From Octopus bimaculoides (lineage: Eukaryota): a DNA stretch of 63,308 bases. The position numbers and the translations under genes are program-made. Positions 1 through 63,308 of the stretch are shown piece after piece. The DNA is taken from NCBI RefSeq assembly GCF_001194135.2, contig NC_068987.1:47489494-47552801 (forward strand), given 5' to 3'. How positions within the stretch are numbered: the stretch's first letter is position 1; each line of letters begins with the position of its first letter. Below the pieces are notes generated by a model, which was not told the origin of the DNA, ran no database searches, and saw only the letters and a list, made by a program, of their open reading frames with translations.

Positions 1-1011
1 GAGAGAAATGAAGGTAATTAAGGTATACTGATATACAATATATGTGTATGAAGATTAGGCACTCTATGAAAATTTAGATTTAAATCTAGTAGAGGCTGGA
101 ATATTTAGAAAAATCAGTCTCAGTTAAGGGAATAAGTTTTAATATATATAGCAATTAAAAATGGAATGGGCTTTGAGCTTTATATTAGATACAATGGGTT
201 TACTAGTTTTAAAAAATCAACTAGTTTAATAAAAATGATAAATTAAAGAAATATATCAAGTGTGTTATAAACAATGCAAATGTTTTATTTGTAGGCAAGT
301 TTTATTTGTAGGCAATTTAGTGATATTACTATGGGGGTGTAATTATAGTCCTCTTTTAGCTGACTATACTTGGCATCTTGTAAGTTTAGCTTTTTTAATG
401 ATTTATAGAAAAAGAAGTTAGGTTTAGTTATGCAGTTAAGTGGCTATTATAGAAAAAAATATGGATGGTATTTTCATTCCAAATTATAGTTTATTTTAGT
501 GATTATTATACAAAATTCATCATAGGCATTAGATAGCTAGCAGAAATGATGAGGATGTTAAGCTTTATTCTCTAGTTGTTTCAGTTGATATTTGTAATAA
601 ATCTTTTGTTACTAATAAGACTTAAGAATTTAATTTTAAAGTAACTACTATGCTGTACATGGACAGCTGTACATGCCTATTAGACTAGTATATTACATAT
701 TTACTGCATATGTTGAGGTCAATTTGTTCAAGGCTTGGCTGATATACCCATAAGTTGTTTCTCTTCCTCCTGCTCATTGGTTTGTGATGATCATTTCTAA
801 TTTGGTGTCCAATGACTGAAACAAGTAATACAAGTAATAATTTTATAATATGTATGATTAGTTAAGTTTGTATTGCAAAAAGATTACATTCATTGAAATC
901 TAAATTTACTTAGTAATACTTTTAGTGAGTCTGTAGTTATTTCATGTTTACAAACAAAGTAGAAAATTTGAAATTTAAGATTGATAATAAATTATTGCTA
1001 ATTTTTAGAGC

Positions 1012-1866
1012 ACAAGAAAAGCTGAACATAAGAAGCATCAGTTGTGGTGTGCAAGAGAGGCGATTGCGCTGGTATGGACATGTGGTGAGAATGGACAAGG
1101 ATAGCTGCGTGAAAAAGTGCCACACCCTAACAATTGAGGGAACCCGTGGAAGAGGTAGGCCCAGGAAGACTTGGGCTGAGGTGGTGAGGCAAGACCTTTG
1201 AACATTGGGCTTCACCGAGGCAATGACTACTGACCGAGACCTTTGGAAATGTGCTGTGCATGAGAGGACCCGGCAAGCCAAGTGAGACCTAAATCCAAGG
1301 CCTCTGCCCTCTGCCAGGGGTGTAGCCAGCCCACTTATGCGTACCTTTCCTACATTGGACACTAAACTCCGCTTGCAAAGACTTGTTGAGGCAAGTGAAA
1401 TGGAACTAAATTCGACGACTGGCACCCGTGCCAACGTCGTCTCCTTCATTGGACATGAAACTCAGCTTGCGAAGACTTATTGGGGCAAGCGAAAGTGAAA
1501 TTGGGATAGCACCTGTGCCCAGCGTTGCCTTTCTAGCACTTGTGCCCGTGACATGTGTAAGGATTTTCGAGCGAGATCGTTGCCAATGCTCCTGGACTGG
1601 CTCTTGTGCGGGTGGCACACAAAATACACCATTTTGAGCGTGGCCGTTGCCAGTACCGCCTGACTGGCCTTCGTGCGGGTGACACGTAAAAGCACCCACT
1701 ACACTCTCTGAGTGGTTGGCATTAGGAAGGGCATCAAGCTATAGAAACTCTGCCAAATCAGATTGGAGCCTGGTGTTGCCATCCGGTTTCACCAGTCCTC
1801 AGTCAAATCGTCCAACCCATGCTAGCATGGAAAGCGGACGTTAAACGATGATGATGATGATGATGA
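1012..1866 (+). mobile_element. 5'-truncated RTE-clade LINE: RT C-terminus, long 3' UTR and (GAT)n tail
   Basis: Translation RLRWYGHVVRMD..SCVKKC..IEG.RGRGRPRKTWAEVVRQDL is typical of the RTE ORF C-terminus. The UTR ends in ccaacccatgctagcatggaaagcggacgttaaac(gat)n, a terminus repeated many times in this window. Confidence 0.9.
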
Positions 1867-2080
1867 TTGTATTTAATGAAGCTAATTAAAGAATGTATGC
1901 TTGGGTTGTATGAAACATTACTCATGAGTTGTTTATCTCACTCTTCCTCTTATTGGTTAGTAATGATCAATTCTACTTGAGTGCCATATTTTTCTTCTGT
2001 TGTCTTTTACATGTGAGAGCTTGAAAAGGCCAGACGGTTGGAAATTAACTCTGGTGATCATTTAACCCAGTTGTTTTCAT

Positions 2081-2233
2081 TTATTTTATTTTATTTCATA
2101 TAAATGTTGTGTTCAAGATTTATAATGTTGTTGATTTGTAATCTGAGTACTTGATGAAGATTGTCCTGGATCGACTTGCCTGGGATGGCACATGTCTGCA
2201 CCTTCCCTACAAGTTTCGCCATGACACACGTCA
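2081..2233. repeat. Diverged direct duplicate of ~2951-3100 (AT-rich flank plus truncated end of the Tx1-like LINE)
   Basis: Both copies read atttcatataaatg..gttcaagatttataatgttgttgatttgtaatctgagtact..tgaagattgtcctggatcgac.tgcctgggatggcacatgtctgcaccttccctacaa. Confidence 0.85.
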
Positions 2234-2245
2234 AAATTTAGCAAC

Positions 2246-2455
2246 AAATTTTGTTGCTAAAATTTATTGGCAATAAATTGGTTATACTTCTACAATGCAC
2301 AAAATATTTTAAGAATATTTTAAATACAATTCCTAATAATTTTTAATTATAAAAACATTATGGGATTTTTTGAACATCAAATGGCTAGTAGGGTCTATCT
2401 GAGTAAAATAGGAATCAAAGGGGTCTATTGATAAAAATTGGTTGAGAAACACTGA
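2246..2455. mobile_element. Partial hAT-type MITE (right half of the family at 50499-50751)
   Basis: Colinear with 50550-50751. Ends in ggttgagaaacactg, a CAGTG..TCTCAACC-type TIR. Confidence 0.7.
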
Positions 2456-3018
2456 TCTAACCTGTTCTTTTAGTTTAAGACTGGATCTTCCTTTTATGTT
2501 TATACTGTTTTATTTATGAGTAACAAAGTTATTTATATTATTTAAATAAGTTAATATAAAGTTAATTTATTAATAAGTAATTATTTGTAGGCTTTAGTTG
2601 TCATCTTAAAAATAGCATTTATGATTTATGAGTTTGTCATACTATGTTTCTTATGTTTTATTTATTGGTGTCTACTTTATATAAGTTGATTTACTGGTAA
2701 TTGTTATATATATGCTTTAAACCAGCAAGCAATCAGAATTGTTAACATACTGTACACAATTCTCAGCAACATTTCTTCTGGTTCTTTACATTCTAAGTTT
2801 AAATTCCACAAAGTTTGACTTTGCCTTTCATCCTTTTGGTTTTGATAAAATAAATATCATTTCATGTAATTAACTGGTCCCCTTCCCACAAAATTTCAGG
2901 CCTTGTGCTAATAGTAGAAAGAATTATTTATATGCTCTATATATTTTATATTTATTTATTTTATTTCATATAAATGTGTTCAAGATTTATAATGTTGTTG
3001 ATTTGTAATCTGAGTACT

Positions 3019-6015
3019 AGGTGAAGATTGTCCTGGATCGACCTGCCTGGGATGGCACATGTCTGCACCTTCCCTACAAATTTCTCCACAACACACGTCA
3101 ACCTTTTGGCTAACATCTTGGCCAAAATCTTTAACTCTACAATAAGTAGAGTTATGGGCCTATAATTACTAATGTTATCCCCCTTGGTTGGATCCTTGTG
3201 GATCAGCGTTACCACTCCCCAACTCACAGAACTGGGAATCCTCCCATTCTATTGCCAGTTTATGTAGACGCTGGCCAACAGGTCCTCGAACAAGTCCGGC
3301 ATACTACAATAAAACTCATGGAGTAGACCATCCAACCCCGGCAACTTATCCCTGGCACACTTGGCCAACACCTCCTTTACCTCCATTGGAGTAATCAGTC
3401 CTTTACAGCATTCTACCTCCATGCTGAGAGTCGCAGCCCACCAGCTAGAAAGTCCTTTAAGGGCTACCTATGCTCAAGCACTCCGCTCTTCCCGAACAAC
3501 TGGGCGAAATGCTGGTGAAAGGCCTTTTGCATCATTTCCTGTCCATAGATCTTGAGCCCCTGTTTGTCAGTTAAAGACTTTATAGAGGCTTTTTTGCCCT
3601 TCTGACTCTTCACACGACATGCCCATCCAGCAATGTTAACACCTTTTCGACCCACTGCATGTAACTTAGCTCTAACTCTGCTGCCTTTGTGTTTGGCTTT
3701 GAGGTGATGGTACAAGGCCGTTCTCACTGCCTGCACTCTAGAAGCAGAGCCAGAGTTCGTAGCCTTGTCTAAATTCTTAACTAGTTCCTTTTCTATTCTA
3801 GATTTATATAAACTTAGCTGATTGCTAAACTCTAAACCAATGACTCTCTTGAGGGTGTGGCACCATCCATTATTAATGATGGCACCACATAGTACCCTCT
3901 GTACTAACTCCTTAATCCAGGCACGGTAGGCTTTACAAGTCAAAATAGACTTGTTCATCTTCCAGTACATGGGTCTCTGTCTATGACATTTATCTATGTG
4001 TACCTCACATGTCACAAATTTGTGGTCTGTGTAAGGTACAATAAAAAATCGTGGACAGCTAAAAGTATTCTTATCTCTATCTCTAATGAATACCCTATCT
4101 ATGTAAGATCTGTGTGAGCCGTCATTATTACTCCACGTCCACTGTGGAACGCTCGGTTCATCCAGTCTGTAATGGTCTACTAGATTATAGCTCTCTAGTA
4201 GACACTTGAGGTCAGGATTTCCTTTCCTATCAGTTGAGCCAACACCATCCACCTGTGCATCGAGGATAGTGTTAAAGTCTCCTGACAGAACTACCGTTTT
4301 TGACATCACTAGAAAGTGCTCCAGGTCTTGAAAAAACCAGACTGCACATGCTCGTTAGGAGTGTAGACAACTACCAGCCTGAAGAACTGTTTACTCTTGT
4401 GGGTCACATCCAGGATGACCGCCCTACCTTCTGGGTCCAGAAAGACAGTACTTACCTGTACATCCAAATTCTTCCTGAATAAGACTACTATGGCCCTTCC
4501 TCCTTGTTGGCTAGGAGCTATAAATTTCTCGTAGTCATTCAAAAGAGGTGAGAACACTTGTGGTCCGCTCATCTTGGACTCAGTTACAATGCACACATCT
4601 ATATCATGTGACCTGAGGTCGTCCAGGAAACAAGTTCATTTCCAGTTCGACCCCAGACCATGCACATTCATGCACCCTAACTTAATTGACATGGTATAAA
4701 AATGTTAAAGGAGTACTTACAGTTTAAGTTCGCCTACCTCCCTATTTTTCTCTTTACTTGGTGTAGCTGCTGGGCTTTTTCCAGGTGTGGCAGCCAGATT
4801 ACAATAAGCCTCCCCTCCACCACATCAGAGCTGACATCTCTTATATACCAACAAATAAAGATTTCATCTCTTATATCCTCAGGATAGTGAGATTTCAGCT
4901 CTGTAAAAAGGGTACCATCCATTTTAGCAAATCTTACATCTTTTGCTGTGTCTTTAGTTTGTTTATAAGTTATCGCCTTGTGATGGTGTTTGATCATTCT
5001 TGCTAACAGTTTGTTATTTTCCTTGAACATCACAATTTTTTTCTTGTATTTTTGGGAGGGGTTTGGTAAATGGTTTTATTATGAGGTTGGACTAGAGAGT
5101 TTCATTTTATGTGTTTGCTGTTGTTGCTTTTGTTGATTTTTTTGTTTGGGGAGGGGAGTCGGGAATGTGAATCTTTTGTGAGTGATTGTGGTGAAGTTCA
5201 TTTCTTCGTTATCTTTACTCGTGTCTGCTTTAGTTTCTATATCGTCTTTTTTGTGTTTCCCTCTTTGCTGTTTGCTTCCTTTGTCATGTTCTTCTTGCTT
5301 GTAGCTTTTGGGGAGGGGCCTCGCCATCTTTTTGGGGGGGGAGATTTGGAACGGACATAGCCTTCTCTCCACATTTGAAGCACCTGGGCCTACGTCCTTC
5401 CACAGTTACCCGCATGGATAGCCCCTTCCCTACAAACACCCTATCGGGAAAATTTTCGAGGGTTGCATTGGCCACTTGAATGACCATTTCTAAGGATTGT
5501 CCTCACCAGTTTACCGCTTCTTTTTTCGTCATTTGTAGGATTGAAATTTCTTCTTCCACATTGTACACTACTGCAGCTGCTACCCACATTACTTCATACC
5601 CTACTGGAATCTTGTCCACTGTCACTTTTGCGGTCCTGCAACCCAAGTAAGTGGGCAGCAGCATTATCTCTTCATTTTTCGACATTTGTGTAGACACCTC
5701 CTTGGCTATGCTAGCTGACTCGAAATGTGCCTCAATTGGGGTGCTTCTTTCTCCTTGGCTAATGTAGTGTACTTTATTCCAGATAGGTGCCATACATTTT
5801 TCCACTGCTTCATTTTTGCATTCATTATACGCTTTTCTTTGATGTTGTAGACTTTGTACACAACTGTTTTCGCATTAATGGCTTGTACTGTCTCAGAGGA
5901 CGGCAACAATTTGGTATCCGCTCCACTATTTTTAATTAGATTTCTAAACTTGAAAAGCTGGTCTTTTGTTACTTCAAGTTCCGTAATGTTGCAGCCCACT
6001 GTGGCTGAAAAACGA
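3019..6015 (-). mobile_element. Tx1/L1-clade LINE copy 1, degraded: ORF1 with Zn-knuckle, ORF2 APE endonuclease and first half of RT; 3' end missing
   Basis: ORF2 starts MSIKLGCMNVHG at 4692. Motifs VVLSGDFNTILD, WTW..SYIDRVF and KDPTKGDNISNYRPITLL..ELKILAK are present. ORF1 fragments include RPRCFKCGEK. Many stops and frameshifts. Confidence 0.85.
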
Positions 6016-8975
6016 ATCAGGGCAAGGGACAACAGTCAGGCAGTAGGTGATGACAGATGCAATAAACACCTGTACCACCTCCTCCCTTCCTTTCAAGGAC
6101 AGAGACCTTCCGGACCAAGTCCGGACTAGTGCCTCCACCTTGTCTTCCACCTCATTCCAATTCTTCTCCGTCTGGAAGTCCGGTCCAAACCAAACTCCAA
6201 GCAACTTAACAGGACCATCTGTCCAGTGACCCATGATACTGGACGATATCGACTTGCTCCTCCAGGTGCTGAGGCACAAGCTGATGGACTTGTCTTTGTT
6301 AACTTTTGCCCCTGCCACTGCCTCATATCCTCTGATAGCATCTTCTACACAAGGTAGCTGTGCTTCATTGGACACGATGAAGGTAAAGTCACCCACATAA
6401 GCAGAAACAGACTTACCACATCCAATTTCATTAGGGTTGCCTCCCAACTTCTCCAACTTCTGCAGCAATGGCGCAAGAGCCAACACATACAGGAGCGGAG
6501 ACAAGGGACACCCTTTAAGAACTGAGTGCTTGATCGAAAACGGCTCCATCAGGTAACTGTTTATCTGGACTGTGGACTTGATGCCACCCACGCTTTACTT
6601 TGGTCTAAATGGACCATTGCCCTTCCTTTGCTGGATAATTTACCAACCCTGTCTAAGGTGTAGTGGATAAGGTGAAGATTGTCCTGGATCAACCAGCCTG
6701 GGATTGCACATGTCTGTGCCTTCCCTACAAGTTTCTCCATTACAGCCATCAACCTTCTTACTGACATCTTGGCCAAAATCTTTAACTCTACATTAAGTAG
6801 AGTTATGGTCCTGTAATTGCTAATACTATCCCACTTGCTTGGGTCTTTCTGGACCACTCCCTGGCTCACAGAACTGGAAATCCTCCCGTTCTGTTGCCAG
6901 TTTGTATAGACTCCTGCCAGTATATCCCTGAACAAGTCCGGCATACAACAATAAAACTCATAGGGCAGACCATTCAACCCCAGTAACTTTTCCCTGGTGC
7001 ACTCGGCCAACACCTCTTTTACCTCTGCGGAAGTGATCAGTCTTTCACAGCATTCTGCCTCATGTGCCGAGAGCCACCCGGCTAAGAAGTCCTTTAAGGC
7101 CTCCCCTTGCTCAAGTGAACTGCCCCCACCGAATAAGTGGGCGAAATGCTGGTGAAAGACTTTCTGCATCTCCTTCTGTCCATAGATCTTGCACCCCTGT
7201 TCATCAGTTAAAGACTTTATAGAGGCATTTTTACCTCTCTGACTCTCCACATGACATGCCCATCCGGCAACGTTAATACCTTCTCGCTTCCCTGCACATA
7301 GCTTAGCTCTAACTCTGCAACTTTCATGCTTGGAGTTGAGGTGACGGTACTAGATCGTTCGGATCTTTTTTAAAACGGGGGCCACATTTTTCATTAATGT
7401 TTTACGTAGTCTTTTTGGTACCGAAAGACTTTCAAACTTCGTATACTTATCTATTTTGTGTTATAGAACAAAAATATTTTTGTATTCGAATTTATTTCAT
7501 GTAAAAAATTGTCTTATTTCGATAATTTCAACCAATCACTGACAAGTATTCAGTTGTTTACATTTACTCCTTTGGCTGATTAAGCGGTGTAAAGCGTATT
7601 TAATTTCCATAGCTTCGTTTTGCTTTTTTTCTTTTTAAATTTGCTGTTTTACCCTAACCCTAACCCTATCACCGATAGAATTGTTTCAGAATCGTTTGTT
7701 TATGTAGTCGGCACTTAATGTATATCGGCTGAATGGACCTCAGTGATTGGTTGAAATTACAGAAATACGACAACTTTAACATGGAATAACTTTATGTGGA
7801 CACCTATGCTACATGGCAGTGAAACATGGACTGTAACTGCAGACGATATGCAAAGGCTCGAAAGAAATGAAGCCTGCTGGATGTGCAACTTCAGTGTGCA
7901 GGTATAGCAAAGATTAAAGAAGACTAAGAGAAAAAGATGTTTTATATGACACATTCTACCAGTGTTCCAAGTTTCAAAGTGTTTCGTTAATGAAAAATGT
8001 GGCCCCCGTTTAAAAAAGGATCCGATCGTTCTCACCACCAGCATTCTAGATGCAGAGCCAGATTCCACAGCCTCGTCTAGGTTCTTAACTAAATCGCCCT
8101 CTATTCTAATCCTATCTAAACTTAGCTGATTGCTAAATCAAATGGACTCTAAATGGATGGCTCTTTTGAGGGCGTGCCACCATCTATTATTAATGATAGC
8201 ACCACATAATGCCCTCTGTATGAAAGGCTTCGCAAGTCAAAATAGACTTGTTCATCTTCCAGTACCGGGGTCCCTGTCTATGACATTTATCTAAATGTAC
8301 CTCACACGTCACAAACTTGTGATCCGTGTAAGGCACAGTACAAAACCGTGGACAACTAAAAGTATTCTTATCTCTTTTCCTAATGAATACCCTATCTAAG
8401 TACGATCTGCATGAGCCATCGTTGTTACTCCACGTCCACTGTGGAACGCTCGGCTCATCCAGTCAGTAACGGTCTACTAGATTAAAGCTCTCTAGTAGAC
8501 CCTTGAGGTCAGAATTCCCCTTCCTATCAGTTGAGTCAACACTATCCCCCCGCGCATCAAGGATATTGTAAAAGTCACCTACTAGAACTACCGTTTTAGA
8601 CGTCACTAGAAAGTGCTCCAGGTCTCAAAAAGACCAGCCTGCCTACACTTTATTGGAGCATAGACAGCCACCAACCTGAAGGACTGCTTACTTATATGTG
8701 TCACATCTAGGTCAACCAGCCTACCTTCTGGGTCCAGAAAGACAGTACGTACCTGTAAGTCCAAGCTCTTCCTGAAAAAGACTGCCACACCCCCTCCACT
8801 TCCTTGGCTAGGTGAAATAAATTTCTCGTAACCATTTAGAAGAGGTGAGAACGCTTGAGGTCTTCTCATCTTGGGCTCGGTTGCAATAGCCACATCTACT
8901 CCATGTGACCTGAAGTCATCCAGGAAACAAGCCTGTTTCCTTTTCGACCCCATTCCATGCACATTCACACAACCC
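6016..8975 (-). mobile_element. Tx1/L1-clade LINE copy 2, degraded: ORF2 endonuclease and RT only, interrupted by a TIR element
   Basis: LGCVNVHG..FLDDFRSHGVDVAIATE; NYRTITLLNVELKILAK; KGCPLSPLLYVLAL; SAYVGD (YADD position); GAKVNKDKS; VKLLGVWF; LSLKGR. Colinear with copy 1. Confidence 0.9.
7361..8023. mobile_element. Non-autonomous TIR DNA transposon (MULE/Merlin-like: GG termini, 8-bp TSD), 663 bp
   Basis: TIR ggatc(c)ttttttaaa(a)cgggggccacatttttcattaa at both ends. Perfect TSD GATCGTTC at 7353-7360 and 8024-8031. The paralogous LINE copy 1 (~3716-3723) shows the empty site. Superfamily assignment is inference. Confidence 0.9.
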
Positions 8976-9192
8976 AACGAAAATAACAACAAACAGTTCT
9001 CGTCAAAAACAGTTGTAAATTACAATAACACAAGCAAAACACGAACTCACTCCGGCAGCAACAAAAAACGTCGAAACAAAAATCAAAGAGGGTATCCACA
9101 AGAGGCAAAAACAAGTGACTTGGTAGCTGTCGATGTCTCTCCGCCTTTGAAAACATATATATTTCAACTGAAATACATTCACTGATTTTTTA

Positions 9193-9423
9193 AAATAGAA
9201 ATAATACATTTCTAAATCTCTCAAAGAGATTTATGCAATAGCAGCATGATAAAGTGATAGTATGTTGTCAACTTAATGTGACAGTCCCATGAAAGGGAAG
9301 AATGCTACTGTTATTTAGCCCTAGGAAGCACCGTTTCCTGTTGGACTTGACACATTTCCTGTGTCCTTATGCTGCTACTGCATAAATCTCTTTGAGAGAT
9401 TTAGAAACGTATTATTTCTATTT
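9193..9423. repeat. 55-bp inverted repeat pair with a ~120-bp spacer
   Basis: 9193-9247 versus the reverse complement of 9369-9423, 2 mismatches. Confidence 0.85.
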
Positions 9424-9454
9424 CCCCAATTGTGTTAAATATGTTTTCATCATC

Positions 9455-9670
9455 ATCATCATCATCCTCATCATCATCATCGTCATCATCATCTAATGTC
9501 TATTTTTCTTGTTGGCATGGGTTGGACGGTTCTACAGCAATTTGGAAGTTAGACTGCAACAAACTCTGCTGTTTGTTTTGGCATGGTTTCTTTGGCTGGA
9601 TACCCTTACCAGCACCAACCACTTTACAAAATGTACCGGGTGCTTTTTATGTGGATCCAGCAACAGTGAG
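9455..9670 (-). mobile_element. Old RTE 3' tail with (TCA)n
   Basis: Reverse complement of the shared RTE terminus, next to a (TCA)n run. Confidence 0.7.
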
Positions 9671-10519
9671 GTTACCAAGTAACTTGCAGAACAAGACGCC
9701 TCAAATGAGGTTTGGGGGGAGTAGTATTGAGGGACAAAAAGGGAGACATGCATTAGAGAGGAAACATGATTGCTTCAAGTGAGGTGAGAGTGGAGGAGAG
9801 TGAGAAAAGGAAGAGAGAGGGAGAAGATGGTCAAGATGTGAGAGTGAGTGGACCTGAGATCGGAGAAGGTGAGTGGGTAGGTTCCTGAGACTGCAAAAGG
9901 ACAGAGGTTGATGGAGGGGGATGTAGTGAGAAGACACAAGTAGAGAGAAAAGGTATTAGGAGGATATGCTCTGGGGAAGAAATTCAGTGGGGACATATAG
10001 TGTGTAGGTAGGTACATGTGGTAGAGTGGGGGGAAATGCAGTGAGTGGTGAGCATGAAAGGTGGAAGGGGTATAGGGAAGATGGGCTGTGGAGGAGGTGG
10101 GGACCGATTGTGTGGGGAGGGGAGGCATGGACACGAAGGACATGTCTTTATGGCCTCACTTTTACTTAGCTGGCAAGTCTGAAGCATAGTAAATTGCCAA
10201 ATGTCTTAATCATTTCGTCTGTGAAGCTTAATATTTGAAGATCTGTGGTTTAAAGGTACAAAATAAAGTTGCTTGTACCTCAAGTTGTAATCGGGGACAA
10301 CAGCTAAATCATTCAGTTGTAATCATATGTTGACTCTACCGATCTCTTGCCAGCTAGGACCACTATGCATGGCTGCTATTAGAACACGACTTGCCTTGCC
10401 CGCAGACATTGTAAGAAAGAGGCCAACTTTACCTGTTGCTCACTGACATGACGTCATCTCCTCCCCTTTCAATCTACCCGCAACATCTCTCTTCCTCCCT
10501 GCCAGTCAATTAGCCTTCC

Positions 10520-10940
10520 ACCACAAGATCATTTGTTCCACATCTTGAGTCTTCTTCTTTCAAAGGTTCCCTCCATATTTATTGACTGGCACCTCTATAT
10601 GGAGCTGTCCTCCTCCTCCATGCCAACACAGTCTCCTCTCTTGCACACTACAAATGATGTCTTTTACATCCAATTTTATCCTTAGTACATTTTAATCTTT
10701 GCTATACCTGCACACTGAAGTTGCACATCCAGCAGGCTTCATTTCTTTCGAGCCTTTGCATATCGTCTGCAGTTACAGTCCATGTTTCACTGCCATGTAG
10801 CATAGGTGTCCACATAAAGCTTCATACAATCTGCCTTTCACTCTGAAAGAGAGGCTTTTGTTATCAACAAAGGTAATAACTCTCTGAACTTTGTCCAACT
10901 GGTTCTTATTCTAACTATTACACTTTCAGAGCAACTGCTT
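10520..10940 (-). mobile_element. Old RTE RT C-terminal fragment
   Basis: Homologous to 26170-26560 and 49290-49730 (MLHGSETWTVT..L.RNEA..VQERRL.W). Confidence 0.8.
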
Positions 10941-11055
10941 CCATTGCTAATATGAAGGGCTAAAGGTAATTTTTTTTTATAGGAATATACTGCTTTGTAA
11001 GAAGTTATAGCTTAATGAGTTTGGAAAGCTACCATATGGCAGATATGAAGTATAA

Positions 11056-11140
11056 ACCACCACCACCACCACCACCATTGCCACCGCTGCTGCTGCCGCC
11101 ACTGCCGCCACTGCCACCACCACCACCACCACCACCACCT
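11056..11140. repeat. (CCA/CCG)n trinucleotide tract
   Basis: Direct reading; explains the poly-Pro and poly-Trp ORF calls. Confidence 0.9.
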
Positions 11141-11392
11141 GCATGTGAACTTAACGTGCAAGTGGCTGAGCAATCTACAAACATGCCTGCTCTTAATATA
11201 GATCTCAGGGAGATTTAGCATGGCAGAATGTGACGAAGTTGGATCTTTGAAATACAGGTACTACTCACATTTGCCAGCTGAGTGGACTGGAGCAATGTGA
11301 AATAAAGTGTTTTACTCAAGGACATAATGCACTGCTAGGTATTGAACTCACAACCTTATGATCTTGAGCTGAATACCCTAACTACTTAGCCA
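11141..11392 (-). mobile_element. tRNA-derived SINE, family C (second copy ~34490-34650)
   Basis: Minus strand reads gtggctaagtagttagggtattc..gtgagttcaatacc..gtccttgagtaaaacactttatttcac: A/B-box head plus conserved body. Confidence 0.7.
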
Positions 11393-11949
11393 CTTGCTTT
11401 CACTTCACACATACATGCACATGCAGTCATGTGGCTTTTCTCAGCAAGAAACCTGTTCTGCTCTGGTCCTATTCTCACATACTTTACTTTTTTCTACTCG
11501 TTCTCTGAGCATAAAGTTGCCCCAACCCTTTGAGGTTCATAGTTTTGCAGACAGCACAGCAATCTCATTAGTACTGGTGGCATGTAAAAAGCACTCAGTA
11601 CATGCTGTAAAGTGACGTTAGGAAGAGTATCCAGCTATAAAAAAACAATGCTAAGTCTTTGGGTCCATCAGATTATGTCAAACCGTCCAACCCATGCCAG
11701 CATGAAACATGGACGTTAAATGAAAATGACTACGAAGATGATATATGTCCTGCTACTTTTCAGTTTCCATCAACCAAATGCAATCGCAAACTTTGGTCAG
11801 CCTAGGGTTAAAGTAGACGATACTAGCCCGAGGTGCAACGCAGTGGGTCTGAACCTGAAACAATGTGGTTGGGAAGTAAACTTCTTAGCGCCTACAGTAA
11901 TCGAACGCCTTGTCTTTCGTAAATGATATATTTGTGTGATTGAAAGTGA

Positions 11950-11960
11950 ATGTGTGTGTA

Positions 11961-12021
<61 letters not shown>
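11950..12021. repeat. (TG)n(AG)n compound microsatellite just upstream of the ZNF unit 1 promoter region
   Basis: Direct reading. Confidence 0.95.
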
Positions 12022-12022
<1 letters not shown>

Positions 12023-12089
12023 GTGTACACATACACATATCCATCCATAGAGAAGGTAGTTTCTCTGGTTAGCGATTACATCTCGTACC

Positions 12090-12225
12090 GCCATCCATAG
12101 TTTCAAGAAGTCCTAACACTCCCGTAATAATCCTTCACACCTCTTACTACTTCCTTTCGGTTTAACTTCCCTTGCTGACATCTCTGTCGGCAGGAAAGCG
12201 ATCGTTTCTCCCCAGGTAGGTATGC
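12090..12225 (+). promoter_or_regulatory. Predicted promoter and non-coding exon 1 of ZNF paralog 1 (donor CAG|GTAGGT)
   Basis: Homologous to 39165-39263 and 52279-52363, each upstream of a ZNF CDS and each ending at an aligned GT donor. TSS not determined. Confidence 0.65.
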
Positions 12226-13585
12226 TTCATTCTCTTATCTACCCTCATTTGTATATACAGTCCTGTTGCATACCAATTATACATTAGTTACTAGACATAT
12301 TAACTATAAAACATTTGCAACACATCCATCGCGTCTTCTCAGTCGGTGACGAAGTGTGTGGCTTTGTTTTTCGTCTTGAGATGTTGTGTTGATGGTGGAC
12401 AGAGAGAAAAGATTTGTTGCTGTGATGAGTGTTATCGGTAGGCAACAAGGTTTAATTACAGCAGACTATATAAATCAGACCACACAGTAAATGTGATGAT
12501 ATAAAATAAAGCTCTCCGCCATCAGACAGAGAGGAGAGGTGGTTTTCTTTTGCCACTCTGGCGACCAAGAATTTAACCGTAAGTTATTTATCTGGTCTAT
12601 GCAGGTTCGAATGGCGTTGAAGTCATTCATTTAAATTAGTGAAAGATTTCAATTAACCACCCTCACTATTCTCTTTTCTGATCCACTATGAAATTTTCCT
12701 AGAGCTTTTAATATAAATCTGTCTTGGATTACTGTAATCTTTTTACTAAAAAATTTAATCCCATTAATATTCTCACATTGTTTTAAAACTAACCTCTCCT
12801 ATACAATATACTCAACGACCTTCCCCCTTTTTAATATTGTTTCTCCTTTATTATTCTGTTTATTGGCCTCGTTATTATTGTTGTTTAACTATATGAGTAC
12901 ATTTGTTGTTGTCGATGATGATTGTATATATGTTTTTATTAGAGCAGAGTATTTTAACCTTCATCTTTGCTTTCCGTTAACAATCAAATGGTCATATTTT
13001 CTCCGCGTGTCCGTCTATGTATTTTTATTACTGTTCATTTTTGCAGTACTTTTGCCTGGAGGTTGCCCTAACCTCTCTCTCTCTCTCAGCAAATAGAATA
13101 ATTGCGGAAAGGCTGGCAACAACGATTGCTACTCCGTTGCATAGTCCACTCCCACCAATTCTCTGATCAAAGCAACTTCCATGTTCGATGTCTTCCAAGT
13201 TGGCCAGACGTGTTTATTTGATAATTCTCACCAATTTCTGTACATAATACTCAACACAAGGGGAGGTAGACTGGAGGTCATTTAGGCATTGTAACACCCA
13301 TTTTATATCACTGACCATACAAAGATATCTATGTCTCCCGCCCACCATTCTTCACATTCTCATGTTTTTTCTTTTTACCTAAGGTCGGTACCGTTGTATT
13401 TCATATGGATCCAACGAACGAAAATAACTGACCGGACATAGCAGAGGCATATGCATCTTTAATTAACCCTATAAAAAAATATAAAAACCACTTCACTTAT
13501 ATTGAAGTTAAATAAGCAAGTGTATTAGTGTGGTACACACATGACTCAGTGGTCCAGTATCTAGCTCCACCACCAGACCTCGTGG

Positions 13586-13619
<34 letters not shown>

Positions 13620-14099
13620 TACACACACATATATCTCCGTTTTTGTAAAGATTAGCTTTTATCCTTCACATTTTCTCAATATTTTGTCTGTGTGTACTAT
13701 CAGCTCTAGGATTCAGGAAATTTTCCTTCTCGGCCACCGGAATCCTGGTACTGTGTCTTACTATACACACACACACACACACACACACACTTTATTAACA
13801 ACGCATTTTTGCATTATTAATCATGAGTTTTAAGAATCTATCACGAATTTCTTTGTATTCGTTTGCTCACTACGAATTGAACACGTCGATCTCATCATCT
13901 GATGCCCTTGTGACAAATAATAGAAATCATTACGATAGTAGGATGGTGAGAAGAGATTCCCACTTTAGGATTGCGGCATCATGGACGGTCAGTTCCTCAA
14001 GTTCAAAGCCATTGAAAGTTGCTTTCCCTTTTCTCCATTAGTTAATAATAATGATTTTGTTTTGAAGTGATACCACTTCACATTTTTATAAAAGGCGGA

Positions 14100-14670
14100 T
14101 ATAGTTGATTGCACCGACTTCGTTACTTAACTGTTTTTATTTTATCAACTGTGGAAGGATTTGAACTCAAAATGTAGCGGAAGGAATCTAGGCGCTGTCA
14201 TTCTACTCACTAACCTTCGCAGAGTTATTAAAAACAATAATAATAGTTCTTTATTTGCAACAAGGGGGATATTAATGATTTCTAACTTTGGTACAAGACC
14301 CTCACATTTTGGAGGAAGAATACGGTCACTTAAATCGACCTGATTGGTATTTTATCTTTTGAAGGGTCGTTAAAGCGTCCGATAAAATGCGTTTCGGTAT
14401 TTCTATCCTGCTCTTTATGTTCTGGTTTCAAATCACGCTGAGCTCAACTTTGCCCTTCTTCCTTTCAGGATCGATAAAATGAGGCACCAGTCAGGTATTG
14501 GGCTCGATGCTTTCTGTTTATATGTAAAACAGTTATTTTATCAACGCGTGTTTGATGAAAGGTGATGTCGACCCCCAGCGAAATATGAACTTAGAATGTA
14601 AAGGGGCATAACTAAAATACTAGGTGACATCTAGTCTTGTACTCTATTTCTGCCAACTCACCACTCAATA
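14100..14670. mobile_element. Cluster of degraded tRNA-derived SINE family B fragments
   Basis: Repeated ttctg.gttcaaat..ctcaactttgcc.ttc.tcctttc.gg.tcgataaaat motifs in both orientations. Confidence 0.6.
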
Positions 14671-16409
14671 ATTGCAATGGACGGGGGCAGTCTATAAAGA
14701 TAGACAACTAACTGTATACACTGTTAGATTACGGCCTGTATTATTTACGTTTCAAATAATCTATAGAAACAATCCCTCCGAAAAGTAATTTGAACCTCTT
14801 AACCAACTTCGAACCTACGTAGAACAATTTTATGCGTAAAAATCTAACTGGGCTTTTAATGATTGGATTTAGTCGGTTATTTGTAGCAGATTACCGATGA
14901 TAGATGTTATTAATTAGACCGTTACTATATCTACTTTAAACAGCTGCCATACTCGATATTATAAATATACTGCAACCATTATTGGCTAAACGAAAATGGG
15001 AAGTATTGACTGGGCGGGGTGGGATGAAGGCTCCTTAATCCCAGCATTTCCACCTAGTTGGTTGGTCCCATCTGTTAATGGACTCAGGTAAAGCCAGGTT
15101 TTTAACTGGTATTTTGTCGGTTTATTTAATGGCTATAACTGCATTAAAAGCTGAATATTCAAAGCTGCTTCGGGGCAAAATACTTTTCTACTTTAACATT
15201 ACCCCTCCCGTCCCCTTTTCACCCACTTATCTGCCCACTACTTTTTGTTCTTTCTCTCTCTCTCCACCTGACCTGCCTAAATTCTTTTCTCCCTTTTCGT
15301 TTCTCCCTTTCTCACTCTCACCACTCTCCTTTTCTTTCTCCATCATCTCACATATCTCATAATCTCCCTCTTACTTCCACCGTATCGCTTCATAACTTTC
15401 TTTCCTCATCTCCTCTTTTAGCCCTTCACGTCTCCTCCTCTCTCTTTTACCTCACCCTTTTTTATCGCTCTCTCTCTCTCTCTCATCAAGTCACATCTCT
15501 TTTACCTCACCCTCCATCTTACCCCTTCTGTCTTATTAACTCTCCCTTTTTCCTTATCACTTTTTCCTTATCACCCCTTCTGTCGTACCTCACCCTCTAT
15601 ATTACAAGTTAATTACTATCTGAAACTGATTTCCGGCAATGTGTGCGTGCGTGCGTGTTTTCTTCCCTCATTCCACAAGTATGTAGGTTGGTAGGGACAA
15701 CATTGTGCTTCTGGGAAGGAAATACAACCTTGAAACATCAGCTTGCATTTGAAACACCCAACTGTAGCTTTTCCCTCGTAACGTTGCTCAGCTCCTTGGC
15801 CGTAATTAAACAATATCAGCTATGTTGTTGTCAGCTGTTATTTAGCATGGTTTGGAGAATATAAATCCAGCTATGATCCAGTTGCTTATAGATAAGGTAC
15901 CGTAACTTTATTAAGTAAACCACATCGATTACTCCCTCTCTCGCAACATATTTGATACTTCTTTCTCTGAAGCCAAACTCTCTTGATTAGAGATTAATTC
16001 TATCTGTTGAGTAACTGAACCGTGTATTCCTTTCTTACCAGGGATATATTCTCCCTCCACATTGTTATAAGAAGTTGATTCGTTGGTTCCTCCACCTTCA
16101 AATTTACTGCCTACAAGTAATGTGGACTGAGATTGTTTCTTTAAAAAAAAAAACGAGAAACAATCTAGTTGTCAACGTACGAAAGAAAACTCATTACCTA
16201 ATGAACGCGGACATAGACGTACAGTTAAGAAATTCGTTTCGCACCTTTGTGCTTCCGAGTTCGATTCTAGTGCGCTACATCTTGAGCAGATATCTTTTAC
16301 AGTACGCTTACGTTGAAAAATGTTTTGTGGGTGGAATTTAATCGACCGAAACTGGGGGAAATAATCGTGTGTATGTGTTTATGTATTGTTTGTAGTGTAA
16401 AGCACCGTT

Positions 16410-16745
16410 TAATGTCTTTTCCATGCATGCATAGGTGAAACGGATTTTGTTGAAGCAGATTTTCTACGGCTGGGTGTTCTTCTTGTCACCAACCCTCGAC
16501 CTGGAAACCAGCATCGCTTGTATGATGGTGATGCTCGTTTACAACAAACCGTGACGCTAAGTCACAATGCACACATTCATCATCATCATTTAACGCCCGT
16601 TTCAGTTTCTCTCTACGAAACCCACTCATAAGGCTTTGATTGGTCTAGCCCTTCAGTAGAAGACACCCTTGGTGTCATACAGTGGGACTGAACCCAAGAC
16701 CACATGGTTGGGAAGCAAGATTACTTCTCAACCACACAGTCACAT
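16410..16745 (-). mobile_element. SINE family A head with RTE-type tail (A2 form)
   Basis: Head gtggttgagaagtaatcttgcttcccaaccatgtggtcttgggttcagtcccac. Similar copies at 23905-24345 (-) and 47590-47870 (+). Confidence 0.65.
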
Positions 16746-18107
16746 CAGTATCTATGCGGAGCTATAAACAAAGTAGTGGAGATGTATATGGATCTAACAG
16801 TGTTGTATACAGCCAGGCCTGTCTAGTATCATATGTTCCATCTGTGACCATATTGTTTTTCCTTTTTTTTTGTTTGATTTTCAGTCATAGAATATCAAGG
16901 ATTTGGACTACATCATCTAATGTGTCCTTCCTTGTTTATGACATTAGAATGAGATTTGGTTTATATTTTTAGCAGCTTGAGAAACTTAGGTAAAGCTCCC
17001 TCATTGCTACTGTTATTGTTTAACCTGTGCTGTGATGCATAAAAGGCACATATGCTGGTGACAGGTAAAGGACACCCAGTATACTCTGTGGAGTGGTTGG
17101 CATTAGGAAAGGCATCCAGCTGTAGAAACTAAACCAAAACCGACTGGAGCCTGATGCAGCACTCCGGCTTTCCAGTTCTGGTCAAACTCTAGCCCATGCC
17201 AGCATGGAAAATGGATACTGAATGATGATGATGATGACAGGTCAGCCCTGATGCAGCAGATCTCAGTGTTGATCAATAATGTATCTAGCACTGTGTTATC
17301 TAATGTGTCCTTTCATGATTAAGAGACTAGAGGAGGTTTGACCACTACTACTTATAGGTGGAATGAACAATAAGAGACATCCTCATTGGATTGATTGTCA
17401 GCATGTGTTTTAAGGACATGAAAAGAAAGTGTTAATTAGGAACTGTACTTAAATGATGGAGGGAATGGAATTGTGAGCTATAGTTTACCTGACCAAAATG
17501 TACACTGAGAGGATGGTATTTGTTTGCATTTTGTGTGGCATAGATGATTCCTGTTACATGGTACAGTACAGTGTTTCTCATGGGAAAAGGCCTGTGATAA
17601 TTGAAAAGAGGAGCAGACTGCATCATCATCATTGTTGACTAATGTCCACTTTTCCATTGTTGCATGAATCAACAGAATCCATTGAAACAGATTTTCTTCA
17701 GCTGAATGCCCTTCCTGTTACCAACCAAGCAAAGTAGTATATTTCCCTCATGCCCAGACATGATTTTCACAGAATACTGAAAATAAACAACATTGCTTAT
17801 ATGACAGTAATGCTCATTTACAACTGTTACATGAGCTACAGACAAGGGTGCACGCATGTGCAAGAGTGCATTTTGCACCAAAAGCCAATATGAGAGTTTC
17901 TCTCTTGGTATCTTTTGCAGTATAGTTTGTTCTAACAGAACATTCATGTTTAAGTGGGAATAAATATTACATCTCAGTATTAATACTGCCTCTGTTGCTA
18001 ATATATATTTTTATACACTTAAAGTCCCAGCTGACCAAAGCCTTGTCATGGATTTGGAAAAAAAAAAAAAANNNNNNNNNNNNNNNNNNNNNNNNNNNNN
18101 NNNNNNN

Positions 18108-18148
<41 letters not shown>

Positions 18149-19454
18149 CATATATATTCTTCCAAATCCACTCATAAGGCTTTGGTCAGCCAGGGCTATA
18201 GTAGAAGACACTTACTGAAGGTGCCATGCATTAGAACTGAACCCAAGATCACATGGTTGAGAAGCATAGTTTTTAACAACACAACCATGCTTATGCCTAC
18301 CATTTTAAAATTAGGCACTTTTAAACATGTCCAACACCATGCAAGACAAAAAGAGAAGGATTATGTGAATGCAAATTCTATCTTCTCATTAATGGAAGTA
18401 GGGGGAAGAAGTATTTCACTGAAATTTGGGTGGGGTGCTTGTTTTTGTGAGTATGAGAGCCAGTTGTTCTCAAACTGGCTGTAATGTGGTCATATTGTCT
18501 TAAAATTTTAAAGACTTGCATGGCTGAATCCATACATTATCAAGTGGAAGGTCAGCATTTTCTGTCCTGCTTCCAAGTGCTACATAGTGACCATGATCAG
18601 CTCATTTATGTCTAAACATCCTAAAAATTCTCTGCTGTAGGAAACCACAGTTTGTTGACTGATACTATCTTTAACCTTCCAATGAGATTGCATCCTGTTT
18701 CCACTTCATCCCTTCCTTTCAAAACCACCTGTATTCAAACTTGAATGGAAACCTCAATAATTACTTCAGTTGTTACAGGGCAAAATTTCCATCATAGTTT
18801 CATATAAGAACCCTTTTTTAAAGTTATGTTCCAAATAACTATTTAATACGATCTGTCCATTAAACAAGTAAAAAGTTACTGCTAAAACTCCTCCAAGTTT
18901 TGGTTATTTTGAATTCTCTCTAGTGCTGGTATAGAATGCACCCAGTACTGGCTGTAATGTGGTTGGTAAATGAGTAAAGAATGCAAAGGGTTCCAAGGTC
19001 CCTCTTATTCAACTGCTTTAGTGTTGGTGCCACAAGAAAACATACCCAATATATAGTGTAAAGTGTTTGGCAATAGGAAGGGCATCCAGCCATAGAAACT
19101 AATTCAAGTGACACATATGAGCACCAGTCTGTGGAAACAGTCACTCCCAATAAGAAAAGACTTCGACCATGACAACCTGTCCAACCTATGTCTGCATGGA
19201 AAGCAGATGCAAAATGACGGTAATGATATAAAAAAAACTGACACACATAGGCAATGCATTTTAGTTACAATTTTACAAAAATATTGTCTCAGAAGCAAAT
19301 AAAACATACTAGAGAGGGAGAATGACTGAATAATGGTGGTGGTAGAGGTGGGAAGTGTGTGTAAACCAGTTAAAGATAAAGTTGAGGTCAATTAATTGTA
19401 TTAATTGCAAGAAAACTACTCTGACAACTGCATTTTACATTTGTGAACCTTTAA

Positions 19455-19675
19455 CCCTTTAGCATTCAAATTACTTTGTCAAATGTAACGCTTATTTATT
19501 CACATTTTTATGAATTAATCAAGCATTACCTTGTATCTTTGAGATTTCAGTGATGTGATTGTTCATTATTATATGACATTGCAAGGTAGGTGTAACAGGC
19601 TGGATCTCAGTTCAATTTGAACATAAAGCAGGTAGAATATTTGGGCTGGATATGACCAAATTAAATGCTAAAGGG
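19455..19675. mobile_element. piggyBac-type MITE, family 1 (other copies 27456-27676 and degraded ~23415-23628)
   Basis: TTAA|CCCTTTAGCATT ... AATGCTAAAGGG|TTAA. Confidence 0.85.
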
Positions 19676-20384
19676 TTAATAAAAATGATTTTTGACTGGA
19701 TCCCGTGTTCTGTACTTCAATAGACATTGAGAAAGCTGTTATCATAGTATACAAAAGGTCTAAATGTTGAATGAAGATATATATGCTTAGTACACAGTTG
19801 TTTTGTACATTTGGTGAACTTTGCTTGTATTGACCTTTATCACAACTGACCAAGTATCTGTGACTGTATTGTCTTAAAATTTTATGAGTAGCCGAAGAAG
19901 TGCATTATCAAACAACCATTTGGAAAGTCAGCATTTTTGTCCTATATTCCATTGTGACATAATGCCCATGATTAACTCGCTTATCTCTTAACAGCCAAAT
20001 GAGTTACAACTCTCTGTTGTTGTAGGTAACCACATTTTCTTGGCCAGTAGTACTGAGTTATACATATCCTATAGAAAAGTTAGGGTTTAATCATTTTCAG
20101 TGCAAGTTTTGTCTTTCATTCTTTTTACACTACAGAAGTTAGTCCTTTTGTGTCTAAGGAAGTAGTGAGTGCTTTGTTGAGGGAGATTTGGTTCTCATTG
20201 AGCATGCTGAGTGATCATGCAGACATTCCTTTGTTGTTTCAATGAAAAGATTAAAGCATAAGCACGTCCTTGATAGTTTGGTTCCTTATTGTCACTTCAT
20301 TGTTATAATTAAAACATGAAAGAGTTTGTAAATGGATGCCTGTAAGAAATATGATAATTTTCATAACCTGAGTTTCAGTAACAC

Positions 20385-20600
20385 TGTTGTTACCATCCGT
20401 CTATTAAATACACTTTTTTGTTTCAGTTACTTTTGAACATAAATGAAGAATTTAATACAATAATTTTGCCATTTTAAGATGGTACTTTAAACATAAATTA
20501 ATATGAAATTTTAATGGTGAGTTTTAATTTAGATTACTCTAAAAAAACAAGTATGTGTCATAGAGGTAGTCTCTTAATTATTGGTATCAAAAGGGTTACA
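20385..20600. mobile_element. piggyBac-type MITE, family 2 (copies ~30925-31130, ~53870-54065, ~59695-59899)
   Basis: Mutually homologous ~210-bp bodies. Termini of the form ..ggta(a/t)caaaaggg|ttaa, clearest at 59883-59899. Confidence 0.6.
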
Positions 20601-21049
20601 AAATCAATCCAGGTATTCTAAATACAGTTTTTTAAAATTTTATTGAAAAGAATTAAAAGAGTTAATTTGCAATGATAACATTAGAGAAAGGTTGAGCAAG
20701 TAATTGAGCATAAAAAATTAAAAGTATCAATTGCTGTCAGTTTTCTGAAGAGACCATGGCATAGCTGACATATGATAATTGAAGTAGTACTGGGTGCTGC
20801 GAGTCATAGATGTACACAGTAAGGGTACACCAACAAGACCTTAGAGAAGAGAGAGACTGGATCTTTGGTTAGGTCTGATGCATATGAAAAGTTATGTAGA
20901 ACATTGATTTGAAGTCCAGTTTAAGTCGTGCCAACATGGACAAATGCACATGGCACCTATGATAAACAAATGGACACAATATGTTAATACCTTCATTTTC
21001 AGCTAGCTGATTTATATTATTTGTGTTTCCCCACCCCTGCCACACACAT

Positions 21050-21240
21050 ACATGGTCAGCCCTGATCAAGTTGACCTGTAATGAAAGGAATTTTTAGCCA
21101 TGATCATCCCACCCTTTTGTATATCCAGGACTACATTGTCTAATATGTCTTTTGTTTTTAAGATGACACTGTTATTTGAAGGATATGTGGCTGTTATTTT
21201 TAACCAGGCAAGTAACTTCTTAGAGGCTCTCATTGGTTCA
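21050..21240 (-). mobile_element. SINE-like family D (also ~16790-17010, 17238-17350, 47100-47240, 53140-53290, 60060-60240)
   Basis: Recurrent ggtcagccctgatc..gacct.tgat.aaagg..ttccagcc and gactacatt.tc.aat.tgtcc motifs. Confidence 0.55.
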
Positions 21241-21512
21241 ATTGACTAATGTATGTTTGTCAAAGATATAAACTGGATGTGTCTGCAAAGCATTTGTTTG
21301 ATTTGAAGTATCCTGTCTCATATTATCTTCCTATTATGTGATGTACCTTTAAAGAAATAATAGCTTTAGCATTTCCTATTTGTATTGTTTGAAATGTTCT
21401 GAAACAGCACAATTAAATGATACATTTCTTTATATTTCAGTACCAAGTGCAACTTGTTGAAGAATCAGACGTATAACTCAGTGATCATTAAAGAGAGATT
21501 TACTTCTGAAAA

Positions 21513-22232
21513 ATGGAATTGTTGCCAGATTCTGAAGCTGAGCCATACTACTGTGGAGTATGTGGCAAAGAATTTCTTGTTCATGCATTATTGGAGAAAC
21601 ACTTGAAAACCCATACAGTAGAGAGACGTTTCTCTTGTGACATCTGCGGGAAAGACTTCTTGAAAAACTCTCACCTGACAAGACACATAAGAACACACAC
21701 GGGAGAGAAGCCTTTCCACTGTGACATCTGCGGCAAGGATTTCTCCGAGAATTACACCTTAAAAAACCACATAAAAACGCATACTGGAGAGAAACCTTTT
21801 CATTGTGATATATGTGATAAGGATTTTACTGAAAGATCCACATTGAAAAAACACCTGAGGATCCACACCGGAGAAAAGCCTTACCATTGCACGTTGTGTG
21901 GGGATAGCTTTACAGACCATTCTACTTTAAGATGTCACTTGAAGAAACACACAAGAGAAGAAAAATCATTCCAGTGCGAGACCTGTAGCAAGAATTTCAC
22001 TACTAAAGCCGCTTTGAAAGGCCACATTCGAATACATAAGAAGGAGAAAACGTTTCCTTGCAAGGAATGTGGGAAAGAATTCTCACTTAGCCTCCAATTA
22101 AAGGCACACATGAAAACACACGCCAAACCTGAGCCACAGTTGAAATCGAATATTTTACGCTGTAAGATATGCGGGGACAACTTTCTGGACAATGTTGCTT
22201 TAACAAGTCATCTAAGAATACATAGAGACTAA
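21513..22232 (+). CDS. C2H2 zinc-finger protein, 8 fingers, 239 aa, no KRAB/SCAN/BTB/ZAD domain (paralog 1)
   Basis: 8 x CxxC-x12-HxxxH with TGEKP-type linkers. Strong start context aaaATGG with an in-frame TGA two codons upstream. Acceptor tttcag| at 21440. Confidence 0.95.
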   Translation: MELLPDSEAEPYYCGVCGKEFLVHALLEKHLKTHTVERRFSCDICGKDFLKNSHLTRHIRTHTGEKPFHCDICGKDFSENYTLKNHIKTHTGEKPFHCDICDKDFTERSTLKKHLRIHTGEKPYHCTLCGDSFTDHSTLRCHLKKHTREEKSFQCETCSKNFTTKAALKGHIRIHKKEKTFPCKECGKEFSLSLQLKAHMKTHAKPEPQLKSNILRCKICGDNFLDNVALTSHLRIHRD

Positions 22233-23904
22233 TTTGTGTTTTTATTTGGGCTGAAAGATGGTATAAATTTTTTTTTTAAATTAATATTTTCTTTTGTATT
22301 TCAACTCAATAATAATGATGATAATAATAATAATATTTCAAAGAAAATTTGATTTAACATTTTTTATTGCAAATTTTTTTTGTCTCCAGAGATTACTTTT
22401 CCTTCCATGGAGGAATGAAGCTATTTAACCCAGTATTTCACAAGAGAAGTAAATAGCATTTGTCAGAATAACAAGTCACCCTTGTCCTTGACATAACACT
22501 GCTCATGACGAAAACAAGGATAATTTTTAATATAGGCACAAGGCCATAATATATTGAAGAGATTTCTAGTCAATAAAACTAACTTCAGTTTATCCAGGAC
22601 CACTAAGAATTAACAGTCATAAGGTATATAACTAAATACTACAGGGCATTTTGTCTACCACTCTGATGATTCTGCTATCCAGTTCATTCGTTTTTAAACC
22701 AGTATGGACAAGAGGCTTATATTATTGAGGTACTATGTAATAGTTGAATACCCTTTCTGTTGATAACCTTCACCTATTTTAAAAGTAAGGGACTGTGTGC
22801 TTGTGTATGTATGTATGTATGTATGTATGCATGCACACACACACTCGTGTGTGGTTCTTTCAGTTTCTGTACCAAATCAACTCACAAGGCTTTAGTCAGC
22901 CTGACTCTTATAACAGAAGACACTTTCCCAAGGTGCTGCACTCATGGACTGAACCTGGAAGCATGTGGTTGGGAAGTGAACTTCTCAACCAAACATCCAT
23001 GCTTGCACCTGTGTTCTTAATAATAATGAGGACAATTTCTTACACTGAAAAACCACAGGTTTTGGTGAGAGAGGTGTTATCAGTTGAAACAAGTGTATTA
23101 CTGGTACTTATTAAATTAAAGCCAAGCAGGATTTGAACTGAAAATATATAGGGATGTAACTTTATGCCTCAAGGTATTATTAGTTCACAACTTGATCAAT
23201 TTCGACCATCCCCAATATTCATAATAATAATAATATCTTAAATTGACGCAACACAAATGTGTAGGAGTGTGGCATAGTTGATTGAATTCTCAATATATTA
23301 CTGATATTTATTTTATTAACCCTAAAGGGATGAAAAGCAAAATGTGAATTCAGACCATAAATAACTACCACATTTAATTCAAAATTCTATTGATTCTGAT
23401 ATTTACTGCCTTTAATCCTTAAGTATTTAAACTGGCTATATCTGACCCAAATAATCTACCTGTTTCATGTTCAAACTGGCTAGATATGCTTATGCACACC
23501 TATCCTACAGTGTTCTAAAAACAATCACATCACCAAAATTTTGAAGCTATGAGACACTATGATTTATTCAAAACAATGGGAATAAATAAGCATTATATTT
23601 GATAGAGCAGTCTGAATACTAGAGAGTTAATTATATTCTTTAACTGGCATAAAGGCTAAAGAAAGCCTCTTGCTGTTGGACACTCAAGTCAACTGATGCC
23701 TTTTCTTCATATCTTGGTAGAATATGAAAAGAAAAAAATTTTTACATTTATAACTTATGATTGGAAAATGGACAATGGTATATGGTGATTATTCACTCAG
23801 AGCATATGTACTGTGCTACAATATTGAACCAACTATGCTGCCATGAGTATTATTCAGAAATAAACATAAGGTCATCATTATTTATAAGTGTATATTATTA
23901 GATC

Positions 23905-24141
23905 ATCATCATAATTTTAATGTCCACTTTTCCATGCTTGCATGGATTGGATGGAGTTCATTGAGGCAGATTTTCTACAACCGAATATCTTTCCTGTCGC
24001 CAACCCTCACCTGTTTCTAAGCAAAGTAATATTTCTCCATGGCCAGACAGGTTTTCATAGAATATTGGAAATAAACAACACTGCTAGAATAGTGGTGAGA
24101 CTCATTGACAACTATCATGTGATGTCCAAGACCAGGAGACA

Positions 24142-24184
<43 letters not shown>

Positions 24185-24345
24185 ACAAAGAAACAACTGG
24201 TTTCTTTCAGCTTCTATCTACCAATTCTACTCAAAGCTTCAATCAGTCCAGGGCTAGAAGATACTTTGCACAAAGTACCACACTGTGAGTGGGTCTGAAC
24301 CTCAAACCATGTGGTTGGGAAGTACACTTCCTAACTACAGCCACG
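23905..24345 (-). mobile_element. SINE family A2 (tRNA head, (CA)n, RTE-type tail)
   Basis: Contiguous head, microsatellite and tail ending in (cat)n. Confidence 0.75.
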
Positions 24346-25084
24346 TCTATACCATGAAAACAAGTTACTCCCAGATTGTATCCTATTGCAATAACAAAAT
24401 AATTATGAAGAAATCAGTTAATGAATTTATACATGAAGCTTAACAAACTCGGGATGCATTATGGTGAACTGTTGTTCACTCCATGCCATATCATGTCACA
24501 ATTAGCTGTGTGTTGTGTACACTGCTATCTCAGAGCAACTACTAGAATATTTCATTTGTAGAAGACAGAAAAAAATGAGTAGTTTTCCTTGATGTTGCAT
24601 GAGAATATTATTGAATAAGTTATTTTTTTATGAATTTATTAGCAAACACAACTTCCATGGTCAAAGAGAAAGAATTTAGAAAAATAACCAAATATGGTTA
24701 AAAACTTGGGGAGCAGGAACTGATGTTATATCAGGAATGTGGTAAAACCAAATCCAAAGATTTGAGTCTTCAATGATGTGACAGTAATACTTATAATAAT
24801 AATTTCTAAACATTGTTCAGCAAAACTTTGGAAGGCAGTACCAACAGCCTAATGACTGAAACCAGTAAAAGAATAAAATAGACACTAGGCTACATATTTG
24901 GAGAAAGTTGATTATATAATTCAAATACTCTTCTTTTGGCAGTTTCTTCATGCCTGATGATCATCATGAGAAAGAGTGACACATCTGGTTATGTAAACCA
25001 ATCCTTTATGCTGCAGGGTTTTTCTTCCTGCCTGCACTTAGTTTTAAAGTGAGAATCAGTTCATGCATTCTGAATAGACAGCAC

Positions 25085-27121
25085 CCTGATAGATAAAGCA
25101 GTTAAGGGTATGAAGCCAGGAAAAACCTCCGGCCCTACAGGAATCACTGAGATGCTTAAAACATCTGGTGGCGTAGGCTATGGCCTAGTCACCTGTATTG
25201 TAAACCAGGTGGTTCATGATGAAGTCGTACCCAATGACTGGTGTAGCAGCACCATAGTCAACTGCTCCAAAGGTAAAGGTGATGCTTTAGATAGAAATAA
25301 CTACAGGGGTATCAAACTGCTGGATCAGGTGATGAGGGTCACAGAGAGGGAGAGAGTTTGCTTAGATGAGATGCAGTTTGTTTTTGTATCAGGTAGAAGC
25401 ACCACTGATGCTATATTCCTGGTATGGCAACTGTAGGAGAGATACCTAGCCAAAGATAAGCCCCTATATTTGGCTTTTGTAGACTTGGAGAAGCCTTTGA
25501 CAGGGTCCCCTGATCCCTTATCTAGTGGGTGATGCGGAAACTGAGAATTGATGAATGGTTAATTAGGGCTGTACAGGCCCAATACAGAGATGCCGTTAGT
25601 AAGATTAGGATTGGCAATAAGTATAGTGAAGAATTCTGGGTAGAAGTAGGGGTCCACCAAGGATCAGCCCCGTCTTATTCATCATGGTTCTCCAGGCAAT
25701 AACAGAGGAGTTCAAGACAGGTTTTCCCTGGGAGCTCCTCTATGCTGATGACCTGGCCTTCATAGCAGAATCACTACCAGAACTAGACAAATTTCAAGTG
25801 TGGAAGCACGGTTTAGAATCAAAAGGCCTTAGAGTCAATGTTGTAAAGACCAAAGTTCTAGTAAGTAGGAAGGTGAACACATCACACACCCCTTCAGGTA
25901 GGTGGCACTGCTCGATCTGTAGAAAAGGTGTAGGTAGAAACTCCATAAAATGTATCCAGTGTTAGCTATGGACACATGAGAGGTGCAGCAACATCAAAGG
26001 AAGATTAACTGGGAAGATAGCTTTGTGCAGCAGATGCACGGGGGCAATAAATGCCAGATGCTCAGAAAGCAGATTCCATCATATGCCAGGGGAAGAAACT
26101 AGAAGTAGTTGATAGCTTCCACTACTTAGGTGGCCAAGTCTGTAGTTGGCGTGATGCTCAGAAAGTATTACCACCAGAATAAGAATAGCCTGGGCAAAGT
26201 TCAGAAAGCTTCTACCCCTACTGGTGACAAAGGGCCTCTCTCTCAGTGAAAGATATGTTGTATGATGCATGTGTGTGAACTGCTATGCTTCACAGCAGTG
26301 AAACAAGGGCTGTGACTGCTGAAGACATGTGTAAGCTCAAAAGAAATGAAGCTAGCATGATCTGCTGGATGTGTAATGTCAGTGTGCACACACAACAGTG
26401 TAAGCACCCTGAGAGAAATGTTAGACATAAGAAGCATTGGATGTGGCGTGCAAAAGAGACGTTTGCATTGGTATGGTCATGTACTGTGGATGGATGAGGA
26501 GAGCTGTGTGAAGAAGTACCACTCCCAGTCAGTGGAAGGAAGACATGAGATGAGGTAGTGAAGCATGACCTTCGAATGTTGGGCTTCACAGAGGCAATGA
26601 CAAAAGACCCGAGACCTCTGGAAGTATGCTGTAACTGAGAAGATCTGGCAAATAAAGTGAGTTCACAGCTGTAACCTACACCAGCATCACATAACCAGCC
26701 CACTCAAAAGTACCTTGGATCATAGGGTGACATGCTGTGCTTGAGGAGACCTATTGAGTCAAGTACATCCACATCAAAATCAAATCAAATCAAATGGAAA
26801 TTGTAGTTCTGACCCTCGTGTCGGTGGCACGTAAAAAGCAAAATCTGAACGTGGCCGATGCCAGTGCCGCCTTGACTGGCTTCCATGCCAGCGGCATGTA
26901 AAAAGCAGCATCTGATTGTGGTCAATGCCAGCTCCTCTGGTGGCACATAAAAAGCACCTACTACGCTCTCAGACTGATTGGCGTTAGGAAGGGAATCCAG
27001 CTGTAGAAACACTGCCAGATCAGATTGGGGCCTGGTGCAGCCTCCTGGTTTCCCAGACCCCAGTTGAACCATCCAACCCATACCAGCATGGAAAACGGAC
27101 ATTAAATGATGATGATAATGA
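25085..27121 (+). mobile_element. 5'-truncated RTE LINE: RT domain, 3' UTR and (GAT)n tail
   Basis: GKGDALDRNNYRGIKLLD, WELLYADDL, KGLRVNVVKTKVL, DSFHYLG, RRLHWYGHV. Frameshifted. Confidence 0.92.
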
Positions 27122-30100
27122 AGGCAGTGAGGGTTTGTGGTTGGAGTTTCTTCCATAACATGCTAATTAATCCGTAGCTGGGACTTTGATGGGTATTACT
27201 ACTCTGATCAATAATGGCTAAGGGGTGTTTCCTCACTCAAAACCCTGGAACTCCTAAACCAGGGATCCACTACCGGATGCATTTTAAATTACATATACTA
27301 GTAATGATTATTGTATCAACAGGTAGATGAAGACAAATTTAAAGTCAAAGTAACTTCTGTGATCTCTAACTTTGTCTCAAGATCATCAATTTTGGTGGGG
27401 AGGGGTGGGGTAAAATTGATTGCCCCAACCTAACATTTGCTTTTATCAACCTTAACCCTTTAGCATTTAAACTGGTCGTATCCAGGCAAAATATTCCATC
27501 TGTTTTGTGTTCACACTGGCCAGATCTGACCTCTCACACATATACACTTTGATATCATTGTAAAAATAAACAATCACGTCATTGAAATCATGAAACAGTG
27601 AGATAATGCATGATTAATAGAAAACAATGTGAATAAATAAGCATTACATTCGTCAGAGTAATCTGAAAGCTAAAAGTTAAAGGAAGTAGAATTGGACTCC
27701 CTACAGGAGGGATGAAACTAAAATCTGTTTGAGATTTAGTCTGGTATTGGACTACTCATAGGTTGTGAGTTCAAATTTTTGTTGGTAATTTGTTGTTTTA
27801 GAGCTTGCTATTTTATTTTCTATTGCCTCAGTTCAGTTAGCTGTAGAAAATAACGCAATAACAGATCATTTGAAAATTATATCTACTATAGACCAGCATT
27901 CAATCCTGAGAAAGATCTCATTTACTTAACATCATGAAACCAGAGTTGAGAACTAACCCTTAAAAAGTCCTTTCTGATTTTTTAGGGAAGAAATTTGGAC
28001 TGCTTCTCCACTGTTTCTGCCACTTTAATTATATTAATATCATTAGCGATTTTAATTATTAATTTCATTGATAATGATAAAGATAATTTTAACATTTGTT
28101 CTTCCTTGTTGATATAGACTAGACGGGTTTGCAGTGCAATATATTATCAGTCGTCATCCTTTATCATAGCTTCTGTAAGGCTCAGCATCCTGGGTTTCCT
28201 GAATTTTTACTGTTATCATACAGTACCTTTAACCCACTTATCCTCCATTTCCATCATGTCAGTTCCAGCAAAAGCATTTGTCTTGCTGACATCTGGTAAT
28301 ATCTTTAATACCTGATGATACTCATTTCATTTGTGCACTTGTCCTTCATTGAGACAAATATAATATCCAATTGATCATATTCACCACTTTTCTCCTCCAT
28401 CTCTGTACATCATCAATATTCAACATACATGATGTCTCACTATTGTCATAGCATCCCACATTTTACTTCATGTTGTGTATCTAAATTTTTTGCCATAAAT
28501 ATTTGTCTGTTATATATTTTCAAGCTGCTTTTTAGTGTTAATGATAATAGTTGAAAGATCAACATCTGTACATAAACTTAGGTATGATTTAGCCAAAATT
28601 GGCTCAGGCTATATCTAACTTAATAGCATCACCTGATAGAGCTTCTTAAGTCATTTTAATGTTAAGTTTTGTGATATCATGGCTTATTCAAGTTAGAAGC
28701 TGTTGACTAAGATGTATCCAGGTATTGGTGGTTTATCTGGTATCCTTGAAGAAGTTTGTCTAGATATAGTTTCAAGGTTATGGGATCTTTTTTTAAAGAT
28801 AATATTGACTGATATTTCTTCTTGCAAAGGAAAAGTAATTGTGTTGCAGCGTGATTTGTGCAGGGAGTGTTTGGCACAAAATCCCAGCTTTGGATGAATT
28901 GTAAACTAGATGTTAAGGTCATTTGGGGGTAAGGTTGGTGATATATTCTTTACATTTATAAATTTGACATCAACTGAATTTGAACTCAGAATGTAAAGAG
29001 CCAAAAGAAATACTGAGAGCAGTTTGTATGATGCTCAACAGATCCTCCCAAACCACACGCTCAAGAAAATTTGACATTGGCAGAATTTGAATTCAGAACA
29101 TAAAGAACCAGAGCAAATACTGAGAGCAGTTTGTATGATGCTCAGCCGATTTTGCCAAACTGCACCCAATATAGAAGACAAGTACTGATAATACTCTACT
29201 TTCCCTTTACATTCCCACTCCCAGGATCTAACTACTGTTAGTCAAATAAAAAAAAGAATAGTTGGTGATGTGGCCCTATTGGGAACTGAACAATGATGAA
29301 TCGAAGGACAAGTGGAGGTGGAATAGGTAAGTTATTAGATGACCTGCTGATGAATCCACAGTGAAATTAGGACAAAAACAATGGAAACAGTATGTGTGTG
29401 TGTATGTATATATATATATAATGTCAGTGTCTATGCACTTTTTGATGAAAGGTGTGCACTCATACAAAAATACTTTGTGGTGGGCCGATGGACTGTCAAG
29501 GGTATGTTTCTTTGGAATAGAATTGTCCTTTATCCACTTAATACAAAACCAGAAGTAATCTTGGAGATGATTATTCTTTCTTCAATTTAAAAAATTTTTG
29601 TGCTAGAAATAAATGGGAGATCTCTTTAAGAGTTATTCTGACAAATTTTAATTATTTTTTCTGCAGAAGATAGCCACCTTTCAGAATATATAAAATTTTA
29701 AGATATTTCCACCAAAGAACATGAATTACTCTTTGGCAATGTTCCTGCCTCCATTGGATGTCAGATGATAGGTTTCACTTACAAAATATTTAATTTGAAC
29801 ATCAAACACAGCAGTATGGAAAATATTAAAATGGTGGTGTAAGTTACAGTATTGTATTATGTCCATGGCCTACCAATAACATTTAACTTTAATTCGCCTT
29901 CTGCTGGCTACAGTTAACAGTAACAATCCTTTCTACTATAGGCACAGGGCCTGAACTTTTTGGTGGGAGTGGGTAAGTCAATTGCATCAACTCCAGTGCT
30001 TTATTGAGCCTGAAAGGATGAAAGACAGAAGAAATGCTGCTAAACATTTTGCCTGGCGTGCTAATGGTTCTGCCAGCTCCGCACCTTAACAGTAATAATG

Positions 30101-31221
30101 AAGTTAAGGCAACTCGCCAATGTAAGATGGGTACACTGTATAAATTATCTTGTTTCTTGTAGCTATGAGCGAGTAGTAAAAGTCCACTCTAGGAGATAGT
30201 TCTTTGGAAATCTTGTAGATGCTATATGTACAAGTTAGTCGGCGTTTAAGATTCATTGATGAAGTTTTTACCTCTAGTTAACAGAATATTACTGTCTATT
30301 TTCGTTATTTTTTTTAATGTCTGTAGTCCACACCCGTCTATCAGTCTCAGGGGAAATAACTCCAGTTGGTTATGATACTAAAAAAAATTTAGAAGTTTCA
30401 ATTTGCTCATCTGTAGTAACAGTAAATTCGAAGACATGATGAAGTATTTATGTATCTAATAGAGAGTGATTACCTTGGAATAGATTATCCTGATATTAGA
30501 TTTAAATCTTAGGAAATCCTTTCATGAATCCGTTTATTTGTACAACCTAGAAGAAAGCCAGGGCTCACACCAGTGTAGGGGCAAGACCAAAGGAAAAGGA
30601 CAACAGCCAAGAGAAATGGATGGCACTTATCAGTTTGAATTTTCACAAGTTGATCAGTTCCATGTTAACTGTGACTGGGCAGATTATGAGCACAGAGATC
30701 CTGATTTTAAAGGTAATATCTAGGACTACATTATCCAATTCTCATTTTCAAGCAAGTAGGAAGAGCTTTGTTTATTGTTTTCAGCTATTCATGTGACAAC
30801 ATAGAGGCGACCTTGTTGGTTTCAAGGAAAAGAAATTTCAGAATATAATTTACATTCATAATATTATTTATAATATTGCAAGCTCTGATACCTCAACATT
30901 CAAGGTGGAATGTTTCTTTAAACCTTTTGAGACCATACCTGGTTTTATAATAAAAACGTTCTGTTCAAAGTGATCTAAATAAAAATTTTCTGTCAAAATT
31001 TCATAATTTAGGTTTCTATCTAACATCAGCTGAATAATGACATTAATTTTACAAAATTCTTCACTATTTTAAAGATTAATCGAAGCAAAGGCAGTTTATT
31101 TCAACAGAAATGTGATAATGAAAGGATTGACTGAAAATTATACTTCTGTCCAGCTGCTTATAAATTTCAGTTTTGTGAATGTCTGTATAAGAGCATTAAG
31201 AAATAGTTTTATGGAAAGGCG

Positions 31222-33652
31222 AATCGTTACCAGCTTAGCATATTTTATGCTAGATCTAACATTTTTATTTTTGAGCATTTAGCAGAAAATTTTTGAATCT
31301 AGCATTTAGCAGGGAAAATAGCAGGTTTAAAATTTGTTTAGCATTTTTCTCTGATCATGACATTTCCACAATAGTTAGCCTTTTTTCTTCTTTTCCCTCC
31401 TTTTCTACTTTCGTTTTTAGTACTATCGGCTATTGTTGAATTTTTCTTGCACTTTCTTGAAACTTCAGACGAAAGTTTATCAAGTTATGAACTTTTCCAG
31501 CCCCCCCCCCCTGCTTTGATACAGAGTGGTGTTGGTGGGGAGAGGGGGAGAAGATAACTCATGTCAGCACCTGAACTCACTACACAATAATGTAAATATG
31601 TTGCAAAGAATGAAAGCATGGAAATTCGTCCTGACAATGCTTTATTCTGTAGTGATGAGTTTTTATCATGACAGGTTACTTTCAGTTTATTCTAAAATAG
31701 GCCTGTGCTTTTTCATGCTTGTTTTGGATTATATTTCCACCTACTTTTTTTTTCAAGTATTGTAGTTATAGTTGTGGTTTTACCAATAGATATTAAATGT
31801 AAGATTGGAAGCAAAATATGATGTTCCCAGGTTTATATCAGAACACAGTTTTAGGATTTCTGCAGATTTTACTTTTCCATTTATAAGTTGGTCACACTGC
31901 ATCCTGAATCAGTATTCTTCACCTCAAGAATTTGTAAGCAGAAAACATAAGAATTGTTAACAACAAACTGATAAGTTGTGCTTTCAAATTTATATTTTTA
32001 TTTATCATCCAATTTATTTTCTTGCTTCCCACTACATTATAATGAACAAAGAAAAAACAAAGTTGTACCAATAAAAATTCCGAAAGGAATGGCTTAAGAT
32101 GCCAGCATTTACTAAGTGGTTGTGTGAAGTACCTAGTGACCAATCTAAAGCACATTGCAGATATTGTAGATGTAATATGTTGGCAAAATATTCTCTTTTA
32201 GTAAGCCACTGTAAAGCAAAGAAACATAAGGCATCAACTCCACAGCAAATAATTCCGCTTACCAATTTTATTAAAACCCCAAATGATAAGACATCTATGC
32301 TTGAAGCAAATTTAGCAATGTTTATTTGTTGCCACTCCTCATTTAATAGAGTTATGTAAGAATTATATGTCTGATAGTGATATGTCCAAAGTGAAGTTGC
32401 ATCGTACAAAATGTGCAAATGTTGTGAGAAATGTTGTAGTTCTATATTTTGATGGAAATTTGATTTCTGGTACAGGAGATAGGAAATTTAGCCTGTTATT
32501 AGATGAATCCAATGATATATTGATAAATAAGTTGTTAGAAATTGTTATCATATATTATAGTGACACTCACAAAAAAGTGGTACATACATATCTCAGTATG
32601 GTATCTATAGAAACGTGATGCAGACGGCATTGTAGATGCCTTAAAAATTGAATTAATGAAAAAGAAATTAGATATAAAAAATTTACTGGCTGTAGGAACC
32701 GACAATGCTAGAGTAATGATAGGGAGTCAACAATGGTGTTTTCCAGAAATTAAAAGAAGTTCCATCATTACTTCTATTTAGATGTGTATGCCATTCTTTA
32801 CAGTTGGCAGTATCCCACACTTGTGCTGAATGCCTGCCCATAAATTTAGAATTTTTAGTATCCGAAACCTATAAATGGTCCTCTCATTCTTCAACAAGAC
32901 AAAGTGCCTACAAACAACTTTACCTTGCTATCAATGATAAAGAGCCTTTGAAGATTGTGAATTCTTGTACAACTAGGTGGCTGTCAATAGAACCAGTGGT
33001 AAATAGAATTTTAAGCCAAAGGTTTGAGTTGCAAACTCACTTCCAAACTACAACAAAAAAAAATGCTTTACAGCACAAATGTTACATGAAATGTTTTGTG
33101 ATTCTAGGATTGAACTTTACCTTTTATTTTTGCATCCAATTTTAAAATATGTTCAGGAAGTGAATAAACTGTTTGAATCAAACACTGTCGACAAAACAAA
33201 ATTACTTGAAGATCTTTCAAATTTGATCAAATCTATTGCTAATATGATAGTGTTGTCCACATGTAGAATTCATCCTCTTGATCCAGATGCTTCTATTGAA
33301 AAATTTCTGGATCCTAAAGCAAATTTAGGCTTCAGGTTCAAGAGAAAGATAGTAGAAATGATTATCAAGAAGACTGTAATAGCCACTGAAGAAAATAATA
33401 TTCACAAAAGAGCACAACAATTTGAATGTATAGAGAAGTCAAGACCTAGGCACTGCAGCTGAAAGTGATCAAATCAGTGAAATTCAAAAATTATTTCTCA
33501 ATGCTGAATATAATTAAAGAAAGTAAATAAAAATTAAGCTTTTTGATATAATTAGTCTTTAGCTTTTTTTTTTTATCACATTTAGCATTTTTCTGGTATT
33601 TTTTTCTACTGAAATTTAGCATAAAAATTCTGATTTTAACTTGGCAACACTG
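31222..33652 (+). mobile_element. hAT-superfamily DNA transposon, degenerate autonomous copy
   Basis: Right end ttggcaacactg (CAGTGTTGCCAA TIR), degenerate left end and TTTAGCA subterminal repeats at both ends. No TSD recovered. Confidence 0.8.
32042..33462 (+). pseudogene. hAT transposase pseudogene
   Basis: N-terminal BED-like finger (WL..KAHCRYC..H..KKH), FSLLLDES, GTDNA.VM, C.CHSLQL, TRWLSIE, LYLLFL.PIL. Several stops and frameshifts. Confidence 0.85.
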
Positions 33653-34660
33653 GGAATCAATGAAATAGGTATGTGCTGGGGTAAAAAAAAAAAAGAGTTA
33701 TTTTACTGTAGCAATTTAGGGTCATGTAGTGATTGTATATTTCTGCTATTAAAATATACTGGACCTTTATGTCTCAGCTGGCAGGTGTTTTAAAGGTTCC
33801 TATCTATGTAGACATGTCTAGTTTATGAATAGATGACAGTTGAGGAGGGGGTGAATGTCTTTTAGGTAAGTGTGTGATTAGAAGTGAGAGTAAATACATT
33901 AACATGGAGAATGAATAGTGTAGAAGTCATTACTGAAACATGGGATATCGATATTGCCAAATTTGAAAGAATGTGATGTAATGGTTAGTTCTTCATTGCA
34001 GTCGAGGGTGACCGATTGTAATCGATGGATGTGATAACTGTTCATTCAAAGGCGAAGGCTGCAAATCTTTAACTCAGGATCACCAATTTGAAACGGTTGG
34101 TATTTGTTGGTGGCCAGTGTAACAGTTTGCATTATGATATATATTGGAGTTAACAGTTAGTGATTGTAATGAGTGCTGCTGTTGCAGATGTGCAAGATGA
34201 ACAAAGAATAGTGATTGAAGTTGTAAAGAAACACACACATACATACATACACAATGAGCTTCTTTCAGTTTCCATCTACTAAATCCACTAGGCTTTGGAC
34301 AGCTCATGTCTATAGTACACAAGGTGCTATGCAGTGGGATTGGACCCTCTGCCACATGGTTGGGAAGCAGGCTTCTTAGCCTCACAACCACACCTGTGCC
34401 ACATGGTTATGGTTTGTCCGCATTACTCCATAAGGAGTATAGGGTCAGTTTCCTGGTTTCTCTGGTGTATATATTCCTTCCCAGATAGGATGCTGGTCCA
34501 TGACAAGAAAACTCACTTTTGCCAGCTGAGTGGACTGGTGCTATGTGAAATGAAGTGTTTTGCTCAAGAACACAATGCATCGCCTGATCCAGGAATTGAA
34601 ACCATAATCTTATGATCATGAGTCCAATGCCCTAACCGCTAAGCCATGTGCTTCTACCTG

Positions 34661-34704
<44 letters not shown>

Positions 34705-34724
34705 TCATCATCATCATCATCATC

Positions 34725-35575
34725 ATCGTTTAATGTCCGCTTTCCATGCTAGCATGGGTTGGACGATTTGACTGAGGAGTGGCAAACCAGATGGCNNNNN
34801 NNNNNNNNNNNNNNNNNNNNNNNNNNNNNNNNNNNNNNNNNNNNNNNNNNNNNNNNNNNNNNNNNNNNNNNNNNNNNNNNNNNNNNNNNNNNNNNNNNNN
34901 NNNNNNNNNNNNNNNNNNNNNNNNNNNNNNNNNNNNNNNNNNNNNNNNNNNNNNNNNNNNNNNNNNNNNNNNNNNNNNNNNNNNNNNNNNNNNNNNNNNN
35001 NNNNNNNNNNNNNNNNNNNNNNNNNNNNNNNNNNNNNNNNNNNNNNNNNNNNNNNNNNNNNNNNNNNNNNNNNNNNNNNNNNNNNNNNNNNNNNNNNNNN
35101 NNNNNNNNNNNNNNNNNNNNNNNNNNNNNNNNNNNNNNNNNNNNNNNNNNNNNNNNNNNNNNNNNNNNNNNNNNNNNNNNNNNNNNNNNNNNNNNNNNNN
35201 NNNNNNNNNNNNNNNNNNNNNNNNNNNNNNNNNNNNNNNNNNNNNNNNNNNNNNNNNNNNNNNNNNNNNNNNNNNNNNNNNNNNNNNNNNNNNNNNNNNN
35301 NNNNNNNNNNNNNNNNNNNNNNNNNNNNNNNNNNNNNNNNNNNNNNNNNNNCTGGCTACACATCTGGCAGAGGCCTTGGATTTTGGTCTCACTTGGCTTG
35401 CTGGGTCTTCTCATGCTCAGCATATTTCCAAAGGTCTCGGTCAGAAGTCATTGCCTCGGTGAGGCCTAATGTTCGGAGGTCGTGCTTCACCACCTCGTCC
35501 CAGGTCTTCCTGGGGCCAGGTCTTCCCGGGGCCAGGTCTTCCTGGGGCTAGGTCTTCCTGGGGCTAGGTCTTCCT
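34725..35575 (-). mobile_element. RTE 3' fragment spanning an assembly gap, with a 16-bp tandem array at its 5' truncation
   Basis: Tail at 34700-34795, KTWDEVVKHDLRTLGL region at 35400-35510, array at 35500-35575. Confidence 0.8.
34796..35351. other. Assembly gap (other gaps: 18072-18107, 36243-36252, 38227-38362, 41316-41340, 42007-42567, 53328-53413)
   Basis: Runs of N, mostly next to microsatellites. ORF calls spanning them are artefacts. Confidence 1.
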
Positions 35576-36049
35576 ACACAATACGCACATATATTTACAG
35601 CCTTAGTTTTAAGGTTCTCATGTCAATGATAAAAAAAAAAAAAAAACTTATACTTCCATAGATTGGTCAATATTCCAGTTTATAGAAAACCAAATAGGGT
35701 CAAAAGCTTTGCCATTGTTCTCAAAAGCAAGGTCTCACTGGTGTGTGTTGTAGGAGGGGAAATATTTGGTAGATTTGTTTCCACGAAAACCATACATAAT
35801 AAAGAAGTCAGTGAAAATGAGAGAGACAGAAGAAGAGAAGTAGATGGCTGCTTCCATTGTATTTTTATAGGGTTGAGGAGATTGCATTTTTCAAGAATGA
35901 AACATTAGCATGTTTCTATAGTTTAGGACTGGTCCCTGTTGAATGAATTTTGCAAAGATAAAGTCTGGAGGGTATTGTTTTAGGATAATGTTGGGACTTG
36001 TTACCTTGTTGGATTAGGCTGATTGAAGAATTTTTCACATATATAGACG

Positions 36050-36200
36050 TAGGCATGACTGTAGTAAGAAGCTTGCTTTGCAACCACATGATTCTGGGTT
36101 CAGTCCCACAGTGTGGCACCTTGGGCAAGTGTCTATTACTATAGTCTTGGGCCAACCAAAGCCTTGTGAGTGGATTGTTAGATGGAAATTGAGAGAAGCT

Positions 36201-36240
<40 letters not shown>

Positions 36241-36257
36241 TANNNNNNNNNNATATA

Positions 36258-36293
<36 letters not shown>

Positions 36294-36327
36294 TGTATAT
36301 ATACATATATATATTCATATGCCTATG

Positions 36328-36363
<36 letters not shown>

Positions 36364-36580
36364 TCTCCTTCTCTCATTACCATTTGACAACCAGTGTTGG
36401 TGTGCTTATGTCCCTATCACTTAGCTGTTTGGCAAAAGACACCAATAGAATAAGTACTAGGCTTACAAAAAAAGATATAAAGTAAGTCCTGGGATTGAAT
36501 TATTCAGCTAAATCCCTTCAAGGCAGTGCTCCAGCATGGCTGCAGTCAAAGGACTGAAAGAAGTAAAAGATAAAAGAATT
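36050..36580 (+). mobile_element. SINE family A, full length (tRNA head, (TA/TG)n, gactgaaa..gtaaaag tail)
   Basis: Matches the reverse complement of 56315-56708. Confidence 0.8.
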
Positions 36581-36587
36581 TCTTTTT

Positions 36588-36785
36588 AAGGTGGTCAGCT
36601 GGCAGAATTGTTAGCATGCCAGGCAAAATGCTTAGCGGCATTTCATCTGTCTTTACGTTCAGAGTTCAAATTCTGCTGAGTTTGACTTGGCCTTTCATTC
36701 TTTTGGGGGTCAATAAAATAAGTTGAGCATTGGGGTTGATGAAATCAACTTACCCCCTTCCCTTGTGCCAAAATCTGAAACCAAT
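36588..36785 (+). mobile_element. SINE family B
   Basis: aaggtggtcagctggcagaattgttagc..gagttcaaattc..gccttt cattc..ggggt. Other copies at 29925-30090 (-), 40345-40560 (+), 47250-47465 (-), 51285-51505 (+). Confidence 0.8.
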
Positions 36786-37619
36786 ATTATTAATTTCTTT
36801 ACTCGGATATATTTTACAGTTCTGGAAAATCTCACCTAAAAACTTCAAGGCTGTGCTCTAGTATGGTTGCAGTCTAATGACTGAAACAGCTAAAATATAA
36901 CACACACACACAAACAGACAGATAGACACACACACACACATACAGGCATGGATAGGCACTTAGAACAAGTGTCTTCTACTATACCTCAAAGCTGACAAAG
37001 TCCTGAGTAGATTTGGTAGATAGAAACTGAAGGAAGCTCACTATATGTACATACATTTACATGTATGATTTTTCTCTGAGCTCTTCTTAAGAGAGTTCAA
37101 GCCACTTACTAACAAAGTGACAAGACTTTTTGAGTTAAGAGATTTCCCAGTGTTTGTAGATATATGTGGTTGAGTTTGTGTATTGGTTGAGCTGTTGATG
37201 CACACACTCAAGTGAGTGTGTCTGTTCACCTCAAGAATCTTAGATGGAGAATCTTTGGAAAGTCTTGCAAATCATCACTGTGCCACTAATAGATTGGATT
37301 TGGAGAATCCATATCAGTTTCTTTTGCTCATTCTTTGGAAAACCTAGTATTTCTACTTTTCCTGTGTAAATTTGTTTGTACATAGCCTAACACACATATG
37401 ATAATGGGTGCAAATGAGAATTTATAGTCAGAGTACAAGAGATGTAAGCTGCACATTAATAAACCATAAATATGAATTAATGTCTATATATGTATATATG
37501 CATATGTGTATGTATGTGGATAGGTAGGAATGTATGTGTACATATATGTATTTATATGTAGGTATATACATATACATTTTTATATATAAGTAAATACATA
37601 TACATTTACATATATATGC

Positions 37620-37687
<68 letters not shown>

Positions 37688-37879
37688 ATATACATATACA
37701 TACACATATATATATATGTATGTAAATATATGCATATAACATCATTTTCATTCAAGCCCATTTTCCATGCTAGCATGGGTGGGACAGGCCTCAGCAAGCT
37801 AAACCTTTCAGGTGAGATGACAAAGGACCAAGATACCTGGCACCTGGCCATACTTAAGAAGACTCATACACTACAGCAG

Positions 37880-38178
37880 TAATGTTATGACTGATCCTTC
37901 TGGTGGTGTAAAACACTCGTGGTGGTGCTATGTGAAAGTGCCTGTGTGGTGCCACATAAAAGTGCCCGTGCAGCAACACATAAAACCGCCCATGTGGCTT
38001 CATGTAAAAGTACATAGAACATTCTGTAAAGTGGTTGGCATTAGGAAGGGCATCCAGCTGTAGAAACCATGCCAAATCAGACTGGATCTGATGCAGCCCC
38101 CCCCCCAGCTTACCAGCTCTGGTTATACCATCCAACCCATGCCAGCATGGACAATGGATGTTAAATAATGATGATGAT
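37880..38178 (+). mobile_element. RTE 3' UTR/tail fragment
   Basis: gtggttggcattaggaagggcatccagctgtagaaacc..ccaacccatgccagcatgg..(gat)n. Similar tails at 17060-17240, 18990-19230, 43740-43910 and 48380-48660 (-). Confidence 0.8.
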
Positions 38179-38189
38179 TCGTGTGTATA

Positions 38190-38226
<37 letters not shown>

Positions 38227-38381
38227 NNNNNNNNNNNNNNNNNNNNNNNNNNNNNNNNNNNNNNNNNNNNNNNNNNNNNNNNNNNNNNNNNNNNNNNNNN
38301 NNNNNNNNNNNNNNNNNNNNNNNNNNNNNNNNNNNNNNNNNNNNNNNNNNNNNNNNNNNNNNTATATATATACTCTTTACT

Positions 38382-38720
38382 CTTTTACTCTTTTACTTGT
38401 TTCAGTCATTTGACTGCGGCCATGCTGGAGCACCACCTTTAGTCGAGAAAATCGACCCCAGGACTTATTCTTTGGAAGCCTAGTACTTATTCTATCAATC
38501 TCTTTTGCCGAACCACTAAGTTACAGGCACGTAAACACACTGTCATCGGTTGTCAAGCGATGTTGGGGGACAAACACAGACACACAAACATATACACACA
38601 CATACATATTTACACATATATACGACGGGCTTCTTTCAGTTTCCGTCTACCAAATCCACTCACAAGGCTTTGGTTGGCCCGAGGCTATAGTAGAAGACAC
38701 TTGCCCAAGGTACCACACAG
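38382..38720 (-). mobile_element. SINE family A (also 43090-43460 and 43918-44185)
   Basis: tactcttttacttgtttcagtcatttgactgcggccatgctggagcacc..ggcttctttcagtttccgtctaccaaatccactcacaaggc. Confidence 0.8.
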
Positions 38721-39164
38721 TGAGTATATAGATTTATGTATATGTGTGTCTGTGAGTGTCACTCTAATGCATGAGGTGTTCTTTGCTTTCAATCTTCCAC
38801 TTAATCACGTTTGGGCATGGTGAAATATTACTTACTTGGAAAGAGGTAAGAGTTGGCAATGGGAAGGGCATCCAGCTGTATGAAATCTGTTTGATTCATG
38901 TGATCATGCAAAAATGGATGTTTCATATAAGTATATATATGATGAGAACTATTATATTTTCAACCAAGACATTACAACTGTATCTGTGTATGTGCATATA
39001 TTTACTCGATTGCTGACATTTATCAATGGTTTCTCCCATTGTTTTGATGCACTATTTTCTATCATTAATAGAATTGTTAGTATTTTTGACAACACGGGTA
39101 TGCTAGTACAATATAAGCCGCTGAAATATTACGTTAGCGGCGGAAAATAATTGTAGCATGTCTA

Positions 39165-39263
39165 GTCATCCATAGCTATGGTTGCTATCCAATTGCCGGT
39201 TCTCTTTTTTAAACTTCCCATGCTGACATCTCTGTCGGCAGGAAAGCGATCGTTGCTCTCCAG
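39165..39263 (+). promoter_or_regulatory. Predicted promoter and exon 1 of ZNF paralog 2 (donor CAG|GTATGT)
   Basis: 34 nt identical to unit 1 (39221-39254 = 12173-12206); aligned donor. Confidence 0.65.
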
Positions 39264-40119
39264 GTATGTACGGTACACTTCATTCGCGTATCTATCCTCA
39301 TTCGTATTAATAGTCCTGTGCATACTAATCATACACCAGTTACTCGACGTATTAATTGTAAAACATTTGTAACACTTCATCACGTCTTCTCAATCGATGA
39401 CAAAGTGTGTAGGTTTTTTTTTAATTTTTCCTTTTTTTTTTTTTTGTCTTGAGATGTGTTGACGGACAGAGAAATGTTGTTGGTGTGTTGGTGTCGGTAG
39501 ACAGACAGGGCGACCTCATAGTAAAACTACAAGACATCAAGATCGACAGAGAGAAATGGTGTGACATGGTCTGGGATTTGGACAAGAGCTATTTGTCTGG
39601 TCAATGTGGGTTCGAATTGTGTTGAAGTCAGTCATTTAGATACCTTGTAGGTTTTAATTAATCACCCACCCTCTTTTCTCACCGATTACGAGTTTATCGC
39701 AGAGCCTTTAACGTAAATATGTGTTGGATTACTCTAATCCTCACATAGAAACCTCAGTTAATCCCCTAATGTTTATGTTTTGGCATATGGTCACCTCCCG
39801 CTATAGATTATATTATCAACGACCTTTCCCCATTTTCATATTGTTACCCTGTCTGCCATCTGTTTCTCTGATCTGGGCGGTGTCATTAAACATTGCTTAT
39901 GTTGTTGTTGGTGCTGTAGGTGGTCTGATCGTTGTTGGTGTTTCAAGCCCCAAGCCAGTCTTGAACAATGGTCATCTTGTCTTATTTTCGGACAGTGCAT
40001 GTAGATTGCTAACGCTGTTATTGTTGTTGTTGGTGATAATAATGATGATGGTGGTGGTGAGGATTAAATATTGGGCGTTCCTCTTACAAGCATCAATGTT
40101 ACTATGTTACTGATACGTT

Positions 40120-40320
40120 GGTTATAATAGTGTTGGTGATGGCGGTGTAGTGGTGGTGATGATGATAGTGGTGATTATAATGGTGGTGGTGCTGGCGATG
40201 ACGACAATGATGGTAATGATGATGATTGCGATGGTGGTGCCGCTGCTAGTGATGATATTGGTGATGGAGATTGTTATCTTGAAGCAATTGGAGGTAATTG
40301 TAGTGATGATAGTTGGCTGA
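40120..40320. repeat. (GAT/GGT)n low-complexity tract
   Basis: Direct reading. Confidence 0.85.
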
Positions 40321-40962
40321 AAAGCCTACTATTATTAATATTAGTAGTAAGGTGGCGAGCTGGTCGAATCGTTAACATGCCGGACAAAAGGCTTAGCGGC
40401 ATTTCGTCTGTCTTTATGTTCTGAGTTCAAATTCCGCCGTGGTCGACTTTGCCTTTCATCCCTTCGGCGTCGATAAAATAAGTATCAGTTGAACATTGGG
40501 GTCGATGCAATTGACTTACTCCTTCCCTGAAATTGATGGCCCTGTGTCAAAAATTGAAATTATTACTATTATCAAGAGCATTCCAGTTGGAACCATACTG
40601 TTTTTTTCTTTTCTTTTTTTTTTTGTTTGTTTCCTGATATATATTTAAGATAACTTTCTCCAATGTGTTGTTTTTTTTTCTTTTTAAGACAGTAATTTAA
40701 CCTTCCACATTTTTGCCATCAACAGTTGCCCTTATGAGCCTTGTACTATACAATGTCAACCAATCATCAATCACAATAGACCCTATACTCCCTTACTGCA
40801 TCCTGAATAGATAACTACACTTTTAAGCTATTAAACCTACCTATTTCCTAAGCTGCTTTGTGAGTGTACTATAGAGTAACAAAAAGTTTCACATTCCAAG
40901 AATTTTGCTTAGTAATAGTAGTAGTAGTAGTAGTAGTAGTAGTATATTTATATATATATTAT

Positions 40963-42976
40963 ATACTAGCAGAAATACCCGGCTTTGCCAGGGTTAAAGA
41001 GAATAATGAAATCTAAAAACGCCGTCTAGACTACGCAACCCTCAACTGTTAGTAGCTACGATACCATATTTCTACATTAATAACTCTCCAATCCATGCCA
41101 GCATGGAACATAGATATTAAGTGGAATGCTAGAAGAAAGTTTTCAACTCATATGTATATAAAGTAAATACACGTAATTCAGAAACACGTTTTGTGTATTT
41201 TATTTCGTAACCAAACAAACAGGTACAGATTATAAATAATGAAAGGCCAATTTTGGTGATTCATTTGACAGAGGTAGTAGAGAGACAATGCGATGATAAA
41301 TCTGAGGTTGGATCTNNNNNNNNNNNNNNNNNNNNNNNNNTATATATATGTATATCAATATAAATATATGAAAGTCAATGAAGTTTCGTAAAAGAAGGTG
41401 ATCATGTACATACTTTCTTGCTGTTGTGATTATAACACCTCGTTGTAAACAATGTTCCTTGTTTTCCCCTGTGGAGCATATACAAATAGGTTTATTTTGC
41501 TGCCCACTCTTGAGCAGCCAACATACAGTTGTCCATGTGAGAAGCAGGGCTCTTCCAAGAGAAGACCAGCTACAGACAGTGCTCATCTGTTATGTTCGGG
41601 TTAAAATTTCATCAAAGTAGGTCTGCAACGAAATAATTTTACTCAACACTTTGCAAGTGAATCAGTGACAATTTATGCACATTGCAGAAATCACAATGTA
41701 AGTATATCTGAAAGGGTAGTCTTACACTGTTGTACCGTTGAATTACAAATAATGCTCATCTGTTATGTTCGGGTTAAAATTTCATCAACATCCAAAATAT
41801 ATGAATTTTCATGGGAGCTATGGCCGTTATGCATAGAATATAATTTCCAAATTTCATAAAGATCCATTCAGTACTTTTGACATAGTTTTGGATAAGAAAA
41901 CAAATGACTAATGTGTGTGTTTGTGTGCATGTGTATGTGTGTGATGGGTGTATATATGTATAGATATCTGTATGCATGTATATATATGTATGTGTACATA
42001 TTACAANNNNNNNNNNNNNNNNNNNNNNNNNNNNNNNNNNNNNNNNNNNNNNNNNNNNNNNNNNNNNNNNNNNNNNNNNNNNNNNNNNNNNNNNNNNNNN
42101 NNNNNNNNNNNNNNNNNNNNNNNNNNNNNNNNNNNNNNNNNNNNNNNNNNNNNNNNNNNNNNNNNNNNNNNNNNNNNNNNNNNNNNNNNNNNNNNNNNNN
42201 NNNNNNNNNNNNNNNNNNNNNNNNNNNNNNNNNNNNNNNNNNNNNNNNNNNNNNNNNNNNNNNNNNNNNNNNNNNNNNNNNNNNNNNNNNNNNNNNNNNN
42301 NNNNNNNNNNNNNNNNNNNNNNNNNNNNNNNNNNNNNNNNNNNNNNNNNNNNNNNNNNNNNNNNNNNNNNNNNNNNNNNNNNNNNNNNNNNNNNNNNNNN
42401 NNNNNNNNNNNNNNNNNNNNNNNNNNNNNNNNNNNNNNNNNNNNNNNNNNNNNNNNNNNNNNNNNNNNNNNNNNNNNNNNNNNNNNNNNNNNNNNNNNNN
42501 NNNNNNNNNNNNNNNNNNNNNNNNNNNNNNNNNNNNNNNNNNNNNNNNNNNNNNNNNNNNNNNNNNNCTCTTTCTCTCTCTTTCTCTCTTTCTCTCTTTC
42601 TCTCTCTCTCTCTCTTTCTCTCTTTCTCTCTTTCTCTCTCTCTTTCTCTCTTTCTCTGAAAGTATCTGTCATTACAGTATCGAAATGTGAATGTTTCAGT
42701 TAGTAGAATAGTTTCATTTTTAAAGTGAAAGTATTTGACATGAGTGTTTTTGTTTCACTTTTGACACGTAATACTTAAATAGTGGAGGAGATATTATGTT
42801 GCCGTGGGCTCGAACTCTGCAAGAAGTTAAAAAAATTTTTTTTGACTAAACCACAACTGTAACCCTAAGTAAGGCATCTGTAAAATTTGAATGAAATTGG
42901 TTGCGTAGTTCTCGAGTTTTAGGGATTCACACAGACAGACAGACAGACACACATTGTCATTTTTATATATATAGAT
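40963..42976 (+). mobile_element. Non-autonomous Helitron-like (Lep1-type) pieces across gaps
   Basis: 5'-like tactagcagaaatacccggctttgccagggtt and 3'-like aaatttgaatgaaattggttgcgtagttctcgagtttt..(acag)n..tttttatatatatagat. May be more than one element. Confidence 0.5.
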
Positions 42977-44121
42977 AAATATATACATGGACGTTAAATG
43001 ATGATGATGATGATACACAAACACACACACAGGTGCTGAAAAGTTCCTGGCTTTGGGTAAAAGAAGACACGGGGTAATCAGTCTTCTTTAATTTTTCTTT
43101 TTTCTTTTACTTGTTTCAGTCATTTGACTGTGGCCATGCTGGAGCACCACCTTAAAGGATGTTAGTTGAAGAAATCGACTCCAGGACTTATTCTTTGTAA
43201 GCCTAGTACTTATTTTGTCAGTCTCTTTTGCCTAATTGCTAAGTTATGGGGACATAAACACACCTGCATCGGTTGTTAAGCGATGGCGGGGTGAGAAAGT
43301 GAGAAACACACACACACACACACATATATACGACGGGCTTCTTTCAGTTTCTGTCTATCAAATCCACTCACAAGGCTTTGGTTGGCCCGAGGCTATAGTA
43401 GAAGACATGTAGTGGGACCAAACCCAGTACCATTTGGTTGGTAAGCAAGCTTCTTAACATGCAGCCACATCTGTGCCTAATTATTAGGCACATGATTTTA
43501 TTCAACATATTCTCCTCTCAGATTCACACACTTATTGCAGTGGTTCATCAGTTTTTCTAAGTCCTGTAAAAGAACCCGGAAGTTTAAGGCCTCCACGATA
43601 GTCTTAAAGCCAGGAAATTTTCAGCACCTCTCCCTTGTATACATACACATATATATATATCTGGTGCTTTACTGTACTCAAGAAGACACATTGTCTGCCA
43701 CAGCGGAAGTGTTAATGGTAGAGGAGGATTGGCCTGCAAGAGCCATGTAAAAAGTACTTGTGTTGGCACCATGTAAAAGAGCTCCTGATGGTGCCATATT
43801 AAAAACACTCAGTACACACCGTAAAGTGGTTGGCATTAGGAAAGGCATCCAGTTATAGAAACCAAGCCTAATCAGACTGGAACCTGGTGCAACTCTCTTG
43901 CATACCAGCTCTTTTATCTTTGAATTTTTACTTGTTTCAGTCATTAGACTGCAGCCATGCTGGGGTACTGCCATGAAGAATTTTTAGTCAGACCTATTGA
44001 CTCCAATACTTATTTTTTAAAGCCTGGTACTTATTCTATCGGTCTGTTTCACTGAACTGATAAGATACAGGATGTAAACACACCAGCACCAGTTGTCAAA
44101 CAGTGGTAACAGAGATACAAA

Positions 44122-44175
<54 letters not shown>

Positions 44176-44704
44176 CATACACTGGGCTTCTTTCAGCTGT
44201 TTTCATTGCTTTCACTGATTCCTTACTCAGCATTCCTCTGGGAAATATATTGTGTGTGTGTGCATGTGTATATATGTGTGTTGTGTGTGTGTGGGGGGTA
44301 TATATGTGCATTCATGTGTGTGTATGTGTGCATGTGCATGTATGTGTGTGCATGTATGTAGGTTGTGTGTGTGTGTGGGTATACATATGCACTTATATAT
44401 TAATGATGTACATGACAGGCATACATAACACTGAAATATGCATATAAAGTAAACACAGGTAACAGCTCATTTCACAGACACTAAACTATAAATTTTACAG
44501 AGTACAACCTTAAAGTTGACACCACTGTCTCACTATTGGCTAAAAATACACAGTTTTTTCGATTTTTAAACCTCTGTAACTTTTTCCTCAAATTTTTTTT
44601 TTCACAAGATCATGAATTCACAGCAATAAGAATGGAAAACTACATCAATATAACTGATTTTCAAATTTTTTACTTCCTTTTAAAAAAATGCAGATTCTGT
44701 GAAT

Positions 44705-44962
44705 CAATTTAACTAGATCTGCAAGCTTTCTTATTTCTTTATTGCCCACAAGGGGCTAAACATAGAGGGGACAAGCAAGGACAAACAAACGGATTAAGTC
44801 GATTACATCGACCCCAGTGCGTAACTGGTACTTAATTTATCAACCCCGAAAGGATGAAAGGCAAAGTTGACCTCGGTGGAATTTGAACTCAGAACGTAAC
44901 GGCAGACGAAATACCGCTAAGCATTTCACCCAGCGTTCTAACGTTTCTGCCAGCTCGCCACC
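44705..44962 (-). mobile_element. SINE family B, young copy
   Basis: CpG-rich and near complete, with aataaagaaataagaaa tail on the minus strand. Confidence 0.85.
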
Positions 44963-44974
44963 AGACCTGTACCT

Positions 44975-45021
<47 letters not shown>

Positions 45022-45174
45022 ATGCATGTGCGTGTGTGTGGGTGTAACAGTAGGATGCTAGGTCAGAGTCAATGAAATGAACATGAATTGAAATCAGTTC
45101 TTTACGGATTTATGGTTACTTTAAAAAGAACTACCAAGATACATCAGTCTTGTAGAACAAAGAATGTTATAGGG

Positions 45175-45291
45175 CAGTAGTTCTCAACTGGGGTCTATAT
45201 AAGGTTTTTTTTTGGGGTGGGGGGGGTCCATGCAAGCAGAGTAAAATTGTAATTGAAGGGGTCCATCGTAAAAAATGGTTGAGAACCACTG
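45175..45291. mobile_element. hAT-type MITE, 117 bp
   Basis: TIRs cagtagttctcaac / gttgagaaccactg. Flanks ttataggg / ttgtagac match at 5 of 8. Confidence 0.75.
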
Positions 45292-46162
45292 TTGTAGACA
45301 AACAAAGTTCATTTCACGATATTATATAGATGTGTTTTTCTTTAGATAGAGAGTGAATTTCTGTTGATGTATTGGAGTAATGAACTAGTGTTATATATTT
45401 TGCTGACAGTCAGGTTATAACAGAATCAGTTGAAATCATTTACATGACAGAAGGACAGTATCAGAGAAGTTATACTTCAGTGCTCATGACTGTCAGCTCT
45501 CTATTGTGTTTAGTTGTCAGTTCACTGCTCACTGACCTCTGACTCATCAAGTCTGTCTCTGTGTTCATTATTCTTTTTATCAGCTGTGAATAGAATTAGA
45601 GCTTGACTGATTTTCAAGCAACAATTTTGGATTCATTAGAATTTTTGCTGTCATCAGTCAAAGACTTTAATGTGTAACAATTGAATATCATTGGTTAGAT
45701 TTTTTTTGTGACGTCATCACATCCAGGAGTTGCTTTATCCAGATTCCAAAACTTTCTAGAAAACTTTGAACAGATTTTTGCTGACATGACAAAATACTGG
45801 TTACAGCCTTTGTGTTTGAAAACCAAAACGTTCCAAGTCTGAATCATGGTATAGATCTACTACACATATATCGTAGATTTTGGTCTTATAATGAGATGGC
45901 TTCTCTAATATCAATTCCTTCTTTGTAGCTTAGATAATTGTTTTATGTAGATAAGAAGATTTACTAAAGGACACTTTGTAGTGTCTGTGTTAAGATTTCA
46001 AACTGATTTAGAAATAGTTTATTGTTTCTCCATTTGAACAATTTGAAATTAAGTGAAACAGTGCTACTAAAGGAGTCTTTTCCTTTATTTCAGTACCAAC
46101 GATCATTTGCAAATGAAACACAAGAGTAACCGACATTGAGCTCTCAGATCTATCTCTAAAAA

Positions 46163-46867
46163 ATGGACTTATTGGCAGAATCTGAAGCCGAACCATACTA
46201 CTGTGGAGTATGTGGCAAAGATTTTGTTCATATTGTACGACTGGAGGAGCACATGAAGGTACATACTATAGAGAAACGATTCCCTTGTGAAATATGTGGA
46301 AAGAACTTTTCAAAAAATTCTGACCTCTCAAGACACATAAGAACACACACAGGAGAAAGACCTTTCCGCTGTGATATCTGTGGTAGAGACTTCTCCATGA
46401 ATTATAACTTAAAAAATCATTTAAAGACCCATACTGGTGAAAAGCCATATCAATGTGATATTTGTGATAAATACTTTACTGAAAGATCCTCTTTGAGGAA
46501 ACACATCAGGATTCATACAGGAGAAAAACCTTACCATTGCACAACATGTGGGGACAGTTTTACAGATTATTCTACATTAAGGACTCATTTAAGGACTCAC
46601 ACAGGAGAAAAACCATACCATTGTGAGATCTGTGGTAAAGATTTCACTGCAAATTCCTCCTTGAAAAGTCACATTCGGACACACAACAGGGAAAAGCCAT
46701 TTATCTGTAAGGAATGCGGTAACGGATTCTCATTCAAAGTTCATCTTAGAGAACATGTGAAGGCACATAACAAACCTGAACCAAGCCCTTTACGTTGTAA
46801 GATATGTGGAGATAACTTTGTGGATGATGTTGCTTTAACAAGTCATTTAAGAATACATACAGAGTAA
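46163..46867 (+). CDS. C2H2 zinc-finger protein, 8 fingers, 234 aa (paralog 2)
   Basis: Finger-for-finger colinear with paralog 1. aaaATGG start with in-frame TAA two codons upstream. Acceptor tttcag|tacca at 46093. Confidence 0.95.
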   Translation: MDLLAESEAEPYYCGVCGKDFVHIVRLEEHMKVHTIEKRFPCEICGKNFSKNSDLSRHIRTHTGERPFRCDICGRDFSMNYNLKNHLKTHTGEKPYQCDICDKYFTERSSLRKHIRIHTGEKPYHCTTCGDSFTDYSTLRTHLRTHTGEKPYHCEICGKDFTANSSLKSHIRTHNREKPFICKECGNGFSFKVHLREHVKAHNKPEPSPLRCKICGDNFVDDVALTSHLRIHTE

Positions 46868-48779
46868 TATTTTGTTTAATGGCAGGTGTTATTATTGTTA
46901 TTTTTAAAATAAATATTTTGTTTTGTATTATAACTCAATCGGATTTCATTTGAAATTGTATTTTATTACAAATTCTTGCCTTATTTATGCAAATGAAGAT
47001 TTTTGAAAGCAGTAGCAGTAAATACTACTCTTAAATTATTGGAATTACATGTCTTATGAATAATTTTTCTCTGAATTTCTGCTGCACTGCTTTTGATGTT
47101 ATTATCATTGTTTAACCCTAAGTCATTTGTAAATGATCAGATTTATGATCAATGGTATTCCTTTCATACCCTTCCTGCCTTTTTGTATATCAAGGATTAC
47201 GTTGTCCAATATGTCCTTTTGTACTTGAGGGAATTTGGCTGCTAATATTCATTTTAAATTTTGGCACAAGTCAGCAATTTAACAGGTGGGGGTAAAATGA
47301 TTACATTGACCCCAGTGTTCAACTGGTATTTATTTTATTAACCCTAAAAGGATGAAAGGTAAAGTTGGGCTTGGTGGAATTTGAACTCAGAATGTGAAGA
47401 TGGATGAAATGTCGCTAGGCATTTTGTCCAGTGTGCTAATGCTTCTGCCAGCTTGACATCTTAGTTTGGCTGCTAATATTAGCAGGTTGTGTGTCCTAGT
47501 AGAGGGTTGCTCTAGCAAGGCCTGTCTCATTGCTTGAAGAAAAGTCTAAATTTTCCTTTTGGAATTTAGATCAAAAACTTGAGAGTGAATTTGGGAGATG
47601 GAAGCTAGGAAACTGAAAGAAGCCCATTGTGTTTGGGTGTGTGTGCATGTGTTTTTGTATCTCCTTGTCTTGACATTGTGCAATAGTTGTAAACAAGCTT
47701 CACTGTTATATAAGTGGTGCTGTTCATTTCCAAGTTTCTGTGAAGATATGTCTGGGTATGGGGAAATATTACCCTGCTTGGAAACATGTAAGGGTTGGCA
47801 ACAGAACAGGCATCCAGGTTTAACAAATTCTGTCTAACACATACAAGCATGGAAAAGGGGACATTAAGATGTTGCTATTGTTGTTGTTGTTGTTGTTGTT
47901 GTTGGCGGTGGTGGTGGTGTTGATGATAATGATGATGATGATGGTGGTGGTGGTAGTGGTGCTGGTGGCAGCGGCAATGATGATGATAGAATTATCATTC
48001 TCTCATAGTACAAACTCTTTTTTTTTTACCCCACATTTTGTGAGTATTTGAACTGATTTTTTCTACTTTTTAATGATCCGCACCAAGACTTCTTTCCTTA
48101 GACACTGATGTTTTATTATTTATTTATATTACATTTTGTAAATATAGTGGTGGCTATAGATTTCCAATTGGATACTCTCTCAGTTCACAGCATTTATGAT
48201 AACAAGAGTGTCAAAGGTTATCTCTACAAATATGGTAGAACAAATATCACAAGGGGTGTCATTTGTAAGCACTGCAATTCTATTACTGATATTTATATCT
48301 GTCAGTAATTTACATTGCTAAAGGATGTGTGTGTGTGTGTGTGTGTGTGTGCATGCATGTGCACACACAACCACACACACACATCATCATCATCATTTAA
48401 CATCCATTGATCATGCTGTCATGGGTTGGACAGTTTGACCAGAGCTAGCAAGCTGGAAGGCTGCACAAGACTACAATCTGATTTGGCATGGTTTCTACAG
48501 CTGGATGCCCTTCCTAATGCCAACCACTCCAAGAGTGGGTGCTTTTACATGCCACTGGCATGCAAAAGCACCCACTGGCATTTGCGTGACATCAGTATCT
48601 GCCACAACTACGATTTTACTTGGCTTGATGGGTCTTCTTCTCAAGCACGATATAATGCCAAAGGCTTCGGTCTGTGCAACATATATGTGTGTGTTTGTTT
48701 GTATGTGTGTGTGCTGACTTATTTCATATGTATACAGTATATATTTATAAATCACTATTTGACAAAGAAGTAAAAAGGT

Positions 48780-50078
48780 TATTTTCAAGAATGTACAGTG
48801 TACAGGTAGGAGTTCACCAAGGCTCAATTCTCAACCCCCCTCTTGTTTATCTTAGTCATCCCGGCCTTGACTGGCTATCCCTGGGAGCTCCTCTACACTA
48901 ATGACTTTGTTCTTATAGCTGAATCATTACCTGACCTAGAGAAGAAATTTCAGGTGTTGAAACAAGGCCTGAACTCTAAGGGTCTTAGAGTTAATTTAGC
49001 GAAAACCAAAGTCCTAGTAAGTAGGAAAACAGACAAATCAGAAGTCCCTTCTGGGAGATGGCCCTGCTCAATATGTAAGAAGGGTGTTGGTAGAAACTCT
49101 ATACATTGTGTTGTACCCAGTGCAAGCTTTGGACACATGAAAAGTGTAGTGGTATCACAGGAAGGTTTCTGGAGAATATATTCTTTGTGTGTGGCAAATG
49201 TGCAAGTACAATAAGCACTAAAAATGCACAGACAATAGATCTTTATAAGTAGTAGATAGCATTTGTTACCTAGGAGACCAAGTTAGAAGTGGTGGAGGAA
49301 GTTCTGAAAGTGTAGCTACTAGAATAAGAATAGCAAAGTTCAGAGAGCTTCTACCTTTGTTGGTAACTAAAGGCCTCTCTTTCAGAGTGAAAGGTAGATT
49401 GTATGATGCTTATGTATGTACAGCTATGTTACATGGCACTGAAACATGGACTTTGACTGCAGAGGACTTGCGAAGGCTTGGAAGAAATGAAGCTAGCATG
49501 CTCTGCTGGATGGGTAATGTAAGTGTGCATGCATGACAGTGGAAATGATTTAAGAGGAAAACTGGGTATAAGAGGCATCATAGACTGTGTGCAAGAGAGA
49601 AGACTGTGCTGGTTTGGTCATGTGATGTGTATGGATGAGGACAGCTGCATAAAGAAGTGCCAACCTCTAATTGTGGAAGGTATTTGTGGAAAGGGTAGAC
49701 CCAGGAAGACATGGGAAAAGTGGTGAGAAAGGATCCTCAGAGACTGGGCCTCACTGAGGAAATGACAAATTACCAGATGTACCAATTTGCTGTACTTGAT
49801 AACACATGTCAAGCTAAGTAAAATCAGGCTTGTCCTTTCAGGTGCTGGTGCCACATGAAAAGCACATGTGCCGGTGCTGCATAAATGCACCCATGCTGGT
49901 GGCATGTAAAAAACACCCAGCACATTCTGTAAAGTGGTTGGCATTAGGAAGGGCATCCAGCTGTAGAAACCATGCCACAACAGACACTTGGAGTCTGGAC
50001 AGTTCCCAGCTGGCCAGCTCCATGTTAAACTGTCCAACACATGCCAACATAGAAAGCAGACGTTAAACGATGATGATG
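48780..50078 (+). mobile_element. 5'-truncated RTE LINE with (GAT)n tail
   Basis: PWELLYTND, KGLRVNLAKTKVL, RRLCWFGHV, GKGRPRKTW, plus the shared 3' terminus. Confidence 0.9.
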
Positions 50079-50498
50079 TTCCATTTCAGGTTTCCCTCTA
50101 ATGGACGTCCTCCTAACTTGTTAGAAAAGTATATTATTTCTGTCTTATTTTTTAAATAATAGCCATCAGGTTAAGAATTGAGAAAGATGAAGAAAATGAG
50201 GGAGACCCAAAAAGACATGGCACAACACCTTCAAAGACCTAAAATGTTAGCATCACCTGAGAAGACATAGGCCACTATGCTAAAAACTAGGATTATTAGA
50301 GATGTCTTGTTGCCCAATGCACAGGCTAACTGTACAAGAGGAACTAAGACAAAGCCTTGGACTAATCAAGAAAACATTCTTTATTTCAATGAAACACACC
50401 TTTGGAGAACTGTAACAACTATGTAATTACTGGGTGTATTGAATGAAGCAACAAATTGGGAAAAAAGTGAAAGTCTGTTTGTGAATAACAGCCTGTTT

Positions 50499-50751
50499 CA
50501 GTGGTTCACAACTGGGGTCCATTTAATCCTTGGGGATCCATATAAGATTTTGTTGTTAAAATTCATGTGCAATAAATTGATTATACTTCTAGAATGCACA
50601 AAATATTTCAATTTTTTAAAATGCAATTCCTAATAATATTCAATTATAAAAATATATTAGGTTTTTTTAAACATCAAATGGTTATGAGGGCACACCCATG
50701 TAAAATAGGAATCAAGGGATCCCGAGATATAAAAATGGTTGAGAACCATTG
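50499..50751. mobile_element. hAT-type MITE, ~253 bp
   Basis: TIRs cagtggttcacaac / gttgagaaccattg; TSD not preserved. Confidence 0.7.
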
Positions 50752-52278
50752 GTGGTTTACACCATAACCTTCTCTTGTCCAATATCTTTACAGTAGTCTG
50801 CCAATAAATATGTAGAAGAAAGAAGGTAAAGTGTTCAAGGCTTGCATGGAAGCAGCTTGTCAAAGTGTGTGAAATGGCAAAATGCTGTTTGTAGCTGACT
50901 GGAGGAAACTGTTTATTTTTTCTCAGGGGTCGCTAATATATGCCTAGCTCAAAGCTGAATTAAGACACTGTAAATGAAAATCAATCAAGTTTATCTAACT
51001 TCACCTCAGCTTCACTATAATAATGGTGAATTTCTGACAGGTTAAACAAATGGATTTTAAATGCACAGTTAGAGAACAAAGGAGATGGAAGTGAGGACTT
51101 AGGTTTTGACCCTGTTAAGTACCCACTACAACTGTATAAAATTTATTTTTTTAATTGTAATTCTACCAAACTGAAGCTGTATTTAAATTGTGTTTAATTT
51201 CCATTTCAGCATAGCGAGACACATAAATTCTTTAATTGTAAATGTATATATGATCATCAAGTAATATTCTAATATAATAATCTAATGTAAGGTGGTAAGC
51301 TGGTAGAATTGTTAGCACGCTAAGTAAAATGTTTAGTGGCATTTTGTCTGTCTATGTTCTGAGTTCAAATTCCGCTGAGGTCAACTTTACCTTTTGTCTT
51401 TTTGGGGGCAATGAAATAAGTACCAGTTGAATATTAGGAGCTGATGTAATCGACTTCCCCCCTTCCCCTGAATTTGCTGGCTTTGTGCCAAAATTTGAAA
51501 CCAATAGAGTAATCTAATGTAGAAATTGTTTGTCTTTCTAATAAAATCAGATTCCACATCAGTTATTTCCCCCCATCTTTGGATTAGGACATGAACCAAG
51601 TATCTTCTGTTTGTCTGTCAACTATTGGTGGTCTATTGCACTGGAATTCTGGCTCATATTTTTTAGATATTGACATATAACTGCTCCATGCAGCTTCCCA
51701 ATGGAAACAGAAAACAAAGATTAAGGCAAATTGGCAGGCATTAGAGCATAAGATAATACTGTCTGATATGTGTTCCCACTCTCTATATATGTTCTGAGTT
51801 AAAATCATGCTGAGCTCAACTTTGTCCTTCATACACTCACAATTGGGAAAAAAAGAATTGTACATAGGTGATGGGTTGGTAAGAACTGTAAGAAAGTTGA
51901 GCTGGACATTTTGCTGCATTTGTTTTGGCTCTTTGTGTTGTTGGGTCAAATCTCACCATTGCTTATTTGGGTGGTTGACTTAACCTGTTGCCTGGTTTAG
52001 TATCATCACCTGGCACTTTGGATTTATTTAGAATAGTCCACTCCATTGCTAGCATTGTGGTAAGGTTTCCAGTCCAGGGATACTGTCCTTTCCCCTTCAC
52101 CACCAGTCTGCAACAGGTCATCATCACTACCTTCTCTTCTCACTGAAAAGATTATTAAAAAAAAAAAAAGACAACGTGAAAGTAAATGATTAAGGTTACT
52201 AAAAAAAAAAACAAAGAAAAAAGAAAAAGTTAACATGAGGTGGGGGTGGATAAAAGAAATTTGATTATAGCATGTCTG

Positions 52279-52363
52279 GCTCTCCATAGTTTTAGCTTTC
52301 CTTTCTGTTTCCAGTCCAGCTTTTCCTAACTTCCTGTCGGCAGGAAGGCGCCGATGCGTTCTG
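52279..52363 (+). promoter_or_regulatory. Predicted promoter and exon 1 of ZNF paralog 3 (donor CTG|GTATGT)
   Basis: tagcatgtct..tccatag and ctgtcggcaggaa are shared with units 1/2; aligned donor. Confidence 0.55.
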
Positions 52364-53596
52364 GTATGTTCATGTCGTTCTTTCTCATCTCCCCCATTAT
52401 CTATATAGTCCTATTGTACTTGCATTATACGCCAGTTGTTAGACATATTAGCTGTATTATATTTATAGCTATTCACTAACTCTATTCTACTGATGACGAA
52501 CTGGTTTCCTTTGTTTGATGTATGGGATGTGTTGTTGGTGGTCAGTGACAGCTGTTGATGTGGTTGTTGTTGTATGATGTAAATGTAGAGGGACAGTGTA
52601 TCTCTCGTTGACTAAATAATTACACTCACACACTCTACTACAGTATTCACTTCTTGAACATCTTTATTTATTCTCTATAAATAGTAATAATATCTAAAAT
52701 GAATAGAATTATTCGGAGGCTTGAATTAAGAGAAAGATGACAAAATAATTTCCATTAACAGTTAAATAATCAAAAAGGTAATTAGAAAATGATAAAAATA
52801 GAACCGACACAAGACAAACGAAGATTCATCTCGAAAAAGTAATATTTACTACATAAATACAGCACACCTAATTGAAGGACCTCCCTATCCCCTCCGTGAA
52901 AGTGTCCCTTTAATGGTGTGACCAACTCTTATAAGGTTAACCGCAAGGTAGAGCTAATGGAATGTCACTAACACGTATCTTAGATGGACGTGTTTCGAAT
53001 ATTGGGTGAAGGAATCTGATTATTCATTCTAGGTTAGATTTTTTTCGTCGCATACCTATCAATGTTAGTCTTCTCTATTACCAGGTACCCTGCATCTAGG
53101 TCAGTTATTGTTTCAAGTTAGAAATGCTGTTGTGTGGCTGAGCAGTTAGGACCTCCCTCTAACCATCTTTAAAACACAAACCCATTGACTAATATAGTCT
53201 ATGCTATATTATGCCTGAAAGAGAAAAAAATGACGAGAATGGCTACAACTGTAATGCCTTGATCATAGGTCAGCACGATCAAAGCTGACAACTCTCTCTC
53301 TCTCTCCCTCCCCCTCCTCCTCCCTCCNNNNNNNNNNNNNNNNNNNNNNNNNNNNNNNNNNNNNNNNNNNNNNNNNNNNNNNNNNNNNNNNNNNNNNNNN
53401 NNNNNNNNNNNNNCTCTCCTGGGGAGGGTTTGAACTCTGCATTGTACCTAAAGGAAAATAACGTCAGTTATGCAGTGGCTCTTACTTCTGGCAGAAGTGA
53501 ATGAACTACGTTAATTATCATGGATGGGGGCTGGCTGAAGTTACCTTCGCTGGAGACAATATGGCAAGACTGGTGGTTAGATACAAACCTTAAACC

Positions 53597-53720
53597 CAGT
53601 GGTTTCCAACCTTTTTACTACCAAGGATCCCTTTTGATATGCTTATATATATATGAAATTTTGAACTTACTTCACAGACCTCCATTCCTACCTTTGTAGA
53701 CCACAGGTTAGGAACCGCTG
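53597..53720. mobile_element. hAT-type MITE, 124 bp
   Basis: TIRs cagtggtttccaacc / ggttaggaaccgctg. TSD cttaaacc / ctttaacc (7 of 8). Confidence 0.8.
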
Positions 53721-55411
53721 CTTTAACCAATCCATCTGCAGGTTAGCCACCTACCAACTTCAGATTACCAGTCATGACACTGGCACTCCTCTAAAATATT
53801 ATTTTCACTCAAATTTGAAAAGAAAAGGAAAAGAAAAATTAATTTCCTCAATTCATGTTTATTCAGTCTTTCTGATACAAACCAACCCGAGATGGCCACT
53901 GGTTGTATCTAATCTCTAACTCTTATATCTATTTTAAAATCTTACTTCATAATTTTAAACTAAGAACCTTTGTTATGTTTCAAACATCATCTTAATATCG
54001 AGTAAGTTCATTATTTTACTAAATCACTCCAAATTTTTGTTTACTTTCTGAATTAATTGAGCGTCTCTCTCTGACAGCAATACTTGTTCTGGCATTATTT
54101 TTCTATATATTGCTGACATGGAGATGAGTCACTGCTATCTCTAGCAGTCAAGTGTCCATCATTGACAAGACCAAGGAAGGTCAACATGATGTGACTTGGT
54201 GGTCTCAGTGCCAGAGATGACAGGGATTCATCTGCCCACTAGCAATATAAACAAGAGCGCGTTTTGCAACAAAAGCCACTGACAGCACCTCTCGTGGTAT
54301 CTACCTCGGAATAGTTTGTCCTAACAGAACATCCACACTTAAGTTGGGATATATATTACCTCTCAATATTAATACTGCTTCTGTTGCTAATATATAACTG
54401 AACAGTATTTTTCAGTAGAAATATGGTCAAGAATTGGTTAATTCCATATCTAGTATCTGATTAGCTCTAATTTTAGTAGTATTTTTCTATTGTTCCTATT
54501 TATAAAACTTGGATGGGGCTATTAAAAATTGAGTGTCATTGCTAGCTGGGCTAGAATGGCTTCACAGTGCAACATCAGAATATGAATTGCTGACCTTTTT
54601 AGTTTGGTTATTATTTCATATCTTTATTTTGAAGTTTATCTGAAAGATTTTTTTGTCTGAGAGAATGCATATCTTTTACTCGTTTCAGTTATTAAACTGC
54701 AATCATGCTGGGGCACTACCTTGAAGTGTTTTTAGTTGAATACGTTGACTCCAGTACTTATTTTTAAGTCAGTTACTTACTCTATCGGTGTCTTTTACCA
54801 AACTTCTAAGTTACAGGGATGTACACAAACTAACACTGGTTATCAAACAGTAGTGGAGAGCAGACAGACACAAAAATAGTTGGTGGTAAGGAGATTTAAT
54901 ATCAACGTAGTGGTTGAGAGAAACACAAATGTAAATACTACTAGTACCATCATCATCATTTTATGTCCAGTAGCTCAAAATAAATTAGCCATGGGATAGA
55001 ACCTAGAGCTATGTGGTTGTGAAGTGATCTTCTTGGCCATATACCATGCCTGTACCCTTTAGTGATATCATTTAACATTCCGAGTTGAACTCCTACTGAA
55101 TTGCTTTTCATCCTCTGTGTTTGATAAGTGTTAGTTATATGCTAGGATAAATAGAACTGATTATAGTACACCTCTATGGTCTTGTACTAATGTTAGAAAT
55201 TTTTGTTTTAAGGTAATATCAATTGTCTTTAGGACAGAAAAGTTGTATAAAGGAATCATTTCCTATCACTTGCGAATATAGGAAGACTAAAAACCATAGT
55301 GATGGTGATTATAAGGATTATTATTTATTTATTTATATATTTCAGAATGAAGTAAAGAAGTTGAAGAAAATTCAAGTTGCTTGTGTCCTATTGGGATTAA
55401 ACAGAATATTG

Positions 55412-55490
55412 TGACATCTCTGCTATTGTGGTGTATGTGACAAGGACATTATCCATATTTTTATTCCTGGAAGATCTCATGAAGGCACAC
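55412..55490 (+). pseudogene. Decayed finger 1 of paralog 3
   Basis: YCGVCDKDIIHI in one frame behind an in-frame TGA at 55412, a +1 shift at the T-run 55458-55462, then LEDLMKAH (first His replaced by Leu). Confidence 0.8.
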
Positions 55491-56096
55491 ACTTCAGCAA
55501 GACGTTACCCATGCGAAACATGTGGCAAAACATTCTCACAAAATTCCCATCTTTCAAGACACATAAGAACACATACAGGAGAGAAGCCTTTCCGCTGCGA
55601 AGTCTGTGGCAAGGGCTTCCCTGAGAATTATACATTAAAAACCCACATGAAAACCCACACAGGAGTGAAACCTTTCCATTGTGATATATGTGATAAAGAC
55701 TTTACTGAAAAAGCCACATTGATAAAACACACACGCAGCCATACAGGGCTAAGACCCTACAGCTGTGAAACCTGTGGGGACAGTTTTGCAGATCATTCTA
55801 CTTTAAGAACACACATAAGAACTCACACAGGAGAGAAACCATACCATTGTGAGATTTGTGGGAAAGACTTTGCAGTCCATTCTAACTTCAAAAAACACCT
55901 TCGAATCCATGCCCGACAACAAGAATTATTCCAGTGTGAAAATTGCGGGGAAAAATTCTCTCATAGATTTTATTTAATGAAGCATGTGGAAACACATGCA
56001 CCAAAATCCATTACACAACTGCGTTGTCAGATTTGTGGTGACAATTTTATTGATAGTGTTGCTTTGCAAAGTCATTTAAAGATTCATAATGATTAG
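55479..56096 (+). CDS. C2H2 zinc-finger protein, 7 intact fingers (paralog 3; finger 1 decayed, start inferred at an internal Met, 205 aa)
   Basis: Open frame colinear with fingers 2-8 of paralogs 1 and 2. The ancestral ATG region is lost. True start is uncertain. Confidence 0.8.
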   Translation: MKAHTSARRYPCETCGKTFSQNSHLSRHIRTHTGEKPFRCEVCGKGFPENYTLKTHMKTHTGVKPFHCDICDKDFTEKATLIKHTRSHTGLRPYSCETCGDSFADHSTLRTHIRTHTGEKPYHCEICGKDFAVHSNFKKHLRIHARQQELFQCENCGEKFSHRFYLMKHVETHAPKSITQLRCQICGDNFIDSVALQSHLKIHND

Positions 56097-56314
56097 TAGA
56101 TATTTCAGAGACCACTAACTTTCATAGCAAGAGATAAAAGGTATAAAGATAGAATTTCTCAATTAATTAATTCAAAGTTACTGTATTTTCCAGCATACAA
56201 GTTGAATTTTTCATACAAAAATTTACAGCCAAAACTTATACACCAAGATGAATTTGGAGAACCAAAAATTCCATGTGAAATTCAGCAGGATTTGGAAAGA
56301 TAGTGAAGATGTTT

Positions 56315-56708
56315 ACTCTTTTACTTGTTTCAGTCATTTGACTGTGGCCATGCTGGAGCCCCACCTTTAGTCGAGCAAATTGACTCCAGGACTTATTCTT
56401 TGTAAGCCTATTACTTATTCTATCGGTCTCTTTTGTCGAACCACTAAATTACGGGGACGTAAACATACCAGCATTGGTTGTCAAACAATGTTGCGGGGGA
56501 CAAACACAGACACACAAACATACATATATATATATATACATATACACGATGGGCTTCTTTCAGTTTCCGTCTACCAAATCCACTCACAAGGCTTTAGTTG
56601 GCTCGAGGCTATAGTAGAAGACACTTGCCCAAGGTGCCACGCAGTGGGACTGAACCTGGAACCATGTGGTTCGTAAGCAAGCTACTTACCGCACAGCCAC
56701 TCCTATGC
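56315..56708 (-). mobile_element. SINE family A, young full-length copy
   Basis: Complete head-to-tail match to the other A copies; CpGs retained. Confidence 0.85.
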
Positions 56709-57328
56709 CATGTTTGTTTATACTATACATTATGTTGAGTTATATACCAAAAAATACAGTTTAGCAGTTTCCCTAAAGATACCAATTCTGGCATTGCATG
56801 ACACAAATACATGGTAGTTAGTAGATATAGTTGGTACTAGATTATAGAAGTCAGTGAATTAGGCTAAAGAAATTCTTCTAAGGCAAATATTAGTTTTTAA
56901 CATTTTTTTAGAGTTAACTGGTGTATGCTGACATAGATACCTTAAATGAAAGGTATCAAAATTATACTTTATGTGAAGCAAAATATTTTTAGCAAAAATA
57001 TTAACAGAAAAATATGACACTATTCTGTGTACATACAATTGTAAGTGAAACCATACCCACTATATACATGCACTAATATATTTGTCAACAGAGTGGGTAT
57101 ATTAATTGAATTGTCAGTATTAAATATTCATTATGGCTGATCTTACTAATTGGATTCACACTGGTTGTTAAACTAGATGTTAGATAGGAATCTGATTGTG
57201 TACCCCTGTACTCATCAGAGCTGGAAACTACGGAAGAAATATTTTCTTTCATCTAACATTCGGTTTAACACCCAATGTGAAACCAAGTGGTAAGATCAGC
57301 CATAATAGATATATGATACTGTACACTT

Positions 57329-57385
<57 letters not shown>

Positions 57386-57592
57386 TATAAAGCAATGAGT
57401 ACAAAAAGAAGACAGCATAGGAGAGACAAGTTTTAACAAATGTTGTATGTTTATATATATATATAGTCACAATGATGATATTTAGACCTCTTACAGGGAT
57501 ATTTTTATCCAAGATACACTGGTTTGATATATTGTATTTTGAAGAGATATTTTCTTCAATGAATATATTATATAAAATATCAAACATTATTA

Positions 57593-58023
57593 TTAAGTTT
57601 GAAAACAAAGAAATCTAATGGATACAGATTAATTTATTAATTAATTAACATCTTCACCTACAATTGTTTCATTTTGCATCCAATTTAAACTACAAAACAT
57701 ATATAAATCTTGTTTTTCAAAATATCTTGGGAGGAAAATCATCAGGACATGAAAAAGGACAATATAAGGATTACATTATAATCTGTTTGAATACTCCTAG
57801 ATATTATTCTTAGTATATTGGAGTATTCCAACAGATTGTAAAGTAATCCTTGTATTGTCCATTTTTATTCCTGATGATTTTCCATCCAAGGTATTTTGAA
57901 ATGCAAGATTATATATTTATATGTTTTGTAGTTTAAATTGGATACACAATGAAACAATTTTAGGGAAGATGTTAATTAATAAATTAATTTGTATCCATTA
58001 AATCTCTCTGTTTTCAAACTTAA
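57593..58023. repeat. Long imperfect palindrome (fold-back element): ~205-bp arms, ~22-bp loop
   Basis: ttaagtttgaaaac..aatctgtttgaatactcc [loop] ggagtattccaacagatt..gttttcaaacttaa. Confidence 0.85.
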
Positions 58024-58071
58024 AGATAATAATATATATATATATATGTGAATTTTACTTCATTTAAAATA

Positions 58072-59363
58072 CAGGGTTGGGCAGAGAGGACATGTTTTTG
58101 AACAATTTACAAAATCATTAATTTTAGCTGCAAACAAATTTTATAGACATCAATGTGTCAAAATCAAGTGTGGAAAACAACATCCATCAGATGGTGTCTG
58201 TTTTCATTGATGCATTTCTGAAGGTGTTCTTGGAAATTGGCCTCTACTCTCTCCAGCATTGCTCTGTTGATTTGGGTGATTTCCACGCAAACAGCTTCCT
58301 TCAGATTGTTCAATGTATAGGGCTTATGCACATACACGTATGCCTTGAGAAATAATTACACATGGACAAATTTGGGGACCGAGGGGGCCAAGGAACATCA
58401 GTAGACCTGGAAATGAGGTGGTCACCGAAGAGAGGGCAAAGAATGTCCATTGATGCTCTGGCTGTGTGGGCTGTTGCCCTATCCTGCTGAAACCACAAGC
58501 ATTGAATAGGCATATGTTTCATTGTAATTTAGGCAGAAAGAAGTTGTTTATCAATTGGATGTAACACTCGGAGTTCATAGTAACAGTATTTCCATTAGTC
58601 TTCAAATAAGTAAAGACCAATGACGGCAGCTTTTCCAATAGCACATCAGACCATCACTTTTAGGTTTGCAGTGATCTTTCATGCAGTTCTCTTGGATTTT
58701 CAAGAGCCCAATAACAACAGTTCTGTTAATTCACCATGCCATTGAGATGAAAATGAGCTTCATCACTCATTAACAAAATGAGGTCATTTGCCTCAAAAAT
58801 TGCTGCCATCTGATGTGTGAAGTTAAGCCACTGTGCATAGTCCCATGTTTTCATCCGATACCTAGTGACCAATTTGTATGGGTGGAAATGCAGGTCTTCA
58901 TGCAAAATATGCCTTACTGATTGATTAATGATGCCAACTTCAGTGGAATGTCTCTGAGCATAGTGATTTGGACTCCCTATCAAAGCTTTCTGAGGCATTC
59001 CACATTTTCCACGGTCTGTACTGTTTGTGGTGCCCTCACCAGTCTCGTATTCTTTAGTGTACCTTGTGTACGAAGTGCATTCACCCAATGTAAGATTGTG
59101 TTATGGGTGGGAACTGCCTGATTTTGGTAAATGTTGAAGTGGCACCGAAACTCATTCAGAATTGCTATGACAGACTCCTTCTTCATATAATTGTTGTAGG
59201 CAAACATGCGATGCTCTATCATCCACAGCACCATGGCTTCACCTGAAAAGAAAAAAAAATGTCAAGACACCACGGACCGAATGGTACCTGTTGGACATAT
59301 GTCCCTCCCCCTGTGGTTGAGTAATAGCCATTTCAGAAACGTCCACCTCTCTTCCCCACCCTG
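58072..59363 (-). mobile_element. Tc1/mariner of the DD41D (rosa/Visitor) group, near full length, inactivated
   Basis: TA|CAGGGT.GGG.AGAGAGG TIRs with TA TSDs. MSDEAHFHLNG, WFQQD(R)ATAH, WPPRSPNLSMC(N). 41 residues between the second and third catalytic positions. Confidence 0.9.
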
Positions 59364-62084
59364 TAGTATAAAGGGTTTATATAATTTCTCAGTAAGAAAG
59401 AACACAGAGGCAATGCAATCACTACAGTTTGCTGTGAATATAACCACTTTTAGACATTTATCTACTTTTGTAAATTTTATTTCACTTAAAATTGTAGAAA
59501 CATTAATCAAATGTGTATAAATGAAATTATTTAATTGTGATTTATTAAACAAATATTGAATAATTAGTGACATTACAGCTCTTTGATCATCTTCTAGAGA
59601 AAAATCTCTCTTTCTCTCTCACACTTTTAGTTACAAAAAAGTTATCAGTATTAGCTGACAAAAAAAATTAAAAGATTTTCTTTGTAGGATAATTCTTTTA
59701 ATACCAGCCATCTAGGACTGCCCCTGGTTCTGTGGTACAAACTTGTTTTAAATTAATCTAAATCATAACCTTTCGTTAAAATTATGTCTAACACACCAGC
59801 TAAATGATTACTGTTATTTTACTAAATTCATCAACATTTTCGAAAGTAACTGAAGCAAAGCACTGTTTTTCTTCAGAATTATGGTAACAAAAGGGTTAAA
59901 TGTGAAGGTGATAGCTTTAATACAGAACCACTTTATTAAGAAAGAGTATGTAACAGTATATAGTAAATATATGATCAATGTAAAATATTGACCTTCAAGG
60001 AAGATGACATAATTCAAAGTATGATTCACTGTGCCTCAATTGAGCTGATTTAGTATTAGTATCAAGCGTGTATGATCACAGCAGTTGACATTAGGAAAAG
60101 CCTACTGCCATGTACATCAGGAGAGCCATTACTAGCAGGTAGATTTATAAAGCTTGCATAGAGCTTCTTTATAGCTCTACCTGCTAGTAATAGCAACCTA
60201 CTGTCTTAAAACTGCCTGTTCAGGGCTGATCTGTGGTTACATGAGAGTCATCTACAGATGCATAGCAGAAGTAGCAGACCAAGGAAAATGTGAAGTTATC
60301 AAAGCTGGACTGAAAACACTGGAGCTTATGAAAGAGATAACATAAAAGCAAGATGTATGAGAAGTTGCTGTCTTGTGAACCTATCCAACCCATGGCAAAT
60401 GTTAAAATGTTAATTATGATTACAACTCAAAATTGTTAGAGTATTTTCTACCAAAAATATATATCCTCATGATGTTTAATCTTGTCTCATATATAAACAA
60501 TTACAAAAAAGAAATATTGTTTTGCAAGTACTTTACTTTGCTAGCATGGGTTGGAATCAATGTGTTATTTCTGAAAATGTATTATAGGGGAAGGTTAGAG
60601 TGTTTTTTTGTTGTTACTATTGTTTATTGCTAAAAGCTTTTGTATAACAATATGTTCTGTTAGATAAACAACATTGTGATAGTGTTGTAGTTTATCACTG
60701 TTGTGATGGAACAAAAAACTGACTATAGTTTATTTCTTTGTTGTTATTGAGGTGTATAATTTTTTTATATATATACCTAGAGAAATATAAAGACAAAGAT
60801 TGTAGAATAAATTTCCTTAAATTAGAAATATGAATAGCAAAGACTTGGTTGTTTTTATATATTTTTATTATATTTGTCATTGAATTCAAATGTGGTAAAC
60901 ATGGTAAAAATGGTATAGTGCTGGACAAAATACAATCTGGGTTGAAGATTTTCTACTTCATACATTCAGGGTTAATGAAAATATATTTCAGTCATGTTCT
61001 AGGGGTCAGAAATGGTCCCTTCAAAGAATTCTACATGGTTTTCTAGCAAATTTCACTCAGAAGTCTTGATTTACCTAGATCTGCAGTAGAAGACAATTCC
61101 TGAAAGTCCTACATTTTGGGATTGACTGTGAGATCACAAAGTTGCAAAGTATACTTATTAACCACATATTCTTATCTCTACCTCTTCTGCAGTTGTCACC
61201 TACTCTTCCCTACTTATTGTCCCTCAACACTTGTTCTTCATTATGTTCTCCCTCACACCTTCACTATTTCTACCATCTCTCACTCAACTGTACACTTTTG
61301 CAACATCCACCTATCATTTTACACTTTCTGTTCTGTCCCCACTCCTACTCACCTTGTATCTTGAGGGTCCCTCTGATACCTCATCACCACTACTTTATCT
61401 CTTTCCAGCTCAACCATGACCAATCCTACTCTCTCTTCTATAATGTGAATAGCTATGTAGATCCTCTACAGCAATAAACCTGCTGTTTCTGGCTCTCTTC
61501 TCCTCATCCCTTGGCATACAGCTGCCTCTTCCCCTCTCTACTGTAGCCCTACTCAAGGATTTGGTCTTGTCAGCTGCAAAGTGATTGGCATTAGGAAGAT
61601 TATCCACACAGCTCTCAGGTGCCTTTAGCAGAGTCAACTGAGGGTTGGGTCTCTTATCTTAGGGCATCTTGAGGCATGGTTTTTCCAATGAAGCAAGCTA
61701 TGAGCCCTCTCTCCTAGCCTAGGTGCCTGGTGGAGAAAACCATCATGGATGCTACTGTACCTTCTCTGAATAAACTATGAAATATATCTTTCAATGTTTT
61801 GAGGTTAATAAAATATCGGGTCTCTGTCAGTAAAGTTTGTTCATCATTACCATTATCATCATCATTTAACATCCATGTTCTATGTTTGTATGGGTGGGAT
61901 GCTAATTTTTGAGGCAGAATTTCTATTGCTGAATGCCTTTCCTGTTGCCAACCCTTACCTGTTTGCAAGGAAGGTAATATTTCTCCATGGTCAGGCATGT
62001 TTTTATAGAATATTGGAAATGAATGATACTGTTTGATTGATAGTGACACTCATATACATCCATACATACATATACATTCATTTA

Positions 62085-63308
62085 TTGGGTTGTCAGATAA
62101 ATTTGTTTGTTTCTTTCTAATGTTATTAGAATTAGCATGAAAAATATTTTTATCATATTGTTCTGTTTTTTTTTTGTAGCTATATTCTTCCTCTACAACT
62201 TTTGTTTATCATTTTTGAAATTTGAATAAATTTTACTTCTTTTCAGACATATGATGATGGAGTGCCAAGTAGAAAAAAAAAAAAATGAGCATTTTTGACA
62301 CTTGCTTCTCTTCACTTTCATTCAAGGTCCTAAAGCTACCAAAGTTGCTCAAGACATTTGTGCTGTGTATGGAGAACTGCACAGAAATGGTTTACATGCT
62401 TCATGGAGGGTAATTCAAATTCACAGACTCTTCACATTCCTCCCAACCTGTTCAGTTCAATGAGGATTGATTGAATGAGCTCATCCATGTAGATCTGTGC
62501 CAATCCACTTGAGAATTGGCCCAGCAGATGGAATGCTTTCATGATATCTTCAGTTGTCACTCTCACTTGAGTAAAGTTCAAAAGTTTGCTGCATGGGTTC
62601 CACATACTCTAAGTGAGACAAACTCCAGCTTCTCTATCACTGCCAAATTGTTTGCTTAATACTAGACAACTTGTGGACACAGAAATTTCTTCACTGCATG
62701 TCATCACCAGTGATGAAAAATGGTGTCTTTATGTCAATATGCTGTTGAAGAAAGAAAGGCTGAATACTGACAAGCAACCAACATCTTGAGCCAAACCAGA
62801 GCTGCATTCATGTAAGGCAACAATCTGTGTCTGGTGGGATTAGGAAGGGATAATCTACTACAAAATGCTTGAAAACAACCACATGGTCAATGTAGAGCAT
62901 TACATTCAGCAAATAGACTGGTTCATTTTGGGCAATCCAACTGAAACAACCCAACCAATGACATGGTGTTCTTCTTCAACATGACAACACTCACCTCATC
63001 ATTATATTGACCACAAATACCATTCAAGAGCTCAATTGGGAAGTTCTGCTGCACCCATCATATTCTCCTAATGCTTTCACATTATCACCTTTTCTGGTAC
63101 CTTTCCATTGTTTGGAAGGCATTTCATTCAACAATGATGTGGAGCTGAAACTGTTGCTCAGTGTATTCTTTGAGTCAAGACTTAATAATTTACACTGTCT
63201 AGGCATTGAAAAGCTAGTGGGGGCATTGCCAAGAAGTGAACAATGAAGGAAAATATATAACTGACTGATTTGTTAAAATTATTGATTAAAAACTTTTTTT
63301 AAATAAAT
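62085..63308 (+). mobile_element. Classical mariner (DD34D-type) pseudogene, probably running off the window end
   Basis: MECQVEK..EHF start at 62257, WVPH, ITSDEKW, VWWD, LQHDN, WEVLLHPSYSP. Left end ta|ttgggttgtcagataa. Confidence 0.85.

Follow-up and report, generated by a model that had tools for sequence, protein, structure and literature searches.

How does a short piece of one transposable element come to lie, base for base and in inverted orientation, inside another element a few kilobases away? The question is raised by a 63-kb window of Octopus bimaculoides (assembly GCA_001194135.2, chromosome CM046607.1), the window being the whole stretch of DNA that was analysed. In it, one short segment is the reverse complement of another at every one of its 129 bases, as seen in a pairwise comparison and again in a repeat search that reports the same pair, so that the perfect inverted copy described in the first-pass annotation is confirmed. 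The two copies are separated by 2.8 kb and bracket 2.7 kb of sequence:

7790..7918, plus strand: captured segment, 129 bp, the sense strand of the C-terminal region of a retrotransposon reverse transcriptase (…MLHGSETWTVTADDMQRLERNEA…)
10691..10819, minus strand: donor tract, inside a decayed retrotransposon fragment, identical to the captured segment at 129/129 positions

A self-comparison of the whole window by megablast at an identity of at least 95% returned nothing beyond this pair and, unrelated to it, a small palindrome at 9193-9423. As there is no comparable pair in the window, such repeats are not typical of the assembly in general, and a chance origin of the 129/129 identity is excluded. 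The two copies also have a 9-bp deletion in common. In an alignment with two other retrotransposon copies, both the insert in the TIR element and the fragment at 10.7 kb read GAAGC/CTGCTGG (the slash marks the deletion), whereas the copies at 49295-49690 and 26150-26400 read GAAGCTAGCATG(C/A)TCTGCTGG, with TAGCATG(C/A)T present at the deletion site. The alignment thereby bears out the earlier statement that the insert carries the donor's deletion of about 9 bp, which is absent from the other two copies in the window; it is 'private' in the sense of these three copies visible in the window only.

Whether one of the two copies was inserted into pre-existing DNA depends on what surrounds them. 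The captured segment lies within a small element that itself interrupts a larger one, and the features that define this arrangement are as follows:

7361..8023, no strand: TIR element, MITE-like and non-autonomous, 663 bp or 534 bp without the insert, nearly all of it one imperfect hairpin, identified from inverted repeats and arm alignment
7361..7397, plus strand: left TIR GGATCTTTTTTAAAACGGGGGCCACATTTTTCATTAA, 37 nt, matching the reverse complement of 7987-8023 at 35/37 positions
7987..8023, minus strand: right TIR, 37 nt, from the inverted-repeat search and arm alignment
7353..7360, no strand: left target-site duplication (TSD) GATCGTTC, identical to 8024-8031
8024..8031, no strand: right TSD GATCGTTC, a perfect 8-bp direct repeat of 7353-7360
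5974..8992, minus strand: non-LTR retrotransposon copy hosting the TIR element, endonuclease followed by reverse transcriptase, from ORFs and Pfam
3716..3723, no strand: empty site GGCCGTTC, present as a single copy in the paralogous retrotransposon at 3019-4681, with no element there, from junction alignment

The host retrotransposon was recognised by Pfam matches to Exo_endo_phos on 8609-8992 and to RVT_1 on 5977-7250; these matches are weak, and the majority do not reach the gathering score. On either side of the TIR element it aligns to its paralogue at 80% identity (6670-7350 to 3019-3713 and 8038-8978 to 3730-4681). Taken together, the TIRs, the 8-bp TSD and the empty-site paralogue indicate that the TIR element truly inserted here, and did so before the capture. 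Donor, recipient, TSD and empty-site paralogue had been said to be visible in one window, and all four are located there.

The element has several of the properties by which MITEs are defined, being small and devoid of transposase coding capacity (534 bp without its cargo) and having TIRs, a TSD and a known empty site. It contains no native ORF of more than 37 aa, one read-through ORF excepted, and a 103-aa ORF that covers both the right TIR and the insert brought up no candidate family member in the protein collection. Its termini are GGATC, and a 24-nt core of the TIR occurs within the window only at the two element termini, with 0 occurrences expected by chance. No second copy of the element and no autonomous partner were found in the window, and a 25-nt TIR core gave 0 matches in metagenome contigs. 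An 8-bp TSD fits several superfamilies, namely hAT, P, Merlin and some Mutator elements. Folded as single-stranded DNA, the element with its insert has a predicted dG of -107.6 kcal/mol (z -9.9), and the loop of the hairpin contains (CCCTAA)2. With 0 Rfam families returned for the whole window, the hairpin belongs to no RNA family described there.

The direction of copying can be read from the other end of the pair:

10569..10933, minus strand: decayed, truncated fragment of a reverse transcriptase-bearing non-LTR retrotransposon (called 'RTE' in the first-pass annotation), with stop codons in every frame

This fragment aligns with 49303-49680 and 26155-26388 at an identity of 72-74%, over stretches reaching beyond the tract on either side, and an RVT_1 match was found on a copy related to it. 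The retrotransposon homology at 10.7 kb extends more than 100 bp beyond each tract end, whereas in the TIR element it is confined to the tract. Because the homology continues past both ends at 10.7 kb and stops at them in the element, the copy was made from the 10.7-kb fragment and placed in the element. The donor tract is 76-78% identical to the other copies and its flanks 68-82%; with a divergence like that of its flanks, the tract is native at 10.7 kb, where it has been retained. The decayed fragment is thus probably the source and the TIR element the recipient, the alternative being that the template was a third, identical copy at some other place in the genome.

We considered the opposite course of events, in which the segment belongs to the consensus of the TIR family and the fragment was converted from the element, or in which an older capture was later homogenised with the fragment. 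The first-pass annotation had itself named such an element-to-fragment conversion of 10691-10819 as a finding that would overturn its reading, and it is contradicted by the continuous and evenly diverged homology through and beyond the tract. The flanks of the insert bear on the same point. To the left of the tract the identity between element and fragment ends sharply (8/33 matches), leaving no residual homology at that junction. To the right there is a weak similarity, with 19/33 matches in register (ACTAAG, AAAA, GACA), which speaks for an older or ancestral cargo and has a p of about 5e-4 with all 33-mers of the window as the null, or of 0.02-0.03 when a gapped local score is set against a composition-matched null. 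The sequence in question is, however, homologous to the element's own left arm, in which the insert has no counterpart:

7919..7951, plus strand: element-native right-arm sequence, 24/29 aligned positions matching the left arm, which also resembles the continuation of the donor

This match to the left arm shows that 7919-7951 is native to the element. The left arm without the segment, together with the nearness of the donor, would also suggest an insert-less family consensus. We therefore regard ancestral cargo or reversed copying as extremely improbable, and gene conversion of an older capture was rejected on the same two observations, the lack of residual homology on the left and the native right flank.

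The junctions lie in the right arm of the element. When the 129 bp are removed, the right arm realigns with the left arm across the breakpoint with a gap of only 4 nt, confirming that the insert interrupts the right arm of a long imperfect inverted repeat whose collinearity is restored by its removal. At most about 10 bp of 534 were lost from the target (0-2% of the element), and the breakpoint lies 105 bp from the element end. There is no microhomology (0 nt) at the left junction and 2 nt at the right one, where the insert ends in AA and the same two bases stand just before the insertion site. The microhomologies that had been proposed earlier do not hold: CTTT sits at 7774-7777, off the left junction, and ACTAAG begins beyond 4 mismatched nt on the right. 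As a simple primer ACTAAG is ruled out by these four mismatched bases, which are kept in the product. A circular permutation, suggested by GAAG standing before the tract in the donor and after it in the element, was also set aside, 4 nt being too weak a basis; the GAAGAC of the right arm is matched by GAATAC in the left arm.

The position of the breakpoint is of interest in relation to the predicted fold of the reconstructed, insert-less element (-92.3 kcal/mol, z -11.2):

7492..7789, no strand: inner hairpin of 298 nt in the predicted fold of the insert-less 534-nt element, its 3' base being the insertion point

In this fold 7492-7502 would pair with 7779-7789, and the next base is 7919. An insertion at the base of the predicted hairpin would agree with a stall or break where the DNA is structured, without proving one.

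Fresh retrotransposition was considered as a source of the insert and rejected. Target-primed reverse transcription leaves a copy with its 3' end, commonly recognised together with 5'-truncation and a TSD of its own, whereas this insert is an internal piece of reverse transcriptase-coding sequence, cut at both ends, with neither a 3' end nor its own TSD, and it is a copy of the decayed neighbour down to the deletion.

Could the duplicate have been made by the assembly process instead? The 129-bp segment might have been misplaced, or homogenised with the copy at 10.7 kb, while repeats were being resolved or gaps closed. Seven N runs in the window point to scaffolds built from short reads, a kind of read that covers hairpin-forming DNA poorly, and an exact repeat of 129 bp is resolved at a late stage of assembly, so that the perfect identity may be overstated. 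Both copies nevertheless lie in one gap-free stretch (1-18071), the nearest N run starting at 18072, and no other near-identical short duplicate of this type occurs in the 63 kb. Element and fragment have no overlap of k-mer length at either junction, so a mis-join in the assembly graph is not expected, and, unlike a random misplacement, the insert sits precisely at the point from which the arms align again. On balance we think an artefact very unlikely. A homologue search of the Logan assemblies with the neighbouring retrotransposon ORFs returned nothing above 64% identity, and hence nothing from this locus.

The explanation that we favour, with moderate confidence, is that a gap was filled from a template by template switching, without transposition, inside an element that had already been inserted. 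According to this scenario the retrotransposon copy would first have received the TIR element. Long afterwards, the base of the element's inner stem-loop may have suffered a break or a stalled replication fork, and the repair strand would have switched to the opposite strand 2.8 kb downstream, where 129 nt of the decayed retrotransposon fragment were copied, before synthesis returned to the element at almost the same position. The product would be a single-copy, Pack-TIR-like chimeric element that is still where it was made. The copying itself, its direction and the inverted orientation are plain from the alignments; the break or stall, the part played by the hairpin and the polymerase pathway would be the events behind them.

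A free fragment could in principle have produced a similar outcome. In that case a 129-nt piece from the 10.7-kb region (a by-product of repair, a cDNA or a small extrachromosomal DNA) would have been ligated into a double-strand break by end joining, in keeping with the essentially blunt junctions (0 and 2 nt) and with the retention of the donor. Minimal junction microhomology does not separate a template switch from the ligation of a free fragment. The strong proximity in cis and the inverted orientation, in contrast, are predictions of template switching, and donor and target may have paired, as the weak similarity beyond the right junction hints; neither splice-site nor polyadenylation features mark the ends of the tract, and the free fragment itself is hypothetical. 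We consider end joining of this kind distinctly unlikely.

The first-pass annotation had likened the insert to the acquisition of neighbouring DNA by TIR transposons. In a transposition-dependent version, the element was excised or an excision was attempted, and gap repair from the sister or homologous copy aborted at the hairpin, with a brief switch to the decayed fragment. Such abortive gap repair is classical, as described for P elements and Ac/Ds. The 37-nt TIRs look intact (35/37), the 8-bp TSD is perfect, TIR families including MITEs are reported to have been active recently in a related octopus (PMC13282606), and the product would look the same as under transposition-independent gap filling. 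Abortive gap repair is, however, expected to leave larger internal deletions and breakpoints biased towards the termini (PMC8277862), while here about 10 of 534 bp at most were lost at a point 105 bp from the end, and the window contains no autonomous partner or second copy. We judge this version unlikely. Nothing at the locus shows a transposase at work and the published profile of such cases favours transposition-independent repair; on an involvement of the transposon the annotation goes too far.

The perfect identity also sets a rough time frame. With 0 differences at 129 sites, the pairwise divergence is below about 2.3% at the 95% level. If the time scale for transposable elements in Octopus vulgaris is applied, on which a Jukes-Cantor distance of 0.09 corresponds to approximately 25 My (PMC13282606), the capture would roughly be less than 3 My old, provided that the identity is neither inflated by assembly nor held by gene conversion. 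By an equally rough estimate, a divergence of 22-28% from its relatives would make the decayed fragment tens of millions of years old. The in-cis part of the 'recent in-cis capture' proposed earlier, from donor to recipient with its 8-bp TSD and the empty-site paralogue close by, is seen directly in the window, and its recency is probable on this reckoning.

The insert had further been placed 4 kb from a zinc-finger (ZNF) promoter. At 12163-12371 there is a block with 83% identity to 39209-39422, which lies upstream of the second ZNF gene. The block hardly varies over its first ~50 nt, which finish with CAG/GTA:

12163-12222: putative exon-like block with a GT splice donor, conserved between both ZNF loci

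A ZNF ORF lies at 21513-22232, with a tttcag acceptor before it; the 6.7 kb around this ORF on chromosome CM046607.1 agree with the window at every base. These similarities make it plausible that a ZNF gene has a non-coding, conserved first exon about 4.3 kb from the insert, with 12163-12217 as the candidate, and the promoter itself is likewise plausible.

It had also been suggested that the locus, which lies in a zinc-finger gene cluster, shows how cluster DNA could be mobilised. We regard this as speculation, since single-copy cases with a nearby parent are the class that has not moved. Should the chimeric element still be mobile, and be the founder of a multicopy Pack-TIR family that is forming in cephalopod zinc-finger clusters, one could watch cluster DNA being taken up and spread by TIR elements in a live system. 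This idea is highly improbable, as is, taken jointly with it, the variant in which the 129-bp inverted pair, bracketing 2.7 kb beside the putative first ZNF exon, drives an inversion polymorphism. What the element has taken up is non-coding transposon debris that shares about 75% identity with other copies; as nothing points to movement or expression, its functional consequence is probably nil.

The phenomenon is known and has already been described in animals, and the octopus locus is a new example of it. It is an unusually legible one, with donor, recipient, TSD, empty site and both junctions within 8 kb, and it comes from a cephalopod, a lineage unmentioned in the main text of the survey of animal Pack-TIRs (PMC8277862). 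The insertion at the base of a predicted inner hairpin would in addition fit the idea of a 'fragile site inside the TE'. Its use lies in being a worked example and a starting point for counting such captures across the octopus genome; it opens no new question.

How closely the locus resembles known systems is best judged against the animal Pack-TIRs. For single-copy animal Pack-TIRs, gap filling independent of transposition was inferred by Tan et al. (2021, Nat Commun 12:4280; PMC8277862). Of all Pack-TIRs, 57% lie within 15 kb of the parent and most of those within 5 kb; the single-copy ones in animals have a median gap of 4.6% of the TE length, internal breakpoints and a median microhomology of 2 bp, and in primates the element usually predates the capture (PMC8277862). 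The octopus element matches each of these points. Like the animal single-copy Pack-TIRs, it has foreign DNA inside one TIR element and a near-identical parent on the same chromosome less than 5 kb away, and the same likeness extends to the tiny loss from the element, the internal breakpoint and the microhomology of 0-2 bp.

By the operational definition of Tan et al. (PMC8277862), the foreign sequence of a Pack-TIR is to be flanked by both termini (at least 10 bp each) of one TIR element, which is the case here when judged on the element's own ends, and to share 100-5000 bp with the parent at an identity of at least 90% and a length ratio of 80-120%, for which the octopus pair has 129 bp, 100% and 1.0. 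The parental copy is the unique best match within the 63-kb window, and there is no sequencing gap at the parent, the nearest N run being that at 18072. The difference lies in the cargo: unlike in the animal Pack-TIRs, it is a decayed retrotransposon fragment and not unique or genic DNA (PMC8277862). Parents are required to be free of TEs in their 100-bp flanks, whereas this one lies inside 10569-10933. The pipeline of Tan et al. discards parents with TEs in these flanks (PMC8277862), and with its parent inside a retrotransposon fragment the octopus case would have been excluded by it; octopus is absent from the main text of that survey (PMC8277862). The label 'Pack-TIR-like capture' given in the first-pass annotation accordingly stands as regards termini, size, identity and length ratio, and falls short as regards the TE debris that makes up the cargo and the TEs in the flanks of the parent.

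The plant Pack-MULEs and Pack-CACTA elements are similar in that a non-autonomous TIR element contains duplicated genomic DNA and the donor is retained. Those elements usually contain fragments of genes or exons, are often multicopy and interchromosomal, were mobilised after the capture and belong to defined superfamilies, whereas the octopus element has one known copy, non-genic cargo and no sign of movement. A third group for comparison is the filler DNA, or templated insertions, found at breaks, which is known from abortive gap repair at P and Ac/Ds elements, from FoSTeS/MMBIR and from polymerase-theta end joining. As in filler DNA, the template is short, nearby and, as is often the case there, inverted, with little or no microhomology and an untouched donor. 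At 129 nt the insert is longer than typical theta-mediated insertions, and the pathway is not readable from sequence alone. In view of these likenesses and differences, the octopus locus can, from its sequence features, be filed as 'Pack-TIR-like with TE-derived cargo' and not as a gene-capturing Pack element.

Directly past the right end of the 129-bp perfect tract captured in the TIR element, a non-autonomous, MITE-like element that forms a hairpin, the element's native arm at 7919-7951 still resembles the continuation of the donor at 10658-10690, with 19 of 33 positions matching in register and ACTAAG, AAAA and GACA as the matching blocks. The resemblance may be homeology that steered the switching strand, the repair strand that would have passed from element to donor and back, on its return. 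The match has a p value between 5e-4 and 0.03, varying with the null chosen, and it may instead reflect chance similarity in A-rich sequence. The hairpin of the TIR element carries a telomere-like (CCCTAA)2.5 run, at 7653-7669, in the region of its apical loop.

A second palindrome, possibly another MITE, is separate from the TIR element and unrelated to it:
9148-9449, palindromic element
9193-9247 and 9369-9423, its 55-nt arms, 96% complementary
9148-9170 and 9427-9449, its outer arms, abutting a (TCA)n run

The TIR element's host, an endonuclease-plus-RT retrotransposon copy (5974-8992), lies head to tail with the copy of the same retrotransposon that carries the empty site (3019-4681). Both are on the minus strand, about 2 kb apart and 80% identical, and could be separate insertions or the products of an old local duplication. 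An interspersed repeat family of about 180 bp, probably a SINE, often has its members beside the retrotransposon copies; its eight copies listed here, in both orientations, share 70-81% identity:
1674-1867, 9470-9662, 17052-17237 and 26937-27121, first four copies
38006-38178, 43786-43912, 48382-48561 and 49864-50078, other four copies

Upstream of two ZNF genes, a block is conserved at 83% between 12163-12371 and 39209-39422; about 50 nt of it are near-invariant and end in a splice-donor-like CAG|GTA. From its sequence, the block is a candidate for a non-coding first exon and promoter shared by tandem ZNF paralogues. Three single-exon C2H2 zinc-finger ORFs form a tandem array:
21513-22232, + strand, 239 aa
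46163-46867, + strand, 234 aa
55428-56096, + strand, 222 aa

The first two share 73% DNA identity over 950 bp, and the tandem arrangement of these ORFs is a pattern typical of octopus ZNF expansions.

Follow-up and report, generated by a model that had tools for sequence, protein, structure and literature searches.

In a tandem cluster of C2H2 ZNF genes in Octopus bimaculoides, each duplicate appears to carry its own promoter-proximal region with a first non-coding exon, of which a short block shared by all three units would be the best-preserved piece. On balance we consider it somewhat probable that units 1 and 2 were homogenised across this region at a time later than the duplication of the unit but earlier than the O. 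bimaculoides/O. vulgaris split, and that the homogenised tract, block included, has drifted neutrally since. Homogenisation would most likely have occurred by gene conversion (non-allelic recombination) over ~ 215 nt comprising the 3′ part of exon 1, the donor site and the start of intron 1, at an age of perhaps 2–3 times the depth of the species split. Any activity of the block would most likely reside at the DNA level, in promoter-proximal factor sites with TTCC and GGAA cores, an RNA stem being unlikely.

The window (the whole 63,308-nt stretch of DNA analysed, in which all positions below are counted unless stated otherwise) is part of O. bimaculoides chromosome CM046607.1 (GCA_001194135.2) and contains three tandem ZNF units on the same strand, with ORFs consisting of C2H2 fingers only and two intact ORFs located at ~ 47.51 and ~ 47.53 Mb of the chromosome. 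The ZNF exon of unit 1 (21441–22232, + strand, acceptor tttcag/TACC) contains a CDS at 21513–22232 encoding 239 aa with eight C2H2 fingers. That of unit 2 (46094–46867, + strand, acceptor tttcag/TACC) contains a CDS at 46163–46867 (234 aa), and that of unit 3 (55346–56096, + strand, acceptor tttcag/AATG) an ORF at 55428–56096 with seven fingers counted from the Met at 55479. The ancestral start codon and finger 1 are missing from unit 3 (55346–55480), where a TGA stands before CYCGVCDKD and a 1-nt frameshift follows into the long ORF; the unit may be a recent pseudogene or else a gene shortened at its N-terminus. Scans of ZNF1 and the unit 3 ORF found neither a KRAB nor another N-terminal domain. 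Very large lineage-specific C2H2 expansions are characteristic of cephalopod (coleoid) genomes, and the octopus ZNF genes belong to a cephalopod lineage expansion independent of the vertebrate one (PMC9068888).

LINE reverse-transcriptase fragments and assembly gaps separate the units. The gaps (N runs at 18072–18107, 34796–35351, 36243–36252, 38227–38362, 41316–41340, 42007–42567 and 53328–53413) appear in six-frame listings as long ‘ORFs’ of X, which are artefacts. Upstream of unit 1, a LINE-type element is present as broken ORFs on the − strand (3464–7250); two ORFs at 5974–7250 match the reverse-transcriptase family RVT_1, one of them below Pfam’s cutoff, and a 281-aa ORF at 3464–4309 (− strand) gave no Pfam match.

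Homologue searches were dominated by vertebrate and insect poly-ZNF proteins, the useful matches being the O. vulgaris ortholog of ZNF1 (P0001), an unrelated O. vulgaris ZNF (P0042) and one Argonauta ZNF; a chimeric N-/C-terminal ZNF profile yielded no useful homologues, and none of the window proteins was present in the protein-cluster collection consulted. P0001 led to O. vulgaris locus L005, which is collinear with window positions 11678–40965 and carries both blocks. Comparisons of the block were based on five copies, namely O. bimaculoides units 1–3 and O. vulgaris units 1–2; no ZNF2 ortholog is annotated in O. vulgaris. The P0001 gene model itself (405 aa; L005 10001–25506, corresponding to approximately 21.5–33 kb of the window) splices the last ZNF1 finger to a downstream DUF4371/FAM200-ZBED5-like (hAT transposase-derived) fragment, and is probably a chimeric annotation.

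The ZNF1 protein is identical between O. bimaculoides and O. vulgaris (239/239 residues; L005 10001–10717) with 12 silent differences and a fourfold-degenerate divergence of 10%, which indicates that selection, where present, is detectable at this species distance. A third octopod, more diverged and known from Logan contigs alone (L002/L003 426–1145), has the same protein sequence. Purifying selection of this kind is unusually strong for a member of a tandem ZNF cluster. The same contigs (L002, L003) were considered as possible transcripts and rejected, as they have an unspliced intron, low-complexity repeat ends and an origin in that third species; being genomic, they provide no splicing evidence.

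An earlier note on this DNA had described the duplicated unit as a promoter, a non-coding exon 1, an intron and a single ZNF exon. Sequence features agree with that layout, in which exon 1 and the TSS remain predictions. The putative non-coding exon 1 occupies 12090–12215 in unit 1 (+ strand; donor CAG/GTAGGT at 12215/12216, in alignment with the donors of units 2 and 3 and of the two O. vulgaris copies), 39166–39263 in unit 2 (+ strand; donor CAG/GTATGT at 39263/39264) and 52281–52363 in unit 3 (+ strand; donor CTG/GTATGT at 52363/52364). Aligned GT donors were thus correctly proposed by the note, as were the junction coordinates 39263, 52363, 21441, 46094 and 55346; the unit 1 donor had been placed at 12225 and needs moving to 12215/12216. 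Polypyrimidine/AG acceptors (tttcag, ending at 21440, 46093 and 55345) are aligned in all units; in units 1 and 2 they precede the ATG by ~ 70–80 nt, and the unit 3 acceptor has an equivalent location. Donors are conserved in all five copies, and both GT donors and acceptors are kept in O. vulgaris. Paralog similarity between units 1 and 2 begins ~ 80 nt upstream of the acceptor, and the 5′ paralogy begins shortly upstream of the block, a copy of which is located 3–9 kb upstream of each ZNF exon. We infer that the tract may be transcribed and spliced as exon 1.

Local peaks of CpG o/e are present at all three sites (0.65–0.9, 1.0–1.6 and 0.65–0.8, compared to 0.33 for the window overall). Elsewhere, CpG o/e exceeds 1 at 7200–7800, 13600–16600 and 40100–40650, the largest of these stretches lying inside intron 1 of unit 1. 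They contain no long ORF and gave no family match, and could be young insertions or unmethylated regions. A coding role of the tract, sense or antisense, was rejected, as the frame of its short ORFs changes from unit to unit. Upstream ATGs are confined to units 2 (two ATGs) and 3, and the 64-aa ORF that spans the unit 2 block had no record in an exact-protein look-up.

The block itself, reported earlier as 34 identical nt, holds up at 34/34 between 12173–12206 in unit 1 and 39221–39254 in unit 2 (both + strand), and the identity goes no further in either direction; the hairpin arms discussed below lie at 12173–12192 and 39221–39240. In unit 3, a remnant reading AACTTCCTGTCGGCAGGAAGGCG is found at 52328–52350 (+ strand), with a 7-bp palindrome at 52330–52347 and an ambiguous homology of the 5′ arm, and the unit retains CTGTCGGCAGGAAgGCG. 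Deletion of the top of the stem in unit 3, as had been suggested, is recovered in one alignment (a 14-nt deletion) and is absent from two others, which show a diverged 5′ arm instead. The longest exact run in unit 3 is 13 nt (CTGTCGGCAGGAA) and falls inside the same block, at P ~ 0.18, which is not significant alone. The (C/T)CCATAG motif said to precede the block was recovered as TCCATAG in all three units, at a variable distance of 50–89 nt.

Searching with the 17-mer CTGTCGGCAGGAAAGCG from the block (up to three mismatches allowed) gave three matches in the window, at 12184, 39232 and 52334, the last with one mismatch, compared to 0.03 in shuffled sequence. A profile search with the tract, run over ~ 120 kb of octopus DNA (the window, L005 and L006), added no copy to those already known. 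Each ZNF unit of the window and of O. vulgaris L005 has a single copy, and L006, the other, unrelated O. vulgaris ZNF locus (n = 1), has none, the block being absent there within ± 10 kb. Interpretation of the block as a dispersed repeat or transposable element was rejected on the grounds that no copies unlinked to ZNF units occur in these ~ 120 kb. A metagenome scan for the block gave no matches, as expected, and a literature search turned up no account of promoter or leader elements in cephalopod C2H2 genes.

Extensive synonymous divergence between ZNF1 and ZNF2, which had made the 34-nt identity appear striking, was confirmed, with 17 of 43 fourfold-degenerate sites (39.5%) differing. The identical run has P ~ 1e-4 when set against the whole 343-column alignment (70% identity), and P ~ 0.03 within the enclosing 82%-identical tract, still somewhat longer than expected.

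This block is the best-kept part of a tract of ~ 215 nt (12161–12371 in unit 1 and its counterpart 39209–39422 in unit 2, both + strand) with 82.9% identity between units 1 and 2, which extends from the 3′ half of putative exon 1 across the donor to ~ 155 nt into intron 1, and is likely a gene-conversion tract. Similarity common to all three units extends from ~ 25–50 nt upstream of TCCATAG to ~ 160–200 nt past the donor, unit 3 being ~ 61% identical to units 1 and 2 over the tract. Boundaries of the tract are discrete, with high identity from ~ 12160 to ~ 12375 falling off on both sides. The left edge is sharp near 12160, inside the putative exon, which fits homogenisation; farther upstream, unit 1 has extra sequence that aligns poorly to unit 2. 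As a neutral yardstick we used an intron segment at 12582–12841 (+ strand), collinear with 39587–39845 and 70.1% identical between units 1 and 2; it is present only at collinear sites, and is thus not a dispersed repeat. For the ZNF exon, short flanks included, identity between the same two units is 72.7%.

Several local features adjoin these segments. A (GT)n(GA)n microsatellite at 11950–12052 lies next to the unit 1 tract, and a second copy of CCATCCATAG at 12043–12052 precedes the copy at 12091–12100 by ~ 45 nt. A perfect 12-nt palindrome, CCATAGCTATGG, at 39170–39181 is confined to unit 2 and is conserved in O. vulgaris (L005 ~ 30214–30225). The collinear intron segment of units 1 and 2 contains a tRNA B-box-like GGTTCGAAT at ~ 12640–12650 and ~ 39645–39655, and this piece may be an old SINE predating the duplication; no further copies of the segment bearing it were found in ~ 120 kb.

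Between paralogs, 31 of 210 sites (14.8%) are substituted in the tract compared to 134 of 366 (36.6%) in the distal intron, i.e. divergence in the tract is 2.5 times lower. Between orthologs divergence is not lower, at 27/413 (6.5%) in the tract and 43/752 (5.7%) in the distal intron. Low paralog divergence combined with ordinary ortholog divergence is a signature of homogenisation, by gene conversion or by secondary partial duplication, rather than of purifying selection maintained over time. Gene conversion rather than selection, an outcome that the earlier note had itself envisaged, is thus close to the data, and its main proposal of a shared, selected control element of the cluster found no support in this comparison, as both block and tract change at a neutral rate between O. 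bimaculoides and O. vulgaris.

For the tract as a whole, 27 ortholog differences were seen against a neutral expectation of 23.6, and constraint of at least 1.5-fold was rejected (P = 0.006). The 46 nt that lead from the first position of the block up to the donor were identical in the ancestors of units 1 and 2; here five ortholog differences were counted in 2 × 46 nt, compared to 5.3 expected, with P = 0.033 for constraint of at least 3-fold and P = 0.0045 for constraint of at least 5-fold. Mild constraint, below approximately 2-fold, acting on the 34–46 nt of the block would be compatible with this test of two species and three paralogs.

Site patterns in the four-way alignment date the event. 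In the tract, 17 sites were orthologous, two concerted and one other; in the distal intron, the corresponding counts were 111, 0 and 1. By the time of speciation units 1 and 2 had therefore become distinct, which places homogenisation before the split; any conversion is mostly of that earlier age. One of the two concerted sites lies inside the block and is a T/C difference at a CpG, which can be read as either parallel CpG mutation or continuing short-tract conversion. Conversion as the mechanism would account for the contrast between paralog and ortholog rates.

Interlocus gene conversion at the 5′ ends of tandem duplicates has a textbook case in the human Gγ/Aγ globin pair. The octopus units resemble that pair in having a discrete 5′ tract which is far more alike between tandem paralogs than the rest of the unit, and which is no more conserved than neutral DNA between species. 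They differ in that the tract is short (~ 215 nt) and predates the species split, and in that the mechanism is deduced from rates. Clustered vertebrate poly-ZNF (KRAB-ZNF) genes, for their part, have a shared non-coding 5′ leader exon and a CpG-rich promoter. Common to those clusters and to the octopus units are the tandem arrangement, a short non-coding exon 1, a long first intron, fingers contained in one exon and a 5′ region retained in duplicates. Unlike the KRAB-ZNF proteins, the octopus proteins have C2H2 fingers only, without KRAB or another N-terminal effector, and their exon structure is predicted.

The hairpin and the pair of inverted ETS-core sites that the earlier note read into the block were both re-examined. 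On folding, TGCTGACA-tctc-TGTCGGCA does give an 8-bp stem with one G-U pair, and CUUCCUG-ucgg-CAGGAAG folds in unit 3 at 52330–52347. The hairpin is present in the MFE and centroid folds of all copies and on its own reaches ~ −11 kcal/mol in the unit 1 centroid. Fold z-scores of the five short segments were −1.35, −3.67, −1.66, −2.53 and −1.98, the value of −3.67 belonging to unit 2. Hairpins of comparable grade (8 bp, at most one G-U pair, low complexity excluded) number 146 on the + strand of the window. The covariation that had been looked for in a selected stem did not materialise in the five-sequence alignment, where none of 12 pairs showed a compensatory change and eight departed by unpaired cells only, a test of low power. 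The stem changes in O. vulgaris, T>C at the pair closing the loop in both units and A>C at the outer pair in unit 2, are all uncompensated. Rfam gave no match at the block at the gathering threshold in a search of the window, and none at E ≤ 1 for the block in units 1 and 2. Spurious mir-297/SCARNA7 matches in Rfam were restricted to the GT/GA microsatellite. No sign of a hidden small RNA or miRNA was seen in the conserved intron start, where the consensus fold was −8 kcal/mol and its covariation term positive.

Invariance across all five copies is limited to the TTCC and GGAA cores (AACTTCC and GGAA). The ETS consensus is (C/A)GGAAGT. Read against that consensus, the 5′ site (read on the reverse strand) is GGGAAGTT in units 1 and 2 and AGGAAGTT in unit 3, and the 3′ site is CAGGAAAG, CCGGAAAG or CAGGAAGG across copies. 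The cores are 22 nt apart in units 1 and 2, and 10 nt apart in unit 3. The inverted-ETS proposal is left with its invariant cores; the flanks appear to fit the ETS consensus poorly and the block-to-donor segment changes at a neutral rate. Maf (TGCTGAC half-site), TALE (TGACA) and STAT (TTCN3GAA) readings were dropped, the spacing being unfit and part of the sequence not being kept in unit 3.

Among competing explanations, selection on opposed GGAA-core sites near the TSS, read by an ETS-like or other GGAA-binding factor and keeping the paralogs of a small ZNF subfamily co-regulated, is in our view doubtful, though it has several observations on its side. AACTTCC and GGAA do not change whereas the intervening bases do; changes beside the 3′ core approach the canonical ETS site (CAGGAAA to CCGGAAA in O. 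vulgaris unit 2, CAGGAAA to CAGGAAG in unit 3); the longest exact match of unit 3 to units 1 and 2 falls here; the 34-nt run exceeds what the tract average predicts; and the local CpG o/e peak is as expected of an unmethylated promoter. The long run within the tract, the best match of unit 3 and the invariant cores would be expected if a factor site were under weak selection, and weak selection on the GGAA cores may have operated at a level that two species and three paralogs leave room for. However, the block-to-donor segment is neutral between species, the spacing is not conserved, GGAA/TTCC 4-mers often arise by chance, the block is missing within 10 kb of another octopus ZNF gene, and the match to ETS is limited to 4-nt cores, the flanks GGGAAGTT and CAGGAAAG being apparently poor. 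ETS/GABP-type GGAA sites occur in TATA-less core promoters, and the octopus block resembles these in having two GGAA cores on opposite strands, near the presumed TSS and invariant in five copies. It departs from them in that the match consists of 4-nt cores only, in a diverging arrangement (TTCC...GGAA) with long and variable spacing (22 or 10 nt), and the cores are candidate sites. A broader version, in which TTCC...GGAA is a lineage-specific cis-element marking the starts of an octopod C2H2 subfamily and co-regulating its members through a dimeric factor site or a leader hairpin, strikes us as quite improbable; if it were true, the neutral-looking rate between two close species would reflect low power.

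The RNA-stem reading fares worst in comparison with the DNA-site reading, and a functional hairpin in the 5′ leader of the ZNF mRNA, acting on translation, stability or splicing, is highly improbable. Its credit lies in the recurrence of the hairpin in all copies, with the strong z-score of unit 2 (−3.7), in the 7-bp stem still possible in unit 3 from the same 3′ arm region, and in its position 10–25 nt upstream of the putative donor. Against these stand the lack of any compensatory change among the 12 pairs, three independent stem-weakening changes in O. vulgaris, z-scores of only −1.35 to −2.53 in the other four segments, the 146 hairpins of equal grade on the + strand, the missing Rfam family, the neutral substitution rate and a transcription of the stretch that is predicted only. 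The centre of symmetry also differs in unit 3 (TCGG compared to TCTC), so that its hairpin is not the same structure as in units 1 and 2. The idea of a selected RNA stem, as the earlier note had offered it, could not be sustained on the grounds of rate, uncompensated changes, commonness of such hairpins and want of an Rfam match. Iron-responsive element-type 5′-UTR hairpins are likewise small stem-loops in a (here presumed) 5′ leader; the octopus block differs from them in having no Rfam match, no covariation and no conserved loop or bulge signature, with a structure not kept in unit 3. At the opposite extreme, the tract could be a non-functional relic of the duplicated segment that is alignable by chance, with the ZNF exons transcribed from promoters nearer the ORFs. 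The predicted status of the exon 1 junctions, neutrality of the whole tract between species and the low identity of unit 3 (~ 61%) are consistent with this. We nevertheless hold it to be unlikely: a GT donor in good context is kept in all five copies, a polypyrimidine/AG acceptor precedes the ATG by ~ 70–80 nt in all three ZNF exons, the similarity of units 1 and 2 starts ~ 80 nt upstream of that acceptor, CpG o/e peaks coincide with all three sites, and the tract is among the few non-coding pieces of the unit that can be aligned in all three.

A shared control element of cephalopod C2H2 genes would be useful for understanding ZNF regulation. The ordinary alternative, in which tandem duplicates bring their promoter and leader exon along and part of this region is homogenised, is most likely, and as the evidence favours it, the block is not a promising handle on ZNF regulation. 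Identity between paralogs is by itself no proof of selection. The observations support annotating a predicted non-coding exon 1 located 3–9 kb upstream of the single-exon ZNF ORFs.
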